DNA of 60,654 bases, counting the filler, from Dugesia japonica (taxonomy: Eukaryota), in NCBI GenBank assembly GCA_001938525.1. It is 6 parts of 6 records of this genome, joined end to end, with 100 filler letters (N's around TTAATTAATTAA, not from the genome) between each part and the next. Parts side by side here need not be neighbours in the genome. Positions count along the whole stretch, not along the records: positions 18,918 to 31,388 come from MQRL01646935.1; 5 more parts are not named here. One strand, 5' to 3'. The notes beneath the pieces were generated by a model. That model saw only the letters and a list, made by a program, of their open reading frames with translations. It had not been told where the DNA came from and did no database searches. This document shows, in pieces, positions 1 to 60,654 of the stretch (position 1 is its first letter; the number at the start of each line of letters is the position of its first letter). The translations under genes were made by a program, and so were the position numbers.

Positions 1-259
1 TATGGTTACATAATTGAAACACATAATTTAAATTAAAATTGAAACGATAAAACAAAAATATTTTTCGTATAAATACTTAATAATAAAAATTTTAATTAAT
101 ATTTAAATAATTTAAACTTACAATGTTCAAATATTATTAAAATTTTTATTTCTTTACCAAAGAAATTTATTTCTAAATAATTTTAATTTTCATTTAATAA
201 AATTATTTAGAAATAAATTTCTAATAAATTTCTAAAAAAATTTGTCTCTTGTTTGTTAT

Positions 260-3200
260 ATGAAGATTTGTTGGAAGAATTTGCAAAGACGTTTATAAAA
301 GTTGAAAGTTTTCAGTCTCGCTTACGTATGGCATTTGAGAAAGAAAAAGATGTTATCAAGGATTTATAAAATTTGATTAACTACAGGCGTGAAAATGAAG
401 AGATTCAGGTTTATTTTAAAAATGTAAAAGATTTAGTGGAAAGATTATTTACAAATAAAGATTATAAAAATGAAAAAATGGTAGCGAAGCTAGTATATTG
501 TTCAAATAACAAAAAGGTTGAAGAAGAAGTGACTTTGCGGAAACGAGAGAAATTGAAGAAACAATGATGTTAGTAAATTGAGTAGAGAAAAACAGAGATC
601 GAGTTGATGCAGTCAGAAGTTACGCGAGACTTAAAAATCGAAATTATCAGAAACCACTAAATCATACAATGAATATACATGTGGAGCAAAGAAAGAAAAA
701 ACAAAATATTGAATGTTAGTCATGTCATAAGATCGGTCTACTAAAGCAAATTGTCCGACAAAAAAGTGGTAGAGTGCTGGAGTTGTCATAAAACAGGACA
801 TATAAGTCAAGATTGTCCATTCAAAAATCCAACAAAATGCTTTGGTTTTGGAAAGGTTGGCTATATTAGAAGTTTATGTCAAGAAATGAGGTGTAAACGA
901 TGTGCTAATGGTGGACATAGAGCAAAAAAGTGCTACACAAACATGAAAATGAAAAAAACAAGTGAGAAATTTTTGACTGTAGAAAGATCAAGAAACCAAT
1001 ATAATCGAGTACATGCGATTGAAGATAAAGATGTCAGTACAAACGATGTATATGAGGAAGTATATGAAAGTGATTCTGAAAGGCAGTACCCAAAAGGCGA
1101 GTCTCCACCAGTAGAGGAGTAAGTTGGAGCCATCCATTGTTAAATGATGTGAGTAATTATCCTCAAGGGGTCAAAAAGTGGATGATATCAAAAAGGTTAC
1201 AGAAAAAGTATACAGGTTCTTAAAGAGTGAAAATTTTGCGGAAATTTTGCGGAAAAGTAGAATGGCTTAGAACAATTGAAGCAAAAAAGAAAACAAATAT
1301 TTCTTACCGTAAATTGCAAGGCAGACCTAGTGTTAAGGTATCAATTCAAGTAAATAAAGTTAAATGTCTATTAGATACAGGGGCTAGAATTAACGTGATG
1401 AGTGTGAGTTGTTTTAATAAATTACGAGAAGTAAATTTAGAAATGTGTGATGAAAGATTGCGTTGTTCAAATAATAGTACACTTGAAATTGGATGGAAAA
1501 TTAGAACTGAAATGATAATTGATTAAGTTTGCAAATAGGTTCCTTTCTTAGTAGCAGAAAGAGTGACACCAGATCTGATTGGTGGAATAGATTTGTAGAT
1601 GACATCTGGATACCAGTTTTTATGGAAAAACGGAAGAAAAAATTGAAAATTACATTTTTAATATTAAAGCTAAATTTCGTAGACAAATTAAAAAAAAGGA
1701 GAGCGATTCACAAGAGCTTTAAATATTTTGAAGATTAAAGACGATCAACGGTTATTGAAAATAATTGGAAGTAAAGAAGATGCTTTTATGGCAGATAAAT
1801 GGGATGTAGGACGCACACATCTAACAAGACACAAAATTATCGCATGTGGTGAACCAAAAAATGTAAAACCGTATAGGCAACCAATGAACTTAGAATCTAA
1901 AATTGAAAAAGCTGTCCAAAACCTTATCGAGAATAATATTATCCTGAAATGCAACTCTCCATGGAATACCCCATTCAACTGTGTTTGGAAAAAGCAAAAG
2001 AAATACATAAGAATATGTTTGGATTTCAGACAATTGAATGCAATAACGAAAAAACAAGCCTTTCATATGCCTAAGGTTGATGAAATGCTGGACAAGTTAG
2101 ATGGAGCCAAAAAAAATGCATACTATCAGGTAGAGCTCGGAGAAGAATCTCAAGAAAAAACAGCGTTTTCAACGAAACTCGGACAATATTGTTTTAATAG
2201 AATGCCATTTGGCATCGCAGCCGCACCAGGGACATTTCAGGAGATAATAACAAAAGTGGTTGGCGGAATCAATGGAGCCTTGGTTTATCTTGATCACATC
2301 CCGATATTTACGAACAAATGTAATCATATGTAAACATATGTAATGTAAACATATGTAATCAACATAATTATCAACACTATGAAGTCATTGAAACATTATT
2401 GATGGAAATAATAAAGACTGGTTTAAGAATTAATCCAGAAAGTGTCAGTTTTTTCAAAGCGAAATCACGTTTCGTGGACACATAATTAGTACGGATGGTG
2501 TTAGAACTGATCTGTCTAAAATAGAAGCAATAAGAACATTTGTCAAACCTAACTGTTTGAAGAAGTTACGAAGTTTCTTGAGAATTTGTAATTATTACAG
2601 GAAGTTTATAGAAAACTACTCAAGAAAGTCAAAGATCTTAGAGCATTTGTGTAGCGTACCAAACAAAAAGATATTAGAATGTGCAGATGAAATAAACGAT
2701 ACTACATTTCACGAAAAGAGTTATTAGCTGTTTATTATTTCTGTATGCATTTCAAACATTACTTGTACGGTAGAAGATTTACTCTTAGAACAGCTATAAC
2801 ATTTATAATGACGACAAATAAACCAATTAAGTCACAATTCCAGACATGGATTAATTATCTGAGCAGTTTAGATATGGTTTTAGAATATAGAAAAGGAATT
2901 CAACATGCTAATGCAGATATGTTATCTNNNNNNNNNNNNNNNNNNNNNNNNNNNNNNNNNNNNNNNNNNNNNNNNNNCATGAAGATGCCAAGAAAGGGAA
3001 GATTAAAACGAGAATACTGAACATAATTGAAAAAGAAAAAGAAGATCATTTTAACATTTCTGTGGTAGCAGATTTGATCTAGAAAATGAAAATTCCGGAT
3101 GACAAACTACATGAAACAATAGAAGAAATACACAAATTATTATGTAATGCAGGAATTGACTTGGTGTACGAATATATGAGAAACAAATATATTGCAAAGA

Positions 3201-4025
3201 ATTTGTGGAGCCAAATACAGAAGATAGTTTGTAGTTGTGAAGTTTGTCAGAAGACCAACCGCAACTAAAGAGAAGACAAAGAGTTTAGAAGCTACCAATT
3301 TATTTGAAGTGATATTCACAGATATATGTGGGCCAATGCGGGAAACAAGTGGACGAAAATTAATACATTCTTGGAATAATCGACAAGTACAGTAAATATC
3401 TGATTCTTATACCACTGCCTAGACAAGACAAGAAAACAATACGAAAAGATATTTTTGAAAAGTGTATATTGAGATTTGGCTGTCCAAGAGAAATAAGACT
3501 AGATTGTGGAAAAGCTTTTGAATCTAGAGTTATGAGAGAGTTTGCAATGTAGATAGATAATAAACTTTGCTTTTCTAGTTCCTATCATTATAATGCAAAT
3601 GGACAAATTGAAAGACAGTTCAGGACAATTCGAGATTTAATTAATGCAACACTTCAGGAAGGAAAGACAACATATTGGGCAGATCTTTTACCGGAAATAG
3701 AATTTACAATGAACGCAACAAAACAGAAGACGACTGGAAACAGCCCGACTGAGATCGTTTTTGGAAAGAAAATTAGCAGAGAAACGTGGTACGAGTCAGA
3801 CGTTTCAGATATAATTAAAGAAAACATTTCAGACGTGATTACTAAAAAAGAATTCAAAGTGGGCGATGTTGTACTCATCAAGTTAGAAGCAAGAAATAAA
3901 AATCAAGACAGATTTGAAGGACCTTATCGAATAATTGAGAAAGGCGGTATGTGGTACAAGAAGAAAATGAACAGCGATTAGAAAGAAATGTGGAAAACTT
4001 AGAAAGTTTCTTAAGAAGGGGGATA
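260..4025 (+). mobile_element. Degenerate Ty3/Gypsy LTR retrotransposon (gag-PR-RT-RH-IN)
   Basis: CCHC knuckles (CWSCHKTGHISQDC, CKRCANGGHRAKKC); protease LLDTGA; RT motifs (SPWNTP, RICLDFRQLN, KTAFST, RMPFG, YLDH); RNase H-like HANADMLS; integrase HHCC and D(ICGP)/D(CG)/E pieces; purine tract AAGAAGGGGGA at ~4013. Many stops and frameshifts; LTRs not resolved. Confidence 0.93.
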
Positions 4026-4153
4026 TAAGGAAATAATTATTATTTAATAATCTCATCCAATAGAAATTGAGTTATCTGAATATTGATATTGAAATTCTTG
4101 TATTTCAATATTATTTATATTATGAGATATGGGTTGTAGTAGTAAAATAAAGC

Positions 4154-5020
4154 ATGTCTCAAAATATTAATTATGATTTGCAAAATGAATTACCAAGTGA
4201 AGATTTACCTAACAACGTGAATTAATAAATTCTCATGAAAGGTTAAATGATTTAGTGGTTCAACAAAAAAAAAATTCTGTTTTCATGTTTTCAATGCAAT
4301 ATGCTTTACAATTGCATACTATCCAATCATTACCGAATAATCAACCAAATGTTAATCAACCTATTGTTAATTAACCCACTGGATTTAATCTTCAATACTT
4401 GATTTAAAAACAACAACAAAATATAAAATTTCTCCTTCAAAACCAACCATTATAAAAACAAAATTAAGGAATGATCAAGAGTTTATTGAAGTAAAAATAA
4501 ATAATTCAATCATATTTTTATTATCAAAGGGTGAAGAAAAATATTTTTATATTAAACAATTGGAAAAGATTTTACCATTTAATAATGAATTATTAAATTT
4601 AATGTTTGGTTATGGATCAGATGATTTAGTTGCAAGGAAAATTTATATTATGGAACTTGGAATAAAATTTTATCCAGGTTTTTATTATAGAGCGTGGTAA
4701 CAAAATTTACCATTTGAAGAATATTTAAAAATTGAGCAGAAACCTCTGAAAGAAACTTCTTTGAAACGTCTTGGAATGAATACTTCTCAATTAGCTGAAT
4801 TTGAACATCAAAAAGAAACTATTTGAAAAGGTGGCAACGACGCCACTCCATAGAACCCGAAGAACCATATAGATTTGTGGGAAAGGTTTGTTAGATTAAT
4901 AGCTTGTAAAAAAGCAGGTCATGATAATTTAAATTAAATTAGTTTGTAAACGATTATTAAATACTAAATTAATAACCAAAAGATAAATATGATAAATATA
5001 AAAAGAAATATTTTACTAAG
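4154..5020 (+). pseudogene. Relic of a Polinton/adintovirus-like gene, homologous to the ORF at 18918-19566
   Basis: Gln-rich segment, then KYFYIKQLEKILPFNNELLNLMFG...IYIMELGIKFYP, matching KIYFIEIEQ...PVNEELMKLLCG...IYFKEFGIKHPP. Ends with IDLWERFVRLIACKKAGHDNLN. Stops and frameshifts present. Confidence 0.65.
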
Positions 5021-6084
5021 AAACGAGGATAGCGAGTGTCTAGTTAATTATTAAACATGAAAACCATTAAAAATTATTAATAAGCTATTAACTAATATTA
5101 TATGTATAAAAAATCACTACACTCGGATTAATAAATGTCTCATCAATTTTTAATATTTGGAAAAGAAAATAAACTTGAAATAAACCTAAGTCAAACTTAA
5201 TTTACGGAGCTGCACACATTGTAAAAAAAAACTTTATTATTTACTTTGTATTATAATTTTTTAAAAATATCTCATGATCCTTAGTTTGAGAAGCCCTGAT
5301 CTAACTAACAAGAAACTAATCTTTCTTGTTATTTCTTCTGTTTAATGCGTTTAGCGTAAAAATATAATTCACTACGCTTTATGAATTTTTCAATGTTATC
5401 TCTTCTACTGAACACACATATCTGTAATTGAATCGGTATGTATCGCTGCTACTGTGTTAGGTAAATTTTTTAAAGATAGTTTATTTTCCAAATCACTAAT
5501 ATTCATTACAGACATTTTATTTCACAATTCGCAACTGAATATTTTTAATATAACAAGGTGAAATTAGAACAAATAATTAATTAAAATAATTTTAATCAAT
5601 TCTTATTGGTTGAAATTCTTCCTAATTCTTTCCTTGTAATATTAATTATTTCATTTTAATCAAGAAAATTATAATACATCTATGGGGTTTCCAAATGCTC
5701 ATTTTCGATTAAACTTTTATAATTTTTAGAATTATGCTTTTAGATTCTATATGTATAATTTATGTTGTTTAAATTATTAAATGTTTAAATTAAAATTTCT
5801 TACTTTTATATTTTTAATTAATATAGCTTTTAATATTTTTTATAGAATATCAAAGAGATTTTCAGAGAATGGTTAAAAAAAATGATTTACAGACAAAAGA
5901 GTTACTTGGTAAATCTTAAATAATTTGCAAATTGATAATACTTTATAGTTTTGCTATTTGGAAATTCTTTTGATTAAAAACATCACAAAAAGACTTTTCA
6001 GATTTATATTGCGAAGAATCAAATATATTTCGTTTCTTAAAAGTCTGTTAAATGATTTCTTTTCTGTTTGCACCGCGATTATAT

Positions 6085-7300
6085 GTACACGATGTTTCAA
6101 GAAGTACCGGGTTAGCGCTGCAAAAAATAGTTTAAAAGTTTATATGTGAAATACAAAATTGGAAATAGTTACTATACACTTTCATTTACTAGCCCTATAA
6201 GTTTATTGTCATTCAGTTAAGTGATTGATTACGAGAATCTATATCAATTTATAATATATTTTGTCATTGTTATAATTCTCGAAATGGAGCTAAAAGCAGC
6301 AATAAAATTTAATTTTAAATAAGGAAAATCAGCGACAGAAACATTTACAATGATACAAATTGCATACGGAAAAGATTGTATAAATCTTTTCGGTTTTCAA
6401 TGGTTTTCGAAAATCAAGAATGATCGTGATTCACTGGAGAATAATCCGAAAATGGCGCTTTCCATCACAAGTATCAGTGCTGAAAGTATGGATTTAATTC
6501 GCACCTTACTGGCTGAAAACCGTATAATTAGTATTAAAATGTTGTCAGAAAATGCCGGTTTTAGCGTTGAAAGCGTTTATACTATCTTAAATGACATTCT
6601 TGGAAAAGGAAAATTGTGTGCGAAATTTGTTCCACATTTATTTACGTTAGATCAAAAGCTGCAGCGTGTGCAAGTTTGTGTAATTATGTTAAATGGGCCG
6701 AACACAATCTTACTTTTACAAGCAACATTGGTACAGGCATTGAAACGTTGTGCTTCCAGTATGATTAATTAACAAAACGTCAAACAGCCAATAGGATAAG
6801 AATGAATGAGAGAAGACTGATTAAAATTAGACCCACAAAGTCTAAAATTAGAACAATACTCATCGCCATTTTTGATTCGCGGGAAATTTTTTATAGTGAA
6901 TTGGTTCCGGAAGGATAAACAGTGACTGGAGAATTTTACCAAGAGGTCCTGAAACTATCTTTGAACCGAATTCAAAGTGTTAGACCAGATTATGCTAATT
7001 CATGTGATTGGTTCCGTTTGCCTGATAATGGAGCCGCACATGAATCATTTACTGTTTCGCGATTTTTGGCGAAGAAAGTGGTTTCCATAAATATTTCCAC
7101 AATATTCATCCGATCTATCTCCGACAGAGTGCTTTCTATTTCCGAAGCTAAAAACAGTTCTTAAAGGCAAACGTTTTGATAAAATTCAGATGATTCGGGA
7201 ACATGTGATAAGACTCATGAAATTTATTCCAAAAGTGGACAATCATAATGTCTTTCAGCGGTTGTATGAACGATGCAAAACATGTATAGAGAAGGAAGGG
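6085..7300 (+). mobile_element. Degenerate mariner-type DNA transposon
   Basis: HTH region, AKFVPHLFT (WVPH-like), LPDNGAAH, YSSDLSP (YSPDLAP-like); several stops and frameshifts; only a left TIR-like end is plausible. Confidence 0.85.
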
Positions 7301-7475
7301 ATGTTCTTCCTTGTTCTTCAGTTTTGTGTAGCTGGATATCAAGAACTATATAAGCAACTTGAGAAACTAAAAACAGACTTTATAAAAAAACACGAACATC
7401 AGAGGAAGTTAATAATGAATGAGATTCTTCATTTTAATCAAACTTATCAGTTGTATTATATATATATATATATAT

Positions 7476-8850
7476 ACCGTATTTCTACAAAATTCTGACA
7501 AGGGTGTCAATTTATTTTTTTCAAAAATCTTAACCAAAATGTGCTTACGGCTGAATTCCAGGTAGGTTTTTTAATTTTTATTTGAAATATAATGTAATAT
7601 TTCTAAAGTTATAAAAAGACGAGTATAAAAGATTAATTGATCAAAACAATTTTATTCAATAATAACTATATCAGTTTGATCATTTAAAGGTGGAAGATCT
7701 GCGGGTCTTGCTTGTGATTCTAGCTCTCTTAAAATCATTGGACCAAATTGTTCGTGCTTAGCAGTCACCGAAGTATCGAATGAAAATGATTTTTTCAAAT
7801 AGCTAGCTCCCAAGGCATTACGTATACATTCACCCGTTATCTTATTGCAGGCAGTATTTACCCATTCAATAACCTCTTGCTGTTTTAGCTTAATAAAGTT
7901 ACCATTTGCATTTTGTTCTCTTTTGGTTTCAACCTAAATTTTAATTTCTTCACGAAAATAATCCTTAAATGGCTTATTTGGGCCAAATCCAAGCTCTAAA
8001 GATATGCTGTCATTCCGGATGGAATCATGACTTGATCAATATCACGACTCGAGAGATACTCTTTTATTTCTTTAACTCTGTGTGTGCTGGCAGAGTCCAA
8101 CACTAACAATTTTTTTATTAGTTAAAACAGGTGAAAACATTAAATTGATCTATTTTTAAATCACATCTTGTGTGCACTAATCTTTTTAGTCTAAAACATA
8201 TATTCCTGAAATGCAGACGATAATCTTCTTTTTTTCTTTTGTAATTAGCATTGGCGGAAGTTTTCTGCCATTACAATTAATTACAAGATTACAGGAGATG
8301 ATGGTACTCTCTTATCCAGTTGAGGGGACGTTATTGGATGAAGCTCTTATAAGATCAATAGTTGTTTGTGTAGTTTGTCGAAAAATACGAACGTTTCATC
8401 CATAGCAATTATATTTGATAATGGATATTGTGCAAAGTTCAAATGATCTATGAATGATTTGAATGATAATGCCCTCTTTATAATCTTTGTATCATCTAAC
8501 TTAAATAATGTCGTTGACCTTCTTAAAGACAATTACTGCCTTGCTAGAAACCCATCAACTTAGTGTTGTGAAGTTTAAAGTTTATCCAAAGAGATGTCAA
8601 ACTATGGTACTAACTGAATCGCAAGATTTTGAATTTATGATTTTCGAACGACAAAGGCTTCAGGTCGTCGGTGTAAAATACATCTTAAAATCGTGTCTTC
8701 TAACTAATTATATAACGCCTTCCTCCCTGCACCAACTCTACGTACTTTTTGGTTTCTTGCATTTTTTGTTGAACAAGATTATCATATTCGGCTCACGATA
8801 ATCGGACCATCCTCAAATCAAGTCTTTTCATGTTTCAATATTCAGTTGAA
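7476..8850 (-). mobile_element. Degenerate pogo/Tigger-type DNA transposon
   Basis: Minus-strand LSLRRSTT, AMDETFVFFD, LVLDSASTH, IPSGMTAYL, NKPFKD motifs; TA-CCGTATTT end at ~7475; cut off by contig end. Confidence 0.85.
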
Positions 8851-8950
8851 NNNNNNNNNNNNNNNNNNNNNNNNNNNNNNNNNNNNNNNNNNNNTTAATT
8901 AATTAANNNNNNNNNNNNNNNNNNNNNNNNNNNNNNNNNNNNNNNNNNNN
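8851..8950. other. Artificial contig spacer
   Basis: N44-TTAATTAATTAA-N44 (stops in all six frames), identical at five places. Confidence 0.97.
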
Positions 8951-10599
8951 AATTATAATAAATTCAATATATTTTTTTTTAATTTTTACATTAAAATTTG
9001 CAATTATAATAAATTCAATATATTGTTTTTAATTTTTACATTAAAATTTGCAATTATAATAAATTCAATAAATTTATATTTAATTAAAATTAAACAGCTG
9101 GATCAATTTTAATTTTTGGAATTTATTTTGTATTTAAAATAATTTCGGTCTTGTTTCTAACTATTTATTGAATTCGTGAAATTTAAATTTTGTGGAAAAT
9201 TTCATATTAATAATTAGATAAAAGAATCTTGCATTTGAGTATTTTTTCACATCTGTAAATTTTCAGAAATCTATTTTTATTGTCAATAAAATGCCCCAGT
9301 GAATTTTAAAAAAACATCCAATTGTTACATTTAAAAACATGTTTTAATTACTTGTCTTTACATGATCAACACTAATGAAAAAGTGGTAAAAATTAATTAA
9401 TTCGTCATTAATATTTGATAATTTATCTCTCTGCTGTGGTCAGAGGCTTAGTAAAGGTTTATAGTGCCCATGGGGAAAGGCGTTTTTTCTGCCTCCTCAT
9501 ATTGTCATATTTTTCGATTTATAGAATTGGCTAAAAAACATCATGCCATACATATATTGTATTATCTGTATACGTCATTTTATGACAACAAATACTACAA
9601 AAATTAAANNNNNNTAGTTACAATTTTATTTTAAAGATTTATTGTATTGCATTGTAAAAACTCAAACAAGTAATTTAAAGGTTTCTCAATTCAGCCTAGA
9701 AATAATGTAAAATCTAGAATAATATATCCATAAAACAAAACATTAAATGTTAACATGATTGTATCTAAGCTCAATTTCCTTAAAAACTGACATTTATTAA
9801 CAATAGACTTAATTTAATGGAAATAAATGACAATTTGTGAGTCAGATATAGGATAAATACTATCACTGGATTTTATTGATTCTTGATATAGTAGATTACG
9901 GAATTGGATTGTCACTTGTGTATTGAGATGCGTAATATGTCAAATATATGCGGTTTTATAATGTATTATAATTAATAAATCTATTTTTAAAATTGTTTTA
10001 AAATTTAAAGAATTATTTTTTTAAAAAACATTGATTTTTTAACATATAATTTTATTTCAAAAAATTATTTGACAANCGAAGATCGTAGTTGCTGTTCTTT
10101 TATTTTCAATATTTCGGCATAGTCTTCTTCAGGAACTGTTGTTCTTACTAATCTATTTTAAAGATTTTTAAACTTTTAAAAAAGAAAAGTATTAGAACCT
10201 TATCAATAGTTTTTTATTAATTATTTTGCAATTATTATTCGATTTTTAAACTGAAGTTTGATTTTGAAATTTCTCAATAAATCTAAAATAGAAAAGCTAA
10301 ATAACTTCATTATAGATTAATTGAAAAAAATTAAAACTAAAAATATATTTATTAGAAAATAATCACAAAAATTTTAAAGTTGTAATAAAATTTTTTAAAC
10401 CGAGAGTTTAGGTACAGTCGGTTGCTATTTATTACTAGTCAAATTTAGCACGAATTGGAAAAATGGTGGTAATTCTTGAGACAGCACTACTTGCGTCAAT
10501 TTAGTGCAGCTAAAGTAACTATTAGTAAATTGATGGTAACCACCAGACCCTTTGAGAGACAGTGCGACGCCCGGGGCCATAATCGTTTTCGAGGTAAAT

Positions 10600-12770
10600 T
10601 TTTGAAAAAATTAATAGTAATACATTCAAAAGCAAATTTTAATATATCAAGGATTTTTGAGATTGCAAATTTATCAACTACTTCACTAAAAAGGATTCTC
10701 GCAATATCATTATTAATATGCAGCATTGTCAATCCATTCAGTCGCTCTTGTCCTATTGTTAATCTTAAAAAATTTTTAATACGCTTTTGTGCTGAAAACG
10801 TGCGTTCAGATTCTGTTGCTGAAACCGGAATTATCAAGTAGATTCTTAACACAACTGCAAGAGTTAGAAAAATTGATCCCAAATTCATTTCAACTATCGA
10901 TTTTAGCAACTCTTTTGGCTTTGATGATTTCAACTTCATTGCATAAATATCATAAATACTTTTTAAAAGTATCGTTTCATCATACACTTCTAATGAGATT
11001 TCATCAAAAAATTTCCTTTTAATCTTGTCAGAATGATATTTCAATTTGTCATCATTTAGGTTATTAAATGTTCACAAGAATTTAANGTCATAACAAATTT
11101 CAACCATTCTTGAAAATCTAGTTCGTAATGAGGTTTGCAAACCTGTAGTTTGTTTATTGAATATTTATTGGTAATGTAATTCAACAGCTGCTTCATCATT
11201 GAATTTTCTTTTAATTTCAAATGCTGCATGAATAAAAATTTAAAGGTAATGATTTTATTGAATTTATTAGTGCATTTTTATTCCCATCTTCAACGTCTGA
11301 TTTAGCACTCCTTACCAATAAATTTGTGCACTGTACTGCTGAAAGAATAGTAAGCCAAATTTAATTCATTTCTACNGTTTCATATTTCAATGTCAATATT
11401 AACAACAAATTGCCGGTATGTTTGGCTTCAGCAGATTGATTTAGATTGGAATCAAATTTTTTTAGTGCTTAATTTATAAGATTCAAAGAAACCACAATAG
11501 GTTTTGCGGCATTATATCGTGCAATATGAATATTGATGAATATCTTGTTGTACAGTTTTTCTTAAATATAGCCTAGCGATATTTCGATTATGTGAAAACT
11601 TCCAGCTGCAAAATTATTCATGATTAAATCCTCTATCCCCAAGAAGTTTCTTTATGTTGATCGCAATTTGTTTACCAGTGTTTCCGTAAAACTAACCAAA
11701 GCAAATAAATTTTTCATGAGCCAATGAATTTGTCTTAAAGTCAACATAACGCAGAACAATTGAAAACTGTTCACTATGTGAGCTGTCTGGAGTGCTATCA
11801 GCAATTATAGAAAAATATTTTGCATTTTTAATTTTCGAAATTAATTTTTTCTCCACAATGTTTCCGCATTTTTTGATGAACTCATTTTGTATATCATTAG
11901 AAAGATAATGNAGCCTCTTTACTTCCTTTTGAGCTTTTTGAACCTTTGTAACATGCTCATTGAAAACATCATACNTGCTTAATAACTCAATGATTANGAA
12001 AGTATTTCTATTTCACTGATCTCCAAGTATAAAGGAATCTCCAAAAAATGCGAGACCTCGTTCAGCAAGAAATAAAATTGCTTCCAGAATCCGTCTGAAA
12101 ATTTGCTTCCATTTTTCCTGTTTTGTCCTGAATAATTTTTCATTAATAATGATTCAATCTGTGTTTCCTTTTTCTCTAAAGTTATGGCATTTTACAATTG
12201 ACATAATTCTTTAAATGAGAGTTTGAATAATCATGCTTGGAATTTTATCTTTTAATTTTAGCCAACCTNCATCACGGTTCTAAACTTCTGTAAAATTGCT
12301 ATCTAATTCATTTGCAAATAAACAGCATGCAAAATAAATGAATTTCGTCAGATTGCGATACCAAATTCAATCGCGAGAAGCCTTTGCTTCATTCTGAAGT
12401 TTTTTATTAAAAATGTGAACTGGAAAGAGTTTCAACATTCAAGAATCTTTTTCTGATATTTAGATCATTTGACTGAGGAAGAGCGATATCAAAAGCTGCT
12501 TTTGAAACCAAATAATGATCGTTTTTTAAATCATTAGACGTATCGACTTTTGATCTTCTGNGTTTACTGAATTGTCGTATTCTTGAACCATTAAATCGAA
12601 TGAATCATCATTAACAGATTCGATAAATGATTTCATAGAATCCTCTACATCTTTCTGGCTTGGTTTTGTCAAGAATGATGTGATTTTAGAATATTGATCT
12701 TTCTTATTTTCGTTTGTTTTCGTTTCTTTTTCGTTAAATATATTACAAACCTTTTGATCACTTTTGATGA
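10600..12770 (-). mobile_element. Degenerate hAT transposase (ZMYM1-like / DUF4371 plus hAT dimerisation domain)
   Basis: C-terminal IIPVSATESERTFSAQKRIKNFLRLTIGQERLNGLTMLH; upstream ILFLAERGLAF, LSNDIQNEFI, YFSIIADSTPDSSH. Possible termini at ~9441 and ~13787 are not confirmed by a TSD. Confidence 0.88.
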
Positions 12771-13950
12771 TTAAAATTAAACAAAATTAATTTTTGAATA
12801 TTTGAGAAAACAAACAATATAAACAATATATTTAGTTTAGTACCGAAAATTTAAAAATCAAATTTCAACCGTAAATTGTTGAAANCCGTTTTATTTAATT
12901 TGACTAGTAACAATTAAATTGTAATGAAATTTAAAATTTTCTTCTAAATTTCTCGCAAGTTGAAAATAAAATAGTATGTTCTATTCATTGACATTGAAAT
13001 AATAATATATGAAGACGTCAAGAATGCTAAGAATGAAGGTTTAACAAAAGATAAATTTTTGTATTTGTATAAAAATTTTGTAATGTATACAATTTTTTAT
13101 ATATTATATAAACCCAATACCCGCCGCAATTCAGAAGTTCAAAAAGAATTAAATTAACACTGCATTTAGAAGTAAAGAATACTTACCCATGATTTATCTG
13201 AAATAATATTTATCGGTGGATNTATAAAATGAAGTCCAAAGAACAAGTTTTAATCAAAGGTTTTTTATTTAGAAGTATTGTGAACACTCTGTGATATCAG
13301 AAATAAACACATTAATAAACACAACCGACTGAGTTTATCAGCTTCAACCTGAAGTTTGCAATGATATAATCTCATTATTTTAACGGCTATATTTGATTTA
13401 GAAGTTGTAGTTATTAAAAGAAAGAAATTTGAAAATGTGTCCCAAAAATGGAACATTGGCGGATAATGGGTTAAGGGACCCCCAACTTTGTTCAAATCTC
13501 GCATTGATATTTCGTCCAAAAGATTTTGATTCCTATCCTAAAATTCCTGTAAAATCGAACATTTTGGCGAAATCGGAAATTTTCAAATTTTCATAGATTT
13601 TTTAATAGAGGAATTTTTAATCTTAATTTAATATAAGAAACTAATACATTAGCTTAAAATGCAATTGAAAAATACTTTCAGCATAAATTTAAAGAAAATA
13701 AATATTTGTTTCCAAAATGATATTCAAATAAAATTTTGAAAACTTTAGGGCCTGCGATAGATGGCCCCTTTGGCTCCGCATCTACTGTTGTTTGGCAACA
13801 ATAACAATTTTTAAATAGCTGATCACAATTTGATTACCAGGGAGACTAACGGGTTAATATTATAGAAATATAATTTTCTTCTGGCAATTTATTAAATTAT
13901 TTTCTACCAAATTGTCTTATTACAAATTTCTAAAATATATTTTCTATAAG

Positions 13951-16900
13951 GTGTGGGATGATCTATATGGAGCCTTTACAATTGGGAATCGCGCCATTAA
14001 TCAAAACATGGCTGGAACATTGCTTACCAGAATTTCTTGATGGTGAACAAAGAACTACTGTTGAAGTAAGATATACAATTAGATATTGTAGAAAATTTAT
14101 ATTGGTTCATATTCAGCTATTGTTTGAATGGTTAGTACCACCTTCACTTGATTTTATTGGTAGAAAATGTAAATCATATGTAAAATGTGGACCATTACAA
14201 TTGGTGGCAAATATGTTACAACTTTATTCGAGTTTACTGGATGATGTGAGGTTAGAATTTTGAATTAAGATACGTATTTTGAGAGGTTTCATTATGGACT
14301 GATGAAAACATTTTAAATGTAGCGAGATTTGGCTTAACAGATCGAAATTCCTTTGCATATTTTTAGAAATTTAAGTAACCTTGTTTCCATATGATTGTTG
14401 ATCTAGTAAAGTTTTAGCTGAGTTTGAGTAATGAAAAAAGAACTGAAAGTTATTTTAAACTAAAAGCTGATGTAGAAAGTGAATGTTGTTTATAACTTCT
14501 CGTAATGATAAATTTGCTCTTCTCTTGGTGTACCTTTAAATTTAAGTTCTCTGAGCAGTTTTCTTAAGCCTGCTCTACTTTAGCCCAATNCTGGGTATTT
14601 GAATCCCCCAAGTCCTGATCGCGACCCAAAATCAGAATGATTCTAGTTGTCGATTGTCTATAACATGGGTAGAAAAAAATTTATACGAAGGGCCATATTG
14701 AAAACTTTATTGTTTTCGCGGNNNNNNNNNNNNNNNNNNNNNNNNNNNNNNNNNNNNNNNNNNNNNNNNNNATTTTGTCTACTTCATTTAAAATTTACAA
14801 CGTATGAAAATATGAATTAATGACACCCATGTATTTATCATTTTATTCCATATTCACTCTGTAATATAGAATATGCATATATGATTTTACTATACAAATA
14901 TAAATAGGTTTCCATTTGATAATAAGTTTTTTCTATTCATAATTATTTCAACTAACGTTCATTGTTACCTTTATTGTCAATCTCCTGAAGAACTAAATAG
15001 AATTGAATATCAAAAAATATCAATTTAATCATAATGAAGTCTTCGTTTTGTTCTATTACTTGTTGCCAACGGGAAACCAATGTTTTAATTCCGCTTTTGT
15101 TAAGGTATTCTTTTTAGAATAGAAATAAAATGTGACGAGAGCTTCGGAAACATCGTCGTGGTACCTAAAAATAACCCTTGGTGAGAGGGTAGAAAAATTA
15201 AAAACCCCTAGATAAAACATATTTGATCATATGAAAGCATTTTGAAAATGAAACCTTGAAAGGAAATGGGTACCTCTATTCATTTTAAATTAATAAAATC
15301 CAATGATTATCCACCTGTAATTTGTTGTCATTTTCAACACGACAAAACCCATTTCTTAAGTATATNNNNNNNNNNNNNNNNNNNNNNNNNNNNNNNNNNN
15401 NNNNNNNNNNNNNNNNNNNNNNNNNNNNNNNNNNNNNNNNNNNNNNNNNNNNNNNNNNNNNAAAACAAACATTTACAGAAAAAAGGTATTGGTTAGCGTT
15501 TGGTAGAATGTATGTGCAATCAATATACAAACTATTGACACCTGGTAAAAATATAACATAAGACTTCTACTGCAAACAGTTGGCCCAATAAAAGAATTGC
15601 TCCAATCAAAGATCTATTGAGTTGAATCAATCAAGAAGTCATCATTTCCCTGAAGAAGACTATTGTCGAAAATTTGAATTTCTTTACAAATAAATTGTAT
15701 TTTTGATCGAGGCCTTTTCTTTATTTTAATGAAATGCTCCAATCAGACCCGTGTCACTCTTTCTGCACCTAAGAAAGTAACCTCTTTATTTGCACTATTA
15801 TTTTTTTACTATTATTACTAATATTTTTCACCGTTATTATTCACTATTGTTTGCACAACACAATCTTTCATCACTCATTTGTAAATGTAGTTCTCGTAAT
15901 TTATTAAAACAACTTAAATTTCTGTTTTCTGTTCCGCTTCAACTGCTCAAACCCATTCTATCATCCGAAAAAGTTTCCCTCTTTAAGAATCTGTTTACTT
16001 TTTCTGTAATTTTCGCGATATCATCCCACTTTTCGACCCCTTGAGGATAATCAATCATTTCATTTAACAATAGAATGCCCAAACCAACTCCTCTACTGCC
16101 GGAGCCCTGCCTTTTGGATACTGCTTTTTGGAATCACTTTCATATACTTTCTCATACCCATCGTTTGTATTGATGGCTTCATCTGCAATCGCATATATTA
16201 AATTATATCGATTTCCTGGTCTTCCGGGAGTTACAAATTTCTCAGTGGTTCTTTCCATTTTCAAATTTGTATAGAATTCTTTTGCTCGACGTCCACCATT
16301 TCAAAATCGTTTACACCACACTTCTTGACATAACCTTCTAATATGGCCAATCTTTCCACAACCAAAGCATTTTGTTTGTTTTTATCTGTGTTAGGTGAGT
16401 TTGGAAAACTCATCGTATCATTAACATCAGAATTCAACTCCATAAATTTATTAAAATAAAAACTATAACAACACTAATTGTATTTTTAAACAAATTAAAT
16501 TTCTGTTTTAAATGGGTGATCGTTTCTTAAGATTTTTTAAAATCTATTTTAAATCATTTGATTTTTTAAATCAGATTTTTAAATCAGATTTTAAAATAAA
16601 TTTTCAATTTATTTATTAAAATTTAATTTCAGAATTTAAACCCATTACTTATTAGTCATTTAATTTTTCATTTCAATTTAAATCATTTTCAAAAAAGATT
16701 TCAAGAAAAACGATCACCAACCACACAACAATTTCAACTCGTTTAAAACATATTCACAATCTGAACAATCTTGATTTACATGTCATTTTTTTATAACAAG
16801 TCCAACACTGTACCACTTTTTTCGTCGGATCTATTGAATATATCTAAATATCTATTTAATTATTATTGGTGATAAAATAAATCTTTGTACTTAGATCTTT

Positions 16901-18805
16901 TAATTTTCATTTATTAAAAAACGGGCATTTCTTTTCCTACAGTTTAATGATATTTACGGAATTTTAAAATTTGATATTATATCTTTCAAAACCAAAGTAC
17001 AGATTACACAATTTTAACTGAATGAAAATAGAATTCTCAATTACTTTCTATTCTTTCTTGATTCTTTCATACATCAAGTCAGATTCTGTCTTTAATTTGT
17101 TTATTACACGATTAATATTATCAGATTAATGGTACTTTTACACTTGATTTTACCTAATAACTTAATCATTCAGTCTTAATGTAGTAATTTAAAATTATTG
17201 AAAACAGAAAATTAAAAACTAAAGATATTCATAGAAATATTGTTAATAATAGTGATTGTAAGATAGATTTTAAAAGCAGATTTAAATTTTTTGTATTTTA
17301 AAGTTGAATTTATTGAAATCAGTTTTGTTAAATATTTAAATTTTTATCATAAAAATATTTTATAAAATAAATAAATTATCATTTTCATTATTTAAAAAAA
17401 ATAAATACATGTGTATTAAAATTTTCAAATTTCTGTTTGTCAATAAAATATTTTTTTAATGTATTTTTAATATTTTACATTATTACAATTTTAGATAAAA
17501 TAAAATATATATAAAATTTTAAATAAAATAGACTATACAATATTGTCAATGAAATGTTTTTTACAGTATTTTTAAATTTAACATTAATAAAATTTTAAAT
17601 AAAATAAAATAAATAACATTTTAAATTAAATAGAGAATAAAATATTGTCAATGAAATTTGTTTTTTACTGTATTTTTAAATTTGACATTACTAAAATTTT
17701 TAATTAAATATTTTACAAAATACTAATATTTGATATTTTCCGTTTTGAAAATAAATTTTTAAATTTTTTTGAAAAAAAACAAATTTATATNTATAGTTTT
17801 GCATTGTGAATAAATCTTTTATGGAAATGAGTTTTGACATTAATGATCCGATGAGTATTTCAAACTCATCTAAAAGTGATTATTAATATTTTATTTTCGG
17901 ATTTTAAACAAAGTATGATTTGGAAAATTCTTTTCGTTGCTTAAATATTTGATTTATTTTCGGTAGTAAAATCATACTCCTATTTATCTGTGCAGTCCAA
18001 CTGGACATTCACTCGGGAGTATTGCAATTCCATGAGAAATTATTAATAAATTATTGTTATTTAATGATTATATCCGTTTTAGAAACTGTAGATTAAACAT
18101 TTAATGAAATCTGTTTTATCTATGCTTATTCCTTTTGAGTTTTAAAAATGAGATCAATTACACTAGATAGAATTATAATGGTAAATATCCAAATATTTTT
18201 AATTCAATGTTATTGATATTCAAAAGATTAAAATCAAAAATAAATTCATTTATTGTTGTTAATTTTATTTTCTTTTAAATATTAATAGTTAAAAATATTA
18301 AACCCATTTGTTAAAATGAAATAAACTTTATTTCCTTTAGAAATGTTGGTAAGAAGTCTGATGACATTGATGATGAAGACATTGAAGAATTGGGTGGCGA
18401 AGACGAGGAGGCAATATTGAAGAAAATTACCGCTGAAAATGAAACTCTTAAAGAAGAAAGAACTAATTTCTTAGTCGCTCACTTTTTTCTCAGTTTAGTT
18501 TGGTCCTTCGGAGCTATATTAGACAAAGATTCAAAATTGAAATTTGATGATTTTTTTCGAACATTATGTGAAATGACAGATTCACCAAATCAAAAATATC
18601 CTCGGTTGGATTTTTATGAAAATAGATTTAATAAATTAATTTAATTTTAAGTCCGAAAAATTTAAAATGTGCCAGAAACCTGATGATTCCTAAGAAAGGA
18701 ACGATATTTGATCACGTTTTCATGAAAAAACAATTCGGTTGTTGGACTTCCTGGCAAGCCATGATTGAAAAACCAGATTTAGATGAATTAACAAAAACAA
18801 TAGAG
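13951..18805 (+). CDS. Axonemal dynein heavy chain, partial; exons 13951-14065, 14117-14250, 18341-18604, 18652-18805
   Basis: CGMIYMEPLQLG (end of AAA2), LFEWLVPPSLDF, FFLSLVWSFGA, IPKKGTIFDHVF; GT-AG boundaries at each exon. DNAH3/7/12-like, paralog not determined. Confidence 0.9.
15600..16260 (-). mobile_element. Gypsy gag/pro fragment related to the 260-4025 element, inside a dynein intron
   Basis: YEKVYESDSKKQYPKGRAPAVEE versus YEEVYESDSERQYPKGESPPVEE; downstream DNA similarity continues; another small piece at ~16795-16830. Confidence 0.8.
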
Positions 18806-18817
18806 GTAGCTTATTTT

Positions 18818-18917
18818 NNNNNNNNNNNNNNNNNNNNNNNNNNNNNNNNNNNNNNNNNNNNTTAATTAATTAANNNNNNNNNNNNNNNNNNNNNNNNNNN
18901 NNNNNNNNNNNNNNNNN
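18818..18917. other. Artificial contig spacer
   Basis: N44-TTAATTAATTAA-N44. Confidence 0.97.
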
Positions 18918-19566
18918 ATTATATTTACCCTTTAACATTCTAATATAAGCGGTATTAGGTGGGTGTTTAATACCAAATTCTTTGAAATATATATGAAGAT
19001 TCTCTTCTGCTGGATTATCATTTTCAGTTATAGTTCCACAAAGTAATTTCATTAATTCTTCATTAACAGGAGTAAGTTTATCTAATGTTGTATTGTATTT
19101 GTTCTATTTCAATAAAATATATTTTATTGTTACTAATTTGATAACCTTGATAGTTAAAATCATTAATCTTTTCATCAATAATTGTTGGTGTTGTTGTTGG
19201 AGTTAAAGCCGCAGAGTTTATTTTAATTTTATCTAGCCACATTTTAGTTGGTTTTTTATCATAAAATTCTGGATTTTCAACTTCNNNNNNNNNNNNNNNN
19301 NNNNNNNNNNCTTGTGGTTTTATTTCTGGTGTAGATGTTATTGTTGTTGTTTGAGGAACTAATGGTTGTGGTTGTGATTGTTGTACAGTTTGTTGTAAAG
19401 CAGAAATTAATGGTTGTTGTTGAAATGCGAATGATGATTGTAAATTTTTTGATTGAAGAACATTGCTTGTAAAATAAACATTATATATTTCTGCCGCTAG
19501 TATTATTTTTAAATCTTTAATTCTTTTATTTATTTCGCCTTTATCTCCAAATTTTAGCCCCGCCAT
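18918..19566 (-). CDS. Uncharacterised viral protein with Gln/Thr/Pro-rich linker; probable frameshift near 19075, runs off contig
   Basis: ORFs 19078-19566 and 18918-19052 join by homology to the relic at 4154-5020; ATG lies 1 nt after the previous stop. Confidence 0.65.
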
Positions 19567-19567
19567 T

Positions 19568-20026
19568 TTAATAAGGATTTAAGTATATTCCATCGCCTTC
19601 ATCATCATCATCATCTTCATAATATTTCCTATATGGTCTTAAATATATTCCCCCTCTTTTTTTAAATTTTTTAGAAGGTTTTAAATTTTGATTTTTTAAA
19701 TATTTATAAATTGCTTCCCCTTGTTTTTCAGTTATGGTTTCTACAGGAACGTCTCGTTCTAATTTTTCAATTTCAAGTTTCTTTTTATATGCTTCTCGCG
19801 AATTTGAAACGGTGGATGCCACTGCACTTGCTGCACCTGCTATACCGGCAATTATCGCGGGTAAGAAAAAAAGCCCACCATGTTTTTTCTGATGTTTTTT
19901 TATTTCTTCTTTTGCTTTTTTCCCAATCCAATAATTTTTACCTTCAATTTTAACTAATCGGCTAAGATTTGAATTTATTAATTTTTTTAATTCTTCTGTG
20001 ATATTTGTCTTCAGTTTGTTTGTCAT
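19568..20026 (-). CDS. Putative virion core/membrane-active protein (adenovirus pX/pVI-like role inferred)
   Basis: Basic run then KHGG-LFFLPAIIAGIAGAASAVASTV hydrophobic helix; repeated RGGIYLRPY / GDGIYLNPY motifs of the kind seen in Polinton-group virion proteins. Confidence 0.65.
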   Translation of the reverse strand: MTNKLKTNITEELKKLINSNLSRLVKIEGKNYWIGKKAKEEIKKHQKKHGGLFFLPAIIAGIAGAASAVASTVSNSREAYKKKLEIEKLERDVPVETITEKQGEAIYKYLKNQNLKPSKKFKKRGGIYLRPYRKYYEDDDDDEGDGIYLNPY

Positions 20027-20027
20027 T

Positions 20028-20784
20028 TTATTTAGCAAAAATATTTGTCGTTATTTGATTTTTTAATTGGTTTAAATAAAAATATGTATATGGAGTTTTC
20101 CAGTGCAAATTTACATTATGATCATATTCATCTTTATTACCAAATACATTTGAAAACAAATCACAATAAACACTATCACGATCTCTTTTATTTAATCTAA
20201 AAAATATAAAACAGTTGCTGTTATTTCTTATTGAATTTTTATCAAGGTGAATATATGTTTGTGAAATATAAATTACATTACAGTTAGAATGTCTGCCTCT
20301 GGTAAAATAACTTTTTTGTACTTCTTGATTTTTTTCATTTACAACATCATCAAAAATTACAAGATTTTTTTTCTTTTCTAATTGATCACATCGAGTAATC
20401 TCTAATGCTTCTGCATTTAATTCAACTTCAATTGTTCGAAGTTTTATTGTTACTAATTTCTTACAAACGAAAAAATCTATAACCTCTGTTGGGGTGTCAC
20501 AATAATTAGGGACTATGTGTTGTTTATTAAACATAAGTATAATTTCTTGTTTAGTTAACCCATTTAAAAATCCATGATATAATAATTGTACTTCAAATTG
20601 ATTATTGTAGTTGAATAAAATAAAAGATTATCATAATCAAGAAAACCTGGTATAAGTAACATTTGTGTCAAGAGAACATTTTTCCCACAGCCAGAAGATC
20701 CTTTTATTAACAATCTAAAATTACTAGGGAAAAGTTTTTTTTTTTAAAAATTGTCTTGTCTTTTCTCCAAACCAAATTTACCAT
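20028..20784 (-). CDS. A32/FtsK-HerA family DNA packaging ATPase (two frameshifts)
   Basis: Walker A GSSGCGK at ~20682-20702, upstream of the called ORF; Walker B NLVIFDD; A32-type RGRHSNCNVIYISQ and IRNN. Frameshifts in an A11 run (~20740) and near 20600. Confidence 0.9.
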
Positions 20785-20791
20785 CTTTTAT

Positions 20792-22028
20792 TTATAAAGA
20801 AGTTTTTTGTAACTCTGCTTCATAAAATCTTTCAAGAACTTTTATACCATTAGAATTTACAATCTTATAAGTTCTTGGAATTGTTAAATAAAATTTTTTC
20901 TTTGTATAAATTTCTTCGGTCCATTTAAATCTATATGCTTTTCCTAAAATATTTTTTTGAGTTGTAAATATTCTAACTCTATCTCCTATTTTAAATTTAT
21001 GTTTAAAATTTTGAGATCTCTCATCTTTAACTTCCTCATAGTAAACATTGCCTGTTACATAAGCTTCTGCTGGAGTTGTCTTTATTGAAGAATGAACTTT
21101 GTTGTTGTATTCATTTATAAATTTATCTAATAATTCTTGTGTAATTTCTTGATTCCCAACGGCAGTAAAATGTTTAAAAAGTTTGTTTTTAAGTGTGCGA
21201 TTAAATCTTTCAATAACAACTGCCTTTCCATAATTAAAATTAGAATACATGCTAATGTTATTTTTCTACACCATGTGCCAAATGTTAAATTATAAAATTC
21301 CTTTCCTCGATCTACCCATAAATGTTTTGGAACTCGATTATTATTATTTTTTAAAATATTTTTAACTGCTATTTTAATTGTTTTACGTGTTTTATTTTCA
21401 CAAAGTTTGGCAAAGGCAAATCTTGTATAAATATCAATCACAGTTAATATTACTTTTTTATTATGACATGTTAAATCTGCAGACCAAGTTTCATCAGGTT
21501 CACTTACTGTTACTTTTAAAAATTGTTTTAGTTTTTTATAAATTTTATGTAATTCTTTTGCGTCTATTTCTCCTCTTACTCCCTGACCAATTAATAATTT
21601 TGCCTTCATTGCGATTTTTACAAGAGTGCCTTGATGTTTTTCTTCTGGTGTAGGATCTGGTATATCATTAATATCATGAATTAAATTTACATCTGAATTA
21701 TGTCGATCTCTCATGTCTTCTGAATGATAAGCAATATCATGTTTCAGTGCTGCTGCATCAATTCTATTAATTGGTTCTTCTCCTGGTAATGGTTGTTGGT
21801 TTTTATCAAGTCTTAAATCTAATCTAGTTCCTGGTCCTGTATAATTATGGTGAAGCAAATGTCGCTCGCCTAGATATTTTTCCCTTGTAAAAGGTTTTAA
21901 AACACTGCTAATAAAAGATGAAGATTAAAGATCGCCTCCGCCCTTACAAAGTTTTTCATGCCTGGCTTTATTTTTTTTAACAAAGTTCTATGACATTTTT
22001 CACATGAGAATTTTGTTGACTTGGTCAT
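20792..22028 (-). CDS. Fusion: C2HC Zn-finger-like N-terminus + parvovirus-type phospholipase A2 + retroviral-like (rve) integrase
   Basis: HNYTGPGT and DAAALKHDIAY (PLA2 Ca-loop and HD motif) share one open frame (21127-21858) with WSADL, VIDIYTRFAFA and LWVDRGKEF. One missing A at ~21262 links to IERFNRTLK and FKIGDRVRI (20792-21250). Upstream CEKC-x11-H-x3-C is recovered with one extra A (~21975) and one stop (~21925). Confidence 0.88.
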
Positions 22029-22032
22029 TTTT

Positions 22033-23286
22033 TTAACGAGGAAATTCAACACCTTTAACATTTTCAATCATTGCAATTTTATTGTTTGCTAATTTCATTT
22101 CTATATGTTTTTCTTCAAGAATACACCAGTAAAGAGCTGCAGTAAATTCTGGATCTTTTGTAATGTGAAGTGTTACTTCAACATTGTTAATATTTAATCT
22201 ATCATCTTGCGCTGTCAAGTCAAAACAGAAAATAGGATATTTTTCACCAAATTCTAAAAGTGATAATTGTGGTTCTATAAAGAAGTCTTGACAACATTTT
22301 AAATAATTAAAATAGGGAGAAACCATTTCATTATTTTTCATATTAAATTTACATTCATTAATTGGATAGTAATTATTGTTTAATTGTATTTGTACGCTTT
22401 TTAAATATTGATCATCGGTTGTATCTTTTCCATCTACTTTTATTGTTTTTGATTTCTTTTGTATAAATAAATTATCATTTACAAAAGAATTGGTTTCATT
22501 TTTCATGGCAATAAAAATATATCTTGGTTTGTATGCTAGCATACTTAATTTTAAAGAAGTATAATTTCCTGTATTTAATATTGCTTTACCAGTTATTCGA
22601 TTTAAAAATGCAACTTTAATTGGTTTGTCAGTTGAAATTCTTTCTAAAAGCAATAATTCCATTTTTGGTGCCAATTTACATTCTGGAATATGTAATTCTA
22701 AAGTCATTAATTTTACATTTGGTGTTCCTTCTCCTTTAAATAAAATTTTATTATTAATTTGTCTATAACAATTTAATTCAATCATTGTATTGTAAAGCAC
22801 NNGATTAAAATTCTGCATAAATCCAAATAAATTTCTCAATGGACAATAACCCTCAAATTTATTAAGTTTGTATAATTTTTTTCTTCGCTCTTCATCTATA
22901 ACCCATCCTGATAATTCTCCATATATTTTTTTATGAGTATAACTTGTTGTAATAAAATTTAACATTGTAGATATTGTCCCAGGATAATTAATAGTTTCTA
23001 CATCAGATGCTCCAAGTTTTAATCTCATAAATTTAAATAAAGATGGGGAAAAATTGTTTTCTAGGATTGCTGTTTTAGTGGCTTCATTTTCTATTTCAAT
23101 TTTAAAGTATAACATTGCATTACAGATGTCTAATGAATTTGTTGACTGCAAAGATTGAAAAGTTATCTCCCCATCTTTAATTAAATTTGTAATTGTACTA
23201 GATGATGGTGAAATTTTTAAAATATCATTTTTTAACATTTCATGAGTAAACATAATATTATTATCTAAATTTATTTTTGTCTCCAT
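22033..23286 (-). CDS. Major capsid protein, double-jelly-roll (Polinton/adintovirus hexon-like)
   Basis: ~417 aa open frame with LENNF.PSLF..MRL.L, PLRNLFGF, PRYIFIA, LNNNYYP, YPIFCFDLT motifs; sits next to ATPase and integrase. Confidence 0.82.
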   Translation of the reverse strand: METKINLDNNIMFTHEMLKNDILKISPSSSTITNLIKDGEITFQSLQSTNSLDICNAMLYFKIEIENEATKTAILENNFSPSLFKFMRLKLGASDVETINYPGTISTMLNFITTSYTHKKIYGELSGWVIDEERRKKLYKLNKFEGYCPLRNLFGFMQNFNXVLYNTMIELNCYRQINNKILFKGEGTPNVKLMTLELHIPECKLAPKMELLLLERISTDKPIKVAFLNRITGKAILNTGNYTSLKLSMLAYKPRYIFIAMKNETNSFVNDNLFIQKKSKTIKVDGKDTTDDQYLKSVQIQLNNNYYPINECKFNMKNNEMVSPYFNYLKCCQDFFIEPQLSLLEFGEKYPIFCFDLTAQDDRLNINNVEVTLHITKDPEFTAALYWCILEEKHIEMKLANNKIAMIENVKGVEFPR

Positions 23287-23303
23287 TTTCAATAGTAATT
23301 TTT

Positions 23304-24243
23304 TTAAGTGTATATTTTTTTATAATTTATCATATCGGATGGTTTTTGACTTCTTCTTTTACTTTTTCTTTTTCCATCACCATCACGATTATAATTGCCA
23401 TTGCCATTATCTTTACAATTGCCATCGCTATTACGGTTGGCCCTACTATTGTCTTTACGGTTGTCCCTACCATTATCATTACTATTGTCATTTCCATTAC
23501 CATTTCCATTACTATTGCTATTATAATAATTTTTTTTACTATGGTGTTTTTTTTCAACCCTATCTTCTAGTGAAATATATCTCCCATTATAATCTGTTTC
23601 CATTAAAGTTTTTGTTGTTCTTTTATTATAAGGAATGTTAAATTTCATTATATATGTTTTTATTGTTTTTTCATTAAATGAATTAATTTTACAAAAATCT
23701 TTTATTGAATTTTTTTTAAATTATAATTTTTCATCATTGTGAGTAAAATAGAATCAAGCAATTTTTATAATAATTTTTTTAGCTGTTGCTCTAGTTATGC
23801 TTGTACATGTTGGAGGAACTTTCACTCGTTTAGATTTTTCTGTAATTTTTTCTTTCCCTTCTAAGTTGTCATAAAATTTTATAATCTCTTTGTGAAAGTT
23901 GTTTTCTACCTTCTTTTAATGTAAATGTAAAACATAAGTCTTTATAAGTAATTATTGTTGGTTTTATTTTTTTAGAATTAACTAACAAATTCATACACTC
24001 ATTTTCTATGTTTTGATAAATAAAAAAAGATATTATAAATTTATACATCTCCCTGTCTTTTTCTTTTATTTTATTTTCTTCTGCCATTTTATTTATTTCA
24101 TAAAGGGTAATTAAGTTTTCTTTTACTGTATCTTTTGTTAATTTTTTTTTAAAATATTCTTTAATTTTTTTATCATATACTTTATTGTCATTTAAATATT
24201 CAATTATATTATAAATTACATCTATCCCAATTTCTTCTTCCAT
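23304..24243 (-). CDS. Uncharacterised protein(s), probably one frameshifted gene with an HTH-like segment and Asn/Gly/Asp repeat tail
   Basis: ORFs 23869-24243 and 23304-23648; the latter frame extends upstream as SIKDFCKINSFNEKTIKTYIMKFNI; NGNGND-type repeats. Confidence 0.45.
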
Positions 24244-24254
24244 TTTCTATAGAG

Positions 24255-24721
24255 TTAAATCATGATTTTTTTTACACAGTCTATTGGTTTTCTAAATTTT
24301 CTAATTCTTGGATTTGTATCTAAACCAAACTGTTTATAACAAACCTTTTGGGGTTTTAATTCTTCATTTAATTTTTTTAATGCTGCATTGTGCTCATCTC
24401 GTTTCTTTTGGTGATTTTTTTTCATCTCCTCTTTTTCATCCTCAGATTGAAAGTATAACTCTCCCTTGCACTCTGCATCTGTTGCTACCGCAGTAAAATA
24501 TTCTATTAATTTTCCATAGTGTTTCTTTTCTGTTTCATCGAAATCTACTGTTTCAAATTTTTTTTTTTAAAATTATAATCTTCTAAATTTTCATCCACTA
24601 TGTGCGCTAGTGATTTATTTTTTTTATAATCTTTACTTTCTTCTAAAGTAGGCAGTTCTTTACCTATTATTTTATTAAATGCTATTAAAGCTAATTCTAA
24701 ACCTAGTCCTATTTTTACCAT
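24255..24721 (-). CDS. Uncharacterised first ORF of the viral element (frameshift in A-run ~24560)
   Basis: ATG at 24721 directly after the repeat array: MVKIGLGLELALIAF...; resumes FETVDFDETEKKHYGKLIEYF after a homopolymer shift. Absent from the ORF track. Confidence 0.5.
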
Positions 24722-24744
24722 TATTTTCTTAAGGAAAAATTTGT

Positions 24745-25370
24745 GATTTTTTTTTTATGTTAAATATTTTATCTCACATTTTCTGTTACATTTTCTATCA
24801 GGGAATTTTCTATGTTAAATATTTTATCTCACATTTTTCATGTTAAATATTTTATCTCACATTTTTNNNNNNNNNNNNNNNNNNNNNNNNNNNNNNNNNN
24901 NNNNNNNNNNNNNNNNNNNNNNNNNNNNNNNNNNNNNNNNNNNACATTTTTCATGTTAAATATTTTATCTCACATTTTTTCATCTCATATTTCCTATCTC
25001 ACATTTTTTATCTTACATTTTGTGTCTCACATTTTTCATTTTAAATATTTCATCTCACATTTTTCATCTTACATTTTCTATCTCACATTTTTCATCTTAC
25101 ATTTTGTGTCTCACATTTTTCATCTTACATTTTTCATGTTAAATATTTTATCTCACCTTTTTCATGTTACATTTCCTGTCTCACATTTTCTATCAAGGAA
25201 TTTTCTATTTTACATTTTTCATGTTACATTTTTTCATCTCACATTTTCTATCTCACATTTTNNNNNNNNNNNNNNNNNNNNNNNNNNNNNNNNNNNNNNN
25301 NNNNNNNNNNNNNNNNNNNNNNNNNNNNNNNNNNNNNNNNNNNNNNATTTTTCATAGGAAATTTTCATTT
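24745..25370. repeat. Degenerate tandem array of ~13-27 bp units (TCTCACATTTT / ATGTTAAATATTTTA)
   Basis: Motif repeated more than 20 times, with internal N gaps. Confidence 0.9.
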
Positions 25371-25604
25371 TGAAAAATGTCAAAATAGTGGTGCTAAGCA
25401 ATGGTAATTATTAATATACTACCCAGTAAGTTAGATTTTATCAATTATTCATAACTCAAATAAATTTTGAAATCTCAATTAATAAATTAGAGTCGAAACA
25501 AAATTAACAAATATTAAAAATGTGAAAACAATATTTTCGATAAATTCTTAGTTGAAAATTATTTACAAAATCAAAGCTGTCATATCAATAAACCATTAAA
25601 AGAT

Positions 25605-26445
25605 AATTGGGTGTGACAACCGAGCTCCCAGAAAACCCGTACTTTCATCTCGTCTCTCATTTCTACACTTCGAAACTATTTTCTCGACTAGCAATTAATT
25701 CATTCATCACTCCTAAATGGTTTGCTTCCTTCGGTATTCATTTCTGATGAGAAGTTCCACGAGCCATCTTTTATTTTAACTACCATCATTCTCTCGGACA
25801 TCAACTTTGTACCGTCTCTATTTTCACTTTTAATATTAACTCCCTGGTAATATTAATCAGTAATTTCTGCATTCATTTTCCTGAATACTCAATCTTTCTC
25901 TCACAAATGATGTTTGGTAATTTTGTTGCTTTTACCTTCCTGAACTATCCATCTCTTGTTCATTCATTTCACGCATCACATTTTATAAATTCAGTGCCAT
26001 AATCGCCTCGAACAATAAATCACTGTTTCAATCATTTTATGAATCATATTTTTACAGATTTGTTTCTTTAATTCTCTCAAATGAATTTTTCTTTGGTTCA
26101 TTTTTGCACGAGTCATAGTTTTACAAATTTGTTTTCTAAATTTTCTCAAATAATAATTCTCTGGTTCATTCATGTTACGAATCATATTTTACAAATTAGT
26201 TTCTTTAATTTTCTCAAATAATCAATCTCTGGCTTGATCATTTTACGAAACTGATTTTATAAATTTGGTTCTTTAATTTTCTCAAATAATCAATCTCTGG
26301 TTGATCATTTTATGAAACATATTTTCTGTAAATTGGTTTCTTTAATTTTCTCAAATTCGGTCTCTGGTTTGCTCATTTTACGAATCATATTTTATAAATT
26401 GGGTTCTTTTATCGGGAGCTCGATCACTAGGTTTCTGGGGCGTAC
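25605..26445. repeat. Element with imperfect inverted ends enclosing a ~60-bp tandem repeat (26020-26410)
   Basis: CGAGCTCCCAGAAA at ~25621 versus GGGAGCTCG...TTTCTGGG at ~26414-26440; unit TTTCTTTAATTTTCTCAAATAATCAATCTCTGG... repeated about six times. Confidence 0.55.
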
Positions 26446-26998
26446 TCGGATCATAGAAAGTTAGTTTTAAACAAATATTAATGGTTAATATTAATAAAAT
26501 TTAGTTTCTGTAATGTAGTTTTCGTCCTTGAAAAAAAAATAGATTTTTAAGTTACTTTCCAATATTTGGCTTAAAAGTAGAAAATTTTTAAATTTTTAAA
26601 ACGAGGAGTGTCTACTTTTTCTTGTGTGTCTACTTTTTCAACAATTCTCTATTTTTTTATAGTTGATATTGTTTCATCATATAATTTCTCCATTTGCTAT
26701 ATATCGAGTTTTATTCCTCGATTGCACCCCAGCTTGAGATCACTCATTCGTTCGCCAATCATTATCTGGTGTTGGTAAATCGTACCTTCTGATTTGGTGG
26801 CACCTTCCTCTCATTTGGTGTGCAACTCTCCTTGTAGGTGTTCAACACATCAACTTGTAATTTCTAAATTATTCAGCCGGTCACCTCGTTTGACCTCTGA
26901 ATAATCGGATAGTTGGTGTGGAAAGTCTTTGTCCGAATCATGGTGAATAAGCAGTTTTTGTTGTTTATTTGAGATTTTTATCGCTTGATTCAGACAAG

Positions 26999-28250
26999 TC
27001 ACCATGTTTGGATTTTCTTATGAATTCTTTCATTCATTGTTAATATTATTTTTTCTCTTACTATAAGAAACATGACATGTTTTCTGGCCTTCTCTATATC
27101 TTGAGTAAATTTGCCAGTATTTTCTATGTTGTCTGGTTTATCAAATACTATTCTCTTTCGTAGTTCCATCATCTTTAATACAGCTGGGTTTTGTGCTGTT
27201 TTACCATCTGAAGCAGTGATCCAAACGTCATCATTTGTTTTGTATAATGGGTCAAGAAGATTACTACATTTGTTAATTTCTTTGGGTTTATGATTTTCAT
27301 CTGTTAAAATTACTGGTAATAATAAGACCTTTTCATTATTATGTATTACTGGCAGTTCATTTGTACATTTTGGATGATCCGTTAAAGTAACTTTNNNNNN
27401 NNNNNNNNNNNNNNNNNNNNNNNNNNNNNNNNNNNNNNNNNNNNNNNNNNNNNNNNNNNNNNNNNNNNNNNNTGCCATCAGATCTGGGTTAGTAGAAGCT
27501 AAGGCCATTTTTGTACGTAACAATTCTCTATTTTTTTATAGTCATTTGATATTGTTTCATCATATAATTTCTCCATTTGCTATATCAAATTGTGGTATGC
27601 GAAATCGATTTTATTGTTAATATATGAAGCTAATTTGATGTCCAATACTTGATCTTTAGAGCCTTTGATAAATTCCGTAGATTTATATAAACCGTTATAA
27701 TTGGTTTTCTTTACTGCAGTGGCGCATTTTATTGTTTCTCTTATGTCAATAAATCTCATTATTTCTCTTGAAAAATTGTTACATATATAGTGGGAGTTGC
27801 TTTCTCTTGTGTCACTGTCATTTCTCTCTTTTTGTCTCTTACTTCTTTAGCTAGATTTTCAGCAAATCTTTGTCCCAAAATAGTACACTCATGCGGATTT
27901 ACTTTATATATCAATATNNNNNNNNNNNTATCACAGCTGGAATCTTTTAAATTACAAAAAGGGTGTGTCATTATCTTCCCAGTAACTGAATCGAATGGAG
28001 CTTTGAATTTTCTCAACTCTACTAATACATCCATCTTACTACTAAACTGCTTCTCATTTGTCCCCATAAAAAGTAATTTCCTCCTCCGCACCATTCTTTT
28101 CCGGATGACCATCCAACTGTCTTTTAATTGTCATACTTTTATTACAATTCGTGCGTCTAATTCCACATTTCCATGAACTGTTATTTTTTTGTTTTCGAAT
28201 GCTTTATTACAATCTTCTGCTGATATATTTACTGCTGATATGATTTCCTT
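26999..28250 (-). pseudogene. Chuvirus-like / gB-type envelope glycoprotein relic (EVE or retrotransposon env)
   Basis: Ordered motifs ISAEDCNKAF, FCNLKDSSC, ALASTNPDLMA, CTNELPV, CSNLLDPLY...W, GKFTQDIEKARKHVMF...RE; stops and deletions. Confidence 0.65.
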
Positions 28251-28484
28251 TTATGACCTTAATATTGTTAATCTATATAAATTATATTTGTATAAATATT
28301 CTATATAGTCGACTATTTAATAAAAATGTAAGTCAATTAATTTAAATAAACTTTATTCAGAAACTAAAATCGTCACTACTCAATTTAACGTTTACAAAAT
28401 TATAATAATTCACATTATTATTTTTATCACTAAGTGTCGGTTCAGTAAACCTCGACTTTTTTTGTGATTTTTTTGCGTATTTAT

Positions 28485-28510
28485 ACTAGATCGGCCGTTT
28501 GGCCGTTACA
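28485..28510 (-). mobile_element. Helitron-like 3' terminus
   Basis: Minus strand CGGCCAAACGGCCG hairpin followed by ATCTAG|T. Confidence 0.5.
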
Positions 28511-29589
28511 CTTTAAATCTAAAATTAAGGTGGAATTTACAAATGAAAAATAAATATTTATAAAAACTTTTCAGTAATTACATAAAATTTTCAATTTAAA
28601 ATAAATATTTATAGAAGTTTTTATATGATAACATTATTATAAAGGTTTTCAGTAATAAAATTCAATCAATAATTCTGTACATACAGATTGAAAATAACGA
28701 ATGTCTGGATTTGATCACCAAATAAATAGAATTATTAGTGTTTGGATATTTGAATTAGGGAATCTATAATTTNNNNNNNNNNNNNNNAGAAGCACATTAT
28801 TATCTAATTGTTTTGTATTGATTTGTGCATGTTTGTGTATTTGTGTGGTTTATAATTTTCTGTTTCCCAACAAAACAATTAAATTGAACGATTCACTACG
28901 TTTTTAACTAAATTTTATTTCAACTAAATTTATTTCAACTACAACTTATATTTTAACTAAAACTTATTATAACAGAATTTGCTTATTAAGCTATTAATAA
29001 AAATATGGCACAAGTAAGAGATTAATTATACTGCAGCTTTTAATATACAGAAAAAACTTCAATCAAAACCAAACTATGCCTAAAAATATAAGACCTTGTT
29101 TGAATTCTCAATACATTTCCCAACAACTCTCTTAATAAGCTTTTTAACTTTATAAACTTTTAATTTCGCTTTGGGGTTCAAATCTCGTATTATTCTGAGT
29201 AATTTGAATTTTATTTAGATTTTAGTGCTTTTTTATTGAATTATAAATGCTACGATGTTCACAATAAATACTTTTTTGAAATTCATTGTGCCAGCCTTCA
29301 ACTGAATTATTTCTGGAAAGGTAAGTTGCTACAGCGTTGAAGCTATTCCACATTTGCTCCTTTAATATATGTTGTGGCCATTTACCCTTATCATTAGGCC
29401 TTCTAGTCCATGNNNNNNNNNNNNNNNNNNNNNNNNNNNNNNNNNNNNNNNNNNNNNNNNNNNNNNNNNNNNNNNNNNNNNNNNCTTATTAAATGAAACA
29501 AATGCTAAAGTTGGTAATTTTACTTAATAAAATAAAGAAATATTAATTAAATTTACGCGAATTTAATGAAATGTTCTCTAATAAAGAAG

Positions 29590-30412
29590 AAATTTAGAGA
29601 TAGCACAAGATTGCATTGTTGGTTTTATGTTAAGGGAGCGATATAAAATGACACTGCTACAACAAACAGCTATTCGAGAATGATTCTTCATGATATTGAT
29701 ATTATTCAAAGGGGTCCAACTGAAGAATTATTTTTGATTATGTACAAAAAGTTGAATGAAAAATATCAAAACATCAAACAATGCGGTACTTTTTTTTACG
29801 AACTTTGAAAGATTGAGAATTAATATGTATAAAAACTGGTATGAAGGATCTTTTCGACACACGCCATATACAAATTCACCTATTAAATACTTCAATGGTT
29901 NTTTTAAACGGTTTTATTTAAATGTTTTAGTTGTCAAGCCATTTGTAATGATAGAAAAGGTTTTTTCAATGTATGACCAGTATTCAAAACTAGTATTTGC
30001 AGTAAAACCTATGTATGCCAGAAACAATATGGTTGATAAAGATTTCATTATGGGGAGCATAGAAAATTTGAGTGATCAACCGTATAAAACCTATTACTTC
30101 TTTAATACTACTGGGCAATTAGAAAAATTGAATTTTATTAACTTATTTAAAATATCCTTAGAGTTCTTTGATAATTCTGCTAATATTTTAAGTAAAAATA
30201 TTTGTGTTTATTCATCGGAAACCCCTTCAACGTTTAGAGATGTGTTTTGCACTTGTTACGTTTTGTTAAAAGAAAAACAATGTTCTCATGTCTATAATGT
30301 ATTAAAAAAAAAGAAAATTTGCTCGATTACATCAATGTTCCTTTGGTACCAAAGCGAGGAATTGGGAGACCTAAAAAAGAAAAAAATAATACAAATCACT
30401 CGTATTTGGTAA
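29590..30412 (+). mobile_element. MULE-type transposase C-terminal relic with SWIM zinc finger
   Basis: WYEG...PYTNSPIKYFN (TNNxxExxN-like) and CTC-x7-CSH SWIM pattern. Confidence 0.6.
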
Positions 30413-30569
30413 AAAAAAGTTTAATAAATATATATGTATGAAAATTTATTAGTTGTTTTCTTGTTAGTTTTACTTAAAAACCAATATTTAATCGATGACT
30501 TATGAAAACTTTAAAGTCTTTCAGTGATAACTTTATAAATATGTTACGTAAAAATTAATTAAAAATTTG

Positions 30570-30732
30570 CGTAAAATTCATTAAATTAGTGTAAAGTTCT
30601 TCAAATTAGCGTAAAGTTCATCAAATTNGCGTAAAGTTCATTAAAATAGTGTAAAGTTCATTAAATTTACGTAAAGTTCATTAAAATAGTGTAAAGTTCA
30701 TTAAATTTACGTTAAGTTCATTAAAATAGCGT
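30570..30732. repeat. 20-bp minisatellite (GTAAAGTTCATTAAAWTAGY), about 8 copies
   Basis: Directly visible tandem units. Confidence 0.9.
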
Positions 30733-31388
30733 CACCACCCTAAAATAAATAAACAACACTTCTAAAGTCAACATATTATTTAAATAATATATAATAATAG
30801 TGCATTCAATTATCAGAAGTTCGTTCTAGTGGGAACATCTCCGCGAAACGGGCTAAATCTGTTTCGTCAGGGTGTTCGACTTCATCGGGCCGTAGTAGGT
30901 ACTCTAGAAGCTGTTACCAGCTAGCCAGCTCTCGCGCGTGTCGCAGTAGCTTACAGAATATATACGGTATGATTGGCATTTCCTAAAGGTATAGATTATA
31001 AGTACACGTTTTGTTTAAGAACTAACGCGTTCTAATTGAAGTCATGACAGGTAGGGTAATATTACCACTTGTTTAAATAGAATTCACTACACAAACAGGA
31101 TGTATGGATATTAGTTGAATAGTGATTTCAACGTTTTAACGACGTCGCGCTTCCCCATAAAAGTAGTGTTTACTAATCATATCCCTAATATGAAGTGAAT
31201 GCTAATCACAAAATTGTTGGTAATAACCAATAATGCTTATAATTATAATAGTCATAAAAGGTAACAATAATGATCAATTTAATATCAATAATAATGGCAG
31301 TAATGGTAGTAATCAAAATAACTGGGATAATCTGGATGGGATTCCTGGGTTGCAGCTCCCCGAAAATTATCATTTACATTACTCACAT

Positions 31389-31488
31389 NNNNNNNNNNNN
31401 NNNNNNNNNNNNNNNNNNNNNNNNNNNNNNNNTTAATTAATTAANNNNNNNNNNNNNNNNNNNNNNNNNNNNNNNNNNNNNNNNNNNN
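31389..31488. other. Artificial contig spacer
   Basis: N44-TTAATTAATTAA-N44. Confidence 0.97.
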
Positions 31489-31500
31489 CCAATCGAAGTA

Positions 31501-31550
31501 AATTCCTGACGAGGACAAAGTCGAAATACTGTCAAGAACTAAAAAATAAA
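31501..31550 (+). ncRNA. Minimal type I hammerhead-ribozyme-like motif (Penelope-like terminal repeat?)
   Basis: CTGACGA-G-GAC(AAA)GTC-GAAA-TACT-GTC; stem I imperfect; related copy at 36410-36570. Confidence 0.4.
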
Positions 31551-31816
31551 AAGAAACAATATTTTGAACGAAGCTTTTAATTTAATGAAATCTTAAATAC
31601 GATCAATGGTTAAATTCAGCAATTATTCTCGCAATAATTCTTGTAATTGTAAAATTTTATTATTTATGGCGTTTGATTAACTTAAAATATATTATAAATT
31701 TTTGTAAAAATTGTGTTTACTTTTGATTATGATAATTAAGATCAGAATGAAACTTAGAAAAATTATTATTCTTTTTTACTTTCTCAAATTGAAAGTAAGT
31801 TGATCATTTGGAAATA

Positions 31817-32867
31817 TTGGGTTGTAGAATAAGTTCTGCATTATTTTCAACTACTAAATTCAAATACAAATTTATTAGAAATAATCATTAATCCCAAATC
31901 GTTTAAATAATATCCGGGTATGTTTGTCAATTATTTAATTGTATAACAAAATATTTTTATAATATTCGTAATTTCAGAATAAAGGAAACAATCAAACTGA
32001 AGATTTGAGCATGTCTTACTTTTTTTCAAAAAAAGGTAAATACGACCGAATCGCGACGTGAAATATGCAGTATATATGGTGACTCAGCTATAAACTCTGC
32101 TACCTACCAAAGATGATTTGCTCGTTTCCGTTCTGGTGGTTTCAGTCTCCAAGATAGTGCCCGAAAAGGTCACCCTGTCACCATTAATGACAACGAAATC
32201 TTGGCCGCAATCAAAGCAGACCGACATATCTAAACACGAGAAATAGCGCAGAGCTTATGTAATGAACATTCCACAGTTGCGATGCGCTTAAAAATCTTGG
32301 GATGATTCGTCGCAAACAGCAAACCCAGATTTGCATTCCAAGATGATGTTATGCATTTAGTGGAATTAGAAGGGGATTATTTGTTACGAGCTGCTTCCAA
32401 GTGGTCAGACTGTCAATATGTCAATACTGTGATCAGCTGGAAAAAGTGAAGGAGGCTATGCTGAAGAAACTTCCAGAATTAGCGAACAGAAAGAAAGTGG
32501 ACAGGACAACGTTAACTGCTTTGGTAACCAAACTCAAACTAAAGGATCTCGGTTGGGAAGCAATGCAGCACCCATCGTACTCACCAAAACTAGCACCTTC
32601 AAATTTCTATCTATTCTGATCGCTTCAAAATAATCTGAGCACACAACGATTTCATTCAATGGAGGATGTCAAGGAGTGTATGGAGAATTTTTTTGCAGAA
32701 AAGCTCCAAAGGTTTTATGAAGCTGACATAATGAGCTTACCACAACGTTGGCAACAGGTAATAAACAACGGTGGTCAATATTTGTGTGAATAACATAAAG
32801 ATTTTTATGTTATAACTTCGACTTTCAATTTTGATGAAAATAATGCAGAACTTATTCCGCAACCCAA
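31817..32867 (+). mobile_element. Internally deleted mariner transposon with both TIRs
   Basis: TIR TTGGGTTGTAGAATAAGTTCTGCATTATTTTCA / TGAAAATAATGCAGAACTTATTCCGCAACCCAA; HPSYSPKLAPSNFYLF. Confidence 0.92.
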
Positions 32868-33262
32868 GTAGTTTAGTTTGGAATATAATTTGTTTATCAA
32901 TATAAAAAGAAACATGAAAATAAGTGTAAATTTTTAATTCGATAAATACGAAAAATGAGATAAGAAATTGAAACTAGCTTATTACTGAACAGGAAATTCT
33001 TAGATAACGCATCACTGGTTATAATCCTGTACCAATATAAAAATAATTAAATATTTTAATTTTAATATAATGTATTCAAAACAGAAAATCTTAATTTAGT
33101 TTTAATGAATTTCAAAACTAACAATAGTGACATTCTAATTTAACATCACTACAACATCAATTAAACATAAATTGAAAACTTCATTGCATAGATACTTTTA
33201 TAAAAAAAAACTGATAAAATTATTACGATAAGATAATTATTAAGAATTAAAGAGATTCTTAC

Positions 33263-36200
33263 CAACATGAGCCTGTTTAAGAGCTCCAACATCATTTGTT
33301 CCGTCACCACACATTAATGTTACATAACCCAAATCTTTTAACCCAATAACAATCTGTTCTTTTTGCTTAGGAGCTACTCTTGCATAAACCCGAATAACTG
33401 GTAACATTTTACGTAGAAAGCGTAAATCGGTTTTCTCTAAAAATTTGATTCCTTCTCCAGTCAAACAAAAATCATATTTTCCAATTAATTCCTTTAAGGG
33501 CTTATTACTAAAATTCCATTTCAATATCACAGTGTTACTAATCGATTGCCAATGCCATTCATTATCTATTGAATGATAATTATAAATTAATAATCAGTAA
33601 TAATAAATACCAAAGCTGTTGGGCTTAGTCAAAACTAGAGTATGTTCTTTTCTCAAAAACCTTAATTCTTTACTAATGTGACATGCCGTCAATGGATTGT
33701 CTCCAGTTATCATGGTAACATGATGACTGGATTGTAAGATTTCTTTAATAACATATTTTGTATCTTTCTTCAAAGGACATGAAATAACAACAAATCCACA
33801 GAAATTCAATTCTTTTTCAATATCGGATCTTTTCAAATCTCTAACCTAATAAATCTATAATTAAGTAATACAAAAACAAATTCGCACAGCTTGATGTGAA
33901 AGTATTCCAATATCCTTTTGTCCCAATGCTAGCACTCTTGCACCTCGCCGAGATAAATCAAGATAAATTTGATCATAGTCTTTAGGAGCATCGATATACA
34001 TATCCTTCATAATTTCTGGAGAACCTTTTACAGTGGCTATGTAGGAAATATCTACGGATCCTAATTTTGAATGCCCAGCAATTACAGACATTCTCTGTAA
34101 GGAACTACTAAAATGAAATCGATAATAGATTTTCAACGGATGTGTTTTATAGATTGAACTGGGAAAAACAACATCTCCTTTAGATAATGTCCAACTAGCA
34201 GATTCTATTATTGCTTTTTCAAGTGGATCTCCAATTATATCGTAATCCATTTGAACAAGCGAATGGCAAGTTGCTAATACTTGTACTGTTTTAAGTGGGC
34301 ATTCGTTTACAGGAATTAGACCATTGCTAGACGTATGTATATCCGGACTAAATAATTAATTGTAAAAATTTTGTCATGGAGATAAATGTAAATTAATTTA
34401 TATCTTTAAAAAATTACTTCAATCCTGCTACGCCATCAACCAACATTTCATCCTTTGTCAATGTACCAGTTTTATCAAAACAACAAATATCTATCTTACC
34501 AGCAAACGGTATTCTGAATGGTTCTGTACAAAAGACCACTAAACACATATATTGACATAAATATATCTGCATATAAAAAATACATACACAATTTTGTTAG
34601 AGCTAATAAGGATGAATTTACGGCTAATGATAATTCAATAGGCAATTCTGGTGGGACTACTGACGTTAATATAAGAGTACATTCTAAAAACAATTTGTAT
34701 TTGTTTCGTTTTGGATCTTGAGTTCCTGAATGAAGTAATTTAAACGTAAATAAAAATATATTCTCATAAAATGATAATATTTATCTCTAAAATATAAATT
34801 TCAAAATTTATTCTGCTTTCATTTCTAATACATAGTCCTCATAATACAGTATTTTAAAACTTTAAATTTTAGTTCTTCTATAATACATTTTCGAATGCAG
34901 CCTTTTTGTCCAATCAATCTTCCACATTAAAAAAAGGCAAACTTGTATTGTTAATTAATAAATTTTAACGTTTGATTTAGCGCACCACTATTTAATATTA
35001 TTTAAAAGTTGGTAAAAAATATTATACTAACTTCATAATAAATGAAAGTTCAAATTCTATTTTTTAAAAATAGCATTATAAATATATGTATTCGATTGAA
35101 AAAAATTTGATTTGTATTATCAATATGAAAGCTGTTTAAAAACGAAAATGTGAATTAAAAATTCATTATATTTCCATATATGTGATGTATATGGAAATAT
35201 ATTAAGTGTTCGTCAATGCCAGGAGTAGTTCACTCGATTCCGATCAGGAGACTACAGCTTTCATGATTAGCCAAAAACTGGATGGCAAACTTTGTTGGAC
35301 AGAGCTCTGAGCTCTGAGCTTTGAGAGCTCTGTTCGAATGAAACAATCTTAGAAATGGCTCAGACACTGGGGAGCGGATGCGCCTAACAGTAATTGAAAA
35401 GCACTGCAGAGCCAAAAATGGGTTCCCCATAAATTAACGGAAGATTACTGCGAATTTTTATCTGCAATTTATTGGTTATTAGACATGAAAAGGAAACGTT
35501 TCTTCGACATCTTGTTACCGGTGATGAGAAATGGGTTTTGAATGATAACCCTGTTTGCAGAAAACAACACCTATCTCGTGGTGAGAAGCCATTAAAGACC
35601 GCATGACCTGGACTTCCCTCGAAAAAGGCATTGCTCTGTGTTTAGTGCCATCTCAATGGAATAATATATTTCCAAGTGCTTAGGATTGGTCAGACTGTGA
35701 CTGCTGACATTTATTGTCATCAATTGGAGCAGTTACATGAAGCTCTGATAGCAAAACGACAAGCACTGGTCAACAGAANAGGAATTGTACTTCATCAAGA
35801 TTACGCTCGTCCACACACCACAAAAGTCACTCAACAAAAACTCAGAAATTGTGGTTGAGATCTCCTACCACACTCATCATATAGTCCTGATTTGGCTCCC
35901 ACTGATTTCCATCTATTTTGGTCTCTCAAACACTTTCTTAACTACAAACAATTTATTAATCTGAATGCTACCAAAATTGGCATTTCAGAAAACTGCTTTA
36001 AAAAGCCATCGTTTTATGAGAAAAGTATTAAAAATCTGGTGCAAGGATGGACTAATTTCATTAACAATGATGATGAATATATTGATGATTATTTAATTTT
36101 ACGGAGTAATTAAATGTTAAATAATAAAAACGCGGTTTCTTTCGGGTACACCTGACATATCCGGACTAAATAATTAATTTTAAAAATTTCGTCATGGAAA

Positions 36201-39200
36201 TAAATGTTAATTACTTTAGATCTTTAAAAAATTACTTCAATCCCGCTACTCCATCAACCAACATTTCATCCTTTGTCAATGTACCAGTTTTATCAAAACA
36301 ATTATTTATTTCGTATACGTTTAGTTTTATCGCGTAAGCATTGTTTTTGCTAATTGTAAACAATTATGAAGCAGTATTACGAATATTTTATAAATATTAT
36401 TTGATCAATTTTTTGTTTTTGATAGTATTTCGAATTTTCGACTTTGTCTTCGATAGTAAATGAAAAACAAAAAAAATTTGATCGAAAGTTTTATTTTAAT
36501 GAAATCTCAAATGCGACCAATGGTTAAGTCCAACATTTATTCTTGCAATAATTCTTGTAATTGTAAAATTCCATACATAATTCAAAAAACTGAGAATATT
36601 TAGAGATCTATTAAGTTGAAATTAAATCAGATTTTACGAAACTATATCATGTTTTCTGATATGATTTCAATGAATACTATAAAATAAGTTAATCAATTTA
36701 ATTCAAGTTTCAGAGAAACAAACAGCACCTTTTAACAGCTTTAACCGAAAAAAAAATATTTATATAACACATAATTTGTAAATTAAAAATCTTGATAAAG
36801 TAAAAGTCATGAAATAGAATGAAAATTTAATTTGTATTTTACCATTAAAAATTTATCATTTTAATTGACAATCATAATATAAAATAGTGCAATAATTAAA
36901 ATATTAATTTACCTTTAATCCATACATATGATGCTGCTATAATTGCGAATATTAGCAAAAATAAAATAAACATAAATGTTTCAATATTATTAGCAGTAAC
37001 TCTTTTCACACTGTATAAAATAGTTTTCAGAAGTCTCCCTTGTGATGAATTGAATCCGGTTCTGAGAACATAAGCTATACACCCATTATCAGGAGCTAAA
37101 AACGTAGAATATAAATTTTATAAAAATAAAAGTTTTTTTTTATGAAAGTATCTTAAAATTGTTTCGTAGAAACATAAAATTATTATTTGAAAATAATAAC
37201 TTTGAAATATGAAATTATTTTCGTGTTTTCAGTTTTAATTTATTTAATTAACTTAATGAATTTCTAAATGTAATGTGTTGCATTGTTTTAACGTCGCGCT
37301 ATTTAAGCCTACGTTCTTTTGTCGTTGCGTCGTTTCGTTACAGAGCCTAACGATCTTTTGTTAAATTTTTCATCGAGGTAATAATTGTCAATCATAAACT
37401 TTTATAATTAGGTTCATATTTCTAATATTTGATGGATTTTCTTGAACTAATTTTTGAAAAGTAATTAAATAATTAGTATGTCATTCAGAAAGTAATGGCT
37501 GATTTTCAATAATCCAGAATTTCAAGAATATATATTACCAATCGAATTTTTAAGTTAATATAACTAACAACCATGTTTTCTATATATTGAAAAGGTTTTT
37601 CATGGAAATTATTTTACTTTTAAGTTATCAGTGGACGAACTAGTTACCACGGACAGAATCGATATTCGTACCATTATACTTCACGAATTTAAACTCGTCA
37701 CAATTCAAACTAGACAACTGAAAATATACTTTTTGGAGAAATCGTGCTGCATCTCAGGGTTCTATGCAGAGATGGTTCTAGAAGTTTCGAAGTGAAAATA
37801 AGTATCTTAAAGATAAAGAAAGAACCACACGACCTACTGCTGTTGATGACGCTGTTTTAAAACAAAAAGTCCAGCAAAGTAAGGTGTAGATCCAAGGTTA
37901 TGTGTATCAAAGATATCAGCAAAGATAAAGTCAAGATAAACGGGTGCCACATAATTTTGTGAATATCAACAATTCTCCTCAGAAAATATTCCACCGATCC
38001 CTTCTTGGATTGCATCATTACTTGTGATGAGAAGTGTATTATTTATGATTATCGCAAACGTTCTGCATAATGGTTATCAATTGATGAGTCCCCTAAGCCT
38101 TTCCCAAAAATGAAGCTCTATCCGAAGAAGTCTAGGCTTACTGTATGGTAAGCTGCGGGTGTCATTAACTCTTCTTACACCCAGCCTGGAGAGACAATCG
38201 TTGCAGGAAATGCACAAAACTCGGTGCAAAAATAGCCTGCTTTGGTCAATCGAAAAAATTCACTTCTCATTCACGACAACACACGTTCCCATGTTTCACG
38301 AATGGTCATCCAAAAACTTTGAAACTCTTGCTCACCCATCATACTCACCAGACCTGGCTCCCACAGTTTAAACATCTTGATCAATTCTTGAGAAATAAAA
38401 TGTTCAAAATCAATGCGATATCGAAGCAGCATTTAAAATTTTCATTGACTCAATAAATTCAGATTTTCTTCAAATAAATATCAATGAAATTTTATCATGT
38501 TAGAAAAATGAATAGATTCCAATAATAAAACTTTTGAAATGGATTTAGTTATGACAGTTAAAAATTTGGTTTCGAAATCCGCCAATACTTTCCGAATGAC
38601 AATAAAAATTAAACTTTTAAATAATAAAATAGAGTGTTAATATGTAAAATTTGCAATGCTTCCCAACCGGTGTGCGCCAGCATTCATCAAGTTTGTTATA
38701 CAAATAAAGTGAACTCAGAAATGTGTCATTAACATGAGGTTGGGAAACACTGGATTTTATAATGTAAATAATATTAATATAATACATATCAATTATCTCA
38801 GTAACCTGATTTAGGTTTAATTAATGTAAATGAATTAACCATTAATTCATTAACCACTTAACACTCTATGACGTTATTAGACGCGCACTGTCCACTGGCA
38901 GAAATGCTCAGTGACGTAATAGGGCGCGATTCATTTATTTACATACAAACGCGTTTAAAAAGTATATACTTCAAATTTCTGGATTAAAAACTTTTTTTTT
39001 TACTATAACACTTAAAAAATTGGTCATTAAGCGGTTAAATTCTGAAATTTGTTTAAAATCGTGATTAATATTAATTAATAGTATTTAATAATAATGGTAA
39101 TATAAAAGAATTTTCTCAATTTGAAATAATAAATTTACATTTCAATTTATTGATGCCCTTTGTTGGGGGTGTATGCTGAACTATTTTAGTTCCACCTGAG

Positions 39201-39488
39201 AGAATATGTAGTTTACTTTCATCGTCCATATTTAAAGTCATATTTTCATCAACTTCCTCAACTGATTCCTAATAATAAAGTTTTATATTGAAATTTTGAA
39301 ATTTTAATTACTTTCATTACTGGCACCGATTCACCAGTAAGCATTGATTCATCCACAATGCATGATCCTCTTAATAATAACATATCACAAGGAATTAAAT
39401 TATCCGATTTCAATCTTGACAAAGAAACAATATCACCAGCAACAATTTCATCGGTACATATTTGTATCCATTTTCTACATCTGTAAAC
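33263..39488 (-). CDS. ATP13A1: P5A-type ATPase, partial; exons 39488-39312, 39268-39139, 37095-36913, 34725-34588, 34538-34418, 34347-33888, 33845-33611, 33565-33263
   Basis: [20 protein letters not shown] (P5A signature), [42 protein letters not shown]; GT-AG junctions at all listed exons. Confidence 0.95.
35120..36155 (+). mobile_element. Degenerate mariner transposon in ATP13A1 intron
   Basis: [36 protein letters not shown]. Confidence 0.9.
36157..36301 (-). pseudogene. Intragenic duplicate of ATP13A1 segment 34339-34483 (intron plus partial DKTGT exon)
   Basis: Near-identical ~145-bp direct copy with a few substitutions. Confidence 0.9.
37477..38604 (+). mobile_element. Degenerate mariner transposon with TIRs
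   Basis: TGTCATTCAGAAAGTAATGGCTGATTT / AAATCCGCCAATACTTTCCGAATGACA; [23 protein letters not shown]. Confidence 0.88.
38654..38752. mobile_element. hAT (Charlie-like) MITE
   Basis: CAATGCTTCCCAACC ... GGTTGGGAAACACTG inverted ends. Confidence 0.7.
38850..39038. mobile_element. piggyBac-like MITE
   Basis: TTAA|CCACTTAA ... TTAAGCGG|TTAA. Confidence 0.6.
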
Positions 39489-40061
39489 CTAAAATCCGAT
39501 TCAATTTAAAGATGAAAATGAAATTTAAAAATGCCAACAAATATTTTAATTCAAATCACTTACATAATTTCTAAAAAAATCAGAATTTAAAATATTCTTA
39601 CAGCGTTAAAATAGAAAATTGCGAAAAGCAATAGTTCATTATACAAAATTGTTATCAAACTTTGGTCCACAGTTTCGGGGGGGGCGTAAGAGAATTACTT
39701 TCCCGAGATATTTCGCATTCCATTCATAAATCGGCTACCCTGGGATATCTCGCTTAACTATGCACGAAGGTTAAGCATTCATTCACCACATGGCGCTTAT
39801 GTTCGCGTATAATGTATTTTATAGTGATTACTCTTGCTCAAATCTTTACTTTTCGTTAGACCACTAAGATCAACGATCTGGTCTGGTCTAAAATCAGCAA
39901 GTGTTTGTCTAGATTGCGCAAGAAATACGGGGGAAAATTTGGTGATTTCCGACAAGAATTTTAGTTAATCTGTAAACTTTAAAAACGTCGCCATTAAAAA
40001 AATTTCAATAAGACCGCGACACAAAAAATTCAAGAAAAGTTTGAAAATTACCGCACTAGAA

Positions 40062-40250
40062 CAGTGTTTCTTAAACTATTGGTTGCGATCTCAATTGGGA
40101 TCGCGAAAAATTATTCACTACAAATTCATTACTGATTTTATTTTGTTGTGGTTTTTTGTAGAAAAACTTTTAATAATCTGGGGTCACAAATATATATATA
40201 TATATTATATTATATTGAAGTCTTCAATGAAAAAAATTTAAGAAACCCTG
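40062..40250. mobile_element. hAT (Charlie-like) MITE
   Basis: CAGTGTTTCTTAAA ... TTTAAGAAACCCTG, flanked by CTAG-containing sites. Confidence 0.7.
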
Positions 40251-40587
40251 CTCTAGTCAATAGTAAATGAATATTAGGTTATTCAAATTATTTAATTATG
40301 CTAATAACATTTAATTTAATAAGATATAATTTGCAAAAATGTATTATGAATTTATTAAATACATATTTCCTTAATAATTTAGTAACTAAATAAAAAGATT
40401 ACTTAATACAACTTACAAATGAAAAATTAATTTTCTCTTTATTGATGTTCAAATTAAAGGACTCTAAACTCTGAACCCATCATACATTTAAATTTGTATG
40501 AAACGTTAGAAATTTTTCAATTAAACTTTTTTATACAATCTTGTAAAAATTTATTTTTCAGTCCGCAAAATTTTTTTGTTGCTTTCC

Positions 40588-40687
40588 NNNNNNNNNNNNN
40601 NNNNNNNNNNNNNNNNNNNNNNNNNNNNNNNTTAATTAATTAANNNNNNNNNNNNNNNNNNNNNNNNNNNNNNNNNNNNNNNNNNNN
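40588..40687. other. Artificial contig spacer
   Basis: N44-TTAATTAATTAA-N44. Confidence 0.97.
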
Positions 40688-40896
40688 ATAATGTATTATA
40701 TTGATAAAGTAGTAAAATATCGAAGTATTTTAATATTTATGCAATAAACGATTAATACATTATTTGCATTCGGAATCAATAACTAGTAAATTAATCAATA
40801 ATAACTTTGGTTAAAATCTTTGAAAATCAATCTATAATTAATGGTTCAATAGATAGATAATCTTAACTTTTTTTTTATCATTTTGACAATAATCAG

Positions 40897-41096
40897 CACT
40901 AATTTACGCCACTGTGTTTGGGAATGTGACTACGATTCTTCATCAAATGTATTCTTCAAAGGCGCGTTATCAAGAGATGATGAATAACATAAAAGAATTC
41001 ATTCGTATTCATGATGTTCCACTTGAATTAGGAGAAAGAGTTTTGGACTATGTTACATCATCATGGGCAATAACAAAAGGAATCGACACTGATAAA
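40897..41096 (+). CDS. EAG-family (KCNH1/5-like) K+ channel exon, S6/C-linker
   Basis: LIYATVFGNVTTILHQMYS...ERVLDYVTSSWAITKGIDTDK; AG/GT flanks. Confidence 0.92.
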
Positions 41097-41649
41097 GTAA
41101 ATTAATAGTATATGTATGTATTTGCATTAGTAACTTTTCATTACACTATTTCATGTTTTATTCGTCAAATTAAACATATTTATAAAGCAACTTTATTTTT
41201 GAAAATGTTTTGTATTAAATTCAAATTTATAAATTTGTACTAATATTTATTAATCAATATAAACAATGAAATTTAATAACTTTATTAATTTAATTAAAAT
41301 TAATGTTATTTGTGATTTTATTACATTAGATCACTTGAAACTTCATCTTAACTGAAAATCAATAATGATAAATTAATATTAATCAATAGTGATTTTCTAC
41401 AAACAAACAAGGGATTTATAAACATATTAGATAGATTTGTTTGCTTGAAAAAATTATTATAGATATTAGTGGTCCCTATTAAAAAATTATATAGTTCAAA
41501 AACACTTATTTAATACACTTTATATCAATTCATTGCTATTCTTAGTTTTGATTAAATTATATTGATTTACTGTTATATTCATTGATTATAGAGTTGAAAT
41601 TAATCGGTATTATTTGAGACTTTCATCACCAGGTGAAATTTTAATTAAA

Positions 41650-44415
41650 ATAATCAATATTTACAGTTAAGAAGGAATAATCAAAAAATTATTATTTAGA
41701 TAATAAAATGACTTGATTTGAATAGTTACTTTATTATTTCCATATTTATTTTACTTTTTGTTGAAAATCTGTACTCATCTGATTATACTAATTTCATTAA
41801 TTTTTTAATTGAAAAATAGGTTTTATCGAAAATAATTCAAATTGTATATTTTTTTCTCAAAAATTTTATCCATCATTAACTTAAAATTTAAGAAAAATAT
41901 AAATAACAATATTTTAAAATAAATCAGAAAATAATTATTTAAAAGATTTTAGAAATCAATTTTACCAAAAAATTATTTTCAGTAAAATTTATAACAATAT
42001 ATAATTATGAAAATTTTAAAATTAATAATTCTGATAATATTCACATTAAGTAATTTTATTATTATCTTCAACTCATTAATTAATAAATATTAATAACTGA
42101 ATGAATTATTTTTCATAATAAATTTAATTGAATTATTTTTCATAATAAAATTAATTTAATTACTTAATGGAATAAATTAATTGAATTAATTTTACACACT
42201 AATCTATTATATTATTATTAAATTTTAAAACAAACAAACAAACGATTCCATTTAATTTTTCATTTATTGTTTACACTACTATCAAGTGTTGTTTTTTTTT
42301 AATTCACTGTAAATATTAATTAATCATTTTATTCTGCATAATAAACGTGAAAGAAAACAATTTATTTGTTTTGTATTTACAGTGGAAAATCAATAAAAAT
42401 GCCAACATTTATTGTGCCACAGCTCAATAAACAAATCTCGCATAATGTTCATAGTGGGAAAACTCAAAACCCCACTGATCGAGAAAAATAAAAAAAGCAA
42501 TACAGAAAACCACAAATGCATGATCCCAAGAGTTGATTTCCATAGAAAAACGATAATTAACCAAAAAGAATTGGAGTATTAAATAATTAATTAAGTGAGA
42601 ATTATTATCATATTGTATCGTGAGCGATAGCAAATTAGTTGATAGTCAATTTGGATATCTGTAGAATCTCTAACAATAACCTGCCTAATCAAAGTGTTCC
42701 AGAAAAAGATAAACCTATAAATGATACGATAAGCATGCAGTGACAGACTTTTGATTTCAATTATTAATAGCATTAAAAATATTTACAACAATTTCAATTT
42801 GATATTTTTCTGTGACTCACTAAGTTGAACTATGAGATAAATTCAATAAATTGAGAATTTGTAACATATGCTAAATAAATAAATACTTTGTGGATCACTC
42901 TCACATTCGCAATTCAGTTAGAAAACAGAAAAGGAAGTTTTTCAAAGCGTATATATTTGATATTTAACTTTGATATTTATATTTAGAGAATAATTTGCAT
43001 TTCAATCAAATAACTACGTAATCAATCAATATTCTATTCATTATTTTGAGAATAATTATAACTCAGATTCCTATAATCTAAACTCAGTACAGAATATAAG
43101 CAATTTATAAATTTATATAGGGTGGCGCAAAAGTCACACGTAATAGGAAATTTAAAAATTCTGTTTTTTGATGATTTATCATATTTATTATTATTTTATT
43201 ATTCATTTATTATACATGATAGAAAATTTTAATTGATTATTAATGTTATACTATAATAATATTAATTCTGTTATATCTAGAATAAATTATGGAAGCTAAA
43301 TTACCATAAATAAATCAAATGGAAAGTCGTGCACCATAGAACATTTTTCTTAATTATAAAAATAACAGTTTATTACAATAAGTGTTCAAACTGAATACCC
43401 TGAGCATGTAAACACTCTTGAATTCGGTGTACACAAGGAGTCTGGACATTTTGCAACACTTGGACATTGATCTTGGAGAATTCCAATATTATTCTTTCTT
43501 TGAAATCTAAGACGTTTCTAAGGTAGTTTAAAACAACAACGGAGTTCAGGTAAGTCCAGAGAAAGAAGTCGAGAGGCATAGGATATGGAGACCTAGATGG
43601 CCATTCTTTAGCTACCTTAACTACTTGTTTGGAAATGAAACATACAAAAAATTGAGAACTATTAAAGAAAAATTTGGTGGTGCACCATCGTGCATAAGCC
43701 TCATATTTGCTAGTTTTTGCAATTAATACCTTTTCAAAATAGGCATTAACAATATCTGTAACATATACAAATAACTTCTTCCATGCCATTAACTTAAAAA
43801 AAATATGGACTGAAGAGATGTTTATCCAAATATTCGGCACACATTACTTTAGTGTCATGTTGCAAGTGAGTTGCCTCTATTCCATGACGGTTTATGTCAG
43901 AACCGTAACGTACATTATGCATAATGATATGATTACTGAGGTAAAATGTCACTTCGTCACTGAAGATAATATGAGAAATAAGGTTAATTAATGATTTAAT
44001 TAATGAGTTTTAGGAATTTTTAAAATTACCAAGTGTAAATATTATCAAAATTATTAATTTTAAAATTTTTATAATTTTAGAATTTAACTTTTCTTAAAAA
44101 AATGTTTTGATAAAACTGATTTTTGAATTTTTTTAGATTTACTTTATAATATTCGAATATCTTATTTAGATTTTTCTTAAATTTTGTGTTTAATGATAAA
44201 AATAAGATAAAAATAATAAAATAAAAATTTAAAAAAAACACTTCAATTNATTTTCCATAAAATATATTTTTCAATTAAAAAATTAATGAAATTAGAATAA
44301 TCAACAAAAAGTAAAATAAATATGGAAATAATAAAGTAACTATTCTAATCAAGTCATTTTATTATCTAAATAATGATTTTCAATTATTCATACTTAACAG
44401 TGAATATTGATTTTT
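41650..44415. mobile_element. Foldback-like element with ~430-bp imperfect inverted repeats (41650-42090 / 43985-44415)
   Basis: ATTTAGATAATAAAATGACTTGATT...TTTCCATATTTATTTTACTTTTTGTTGA matches the reverse complement of 44300-44375. Confidence 0.75.
43117..43985 (-). mobile_element. Tc1/mariner-superfamily (WPxRSPDL-type) transposase relic nested in the foldback element
   Basis: WPSRSPYPMPLDFFLW...RIQECLHAQGIQFEHLL; TA-flanked end near 43117. Confidence 0.8.
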
Positions 44416-44439
44416 ACTTTCTGAAGATTTGAAGAAACA

Positions 44440-47400
44440 AATGACAGTTCAAATTTTGAATATGATGAAGCGAGTTGTGATTATGAAAAGGTATCTGAAG
44501 ATAATTATTGATTTCAAAATTGATTCTAAAAATGAAAACTGAATTAAAGAAGCTAACAAAAAGAAGTGCCAATTATCCAGTTGGATAAGTATATTTGAGG
44601 ATGAAGACACAAATTTATGATTCACAAAAATAGGTATCAATGATATCAGATACAAGACGCACATCCACGCCAAAATATTCAATAGTCAAAGGTAAAGTAG
44701 AACAACAAGAAGAGAAAATTTTACGGATTTAAGATCATTGACTATTATCTTAGATTTAAAGCTGTTTGAAAATATTCGAAAAAATAAGTAGTTAAACTGT
44801 TTCGATAAAATAGGACGTTAACAGTAGGTAGATGTGTGAGCATCAGATCACATCTATTCACTGTTAACATATGCAAATGGTTCACTGATTAAGGTAATTC
44901 AATATTCTTTTATAAATCTAACTAAAGAAAATAAAACTGATAGAATTAAGAGGTTTATTGTATGTAAACTTTTCACCAAAGTCATAACAGCAATAGAAGA
45001 TATAAAAAAATGAACATTTTTATTTTATCAAAAATAGACTGTGTGGAAAAGTAGAGAGCACTGTATCCGAAAATCCAGATAAAAGTGCCATAAGTGTAAA
45101 AGGAGCTCAGATGTATAATGTGAAAGTTATATTAGATAGAGTTACAATTATACAATAAGTAGAAGTAACTGTTTTAGTCAGTGCAGATAGTAATATTTTT
45201 TGTTTGAAAGAAGTTTTATTTAGCCATTGTAAATATTTGTTAATTAATATAGTTGTTTTATAGTTGATAATATTATTTCTTTTGTTAGGGGTTCTGGTAA
45301 AATCCCAGTAAGAATAATTAAATTAAATAAAAATATTACAATGCTTAGCAATACGAAATAAAGTTTTATTGAGATTGTTGATGATAAGGAATTTAATATT
45401 GGAAATATTAATAAAATATATCAAGATACTGGGTTGATGCACATCCTATGCATAATAGATGCAATTATGAACAGAATTTTAGTTGATATTGATACAAATT
45501 CAAAATATAATGTAATAAAAATATTAACGGAGTTTAAAGATATGTTTAGCAAAGGTAATTATGATATCGGACAATATCCAATTTCTAAAACACGAGCTAG
45601 ATGTCATTGATAGCAGGTACATACTAGAGCACTGCATCAACCCTCTCTTCGGGATAGAAATTTTTGTAGTGCTGAATTTGATTGGTCGAAATATTTTATT
45701 CAAATTTTTTTTAATTTTTATTTTATTTACTTATTTATTTTGTTATTATTTTCTTTTCCAGTTGTGAAATGTTTTATTTTACTGTTAGAAATTTTAGTGG
45801 AATACACTCTATTTACCCTCCCCGATTTCTATTAGGAAATGAAAGAGTTCGGATAGAGAAAAATTTTGACTCTATTGACATTACACACTAGATAAGTAGT
45901 ACTTTTCTCATAAATTGTTGTAGACAATCCACCCAACTCAATTCAGCTCAATTGAAACTCAATTGATAATAATCAATATAAATTTTTGTATGAAAAAATT
46001 TCAAAAATATTTTTTTAGTGATCTCCAAAGAAACAGGAAAATGAAATTCAGAAACTATAAAAAAGAGAATAATTTATTCGACAAATTTTGTTTTTTGAAA
46101 TTTGTTTTTCATTTTAGTTATTTACTTTTATTTAGTTAATTACTTGGTTAATTATTTGGTTTTTTTTATTAAAGTTGTTTAGTTTGTAATTAAAATTTTT
46201 TTTAAAGATTTGATGCAATGCAAATACATTACGAGTGCAAAGATAACAAAGAAATATATAAATAAAGTTAATATGTACGTGTTATAAAAATGAATATAGG
46301 TAACATAATAGATGAGACGGCTGAATATATTTATATAAGTTATTCATTTTCTATGGAAACAAAGGAAACAGTAAAAAGTATAGAACTGTAGTCCGGGCAG
46401 GTCATTATTTAATTCAAAGAACGATAGAATTAATAGAGTAAATAAATAATGCTTGTGAGATCGTATATCGATCATCATTAATATCACAAATATTGAATTT
46501 AAATACCAATGATGAGTTGTAGAATTTTCAAAGGGTTTGCAATTATTACAGAAGATTTATTTGGAGATATGCCAAATTTGTTAATCCTCCAGAAGATTTG
46601 TTAAGAAATGCGAACATGGCGAGAAACAGAAAAAAGTATGTGTAAAATGCGAAGAATTTCATATTTAATTTTTCACAAGTTTTGAAACTTGCTCTAACAA
46701 GCGCACCAGTTTTATCGTTCCTAAACAGTAATGATATTTTTGTATTTGTTACAGATGCTAGTTATTTTGCAATGGGAGCAGTTTTTTGTCAAATTCAAGG
46801 TAACGGAGAAAAAATAATATACCACTGATCTTAAAAATCTCTGAAATCAAAAGAATGTATTGTATCCTCAGAAAAGAACTCATGATAGTTTATTACTTTG
46901 TAAAGAAATACAAGCATTATTTTATGGAGAAAAAAATTATTATTCGTACATATCATAAAAATTTAACATGGATGTTTTATTAGAAAAGATCAAATATATA
47001 GAGTAAAAAAACTATATTCAGTGCTGCACTTGAATTGATGAACTATGTCATTTTAAAATTTAGTATAAAATAAAGAAATAACACACAAACGCAGAAATAC
47101 TTTTCAATTTCAATGCAAACAAATCTTAACTAAATATCTAATAAATGTCTAATATGAGCGATTTAGTTGTTGATGATTATTAAAAGTCAGTGAATTAAAA
47201 GATAGTCATATGGATAGTCATATAATTAAAAGAAAATTGATGATATTCTAAGTTATTTGTACGGTTGAAAATCCATNCAAATGCCAAACAAAAATGACTA
47301 ATTTCAAGTACTATCATGAATGGACAAACATAGATAAAGATACGGAAAAATTTGTAGCAAAGCATGCCATGTACTGAGAAAAAGCAGGCAAATAAAATGG

Positions 47401-48100
47401 GGTACAATATCAAAGATTCTTTTATAACGACAGAACTATTTTAAATGATATGTTGCGATATAACGGAATCACTACCAAATCCAGAGGGGTATTTAAATAT
47501 TTTAGGAATAACCTATAAATAACATCAATACCATTAAAAAATATTTCTGCAAAAATAGGTATGAAATAATATTCGAAAGATTGATAGATTGATATATAAG
47601 AAAGCTACTATTGGATTCTAAGGATAATTCATTGTGATAACAGAACACAATTTAAATTGTAAATAATGCAGTAATTGTGTAATAAATTGCAAATAAAATA
47701 ATCATTACTACCTCAATTTTTAATCAGGATGATGGGTTAATATAACCTATGTTGAGAACAGGAAAAGATAAATTATATGCATCTTGTAAATCACACAACC
47801 AATTGTGGGTTAAAGCAATTCCTTATGTTGATCTAAATATGAGATTATCAAATAGCAAACTTGAAATTTTATTTTTCGACATATTATATGGAAAAAAGAT
47901 GAATTTAAAATAGGATGTTTTAACTGCAAATTTAGAAATTAACAAAAAGAATTTTCAGAATAACTGTAAGAGAATTACTGAAAAGAGAAACAGATTCCAG
48001 AGGAAAAGAAAGCGGAAAATAAGAGTTTTACATTAATGGTTGAAGATTTGGTAATATTAAAAAAAGAGTTATTTACTTAAAAAGGATAAAGAGTACCAGA
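44440..48100 (+). mobile_element. Highly degenerate Gypsy retrotransposon
   Basis: ALTSAPVLSF, VTDASYFAMGAV, YFVKKYKHYF (RNase H) and integrase-like pieces (CLDITESLP, IHCDNRTQF). Confidence 0.75.
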
Positions 48101-49186
48101 GAAGGTAAGCAAATTTCGGATCAATTTAAAACTACACCCCAAATTTTCTCTATTTAATACAACACTCCCGATTTCCACTTTTTAGAACTACACCTTTATA
48201 CTTAATCTGTATAAGTTACAGTGTTAGAAAGTAAGTATTAAACTAAAAATATAAAATATTTAAATGAGTGCTAAATTAAGTAAAAGACTAAAACAAGTAT
48301 AAAAACAGAAAGATTTATTTAAGTTTCCAATAATCCTTTATCAACTTTAATAAATAAATTAAAATATCGACATTCACATTGTTTTTCTACATAAATTGGT
48401 TTAAATATCTTTGAAGGTGATCTTTTTAAACTCCCATAATTTTTTGTAACAATTTTTATTCTTATTCTAATAAATTCAATGTGTTGAGTAGACACTGTTA
48501 GGTAGATCTTCAATTGATAATTTATTTTCAAAATCACAACTATTTTTAGACATAATTTATTTCAATTCACACAGTTATGTCACTCATATTATCATATGAT
48601 AATAGAACTATTAAAATATTAATATACAATTAAATCGCTTTCTATTAGCTAAAATTATTAAATAATCATTTTTTCATTATATCCTCTATAAAGATAAGAG
48701 TAACACAAGATACAATTGCCAAAACTAAACAGACGTTGTCCTTCACCGTTTTTGGATCAACGTTTTATCAAAAAAATGGATATAATGGGAAAATTTAAAT
48801 TNNNNNNNNNNNNNNNNNNNNNNNNNNNNNNNNNNNNNNNNNNNNNNNNNNNNNNNNNNNNNNNNNNNNNNNNNNNNNNNNNNNNNNNNNNNNNNNNNNN
48901 NNNNNNNNNNNNNNNNNNNNNNNNNNNNNNNNNNNNNNNNNNNNNNNNNNNNNNNNNNNNNNNNNNNNNNNNNNNNNNNNNNNNNNNNNNNNNNNNNNNN
49001 NNNNNNNAATCAAATAAAAGTTTTGTATTTTAATTTATGTTCTACTTTATCTGCCAAATTTATTTGTTGTTAATTTGATTATCTGGTTGCAATTATATAC
49101 ATAATTGAACAACCAATCAAAATAAACTACGTGTGTCTAATTTGAGTAATTTAATGTGAACACATTAATTACCAAATATAGACATA

Positions 49187-49286
49187 NNNNNNNNNNNNNN
49201 NNNNNNNNNNNNNNNNNNNNNNNNNNNNNNTTAATTAATTAANNNNNNNNNNNNNNNNNNNNNNNNNNNNNNNNNNNNNNNNNNNN
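49187..49286. other. Artificial contig spacer
   Basis: N44-TTAATTAATTAA-N44. Confidence 0.97.
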
Positions 49287-51325
49287 GCATTTCATTATTA
49301 TTTCTTATAATTTAAAATATGAATTCAACGAATAAGAAATATATTAAAAAAATGGAAGAAAAATTTAGTAAAACAGGTAGAATATTTATTATTTTGTAAT
49401 TGCTTTTTAAAATTTTAAATTTAAGAATTCTAACAGATATATGCAAAGAACGAGGGTTGTTAAACGAAGAGAGACAACCATGCCTTCCGGATGTTATTAT
49501 CAAGCAATATATGGTAGCTGAATTTTGCACACCTGACTGTATTGGGTGTGCAAAGTTTAACCTGTATATTGCAATAAAGAATAATGCGTTCAAAATGAAC
49601 AAATTTAATAATTATTATTGTTTTATTTAATGTTTTAAAAAATAATAAATGTATCATTACTTTATCTTTGATTTATTTAGTTATTTATTTTCAGTTTTTT
49701 ATTTAGTTTTTTCTTTAAAAAAAAATAAAATTAACAAGATTTTTTTTCATAAATATTTATTTCAAAAAAAATTACATGAAGTAAACATTAAGCAAACATT
49801 AAGTTAACAAATTTAGATCGATTTTGTAATATTTTTAACTTTCCAAATGACTCCTACTGAATTAATGAACTTCTTGAAGCCTTTAATCTCAACTTGAATC
49901 ATACATTGACTGTCGTCTTCATATTGGTTCTTATACTTTTCTTTAAAACTAATATAAATAACCTCATTAACCTCAATTTGTCTGCTTAATCTTGCAAACA
50001 TAGCTTCCAGTATATTTCTACCCTTCTCATAAATTCTAGATTGAACCAAACTAAATTTTGATCTTTAATTTTTAATAAAAAAAATTACTTTGAATTCATA
50101 TATAATTGGAGTCTTTAAAAAGAACATCTTGTAATTATGGAAATCTGAAATTTTCCCTAGTTCCACAGTTATTGTTGACACGTTTTTCTTAGTGAGTTGA
50201 TTTTCTTGCACTTTTTGAGTTGTAAAAGTGATTAAAGTTATGCANACCTAGTTGCAATACACACATACTCGTTATTTGTGAGTTCCTCTTGGTAAGTATT
50301 TATTTTGTCAGTTATAATTGGTTACTGGAATTATATACTAGTTGCGATACACACATACTCTCTATATGTAAGTTCCTATTGGTAATTATTTACTATAATT
50401 GACATGATTGGTTATTGGGTTTATATAAAAGGACTTGTTTTTTAAAAAAATTCCCTTTTTACAAAATGAACACTTGTGAAATTGTGATTTTTGAAAACAC
50501 TGTCTAAGGAGAGGAAGAGCTTGAAAATGACATTAACCATGAAGAAATAGAAAATATAATGGATGCTAATGATAACGGAAAAATCGATATTAATGAAGGA
50601 ATAAATGAAAAATAAACTATTGAAGATGAAAAGATGGAAGATACATGTCATGATGGAGATGACTGTGATGGTGATGGCGGTTATTTTGAAATTGAAGACC
50701 AAAATTATGAAAATTATTATGGTAAAAGTTTAATTTAAAATTGGTTTATGTAATTATTTTTTAGAATTAGCGTTAGAAATAATACATGAAAATTTTCCAG
50801 ATTTACTTCATGAATATATGTTGTTGATGATTGAATATTTTAAGAATTTATTTCAGAAAAAAGCAATAGATATGTTTCAAGTGATGGACAATTTCATCAT
50901 AGAACTTCATGCGGGTTTCCCTTTCAATGAAAACAAGAACCAATATGAAGTCTTAAAAGATAAAATTTTGAAGATGAATGAAGAATATCATAAAGAAATG
51001 TTTAATTAATACATTTTATATAATTAAATGTTTTACTGGATAGTTGTTTTCTTTTTTATAATTAGAAATATATACGTTTTTTATAATACTAGGTAAACAA
51101 AAAAAACATTATTTTGAATAAATTAATTTATGATAACTAATTTCATTAAAATATATTTTGCATGGTGACCTCTTATTTCACGGTTAATATGCCAATAATA
51201 TACTCATAAACCCTATACAATCATGAAAATATTTTCTTATAAGTTTTTCATACAACTTAAGGTATATATGGAAAAGTCCCATGTTTTTTATTATTTTCTT
51301 TTCAGAAATAATCTCAACCAATATG

Positions 51326-51545
51326 TTTTTTATTAAAAATTGCAACACTAATGAGACTTTTTATTAAAAATTGAAACACTAATGAGACTTTTTATAAAAT
51401 AATTGCAACCCTAATGAAACTTTTTATTAAAAATTGCAACACTAATGATACTTTTTATTAAAATTTGCAACAGTAATGAGACTTTTATTAAAAATTGCAG
51501 CACTAATGAGAAATTTTATTTAAATTTGCAACACTAATATGCTTG
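51326..51545. repeat. ~30-bp minisatellite (TTTTATTAAAAATTGCAACACTAATGAGAC), about 7 copies
   Basis: Directly visible tandem units. Confidence 0.9.
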
Positions 51546-51682
51546 TTTTATAAAAAATTACTTAATTTTTTTAGTAATGAAAAATTTTCAATGTTTTTAT
51601 CATCTTGTAAAGAAAAGTTTTAATTTGAATATTGTATCATGTAAATATCACAAAGACTCCCCTGTTTGAAATTTTTTGGAAG

Positions 51683-54600
51683 CTATATTTTTATTACCGG
51701 ATCAAACGATTTAATAATATCGATTATTTTTTTATGACCTCGCTTTTTGGCATTACCTATCAGTTGATATCCTCTCTAAATTATCATTTATTAATAAATT
51801 ATTTAGTAAATAACAAATAAATTACTTCATAAGTTGCAGTGATATCACATTTGTTCTCTATCAATATTTTCACAATATCAATATGACCATTCTGACATGC
51901 CAAATGTATCGGTTGATATCCACTCTAAATTATCATTTATTCATAAATTATATAGTAAATAACAAATAAATTACCTTATCAGATGCATTGATATCACATT
52001 TGTTTTCAATCAATATTTTCACAATATCAATATGACCATTCTTGCATGCCCAATGAATCGGTTGATATCCATACTAAATTATCCTTTATTAATAACTTAT
52101 TAAGTAAATAAGAAATAAACTACTTTATCAGATGCATTGATATCACATTTGTTCTCTATCAATATCTTCACAATATCAATATGACCATTCTTGCATGCCA
52201 AATGTATCGGTTGATATCCATACTAAATTATCAATTATTAATAAATTATTTAGTAAATAACAAATAAATTACATAATTAGATACATTGATATCACATTTG
52301 TTTTCTATCAATATTTTCACAATATCAATATGACCATTCTTGCATGTCAAATGTATCAGATGATATCCTCTCTAAATTATCAATTATTCATAAATTATTT
52401 AGTAAATAACAAATAAATTACTAAATCAGATGCATTGATATCATATTTGTTCTCTATCAATATTTTCACAATATCAATATGACCATTCTTGCATGCCCAA
52501 TGAATCGGTTGATATCCATACTAAATTATCCTTTATTAATAACTTATTAAGTAAATAAGAAATAAACTACTTTATCAGATGCATTGATATCACATTTGTT
52601 CTCTATCAATATCTTCACAATATCAATATGACCATTCTTGCATGCCAAATGTATCGGTTGATATCCATACTAAATTATCATTTATTAATAAATTATTTAG
52701 TAACTAACAAATAAATTACATTATTAGATGCATTGATATTACATTTGTTTTCTATCAATATTTTCACAATATCAATATGACCATTCTTGCATGCTAAATG
52801 TATTGGTTGATATCCATTCTAAATTATCATTTAGTTATAAATAATTTAGTAAATAACAAATAAATTACTTCATTAGATGCATTGAAGTCACATTTGTTCT
52901 CTATCAATATTTTCACAATATCAATATGACCATTCTTGCATACCAAATGTATCGGTTGATATCCATTCTAAATTATCATTTAGTTATAAATAATTTAGTA
53001 AATAACAAATAAATTACATATTTATTAGATGCATTGATATCACATTTGTTCTCTATCAATATTTTCACAATATCAAAATGACCATTCTTGCATGCCAAAT
53101 GTATCGGTTGATATCCATTCTAAATTATCATTTATTCATAAATTATTTAGTAAATAACAAATAAATTACATCACTAGATGCATTGATGTCACATTTGTTC
53201 TCTTTCAATATTTTCACAATATCAATATGACCATTCTTGCATGCCAAATGTATCGGTTGATATCCATTCTAAATTATCATTTATTCATAAATTATTTAGT
53301 AAATAACAAATAAATTACATTATTAGATGCATAGATATCACATTTGTTCCCTATCAATATTTTCACAATATCAATATGACCATTCTGACATGCCAAATGT
53401 ATCGGTTGATATCCATACTAAAATATCATTTATTCATAAATTATTTAGTAAATAACAAATAAATTACATCACTAGATGCATTGATATCACATTTGTTCTC
53501 TATCAATATTTTCACAATATCAATATGACCAGTCATACATGTCAAATGTATCGGTTGATATCCATACTAAATTATTATTTATTCATAAATTATTTAGTAA
53601 ATAACAAATAAATTACACCACTAGATGCATTGATATCACATTTGTTCTCTATCAATATTTTCACAATATCAATATGTCCAGTCATACATGTCAAATGTAT
53701 CGGTTGATATCCATTCTAAATTATCATTTATTCATAAATTATTTAGTAAATAAAAAATAAATTACTTCATAAGTTGCAGTGATATCACATTTGTTCTCTA
53801 TCAATATTTTCACAATATCAATATGACCATTCTGACATGCCAAATGTATCGGTTGATATCCACTCTAAATTATCATTTATTCATAAATTATATAGTAAAT
53901 AACAAATAAATTACATATTTATTAGACGCATTGATATCACATTTGTTCTCTATCAATATTTTTACAATATCAATATGACCATTTTTGCATGCCAAATGTA
54001 TCGGTTGATATCTACTCTAAATTATCATTTATTCATAAATTATTTAGTAAATAACAAATAAATTACATCACTAGATGCATTGATATCNNNNNNNNNNNNN
54101 NNNNNNNNNNNNNNNNNNNNNNNNNNNNNNNNNNNNNNNNNNNNNNNNNNNNNNNNNNNNNNNNNNNNNNNNNNNNNNNNNNNNNNNNNNNNNNNNNNNN
54201 NNNNNNNNNNNNNNNNNNNNNNNNNNNNNNNNNNNNNNNNNNNNNNNNNNNNNNNNNNNNNNNNNNNNNNNNNNNNNNNNNNNNNNNNNNNNNNNNNNNN
54301 NNNNNNNNNNNNNNNNNNNNNNNNNNNNNNNNNNNNNNNNNNNNNNNNNNNNNNNNNNNNNNNNNNNNNNNNNNNNNNNNNNNNNNNNNNNNNNNNNNNN
54401 NNNNNNNNNNNNNNNNNNNNNNNNNNNNNNNNNNNNNNNNNNNNNNNNNNNNNNNNNNNNNNNNNNNNNNNNNNNNNNNNNNNNNNNNNNNNNNNNNNNN
54501 NNNNNNNNNNNNNNNNNNNNNNNNNNNNNNNNNNNNNNNNNNNNNNNNNNNNNNNAGATGCATTGATATCACATTTGTTCTCTATCAATATTTGCACAAT

Positions 54601-57430
54601 ATCAATATGACTATTCTTGCATGCCAAATGTATCGGTTGATATCCATTCTAAATTATCATTTATTCATAAATTATTTAGTAAATAACAAATAAATTACTT
54701 TATCAGATGCATTGATATCACATTTGTTTTCTATCAATATTTTCACAATATCAATATGACTATTCTTGCATGCCAAATGTATCGGTTGATATCCATACTA
54801 AATTATCATTTATTCATAAATTATTTAGTAAATAACAAATAAATTACNNNNNNNNNNNNNNTGATATCACATTTGTTTGCTATCAATATTTTCACAATAT
54901 CAATATGACCATTCTTGCATGCCAAATGTATCGGTTGATATCCAATCTAAATTATCATTTAATAATAAATTATTATTAGGTAGATGTGAGCGCACTAGCT
55001 CACTTTAAGTTAGTCTCTGCTCTTTAAAGTGATTTACTTAGTTAGTATCTCTCTGAGATATTTTTGATTGGTCTGTTTTAGGCAACCTTTGTTTATTTAA
55101 TTGTGAGGAGATAAAGTTTTTTCTTAATTTGCAACTATTTGGGCTTTAAATTTAAAATAAATAAATTTTTTTATATTCATTTAAACTAATTTTTTTTTGA
55201 AACTAGGATCATAGTGATCTAGTGTGCTGACATCAACTGTATAATTTACTATCGTGAATATAAAATTTTGGATCGGATCAGAGGTCTTGTCGGGTTTGCT
55301 TTTCGATCAGATATTTGATGAGATCAAATTTTTTTTGGAATTTATTTTTTTTTCCTTTTTTTTGAAAATGTTTTTTGTCTTTTTTCTATAAGCGATGCAC
55401 GATAACCCATAGAACAAATCGTAGAACAGATGATCTGTTATAATTATGGAACCTTTGAAAATCATAAACCATATAATTATTGAAAATATGAAATTAAACA
55501 ATCAATAAATTTATGATTTTTTTAATTTCATATTTACTTAATAGTTATTTTAAATAAAATTTTAATAAGACTTTAAAATTAATTTAATTTTAGGTAAAAT
55601 TAAAGGTCCCATTATTATATGGTATATGAAGTTTAAAGGTTACATATTTTTATGGTCAATGTTATTTAAAGGTCTAATTAATATGGTCAAAATGTGTCAA
55701 ATATGTGCTTAATCATATAAAAAATATGGCATTTATTGAATAACTAACATTTGTGTTGGAATTCCCTAAAATTTTGCGGATCTCAGTCTAGTTAATTATT
55801 AACGATGATGACTGATTGTTTTTAAAACAATTTCAGCGATGTCTAATTATGACCGGTTGTGAACGAATGGAACCACTGCTACTAGAGATGCACAAACCGT
55901 AAATCGAGTTTAGCCTAATTAAAGCTACGTAAACTGGTCGATAAGTTCAATTATGAACGGATTCGATTGTGTGATAACGGATCTTGACTGATTCGCTCCA
56001 TCGGACCGTGCATAACAGAGGATGAAATGAAATGGTATGAAAAGCAAACAAGACTGTTACTAAAACAATACATGAAAATAATTATTATTAATTTAAAATA
56101 ATTAATTTATAAAAATTAGAAAAAGATAAAGAAAAAAAATAAATTTTAAAATTCCAGACAAAAAAATTTATGTCGCGTCAAAAAAAGATAGAGAAAAGAA
56201 AAGGAAAAATAATTTTTAATTTCTCGCCAAAATAAATTATTTTTAAATTTCATACCAAAATATTTTTAAATTAAAACAAAACTTGAGCTCCCGCAACTAA
56301 TCAAACGCAGCTCAAAACCGACCAATAATAGGTAACTCATTTTGAAGCATAATCCCCTCCGGGGAGGAGGTCGATAACAGATCATCTGAGCTACGATTTG
56401 TTCTATGGATTAACGTGGATTGCTTATAAAAGAGACAAAAAAATTTAAAAATAAAATTTAAATTCCAACTAAAAATTTGATCCCATTAAATATCTGATCT
56501 GATCAAAAATTTTAAATCCACGATAACTAGTAATTTATACGGTTGATGTGAGCGTACTGAATCACTATGATTCTGACTTTAAAAAATTTTTTGTTTAAAT
56601 CAGTCAAAAAAATTAATTAATTTTAAATTTCCCGCAAAATATTTTCAAATTTAAACAATACCCGATCACTTCGCAACCAACCAANNNNNNNNNNNNNNNN
56701 NNNNNNNNNNNNNNNNNNNNNNNNNNNNNNNNNNNNNNNNNNNNNNNNNNNNNNNNNNNNNNNNNNNNNNNNNNNNNNNNTGTGCTCATATCTACTTACT
56801 ATTATTTTCCAAATATCAAATAAATTACAAATTTATCAGATGCATTGATATCACATTTGTTCTCTATCAATATCTTTACAATATTAATATGGCCATTCTC
56901 GCATGCCAAATGTATCGGTTGATATCCATTCTATATCATTATTTTTTCATAATTATTCAAAAATATACTTTCGTGAATAAATGAATATCGCATGGATATT
57001 TTAATATTAAATTCATCAATCTATCTCTGCCATAACGACAGGCATGATGTAAAATACTCCATGAATCTTTCTAAATGTAAGTAATTAATTATTGAATTTA
57101 TATAAAAACTTTACATCTTTTATCTGTAGAAATTCTAATTTAAATTTATTTTCAATTTCTTCNNNNNNNNNNNNNNNNNNNNNNNNNNNNNNNNNTTGAA
57201 AATCTCTAAAATTATTTCATAATAACATTTTACAAAATAAATTTTATCATTTTCCAAATATCGATATTTATTAATTAAATTTGTTTGAATCGGAAAATAA
57301 TCAAAATTCTTAAAACAATTTATGAAAACCAAATAAAACATTTTATTAAACCAGAAATTTCCAACATATTTCACTAGCTGAGCGATGACCATTGTCTCAT
57401 GTGCCGGTAGAAAAGAAGAAAAATTATATC
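51683..57430 (-). CDS. Ankyrin-repeat protein, one 33-aa repeat per exon
   Basis: Exons such as 51826-51924 (SGYQPIHLACQNGHIDIVKILIENKCDITATYE), separated by 50-nt phase-0 GT-AG introns at 149-bp period. Divergent N-cap exon 56969-57070 (KDSWSILHHACRYG...), C-cap exon 51683-51775 with stop, upstream non-ankyrin exon ~57115-57430. Confidence 0.92.
54980..56796. mobile_element. Non-autonomous long-TIR DNA element in an ankyrin intron
   Basis: TA|GGTAGATGTGAGC ... GCTCATATCTACT|TA; inverted similarity continues 55130-55445 versus 56375-56650; no ORF. Confidence 0.8.
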
Positions 57431-59170
57431 TGAAAATGCTGATTGAAACAAAATAACATTAAACATTTTTACATNNNNNNNNNNNNNNNNNNNNNNNNNN
57501 NNNNNNNNNNNNNNNNNNNNNNNNNNNNNNNNNNNNNNNNNNNNNNNNNNNNNNNNNNNNNNNNNNNNNNNNNNNNNNNNNNNNNNNNNNNNNNNNNNNN
57601 NNNNNNNNNNNNNNNNNNNNNNNNNNNNNNNNNNNNNNNNNNNNNNNNNNTGATATTTTATATTTTAATTTCCTATTCTTATCTATATTTGGTATTATTC
57701 TAAAGTTTTAATATATCACGTCAATGTGGTGTTTTATAATAATTATAAAAATAAATTTAAACTTATGCGTTAAAACTACATGTTTGATAAAAAAGATAAG
57801 ATAGTGCAAAAGTGAAAAATGTTAACTGCGACTCTAAATCTAATTTCCTGGTAAAATGCGACTTGAGAACCAAAAGATTTTTGAAAACCTTGATGTAATT
57901 GATTTATAAAGGAATCTCTGGTTGGACTAGCAGCTCCTTCTCTGCTGCTGATGTTTCATCATAATTCATTCTNGTTTCAACTGTTTGCAATACAAATATA
58001 TTTTCATCACCTTACATTTCTAAAATACAATTTTAATTCTATCTTTAAAAATAATAAAAGTTGTTAATAGATAAATAAATAAAAATACGATCAAAAATTA
58101 TTCTAACAATAATTGTAATTGTAAAAATAATCAATTTTATTATTCATCGAAAAATTAAAATAAAAAAGTACTTTTGATGTGAAACGCTTGAATCATCCCA
58201 AAACAAAATGATGTTTGAATGAGATTCCTTCCTAAATCCAAATGATAAAGATTAATTCAATAAAACTAATCTCGCCATTTATCGATTAATCCATCAACAA
58301 ATAACTCATTCACAAACCCAATAGAAAATTCTCCAAAAAATCTAAATAAAAATATCAATAAAATGAAAATTAATCCATCTCACAATCCAATCAAATATCG
58401 CCAATCTTTCATTGGATAGATCAAATAATTCAAACAATAATCAAGCGCATCAATTCTATAAAATCAATATCAAATATATTCTCATCAATCATCAAATATT
58501 ACGCAATTTTCTTCATTGATTTATCAGAATTATTTGACCTATATAGCATTGATTTTGTATAATCAATAATTTCCACTCGTCTGAATAAATAAAAATCAAT
58601 AAATGATAATTACAATAATTTATTTCCACTTACACTGCATCTCGGAAATATTGACGAAACACATTGATAACACTAAATAAATCAATTTCAACATAACAAA
58701 TNNNNNNNNNNNNNNNNNNNNNNNNNNNNNNNNNNNNNNNNNNNNNNNNNNNNNNNNNNNNNNNNNNNNNNNNNNNNNNNNNNNNNNNNNNNNNNNNNNN
58801 NNNNNNNNNNNNNNNNNNNNNNNNNNNNNNNNNNNNNNNNNNNNNNNNNNNNNNNNNNNNNNNNNNNNNNNNNNNNNNNNNNNNNNNNNNNNNNNNNNNN
58901 NNNNNNNNNNNAAAATCAATAATTATATATTTTATTTATTCACTTCATTTGGTACAAAATTTGTCTCAACGAATTTGTCTGTGATAAATTGAATTCATCT
59001 CGATACCACAAATACGTTCTGATAATTATCAAATTATTAGCAATATTAATAATAAATTTAATTAATTATTACAAATCATTATTTCTCAAATAATATTCAA
59101 CCAAATATTCATCATGATTATTCAAGCATTTAGTAAATGCGTCATCATTTCTACAATAAACTATAAATAA

Positions 59171-60230
59171 CTAATCAATATTATATTTCCACTTGATAAC
59201 TAATTTGATATATCCATCATTATAACAATAATAATCTGTTATTAATTGATCCATTTTCATTTTCTCTCCTTTTATATCCCAAAAACCATCGATATTCAAT
59301 CCAAATTTATTAAGTTCTAATTTCAACACAGAAAATTTAATATCTTTTTTAACAATCAATTGNNNNNNNNNNNNNNNNNNNNNNNNNNNNNNNNNNNNNN
59401 NNNNNNNNNNNNNNNNNNNNNNNNNNNNNNNNNNNNNNNNNNNNNNNNNNNNNNNNNNNNNNNNNNNNNNNNNNNNNNNNNNNNNNNNNNNNNNNNNNNN
59501 NNNNNNNNNNNNNNNNNNNNNNNNNNNNNNNNNNNNNNNNNNNNNNNNNNNNNNNNNNNNATAAACCCATTGATAACTCTCCTTCATTAATTCATTTTTT
59601 GATAATCTTTCACTAATGTAACCCTTCAAATCATTTAATTCATCAAATTTTGGTATATCAATATATGATTTTGTGATATTATTTTTGTTGTAAAAAATAT
59701 TAACTTCCATTTGTAAATAAATTGAAAAATCAAATTTGAATTTTGCGCTCAATAAAACAAATTNNNNNNNNNNNNNNNNNNNNNNNNNNNNNNNNNNNNN
59801 NNNNNNNNNNNNNTTTTTAACAATCAATTGAACAAATGATGTGATTGGTTCACTGACAAATAAATCCGCAATTAGTTCATCTCTATAAAATCATTAAAAA
59901 AATATAATTTCGTTAGTCCGACAAACTTTTCTAGAAAATCTTCCAAATAACCAATACGCATTTGTTCATTATCTCGCATGTTAATATATTTAATTAATTT
60001 GTTACAATCATTTAAAATGATATTTCNNNNNNNNNNNNNNNNNNNNNNNNNNNNNNNNNNNNNNNNNNNNNNNNNNNNNNNNNNNNNNNNNNNNNNNNNN
60101 NNNNNNNNNNNNNNNNNNNNNNNNNNNNNNNNNNNNNNNGTGATATTATTTTTATCGTAAAAAATATTAACTTTCATTTGGAATTAAATTGAAAAATCAA
60201 ATTTGAATATTGCAATTAATAAAACAAGTT
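59171..60230 (-). CDS. Hypothetical protein with tandemly duplicated, possibly ubiquitin-like domains
   Basis: M(E/K)VNIFY(N/D)KNNI occurs twice ~467 bp apart; GEKMKMDQLITDYYCYNDGYIKLVIK resembles a Ubl C-terminal pattern; many N gaps. Confidence 0.35.
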
Positions 60231-60654
60231 CTAATATTAAAAGAAAATTATCATTCAAGAAAATTATTGTTCAATATCTTTACTTTTGAATGTTGAAAAT
60301 TTTCCCAATTTTTTCAAAGCTTTCAAATCTTCAAAATCGTCATATTTGTAGTAAACCAGTTCGATGGTATTTTTATTTTTATGAATATTTTTTTCAGTTA
60401 AAAATTCCTTTTAATACGATTAAGAAAATTTAAATTTTCAATATTATAATACAATTGATGACTTAATTTTTCAATTGTTCTGATATTTTCAATTTGTTTT
60501 GAATTTTTGGTCTGATTTTTAATATTTTCTCCAGCTTTGTCTGTTGAATTTTTAAAATTAAAACTATTTTCAATTTTTCGCTCCGAATTTGTATTTTTTC
60601 CAGTGTGAAATTGTGCAAAATTTTCAATTTTTATCTCCAACTTTTGGTTATTTT

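Follow-up and report, generated by a model that had tools for sequence, protein, structure and literature searches.

Introduction

Retroviruses make their integrase within a Gag-Pol precursor that also contains a structural protein, reached in frame or through a -1 shift, from which it is released by the viral protease. The virions of the virophage mavirus hold an integrase and a cleaved hydrolase, and the sites of the mavirus protease are given as GG|X and GX|G in the sections of the study covered here (PMC6048507). The phospholipase A2 (PLA2) of parvoviruses probably breaches membranes as the virus enters the cell (PMC8502044, PMC4642659). For the Polintons of animals, a virion has never been observed, according to passages of a recent preprint (bioRxiv 10.64898/2026.06.19.733378).

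The supplementary protein file of Buck et al. 2024 contains, among at least 59 occurrences of 'PLA2' and at least 342 of 'integrase', two proteins that are labelled 'PLA2-Integrase' (PMC11071296). In the passages of the text of that study that were covered, no comment on the label was found, and -1 shifts are predicted for penton and for hexon-adenain only (PMC11071296). Main-text mention of a PLA2-integrase fusion, or of a frameshift between the two, was likewise not found in passages of PMC8502044, PMC5803895, PMC3671162, PMC12567637, PMC7805220, PMC6048507, PMC11161782, PMC12721341, PMC10748475, PMC11131425, PMC12220804, PMC11296320, PMC4642659, PMC11071296 and bioRxiv 10.64898/2026.06.19.733378. 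A fuller prior description may exist, because Repbase, subscription journals and some supplements (the Starrett slide and the 2026 preprint supplements) lay outside this search. The in-frame fusion is of a kind that is already labelled and undescribed; new and testable are the variant with its integrase in the -1 frame, the fusions of a protease to integrase and the logic of packaging.

Results

A joined PLA2 and integrase in a planarian element

The window, which is the whole stretch of Dugesia japonica DNA that was analysed (60,654 nucleotides), contains on its minus strand a stop-free frame of 221 amino acids (21262-21924) that by translation encodes a parvovirus-type PLA2 followed by the N-terminal half of an rve integrase. 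Both domains score above the Pfam cut-off, Phospholip_A2_4 (PF08398) at residues 22-87 of this piece (E 1.3e-9) and rve at residues 142-220 (E 3.3e-8). The PLA2 (21580-21924) has the hallmarks of the parvovirus type, namely the YxGPG calcium loop, HDxxY, a second Asp and a three-helix fold, and ends in K-x-x-x-G-x-G. Its YTGPG (21843-21829) and HDIAY (21741-21727) share one frame with LLIGQG (21597-21580), WSAD (21486-21475) and VDRG (21315-21304), and the stretch from 21579 to 21262 holds a short linker, an AKELHK motif and the first and second catalytic Asp of the integrase. The join between PLA2 and integrase is itself real.

The remainder of the gene is broken. The frame changes at an A-run near 21265, past the second catalytic Asp of the integrase and ahead of its Glu, and this Glu (VIERFN, 21217-21200) and the C-terminal beta domain lie in a different frame from the PLA2. 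This C-terminal half (20792-21265, minus strand) has 45-55% identity to fused homologues, matches a purpose-built INT profile (E 1e-42) and ends in ELQKTSL and a stop at 20792, without a chromodomain. Pfam, motif reading and relatives together identify an rve integrase with the D, D and E residues, the Glu being out of frame here. Upstream of the PLA2, a zinc finger of CxxC..H..C type and KGGGDL (21925-22028, minus strand) are interrupted twice, first where the frame changes near 21975 and then, after KGGGDL, at a stop codon (21925-21927); most of the same-species contigs that span the site lack this stop. As it stands, this copy is unable to make the fused protein. The frame changes sit in homopolymer runs, so that decay and assembly error both fit the breaks.

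The initial annotation had read PLA2 and the DDE core as one uninterrupted frame over 20792-22028, which holds for 21262-21924 but breaks down ahead of the third acidic residue, near 21265. Its finger followed by KGGG was correctly placed upstream, split by the breaks just described. The linker that it had given as LLIGQGVRGE begins in frame with LLIGQG, conservation being limited to K-x-x-x-G-x-G, and its view that the integrase has no chromodomain at the C-terminus is borne out here and in the nearest relatives. RNA across the gene was sought in two raw same-species runs (6% and 25% read), which yielded no more than 68 and 96 partial reads, for the most part poly-T, and left most of the gene uncovered, and no indexed RNA run was listed with a match. 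For the junction in other copies of the same host, no bridging contig was found among the matches listed.

The genes around the fusion all lie on the minus strand and abut tightly. Directly upstream is a major capsid protein of 417 amino acids with a double jelly-roll (22033-23286; DJR-like_dom, PF21738, E 1.3e-17), and downstream are an A32-like packaging ATPase with two frame changes (20028-20790; Pox_A32, PF04665, E 7e-7) and a separate gene for a small core protein with an adenovirus pX-like GGLFFLP motif (19568-20026), whose homologues in the metagenome loci L004, L006 and L009 match Adeno_PX weakly (E 9e-4 to 0.03). An ORF with no Pfam match (19078-19566) tightly abuts the pX-like gene and is followed by an assembly gap. 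Three ORFs upstream of the capsid gene (23304-24566) recur in many same-species contigs and are probably part of the element; tandem repeats of 14 and 68 nucleotides beyond them (24750-26412) may lie near one of its ends. No terminal inverted repeat or target-site duplication was found within 18900-28800, the element being cut by assembly gaps. Protein-primed PolB, penton and an adenain-like protease were not found in the window, which has a gap at 18917; among relatives, PolB stands beside a member of the clade in L014, and PolB, penton and adenain are all present in Adinto6405. Capsid, fusion gene, ATPase and pX-like gene form a Polinton/adintovirus morphogenesis module, and the element is a decayed, integrated copy, the breaks in which fit decay or homopolymer assembly error. 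In two public same-species runs, 9,586 and 8,614 contigs match 19000-24600 at a likeness of at least 85%, so that copies of the family must be numerous in the genome.

Beyond the tandem repeats, on the same strand as the element genes, is a Monjiviricetes_fusion fragment (27002-27535; Pfam PF24664, E 3e-13), flanked by a short direct repeat at about 26660-26700 and 27550-27600; a fusogen is reported from nematode Polintons in the passages covered of PMC10748475. Elsewhere in the window, translation shows the gag knuckle, protease, RT and integrase pieces of a decayed Ty3/Gypsy retrotransposon (745-3978, plus strand), and about 18 copies of a 149-nucleotide unit (51609-55079) have a translation that looks like ankyrin-repeat exons. 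We take two further stretches to be host exons, one resembling dynein heavy chain (18315-18641, plus strand) and the other a P5-type ATPase (33243-34780, minus strand).

The fusion is shared by a family of elements

Judged from the sequences compared, the PLA2-integrase fusion is a trait of the family and is not specific to this copy. The initial annotation had looked to relatives for PLA2 and rve in one protein and for the same junction, and both were found. The two Pfam domains occur together in 14 of the 30 longer homologues (34-52% identity), a profile search finds PLA2 with integrase in 110 of the 120 best proteins listed, and the best 150 representatives in a library at 50% identity comprise 33 with PLA2 then integrase, two with integrase then PLA2, 114 with integrase only and one with PLA2 only, all of these counts being biased by the fused query. 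The best 80 of 128 metagenome loci divide into 23 with PLA2 and integrase within a single ORF, which adjoins capsid, ATPase and pX, 29 with the two in separate ORFs, 18 with PLA2 only and ten with integrase only. Scans of IMG/VR viral contigs with the fused profile, with the protein P0111 and with the capsid protein gave no relative, the capsid protein alignment being too divergent to serve as a search query.

In relatives, the catalytic residues of PLA2 and integrase are intact. In 121 fused proteins, the PLA2 catalytic H, D and Y are kept in 120, 119 and 121, and the integrase D, D and E in 121, 120 and 120, respectively. The lysine and first glycine of the K-x-x-x-G-x-G that ends the PLA2 are present in all 121 and the second glycine in 101, and GG precedes the PLA2 in 95-103; the background of G-x-G within integrase domains is 27 in 73,762 positions. 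The N-termini are more varied, 12 of them having a C2H2-type finger and 27 a C4 ribbon (DUF5679), whereas the rest have neither. The suggestion of the initial annotation that the polyprotein is perhaps cut at GG/GxG sites is supported in that these motifs are conserved on either side of the PLA2 and match the mavirus protease sites; what weakens it is that GxG also ends stand-alone PLA2 proteins, which in L031-L039 stop 1-3 residues past the same GxG, and PLA2X, and the motif may for that reason be structural. The P4 position of the GxG site is K or R in 74 of 96 cases, and that of the adenovirus protease is M, L or I. Adenain-like genes stand beside the integrase in L005, L012, L015 and L020, and an adenain is also encoded by Adinto6405 and Adinto15303, two complete genomes of the fused type. 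One ORF of L005 (2182-3513, minus strand) combines a protease-like domain with a pX-like motif.

A tree of integrases places the window gene in a chromodomain-less, in-frame clade of 116 rows, 105 of them fused (support 0.987), and a second tree recovers the window clade with 13 of 13 rows (SH-aLRT 100). Fusions recur in scattered branches of the tree, the deep branches of which are weak. Three proteins (P0273, P0294 and P0333) carry an adenain-like protease, instead of PLA2, N-terminal to an integrase with chromodomain, connected via Gly motifs; all have H..D..Q..C motifs and two match Peptidase_C5 (E 0.014-0.019). The reverse order, integrase and chromodomain followed after a GxG motif by PLA2, is seen in P0327 and P0391.

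Several further arrangements were observed in the course of these comparisons. In two predicted proteins of Lottia gigantea (P0013 and P0014), the first integrase motif follows the PLA2 with nothing in between and then gives way to unrelated sequence; the underlying gene models are probably wrong and overlie elements of the fused type in the limpet genome. In loci L071, L073, L079 and L080 the PLA2 stands alone and does not end in GxG; these elements also have a TBP-like gene and, at a distance, an integrase with chromodomain. Large ORFs of SF1 helicase type adjoin the integrase, in the place of PolB, in L039 (1651-5199) and L047 (286-3279).

The PLA2 domain was modelled confidently, with a pLDDT of 88.9. 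Its best solved match is a rice PLA2 (Z 7.2, rmsd 3.9, 87 aligned residues; bee-venom PLA2 has Z 5.7), and its best viral matches are the PLA2 domains of entomopoxvirus and densovirus; the rice match is middling on its own. The full-length model has separate domains joined by low-confidence linkers (pTM 0.42) and matches foamy virus and RSV integrases in fold. Foldseek with this model returned integrases only, and no fused viral protein was among the top 50 BFVD rows.

In a sister clade the integrase lies in the -1 frame

The 29 metagenome loci with separate ORFs comprise three in which the genes abut and have their own ATG (L032, L034 and L039), four in which they are distant or broken, and 22 in which they abut without a usable start. 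No Met precedes the first catalytic Asp in 21 of these 22 loci. Their integrase is in the -1 frame relative to PLA2 in 19 and in the +1 frame in three, an excess with a binomial p of 0.0009 for loci that are not independent; clustering at 80% identity leaves 10 against 3. Most of the -1 loci are otherwise unbroken, and of those placed on the tree all except L011 form a clade of their own, with chromodomain and DUF5679. A chromodomain in fused or -1 form is present in L027, L029 and P0111.

Within the overlap, 16 of the 19 -1 loci have an in-frame heptamer of the form X XXY YYZ. The heptamers seen are A AAA AAC, T TTA AAA and A AAA AAA, with one A AAA AAG, and several of the slippery sites contain only A6 (A AAA AAC). 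The overlaps offer about 290 positions for these 16 cases, and upstream only 11 such heptamers occur over 3,517 codon positions; an A7 run is also present in two of the three +1 loci. An in-frame heptamer and the lack of a second start, which are marks of a programmed -1 ribosomal frameshift, are present; a stimulatory RNA structure after the slippery site was not found by pseudoknot-free folding (z -1.7 to +1.9 against shuffles; consensus -0.9 kcal/mol). A short intron at the junction finds no support as a mechanism common to these loci, as 13 of the 19 have no frame-restoring GT-AG stretch of at least 30 nucleotides and nine have none at all.

Short PLA2 proteins, which end a median of nine residues past the GxG, dominate in a relative that is present in high copy number on contigs of Mb scale. 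The tails of 100 of the 120 short clusters listed (7,276 members) fit the -1 arrangement, 590 members fit +1 and about 190 (21 clusters) are in frame, counts that are taken from the best 120 per list and in which in-frame forms are undercounted. Tails of the short and long forms are one DNA read in three frames in 6 of the 7 tails tested, compared with 1 in 2,000 random tails. Long A-runs occur in this family, in which all three frames are present. In the Hydra adintovirus BK012049, as far as the record was compared, PLA2X and integrase overlap, yet the integrase has its own Met and the two are annotated as separate genes.

Discussion

The arrangement of these genes suggests how an entry enzyme and an integrase might reach a new host cell together. 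With somewhat better than even confidence, we propose that the fused protein is a precursor that is packaged in the virion and cut at GG and GxG. Zinc finger, PLA2 and rve integrase would be encoded as one virion precursor, which would carry the integrase into the particle; as the particle matures, the adenain-like protease of the element would cut it at GG and GxG. The PLA2 would help in endosomal escape, and the incoming DNA would be accompanied by the integrase. In the sister clade, the positions of heptamers and starts make it likely that recoding, by ribosome or polymerase, joins PLA2 to integrase. The same precursor would there be made at lower yield through -1 recoding at an A-rich site, giving much PLA2 and little integrase in a manner analogous to gag-pol. 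The more general idea, that Polintons deliver integrase in the retroviral style by tying it to a virion enzyme (PLA2 or protease), in frame or through -1 recoding, with release at Gly sites, is one to which we give slightly less than an even chance.

The join could stem from a deletion particular to this copy, a refuting case named in the initial annotation, or from an error of assembly. This could be argued from the gappy assembly, from the several breaks in this copy and from a linker about 45 residues shorter than that of the closest proteins in the database, and is extremely improbable given that more than 100 independent proteins share the architecture and that the published Dugesia elements, in the records compared, share the finger, the PLA2 start, the short linker and the upstream capsid gene (PMC11071296 supplement). 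Adjacent genes could also have merged merely through the economy of a compact genome, with no role in packaging. Tightly abutting genes, the recurrence of fusions in scattered branches and the separate neighbouring genes of L032, L034 and L039 fit such merging, and the last of these indicate that fusion is not required; however, the partners of the integrase are virion proteins, Gly motifs bound the domains and chance merging would not keep a start-less -1 arrangement, and we regard mere economy as unlikely. Another reading is an uncut protein that works whole, with its PLA2 anchoring integrase and bound DNA at membranes or at the capsid in place of a chromodomain or N-terminal domain. Linkers are nearly absent in P0058 and the Lottia proteins, P4 is non-canonical and the main fused clade is without a chromodomain, but L027, L029 and P0111 have one, the model predicts separate domains on low-confidence linkers, and GG or GxG suffices for the mavirus protease in the passages covered (PMC6048507). 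Permanent tethering thus appears quite unlikely to us, and cleavage of a packaged precursor is the reading that we retain.

A further doubt concerns only the sister clade and leaves the in-frame fusion untouched. The -1 arrangement could reflect separate initiation, polymerase slippage on A-runs, splicing, or decay and sequencing error, as would fit the lack of a stimulatory structure, the long A-runs and three frames of the high-copy family and the Met of BK012049 (seen in the parts of that record compared). Against this stand the bias of 19 to 3 (p 0.0009, the loci not being independent), the otherwise unbroken state of most -1 loci, the scarcity of frame-restoring GT-AG stretches (13 of 19 loci lack one of at least 30 nucleotides and nine lack any) and the several sites that are no longer than A6. 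Polymerase slippage would, moreover, give the same product as a ribosomal shift. We consider these explanations possible and, taken together, doubtful, and continue to regard recoding as the likely origin of the -1 arrangement.

A conserved join of entry enzyme and integrase with sites of protease type is indirect evidence of selection for a particle stage, and retrovirus-style delivery, if true, would be evidence that the elements spread in the form of particles and integrate when these enter a cell. There are also consequences for annotation: fused proteins carry the labels 'integrase' or 'transposase' only, and the start-less integrase genes of the -1 type would be mis-called as broken.

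Among known systems, Gag-Pol resembles the PLA2-integrase by analogy, in that integrase is made within a precursor, in frame or -1. It differs in that here the virus has a DNA genome, a double jelly-roll capsid and no reverse transcriptase, the partner is an entry enzyme and no RNA stimulator was found. Mavirus, in the sections of Born et al. 2018 that were covered, shares an rve integrase and a lipase-like protein in the virion and a protease that cuts at GG|X and GX|G, but it encodes them as separate genes, has an alpha/beta hydrolase instead of PLA2 and belongs to a different virus group (PMC6048507). The PLA2X of alpha adintoviruses is likewise a parvovirus-type PLA2 in a virion gene module with a proposed role in entry, as described in passages of Starrett et al. 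2021 (PMC8502044). It combines PLA2 with pX and stands beside a separate chromodomain integrase, whereas in the window the PLA2 is followed by integrase and the pX-like protein has a gene of its own (19568-20026). Buck et al. 2024, in the passages covered, define adintovirus integrases by a C-terminal chromodomain, which the window integrase lacks and the -1 clade has.

The closest match to the window gene among those compared is provided by the endogenised Dugesia elements uAdinto11140, uAdinto15034 and uAdinto20531 (PMC11071296 supplement), which have the CxxC..H..C finger, the GGDLQSS..PFT.EKYPGERHL start, a short linker, the capsid gene directly upstream and no chromodomain. They are other copies with breaks of their own and, in the records compared, are labelled just 'Integrase', with PLA2 unmentioned. 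The label 'PLA2-Integrase' is carried by two adintovirus records of that supplement, Adintovirus nemertoderma6405 (BK066529) and sediment15303 (BK066759), and the fusion is therefore annotated without being common among the annotated adintoviruses there, which only partly bears out the concern of the initial annotation that it might already be common in annotated Mavericks. As far as they were compared, these two genomes differ from the window element in having no N-terminal zinc finger and in being complete, with the PolB, adenain and penton that are unseen in the window, but they encode PLA2 and then rve in one ORF as in the window family, the PLA2 being preceded by GG and followed by GxG, and they share the absence of a chromodomain, a separate pX-like protein and a related capsid protein.

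What the first reader, a model, noticed from the sequence alone, without database searches (positions are those of the whole stretch)
51683..57070. DARPin-like ankyrin cassette array: one repeat per symmetric exon, homogenised introns, variation at binding-face positions
Seen: 15 complete cassettes from 51826 to 54066 (99-nt exon + 50-nt intron; two exons are 102 nt), more across and after the gap, all phase 0, between divergent cap exons. Scaffold residues are almost invariant. Changes cluster at the hairpin (SDK/SNY/TYE/SSD/SSG then Y/N/S/R) and helix 1 (L/W, A/T/V, KN/QN/MT). Established: these positions form the ankyrin target-binding face. Inference: any exon can be skipped, gained or lost in frame, giving a possible somatically or allelically diversified recognition protein, like repeat-shuffling immune receptors. 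The ORF track misses it.
Basis: partly seen in the sequence, partly recalled or inferred. Interest (0 to 1): 0.75.

Follow-up and report, generated by a model that had tools for sequence, protein, structure and literature searches.

The report
One-ankyrin-repeat-per-exon cassette gene
A minus-strand gene in an AT-rich eukaryote is built from at least 20 near-identical units, each one 33-residue ankyrin repeat in one 99-base exon plus a 50-base intron, differing mainly at the repeat's target-binding positions; it is one member of a large expressed family and resembles the one-repeat-per-exon "shuffling" receptors of brown algae, but nothing shows somatic diversification.

Summary
On the minus strand, 51826-54066 carries 15 complete 149-bp units (99- or 102-nt exon plus 50-nt GT-AG intron). 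More units lie beyond the gaps, between a diverged N-cap exon (57070-56969) and a C-cap exon (51775-51686, stop at 51683). Each exon matches Pfam Ank end to end. The nearest solved sequences are DARPins and consensus ankyrins.

Variation concentrates at the positions randomised in DARPins. Diversity there is 0.22, against 0.06 in the rest of the exon and 0.064 in the introns. pN/pS is about 3.3 there and 0.26 in the scaffold (permutation p 0.001-0.009).

RNA reads are strand-specific and joined at the predicted exon borders. However, 97% are only 95-99% identical to the locus, and its own 3' end has depth about 4 against hundreds on the cassettes. Expression therefore comes mostly from paralogous arrays. 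The more than 600 joint types cannot be read as exon skipping.

No spliced relative appears among the best 150 hits in 1.84 billion representative proteins. The N-terminal domain and the organism remain unidentified.

Best reading: a germline array evolving in concert, with diversifying selection on the binding face. This is an ankyrin variant of a known kind. Somatic diversification is unsupported.

The parts
57115..57162 (-). Fragment of an upstream coding exon (EEIENKFKLEFLQIKD), cut off by the assembly gap 57163-57195
   Evidence: It is in frame with the N-cap exon across a 44-nt GT-AG intron. Pfam gives no match.
57071..57114 (-). 44-nt intron (GTAAAG...TTTAG)
   Evidence: Sequence read directly.
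56969..57070 (-). N-cap ankyrin exon, 102 nt (KDSWSILHHACRYGRDRLMNLILKYPCDIHLFTK)
   Evidence: Pfam Ank_3 E 1.1e-6; coordinates.
56931..56968 (-). 38-nt intron (GTATAT...ATATAG)
56829..56930 (-). Cassette exon 1, 102 nt (NGYQPIHLACENGHINIVKILIENKCDINASDKF)
   Evidence: Pfam Ank 1-33/33, E 9.5e-10.
54947..56828 (-). First inter-cassette intron. Its two ends match the standard 50-nt cassette intron, and it is split by a roughly 1.8-kb foldback or transposon-like insertion with long inverted arms. It contains the gap 56685-56780.
   Evidence: The intron ends are compared with the cassette intron. The inverted arms are at 55107-55441 and 56229-56630.
54848..54946 (-). Cassette exon 2; its last bases are hidden by the 14-N gap 54848-54861
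   Evidence: It lies exactly 149 nt from the next exon start, so it is in register.
54699..54797 (-). Cassette exon 3 (complete), followed by its 50-nt intron at 54698-54649
54556..54648 (-). Cassette exon 4; 93 nt are visible and it runs into the 468-N gap
54067..54087 (-). The 3' end of a cassette exon emerging from the 468-N gap
   Evidence: It is out of register with exon 4 by 36 nt if the gap length is taken literally.
51826..54066 (-). Fifteen complete cassettes, each an upstream 50-nt intron plus a 99-nt exon; the exons at 54016-53915 and 53119-53018 are 102 nt
51776..51825 (-). Last 50-nt cassette intron
51683..51775 (-). C-cap exon (RGYQLIGNAKKRGHKKIIDIIKSFDPVIKI) with its TAG stop at 51685-51683
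   Evidence: An RNA-run contig ends its match exactly at 51775 and continues with 44 nt that lie elsewhere, which indicates splicing (table 8, record 5).
51540..51682 (-). Probable 3' UTR (the lower limit is approximate)
   Evidence: Stranded RNA depth is about 3.4-4 at 51536-51793 and zero below. Exact-match contigs cover 51465-51607 and 51634-51727.

Best explanation
This is a germline protein-coding gene on the minus strand of an AT-rich eukaryote (24% GC, 38-50-nt GT-AG introns). It encodes a long ankyrin solenoid: an N-cap, at least 20 near-identical internal repeats and a C-cap.

The array grew by repeated unequal crossing-over or replication slippage of a 149-bp unit made of one repeat exon and one intron. 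This is inferred from the sequence. It explains why introns and scaffold codons are about 90% alike and why every exon is phase 0.

The exon border falls at the tip of the beta-hairpin. The most variable codons (31-33 of one exon and codon 1 of the next) therefore flank each splice junction. Together with helix-1 codons 8-12 they form the canonical ankyrin binding groove.

Their nonsynonymous diversity exceeds both the synonymous and the intron diversity. The most likely cause is diversifying selection on a protein-recognition surface, while concerted evolution keeps the scaffold uniform. This too is an inference.

The locus is one member of a large, collectively well-expressed family. It is itself only weakly expressed. 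The binding target and the N-terminal domain are unknown.
For: - Array anatomy and intact frames.
- Each exon is a complete Pfam Ank repeat.
- A profile of 15 cassettes hits DARPins and consensus ankyrins best in the PDB, which fixes the register.
- Diversity at the 7 face codons is 0.218, against 0.061 for the rest of the exon and 0.064 for the introns.
- pN/pS is 0.244/0.074 at the face and 0.039/0.151 in the scaffold. Fisher tests give 0.043 against the rest of the exon and 0.007 against the introns. Permutation p is 0.001 for 7 codons and 0.009 for the 6 strictly DARPin-randomised ones.
- Some cassettes are identical or nearly so both side by side and far apart: 52669 = 52222 (0 of 149 differences), 53864 versus 51924 (2), 53715 versus 53566 (5). 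This indicates ongoing duplication or conversion.
- RNA depth with the first mate on + is 30-40 times that with it on -. In most stranded libraries that means minus-strand RNA.
- Joints lie at the exon borders, and a contig is spliced at the C-cap acceptor.
- 8771 of 9037 reads are only 95-99% alike, and depth at the 3' end is about 4 against 200-1300 on the cassettes. Most reads therefore come from paralogues.
Against: - The selection signal rests on 16 non-independent cassettes from one short-read assembly. Gene conversion can mimic or distort pN/pS.
- DARPin position 5 (exon codon 3, Tyr) never varies.
- Several scaffold changes are singletons that could be assembly errors.
- The cassette order and number are not independently verified, and two gaps interrupt the array.
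- A roughly 1.8-kb transposon-like insertion sits in the first inter-cassette intron, and the locus's own expression is low, so this copy could be decaying.
- No N-terminal domain, signal peptide or partner was identified, so 'recognition' is inferred only from the ankyrin fold.
Confidence: 0.7

Rival explanations
1. A splicing-generated repertoire. The symmetric cassette exons would be skipped in many combinations, so one gene yields many ankyrin surfaces, as reported for the LRR exons of brown-algal ROCO genes. This could hold in addition to the best explanation.
For: - All exons are phase 0 and of equal length.
- Donor-side exon bases vary, so the splice sites rely on near-identical intron signals.
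- RNA reads show joints that skip exactly one cassette: 51924 to 52124, 199 nt, CT..AC ends, 89 reads. More than 600 joint types are seen in all.
- Teng et al. 2024 (PMC11378527) report alternative splicing of one-LRR exons.
Against: - 97% of the laid reads differ from the locus by 1-5%, and many joints 'go back' or skip about 1.1 kb between look-alike exons. That is the pattern expected from paralogous arrays with other cassette orders and from ambiguous placement.
- No joint can be assigned to this locus.
Confidence: 0.2
2. A somatically or individually rearranged receptor, like lamprey VLRs or the recombination proposed for brown algae. Cassettes would be reshuffled in DNA within an individual.
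For: Only the modular architecture and the large variety of junction sequences in RNA support this (tables 5 and 5c).
Against: - No DNA comparison between cells or individuals was possible.
- The gene looks complete in the germline, with caps and intact splice sites.
- No recombination signals or donor cassette banks appear in the piece; all 19 cassette cores lie in one orientation in one array.
- In brown algae the proposal remains unconfirmed after more than ten years.
Confidence: 0.04
3. A partly artefactual assembly. The cassettes are real, but their number and order here are a chimera or collapse of reads from many paralogous arrays.
For: - The piece is a short-read scaffold with 1360 N in 11368 bases, and gaps abut the array.
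- The 468-N gap is out of register by 36 nt.
- One pair of cassettes is identical although three units apart.
- More than 1500 short contigs per run pile onto the array, and most fit two places.
Against: - The units carry enough private differences (5-19 per 149 nt) to be ordered.
- The flanks, the C-cap and its splice junction are recovered exactly in runs of other studies.
- The 14-N gap is in perfect register.
Confidence: 0.3
4. A structural or scaffolding solenoid, like the ankyrin-R or NOMPC repeat stacks, with no role in diversified recognition. The hairpin variation would be merely tolerated.
For: - Twenty or more repeats is typical of ankyrin-R (24) and NOMPC (29), and both appear among the PDB hits.
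- All hairpin variants are single-step neighbours of one codon (AAT to AGT, TAT or GAT).
Against: - Tolerated neutral change should not exceed intron and synonymous diversity, yet face pN is 0.24 against pS 0.07-0.15 and intron 0.064.
- Structural ankyrins have diverged, individually conserved repeats, not a homogenised array or a large paralogous family.
Confidence: 0.15

Closest known systems
[quoted passage not shown] 2012, PMC3341825; Teng et al. 2024, PMC11378527)
   Same: - Each repeat is encoded by its own exon of fixed length and phase, in long tandem exon-intron arrays.
- There is evidence of exon duplication and shuffling.
- Positively selected sites lie on the ligand-binding face.
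- The genes form a family and are transcribed.
- They prompted the same speculation about combinatorial or somatic diversity.
   Different: - The repeat type here is ankyrin (99-nt, phase-0 exons), not LRR (72 nt, phase 2) or TPR.
- The introns here are tiny (50 nt) and themselves near-identical.
- No ROC-COR or NB-ARC domain was found.
- No inactivated or reverse-strand cassette exons appear in the introns.
Fungal NLR ankyrin, TPR and WD repeats with high internal conservation (Dyrka et al. 2014, PMC4986451; Paoletti et al. 2007)
   Same: - Repeats are more than 85% identical over far more than 100 residues.
- Evolution is concerted.
- Variable or selected positions lie on the concave inner-helix and hairpin surface of the ankyrin stack.
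- The genes belong to families.
   Different: - In those genes, as far as I recall (not checked here), the repeats are not separated one by one by introns.
- They follow a NACHT or NB-ARC domain, which was not detected here; the upstream region is badly gapped.
- Repeat-number polymorphism could not be tested.
DARPins and consensus-designed ankyrin proteins (PDB 5le2, 6mol, 1n0r, 2qyj, 1mj0)
   Same: - They are the best solved-structure matches to the cassette profile.
- The architecture is caps plus identical internal repeats.
- Natural variation falls on the randomised positions 33, 2, 3, 13 and 14.
   Different: - This is a natural gene.
- Designed position 5 is invariant here.
- There is extra variation at helix-1 positions 10-11 and at position 31.
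- It has at least 20 internal repeats instead of 2-3.
- Consensus designs are the average of all ankyrins, so a high score does not mean relatedness.
Vertebrate ankyrin genes (ANK1/2/3), where most of the 24 repeats are encoded by single 99-bp exons (from my own knowledge of Gallagher et al. 1997; not checked here)
   Same: One 33-residue repeat per 99-nt symmetric exon.
   Different: - Those repeats and introns are old, diverged and individually conserved.
- The introns are long and unrelated to one another.
- There is no homogenisation and no family of arrays.
Lamprey and hagfish variable lymphocyte receptors
   Same: Recognition surfaces are built from interchangeable repeat cassettes.
   Different: VLRs are assembled somatically from flanking LRR cassette banks into an incomplete germline gene. 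Here the germline gene is complete, and no such banks or evidence of DNA rearrangement exist.

Membership tests
Ankyrin repeat (Pfam PF00023) | A 33-residue motif with G-x-T/Q-P-L/I-H and G-H...V..L core, matched over the full model above the curated cut-off | tested here: met
   Cassette exons score 31-40 bits against a cut-off of 21.1, over model positions 1-33 of 33.
Ankyrin repeat (Pfam PF00023) | Tandem stacking of several repeats with terminal capping repeats | tested here: met
   At least 20 cassette exons lie between a diverged N-cap (Ank_3, E 1e-6) and a diverged C-terminal repeat. The stacked fold itself was not modelled.
DARPin-like consensus ankyrin | Near-identical internal repeats close to the family consensus | tested here: met
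   Mean column identity is 87%, with 12 invariant columns. The top PDB hits are DARPins and consensus designs.
DARPin-like consensus ankyrin | Variation confined to positions 2, 3, 5, 13, 14 and 33 | tested here: inconclusive
   Variation is enriched there (permutation p 0.009). However, position 5 is invariant, and positions 1 (Asp), 10, 11 and 31 also vary.
Fungal NLRs with highly conserved ANK repeats | More than 85% identity between repeats over at least 100 residues | tested here: met
   Cassettes are 79-97% identical to the reference, 87% on average, over more than 600 residues. The criterion is from PMC4986451.
Fungal NLRs with highly conserved ANK repeats | A NACHT or NB-ARC nucleotide-binding domain N-terminal to the repeats | tested here: inconclusive
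   Pfam matched none of the upstream minus-strand open frames from 57088 to 60652 that were tested (about 15), and the word search was blank. But that stretch is about 23% N, and the exons there are undefined.
Fungal NLRs with highly conserved ANK repeats | Repeat-number polymorphism between strains | not testable with these tools
   This needs long reads from several individuals.
Brown-algal type exon-shuffling receptors (ROCO, NB-ARC-TPR) | Each repeat in a separate exon of identical length and phase, in tandem | tested here: met
Brown-algal type exon-shuffling receptors (ROCO, NB-ARC-TPR) | A ROC-COR or NB-ARC signalling core in the same protein | tested here: inconclusive
   None was detected upstream or downstream. 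The gaps prevent a firm negative.
Brown-algal type exon-shuffling receptors (ROCO, NB-ARC-TPR) | Inactivated or reverse-strand repeat exons inside the introns | tested here: not met
   All 19 cassette cores are on the minus strand and in register, and none lies in an intron.
VLR-type somatically assembled receptors | An incomplete germline gene plus flanking donor cassettes, with DNA-level rearrangement in somatic cells | not testable with these tools
   The germline gene appears complete, and no donor bank is present in the 11-kb piece. No tissue-resolved DNA was available.

The most novel reading that the evidence does not exclude
The organism may keep a natural library resembling a DARPin library. 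This would be a large, expressed family of one-ankyrin-repeat-per-exon arrays. Because the hypervariable hairpin codons sit on both sides of every splice junction, any exon gain, loss, exchange or skip creates new binding surfaces. That would amount to a combinatorial recognition repertoire, for immunity, allorecognition or as effectors, built on ankyrin repeats rather than LRR, TPR, WD40 or immunoglobulin domains.
Probability: 0.25. Interest if true: 0.8.

Novelty: new variant of a known kind. Interest (0 to 1): 0.55.

Why it matters
Repeat-cassette architectures that can diversify a binding surface quickly are known for LRRs (lamprey VLRs, brown-algal ROCOs), for TPRs, and for WD40, ANK and TPR repeats in fungal NLRs. 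This locus would extend the one-repeat-per-exon form to ankyrin.

It has micro-introns that are homogenised together with the exons, and its hypervariable codons sit exactly at the exon junctions. That makes the link between gene structure and surface diversification unusually direct.

No spliced protein of the family appeared among the best hits of the protein search, so it has probably escaped annotation. The hypothesis can be tested with long reads.

For protein engineers, it is a natural counterpart of the DARPin design principle.

Tried and rejected
- **Word searches:** the upstream frame 57196-57458(-) and the neighbouring frame 50734-51006(+) shared no words with any candidate.
- **Exact look-up:** the ORF 50818-51006 is not on record.
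- **Pfam:** blank on about 20 flanking open frames on both sides, so the N-terminal domain and the organism stay unknown.
- **Cassette profile against 1.84 billion representatives:** it returned only generic long ankyrin proteins. The best match to the cassette consensus was 19 of 30 residues. Named members were abalone and hemichordate proteins.
- **Metagenome scans:** an exact 26-mer found nothing. The profile found only generic ankyrins of 64% identity or less.
- **Rfam:** no match.
- **Reading RNA joints as exon skipping:** rejected, because the reads come from paralogues and look-alike exons make placement ambiguous.
- **A ciliate genetic code:** considered and set aside. The 149-nt unit is not a multiple of three, so splicing is required whatever the code.
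- **N gaps:** none was filled or looked up.


Full report
**What is there.**
The piece (49287-60654) is a gapped short-read scaffold of 24% GC, with 1360 N in 11368 bases. Tandem Repeats Finder reports a 149-bp period with 15.6 copies at 51758-54087 (91% matches, score 3759) and 2.8 more copies at 54556-54974. A 26-nt cassette core occurs 19 times with up to 3 mismatches. All 19 are on the minus strand, none lies outside the array, and 0 are expected by chance.

Read on the minus strand, every unit is AG | 99-nt exon | GTA...TTTAG with a 50-nt intron. There are fifteen complete cassettes between 54066 and 51826. All exons are phase 0 and free of stops. Exon GC is 0.30 and intron GC is 0.12. 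Thirteen of the 15 introns carry TACTAA or TACTTA at intron position 18.

**Gene model.**
- Upstream lie an exon fragment (57162-57115, cut by a gap) and a 44-nt intron.
- Next come a 102-nt N-cap ankyrin exon (57070-56969), a 38-nt intron and cassette 1 (56930-56829).
- The intron after cassette 1 begins and ends like the standard cassette intron. It is split by a roughly 1.8-kb insertion with long inverted arms at 55107-55441 and 56229-56630.
- Cassettes 2-4 follow at 54946, 54797 and 54648. After them comes the 468-N gap, then the main block.
- The last 50-nt intron leads to a diverged C-terminal repeat (51775-51686), which ends at TAG 51685-51683.

That makes at least 20 visible cassette exons plus two caps.

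**Gaps (tested first, as asked).**
- Across the 14-N gap the exon starts are 149 apart, so they are in register.
- Across the 468-N gap the exon starts (54648 and the inferred 54165) are 483 apart, which is 3 x 149 + 36. The gap length is only approximate, so the hidden cassette number and the frame continuity are unknown.
- The 96-N gap lies in the inserted element inside an intron.
- No gap was filled.

**Identity of the repeat.**
Single exons match Pfam Ank over model positions 1-33 of 33 (E 3e-10 to 2e-7). The N-cap matches Ank_3 (E 1e-6). A profile of 15 cassettes (A1: 87% mean column identity, 12 invariant columns) finds DARPins and consensus-designed ankyrins as the best solved sequences, namely 5le2, 6mol, 4o60, 1n0r and 2qyj.

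Those alignments fix the register:
- exon position 2 is the DARPin Gly4;
- position 3 is x5;
- positions 11-12 are x13-x14;
- position 31 is x33;
- position 32 is Asp1 of the next repeat;
- position 33 is x2;
- position 1 of the following exon is x3.

The exon border therefore lies at the hairpin tip.

**Where the variation is.**
Across 16 complete cassettes, nucleotide diversity is 0.094 in exons and 0.064 in introns. The most variable codons are 33, 1, 32, 11 and 23, and helix-1 codons 8-12 are also above average.

| Region | Diversity (pi) | pN | pS |
|---|---|---|---|
| 7 face codons (1, 3, 11, 12, 31, 32, 33) | 0.218 | 0.244 | 0.074 |
| Rest of exon | 0.061 | 0.039 | 0.151 |
| Introns | 0.064 | - | - |

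The face set was fixed beforehand from the DARPin design. For the share of variable columns, Fisher tests give p = 0.043 against the rest of the exon and p = 0.007 against the introns. A permutation over codons gives p = 0.001 for 7 codons and p = 0.009 for the 6 strictly randomised positions.

It is consistent with diversifying selection on the binding face combined with purifying selection and homogenisation elsewhere.

Caveats:
- The cassettes are few and not independent.
- Conversion distorts such ratios.
- DARPin position 5 never varies.
- All hairpin variants are single-step neighbours of AAT.

**Mode of growth.**
Some cassettes are near-identical although adjacent: 53715/53566 and 53119/52967 differ by 5 nt each. 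Others are near-identical although far apart: 52669 = 52222 with 0 differences, 53864/51924 with 2, and 52520/52073 with 8. This is the pattern of repeated unequal exchange or conversion within the array. Some assembly confusion cannot be excluded.

**Transcription.**
In an oligo-dT stranded RNA run (X22), 9037 reads lie on the array. Depth with the first mate on + is 30-40 times that with it on -. In most stranded libraries that means the RNA is minus-strand.

Joints sit at the predicted exon borders. A contig from another run matches 51698-51775 exactly and then leaves the genome sequence at the C-cap acceptor. So the family's transcripts are spliced at the predicted borders, and this locus's C-cap acceptor is used.

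But 8771 of the 9037 reads are only 95-99% alike. The majority carry the family-consensus base where this locus has private variants. One example is the third base of codon 10, where most reads differ in 10 of the 15 complete cassettes. Depth on this locus's own C-cap and 3' UTR is about 4, against 17-1324 on the cassette bins.

Most signal therefore comes from paralogous arrays, and this copy is weakly expressed. The more than 600 joint types (skips of 51-54, 199-202 and about 1100 nt, and 'goes back 844') and the roughly 390 junction-filling variants show a great diversity of cassette neighbours and hairpin codons in the transcript pool. They cannot be assigned to this locus or taken as exon skipping. 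Contig runs place more than 1500 short contigs on the array, against single-digit depth on the flanks.

**Relatives.**
A profile search of 1.84 billion representative proteins gives 55,587 ankyrin hits. Among the best 150 the closest repeat shares only 19 of 30 residues with the cassette consensus. A spliced family member with five or more cassettes would have ranked at the top, so none is in that library. Named hits are unrelated animal proteins. Metagenome scans found nothing close. Flanking frames have no Pfam match and no word-search relatives. The organism and the N-terminal domain remain unknown.

**Comparison with what is known.**
[quoted passage not shown] There each repeat has its own exon of fixed length and phase, exons shuffle, the concave-face sites are under positive selection and alternative splicing is reported. 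Somatic recombination was proposed for them but has not been found.

The nearest precedent in sequence behaviour is the 'high internal conservation' ANK, TPR and WD repeats of fungal NLRs, which have selected sites on the ankyrin concave face. Vertebrate ANK genes also have 99-bp one-repeat exons (my own knowledge), but those are old and diverged.

This locus differs from all of them in three ways together: ankyrin repeats, homogenised 50-nt introns, and hypervariable codons at the junctions. It also lacks any detected signalling domain. I therefore class it as a new variant of a known kind.

**Verdict.**
Modularity and binding-face variation hold. Somatic or allelic diversification is untested and not needed to explain the data.

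Noticed in passing
window 54976-56810: A roughly 1.8-kb non-coding foldback or transposon-like insertion sits in the first inter-cassette intron. Its terminal sequences are inverted (GTAGATGTGAGCGCAC... and ...TGTGCTCATATCTAC), and it has long internal inverted arms at 55107-55441 and 56229-56630. It contains an assembly gap. It turns a 50-nt intron into one of about 1.9 kb.
   Followed up: partly
window 51327-51538: A 31-bp minisatellite (6.8 copies, 87% matches) lies just beyond the apparent 3' end of the gene.
   Followed up: no
window 50248-50427: A 90-bp direct duplication (2 copies, 78% matches) in the downstream flank.
   Followed up: no
window 59673-59763 and 60140-60230: A 91-nt segment is repeated 467 bp apart at 89% identity on the upstream side. 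Each minus-strand copy contains a similar possible protein start, M(E/K)VNIFY(N/D)KNNI. This could be a duplicated 5' exon of this gene or of a neighbouring gene. It has no Pfam match.
   Followed up: partly
window 51826-54066 (cassette introns): The 50-nt introns are more uniform (pi 0.064) than synonymous sites of the scaffold codons (pS 0.15). This hints at constraint on these micro-introns or at conversion tracts centred on them. The numbers are small.
   Followed up: partly
window 51826-54016, third base of codon 10 of each cassette (e.g. 52044, 52193, 52640, 53090): Eleven of the 16 complete cassettes at this locus have TGC at Cys10, but most RNA reads carry TGT. This near-fixed synonymous difference marks the highly expressed paralogues as distinct from this copy.
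   Followed up: partly
window 53068 (loose ends): Many RNA reads match the 3' half of a cassette exon and then continue upstream into a sequence that translates to ...HACRYGRVGL, like this gene's N-cap. In paralogues the N-cap-like repeat therefore appears to be fused mid-repeat to a cassette.
   Followed up: no
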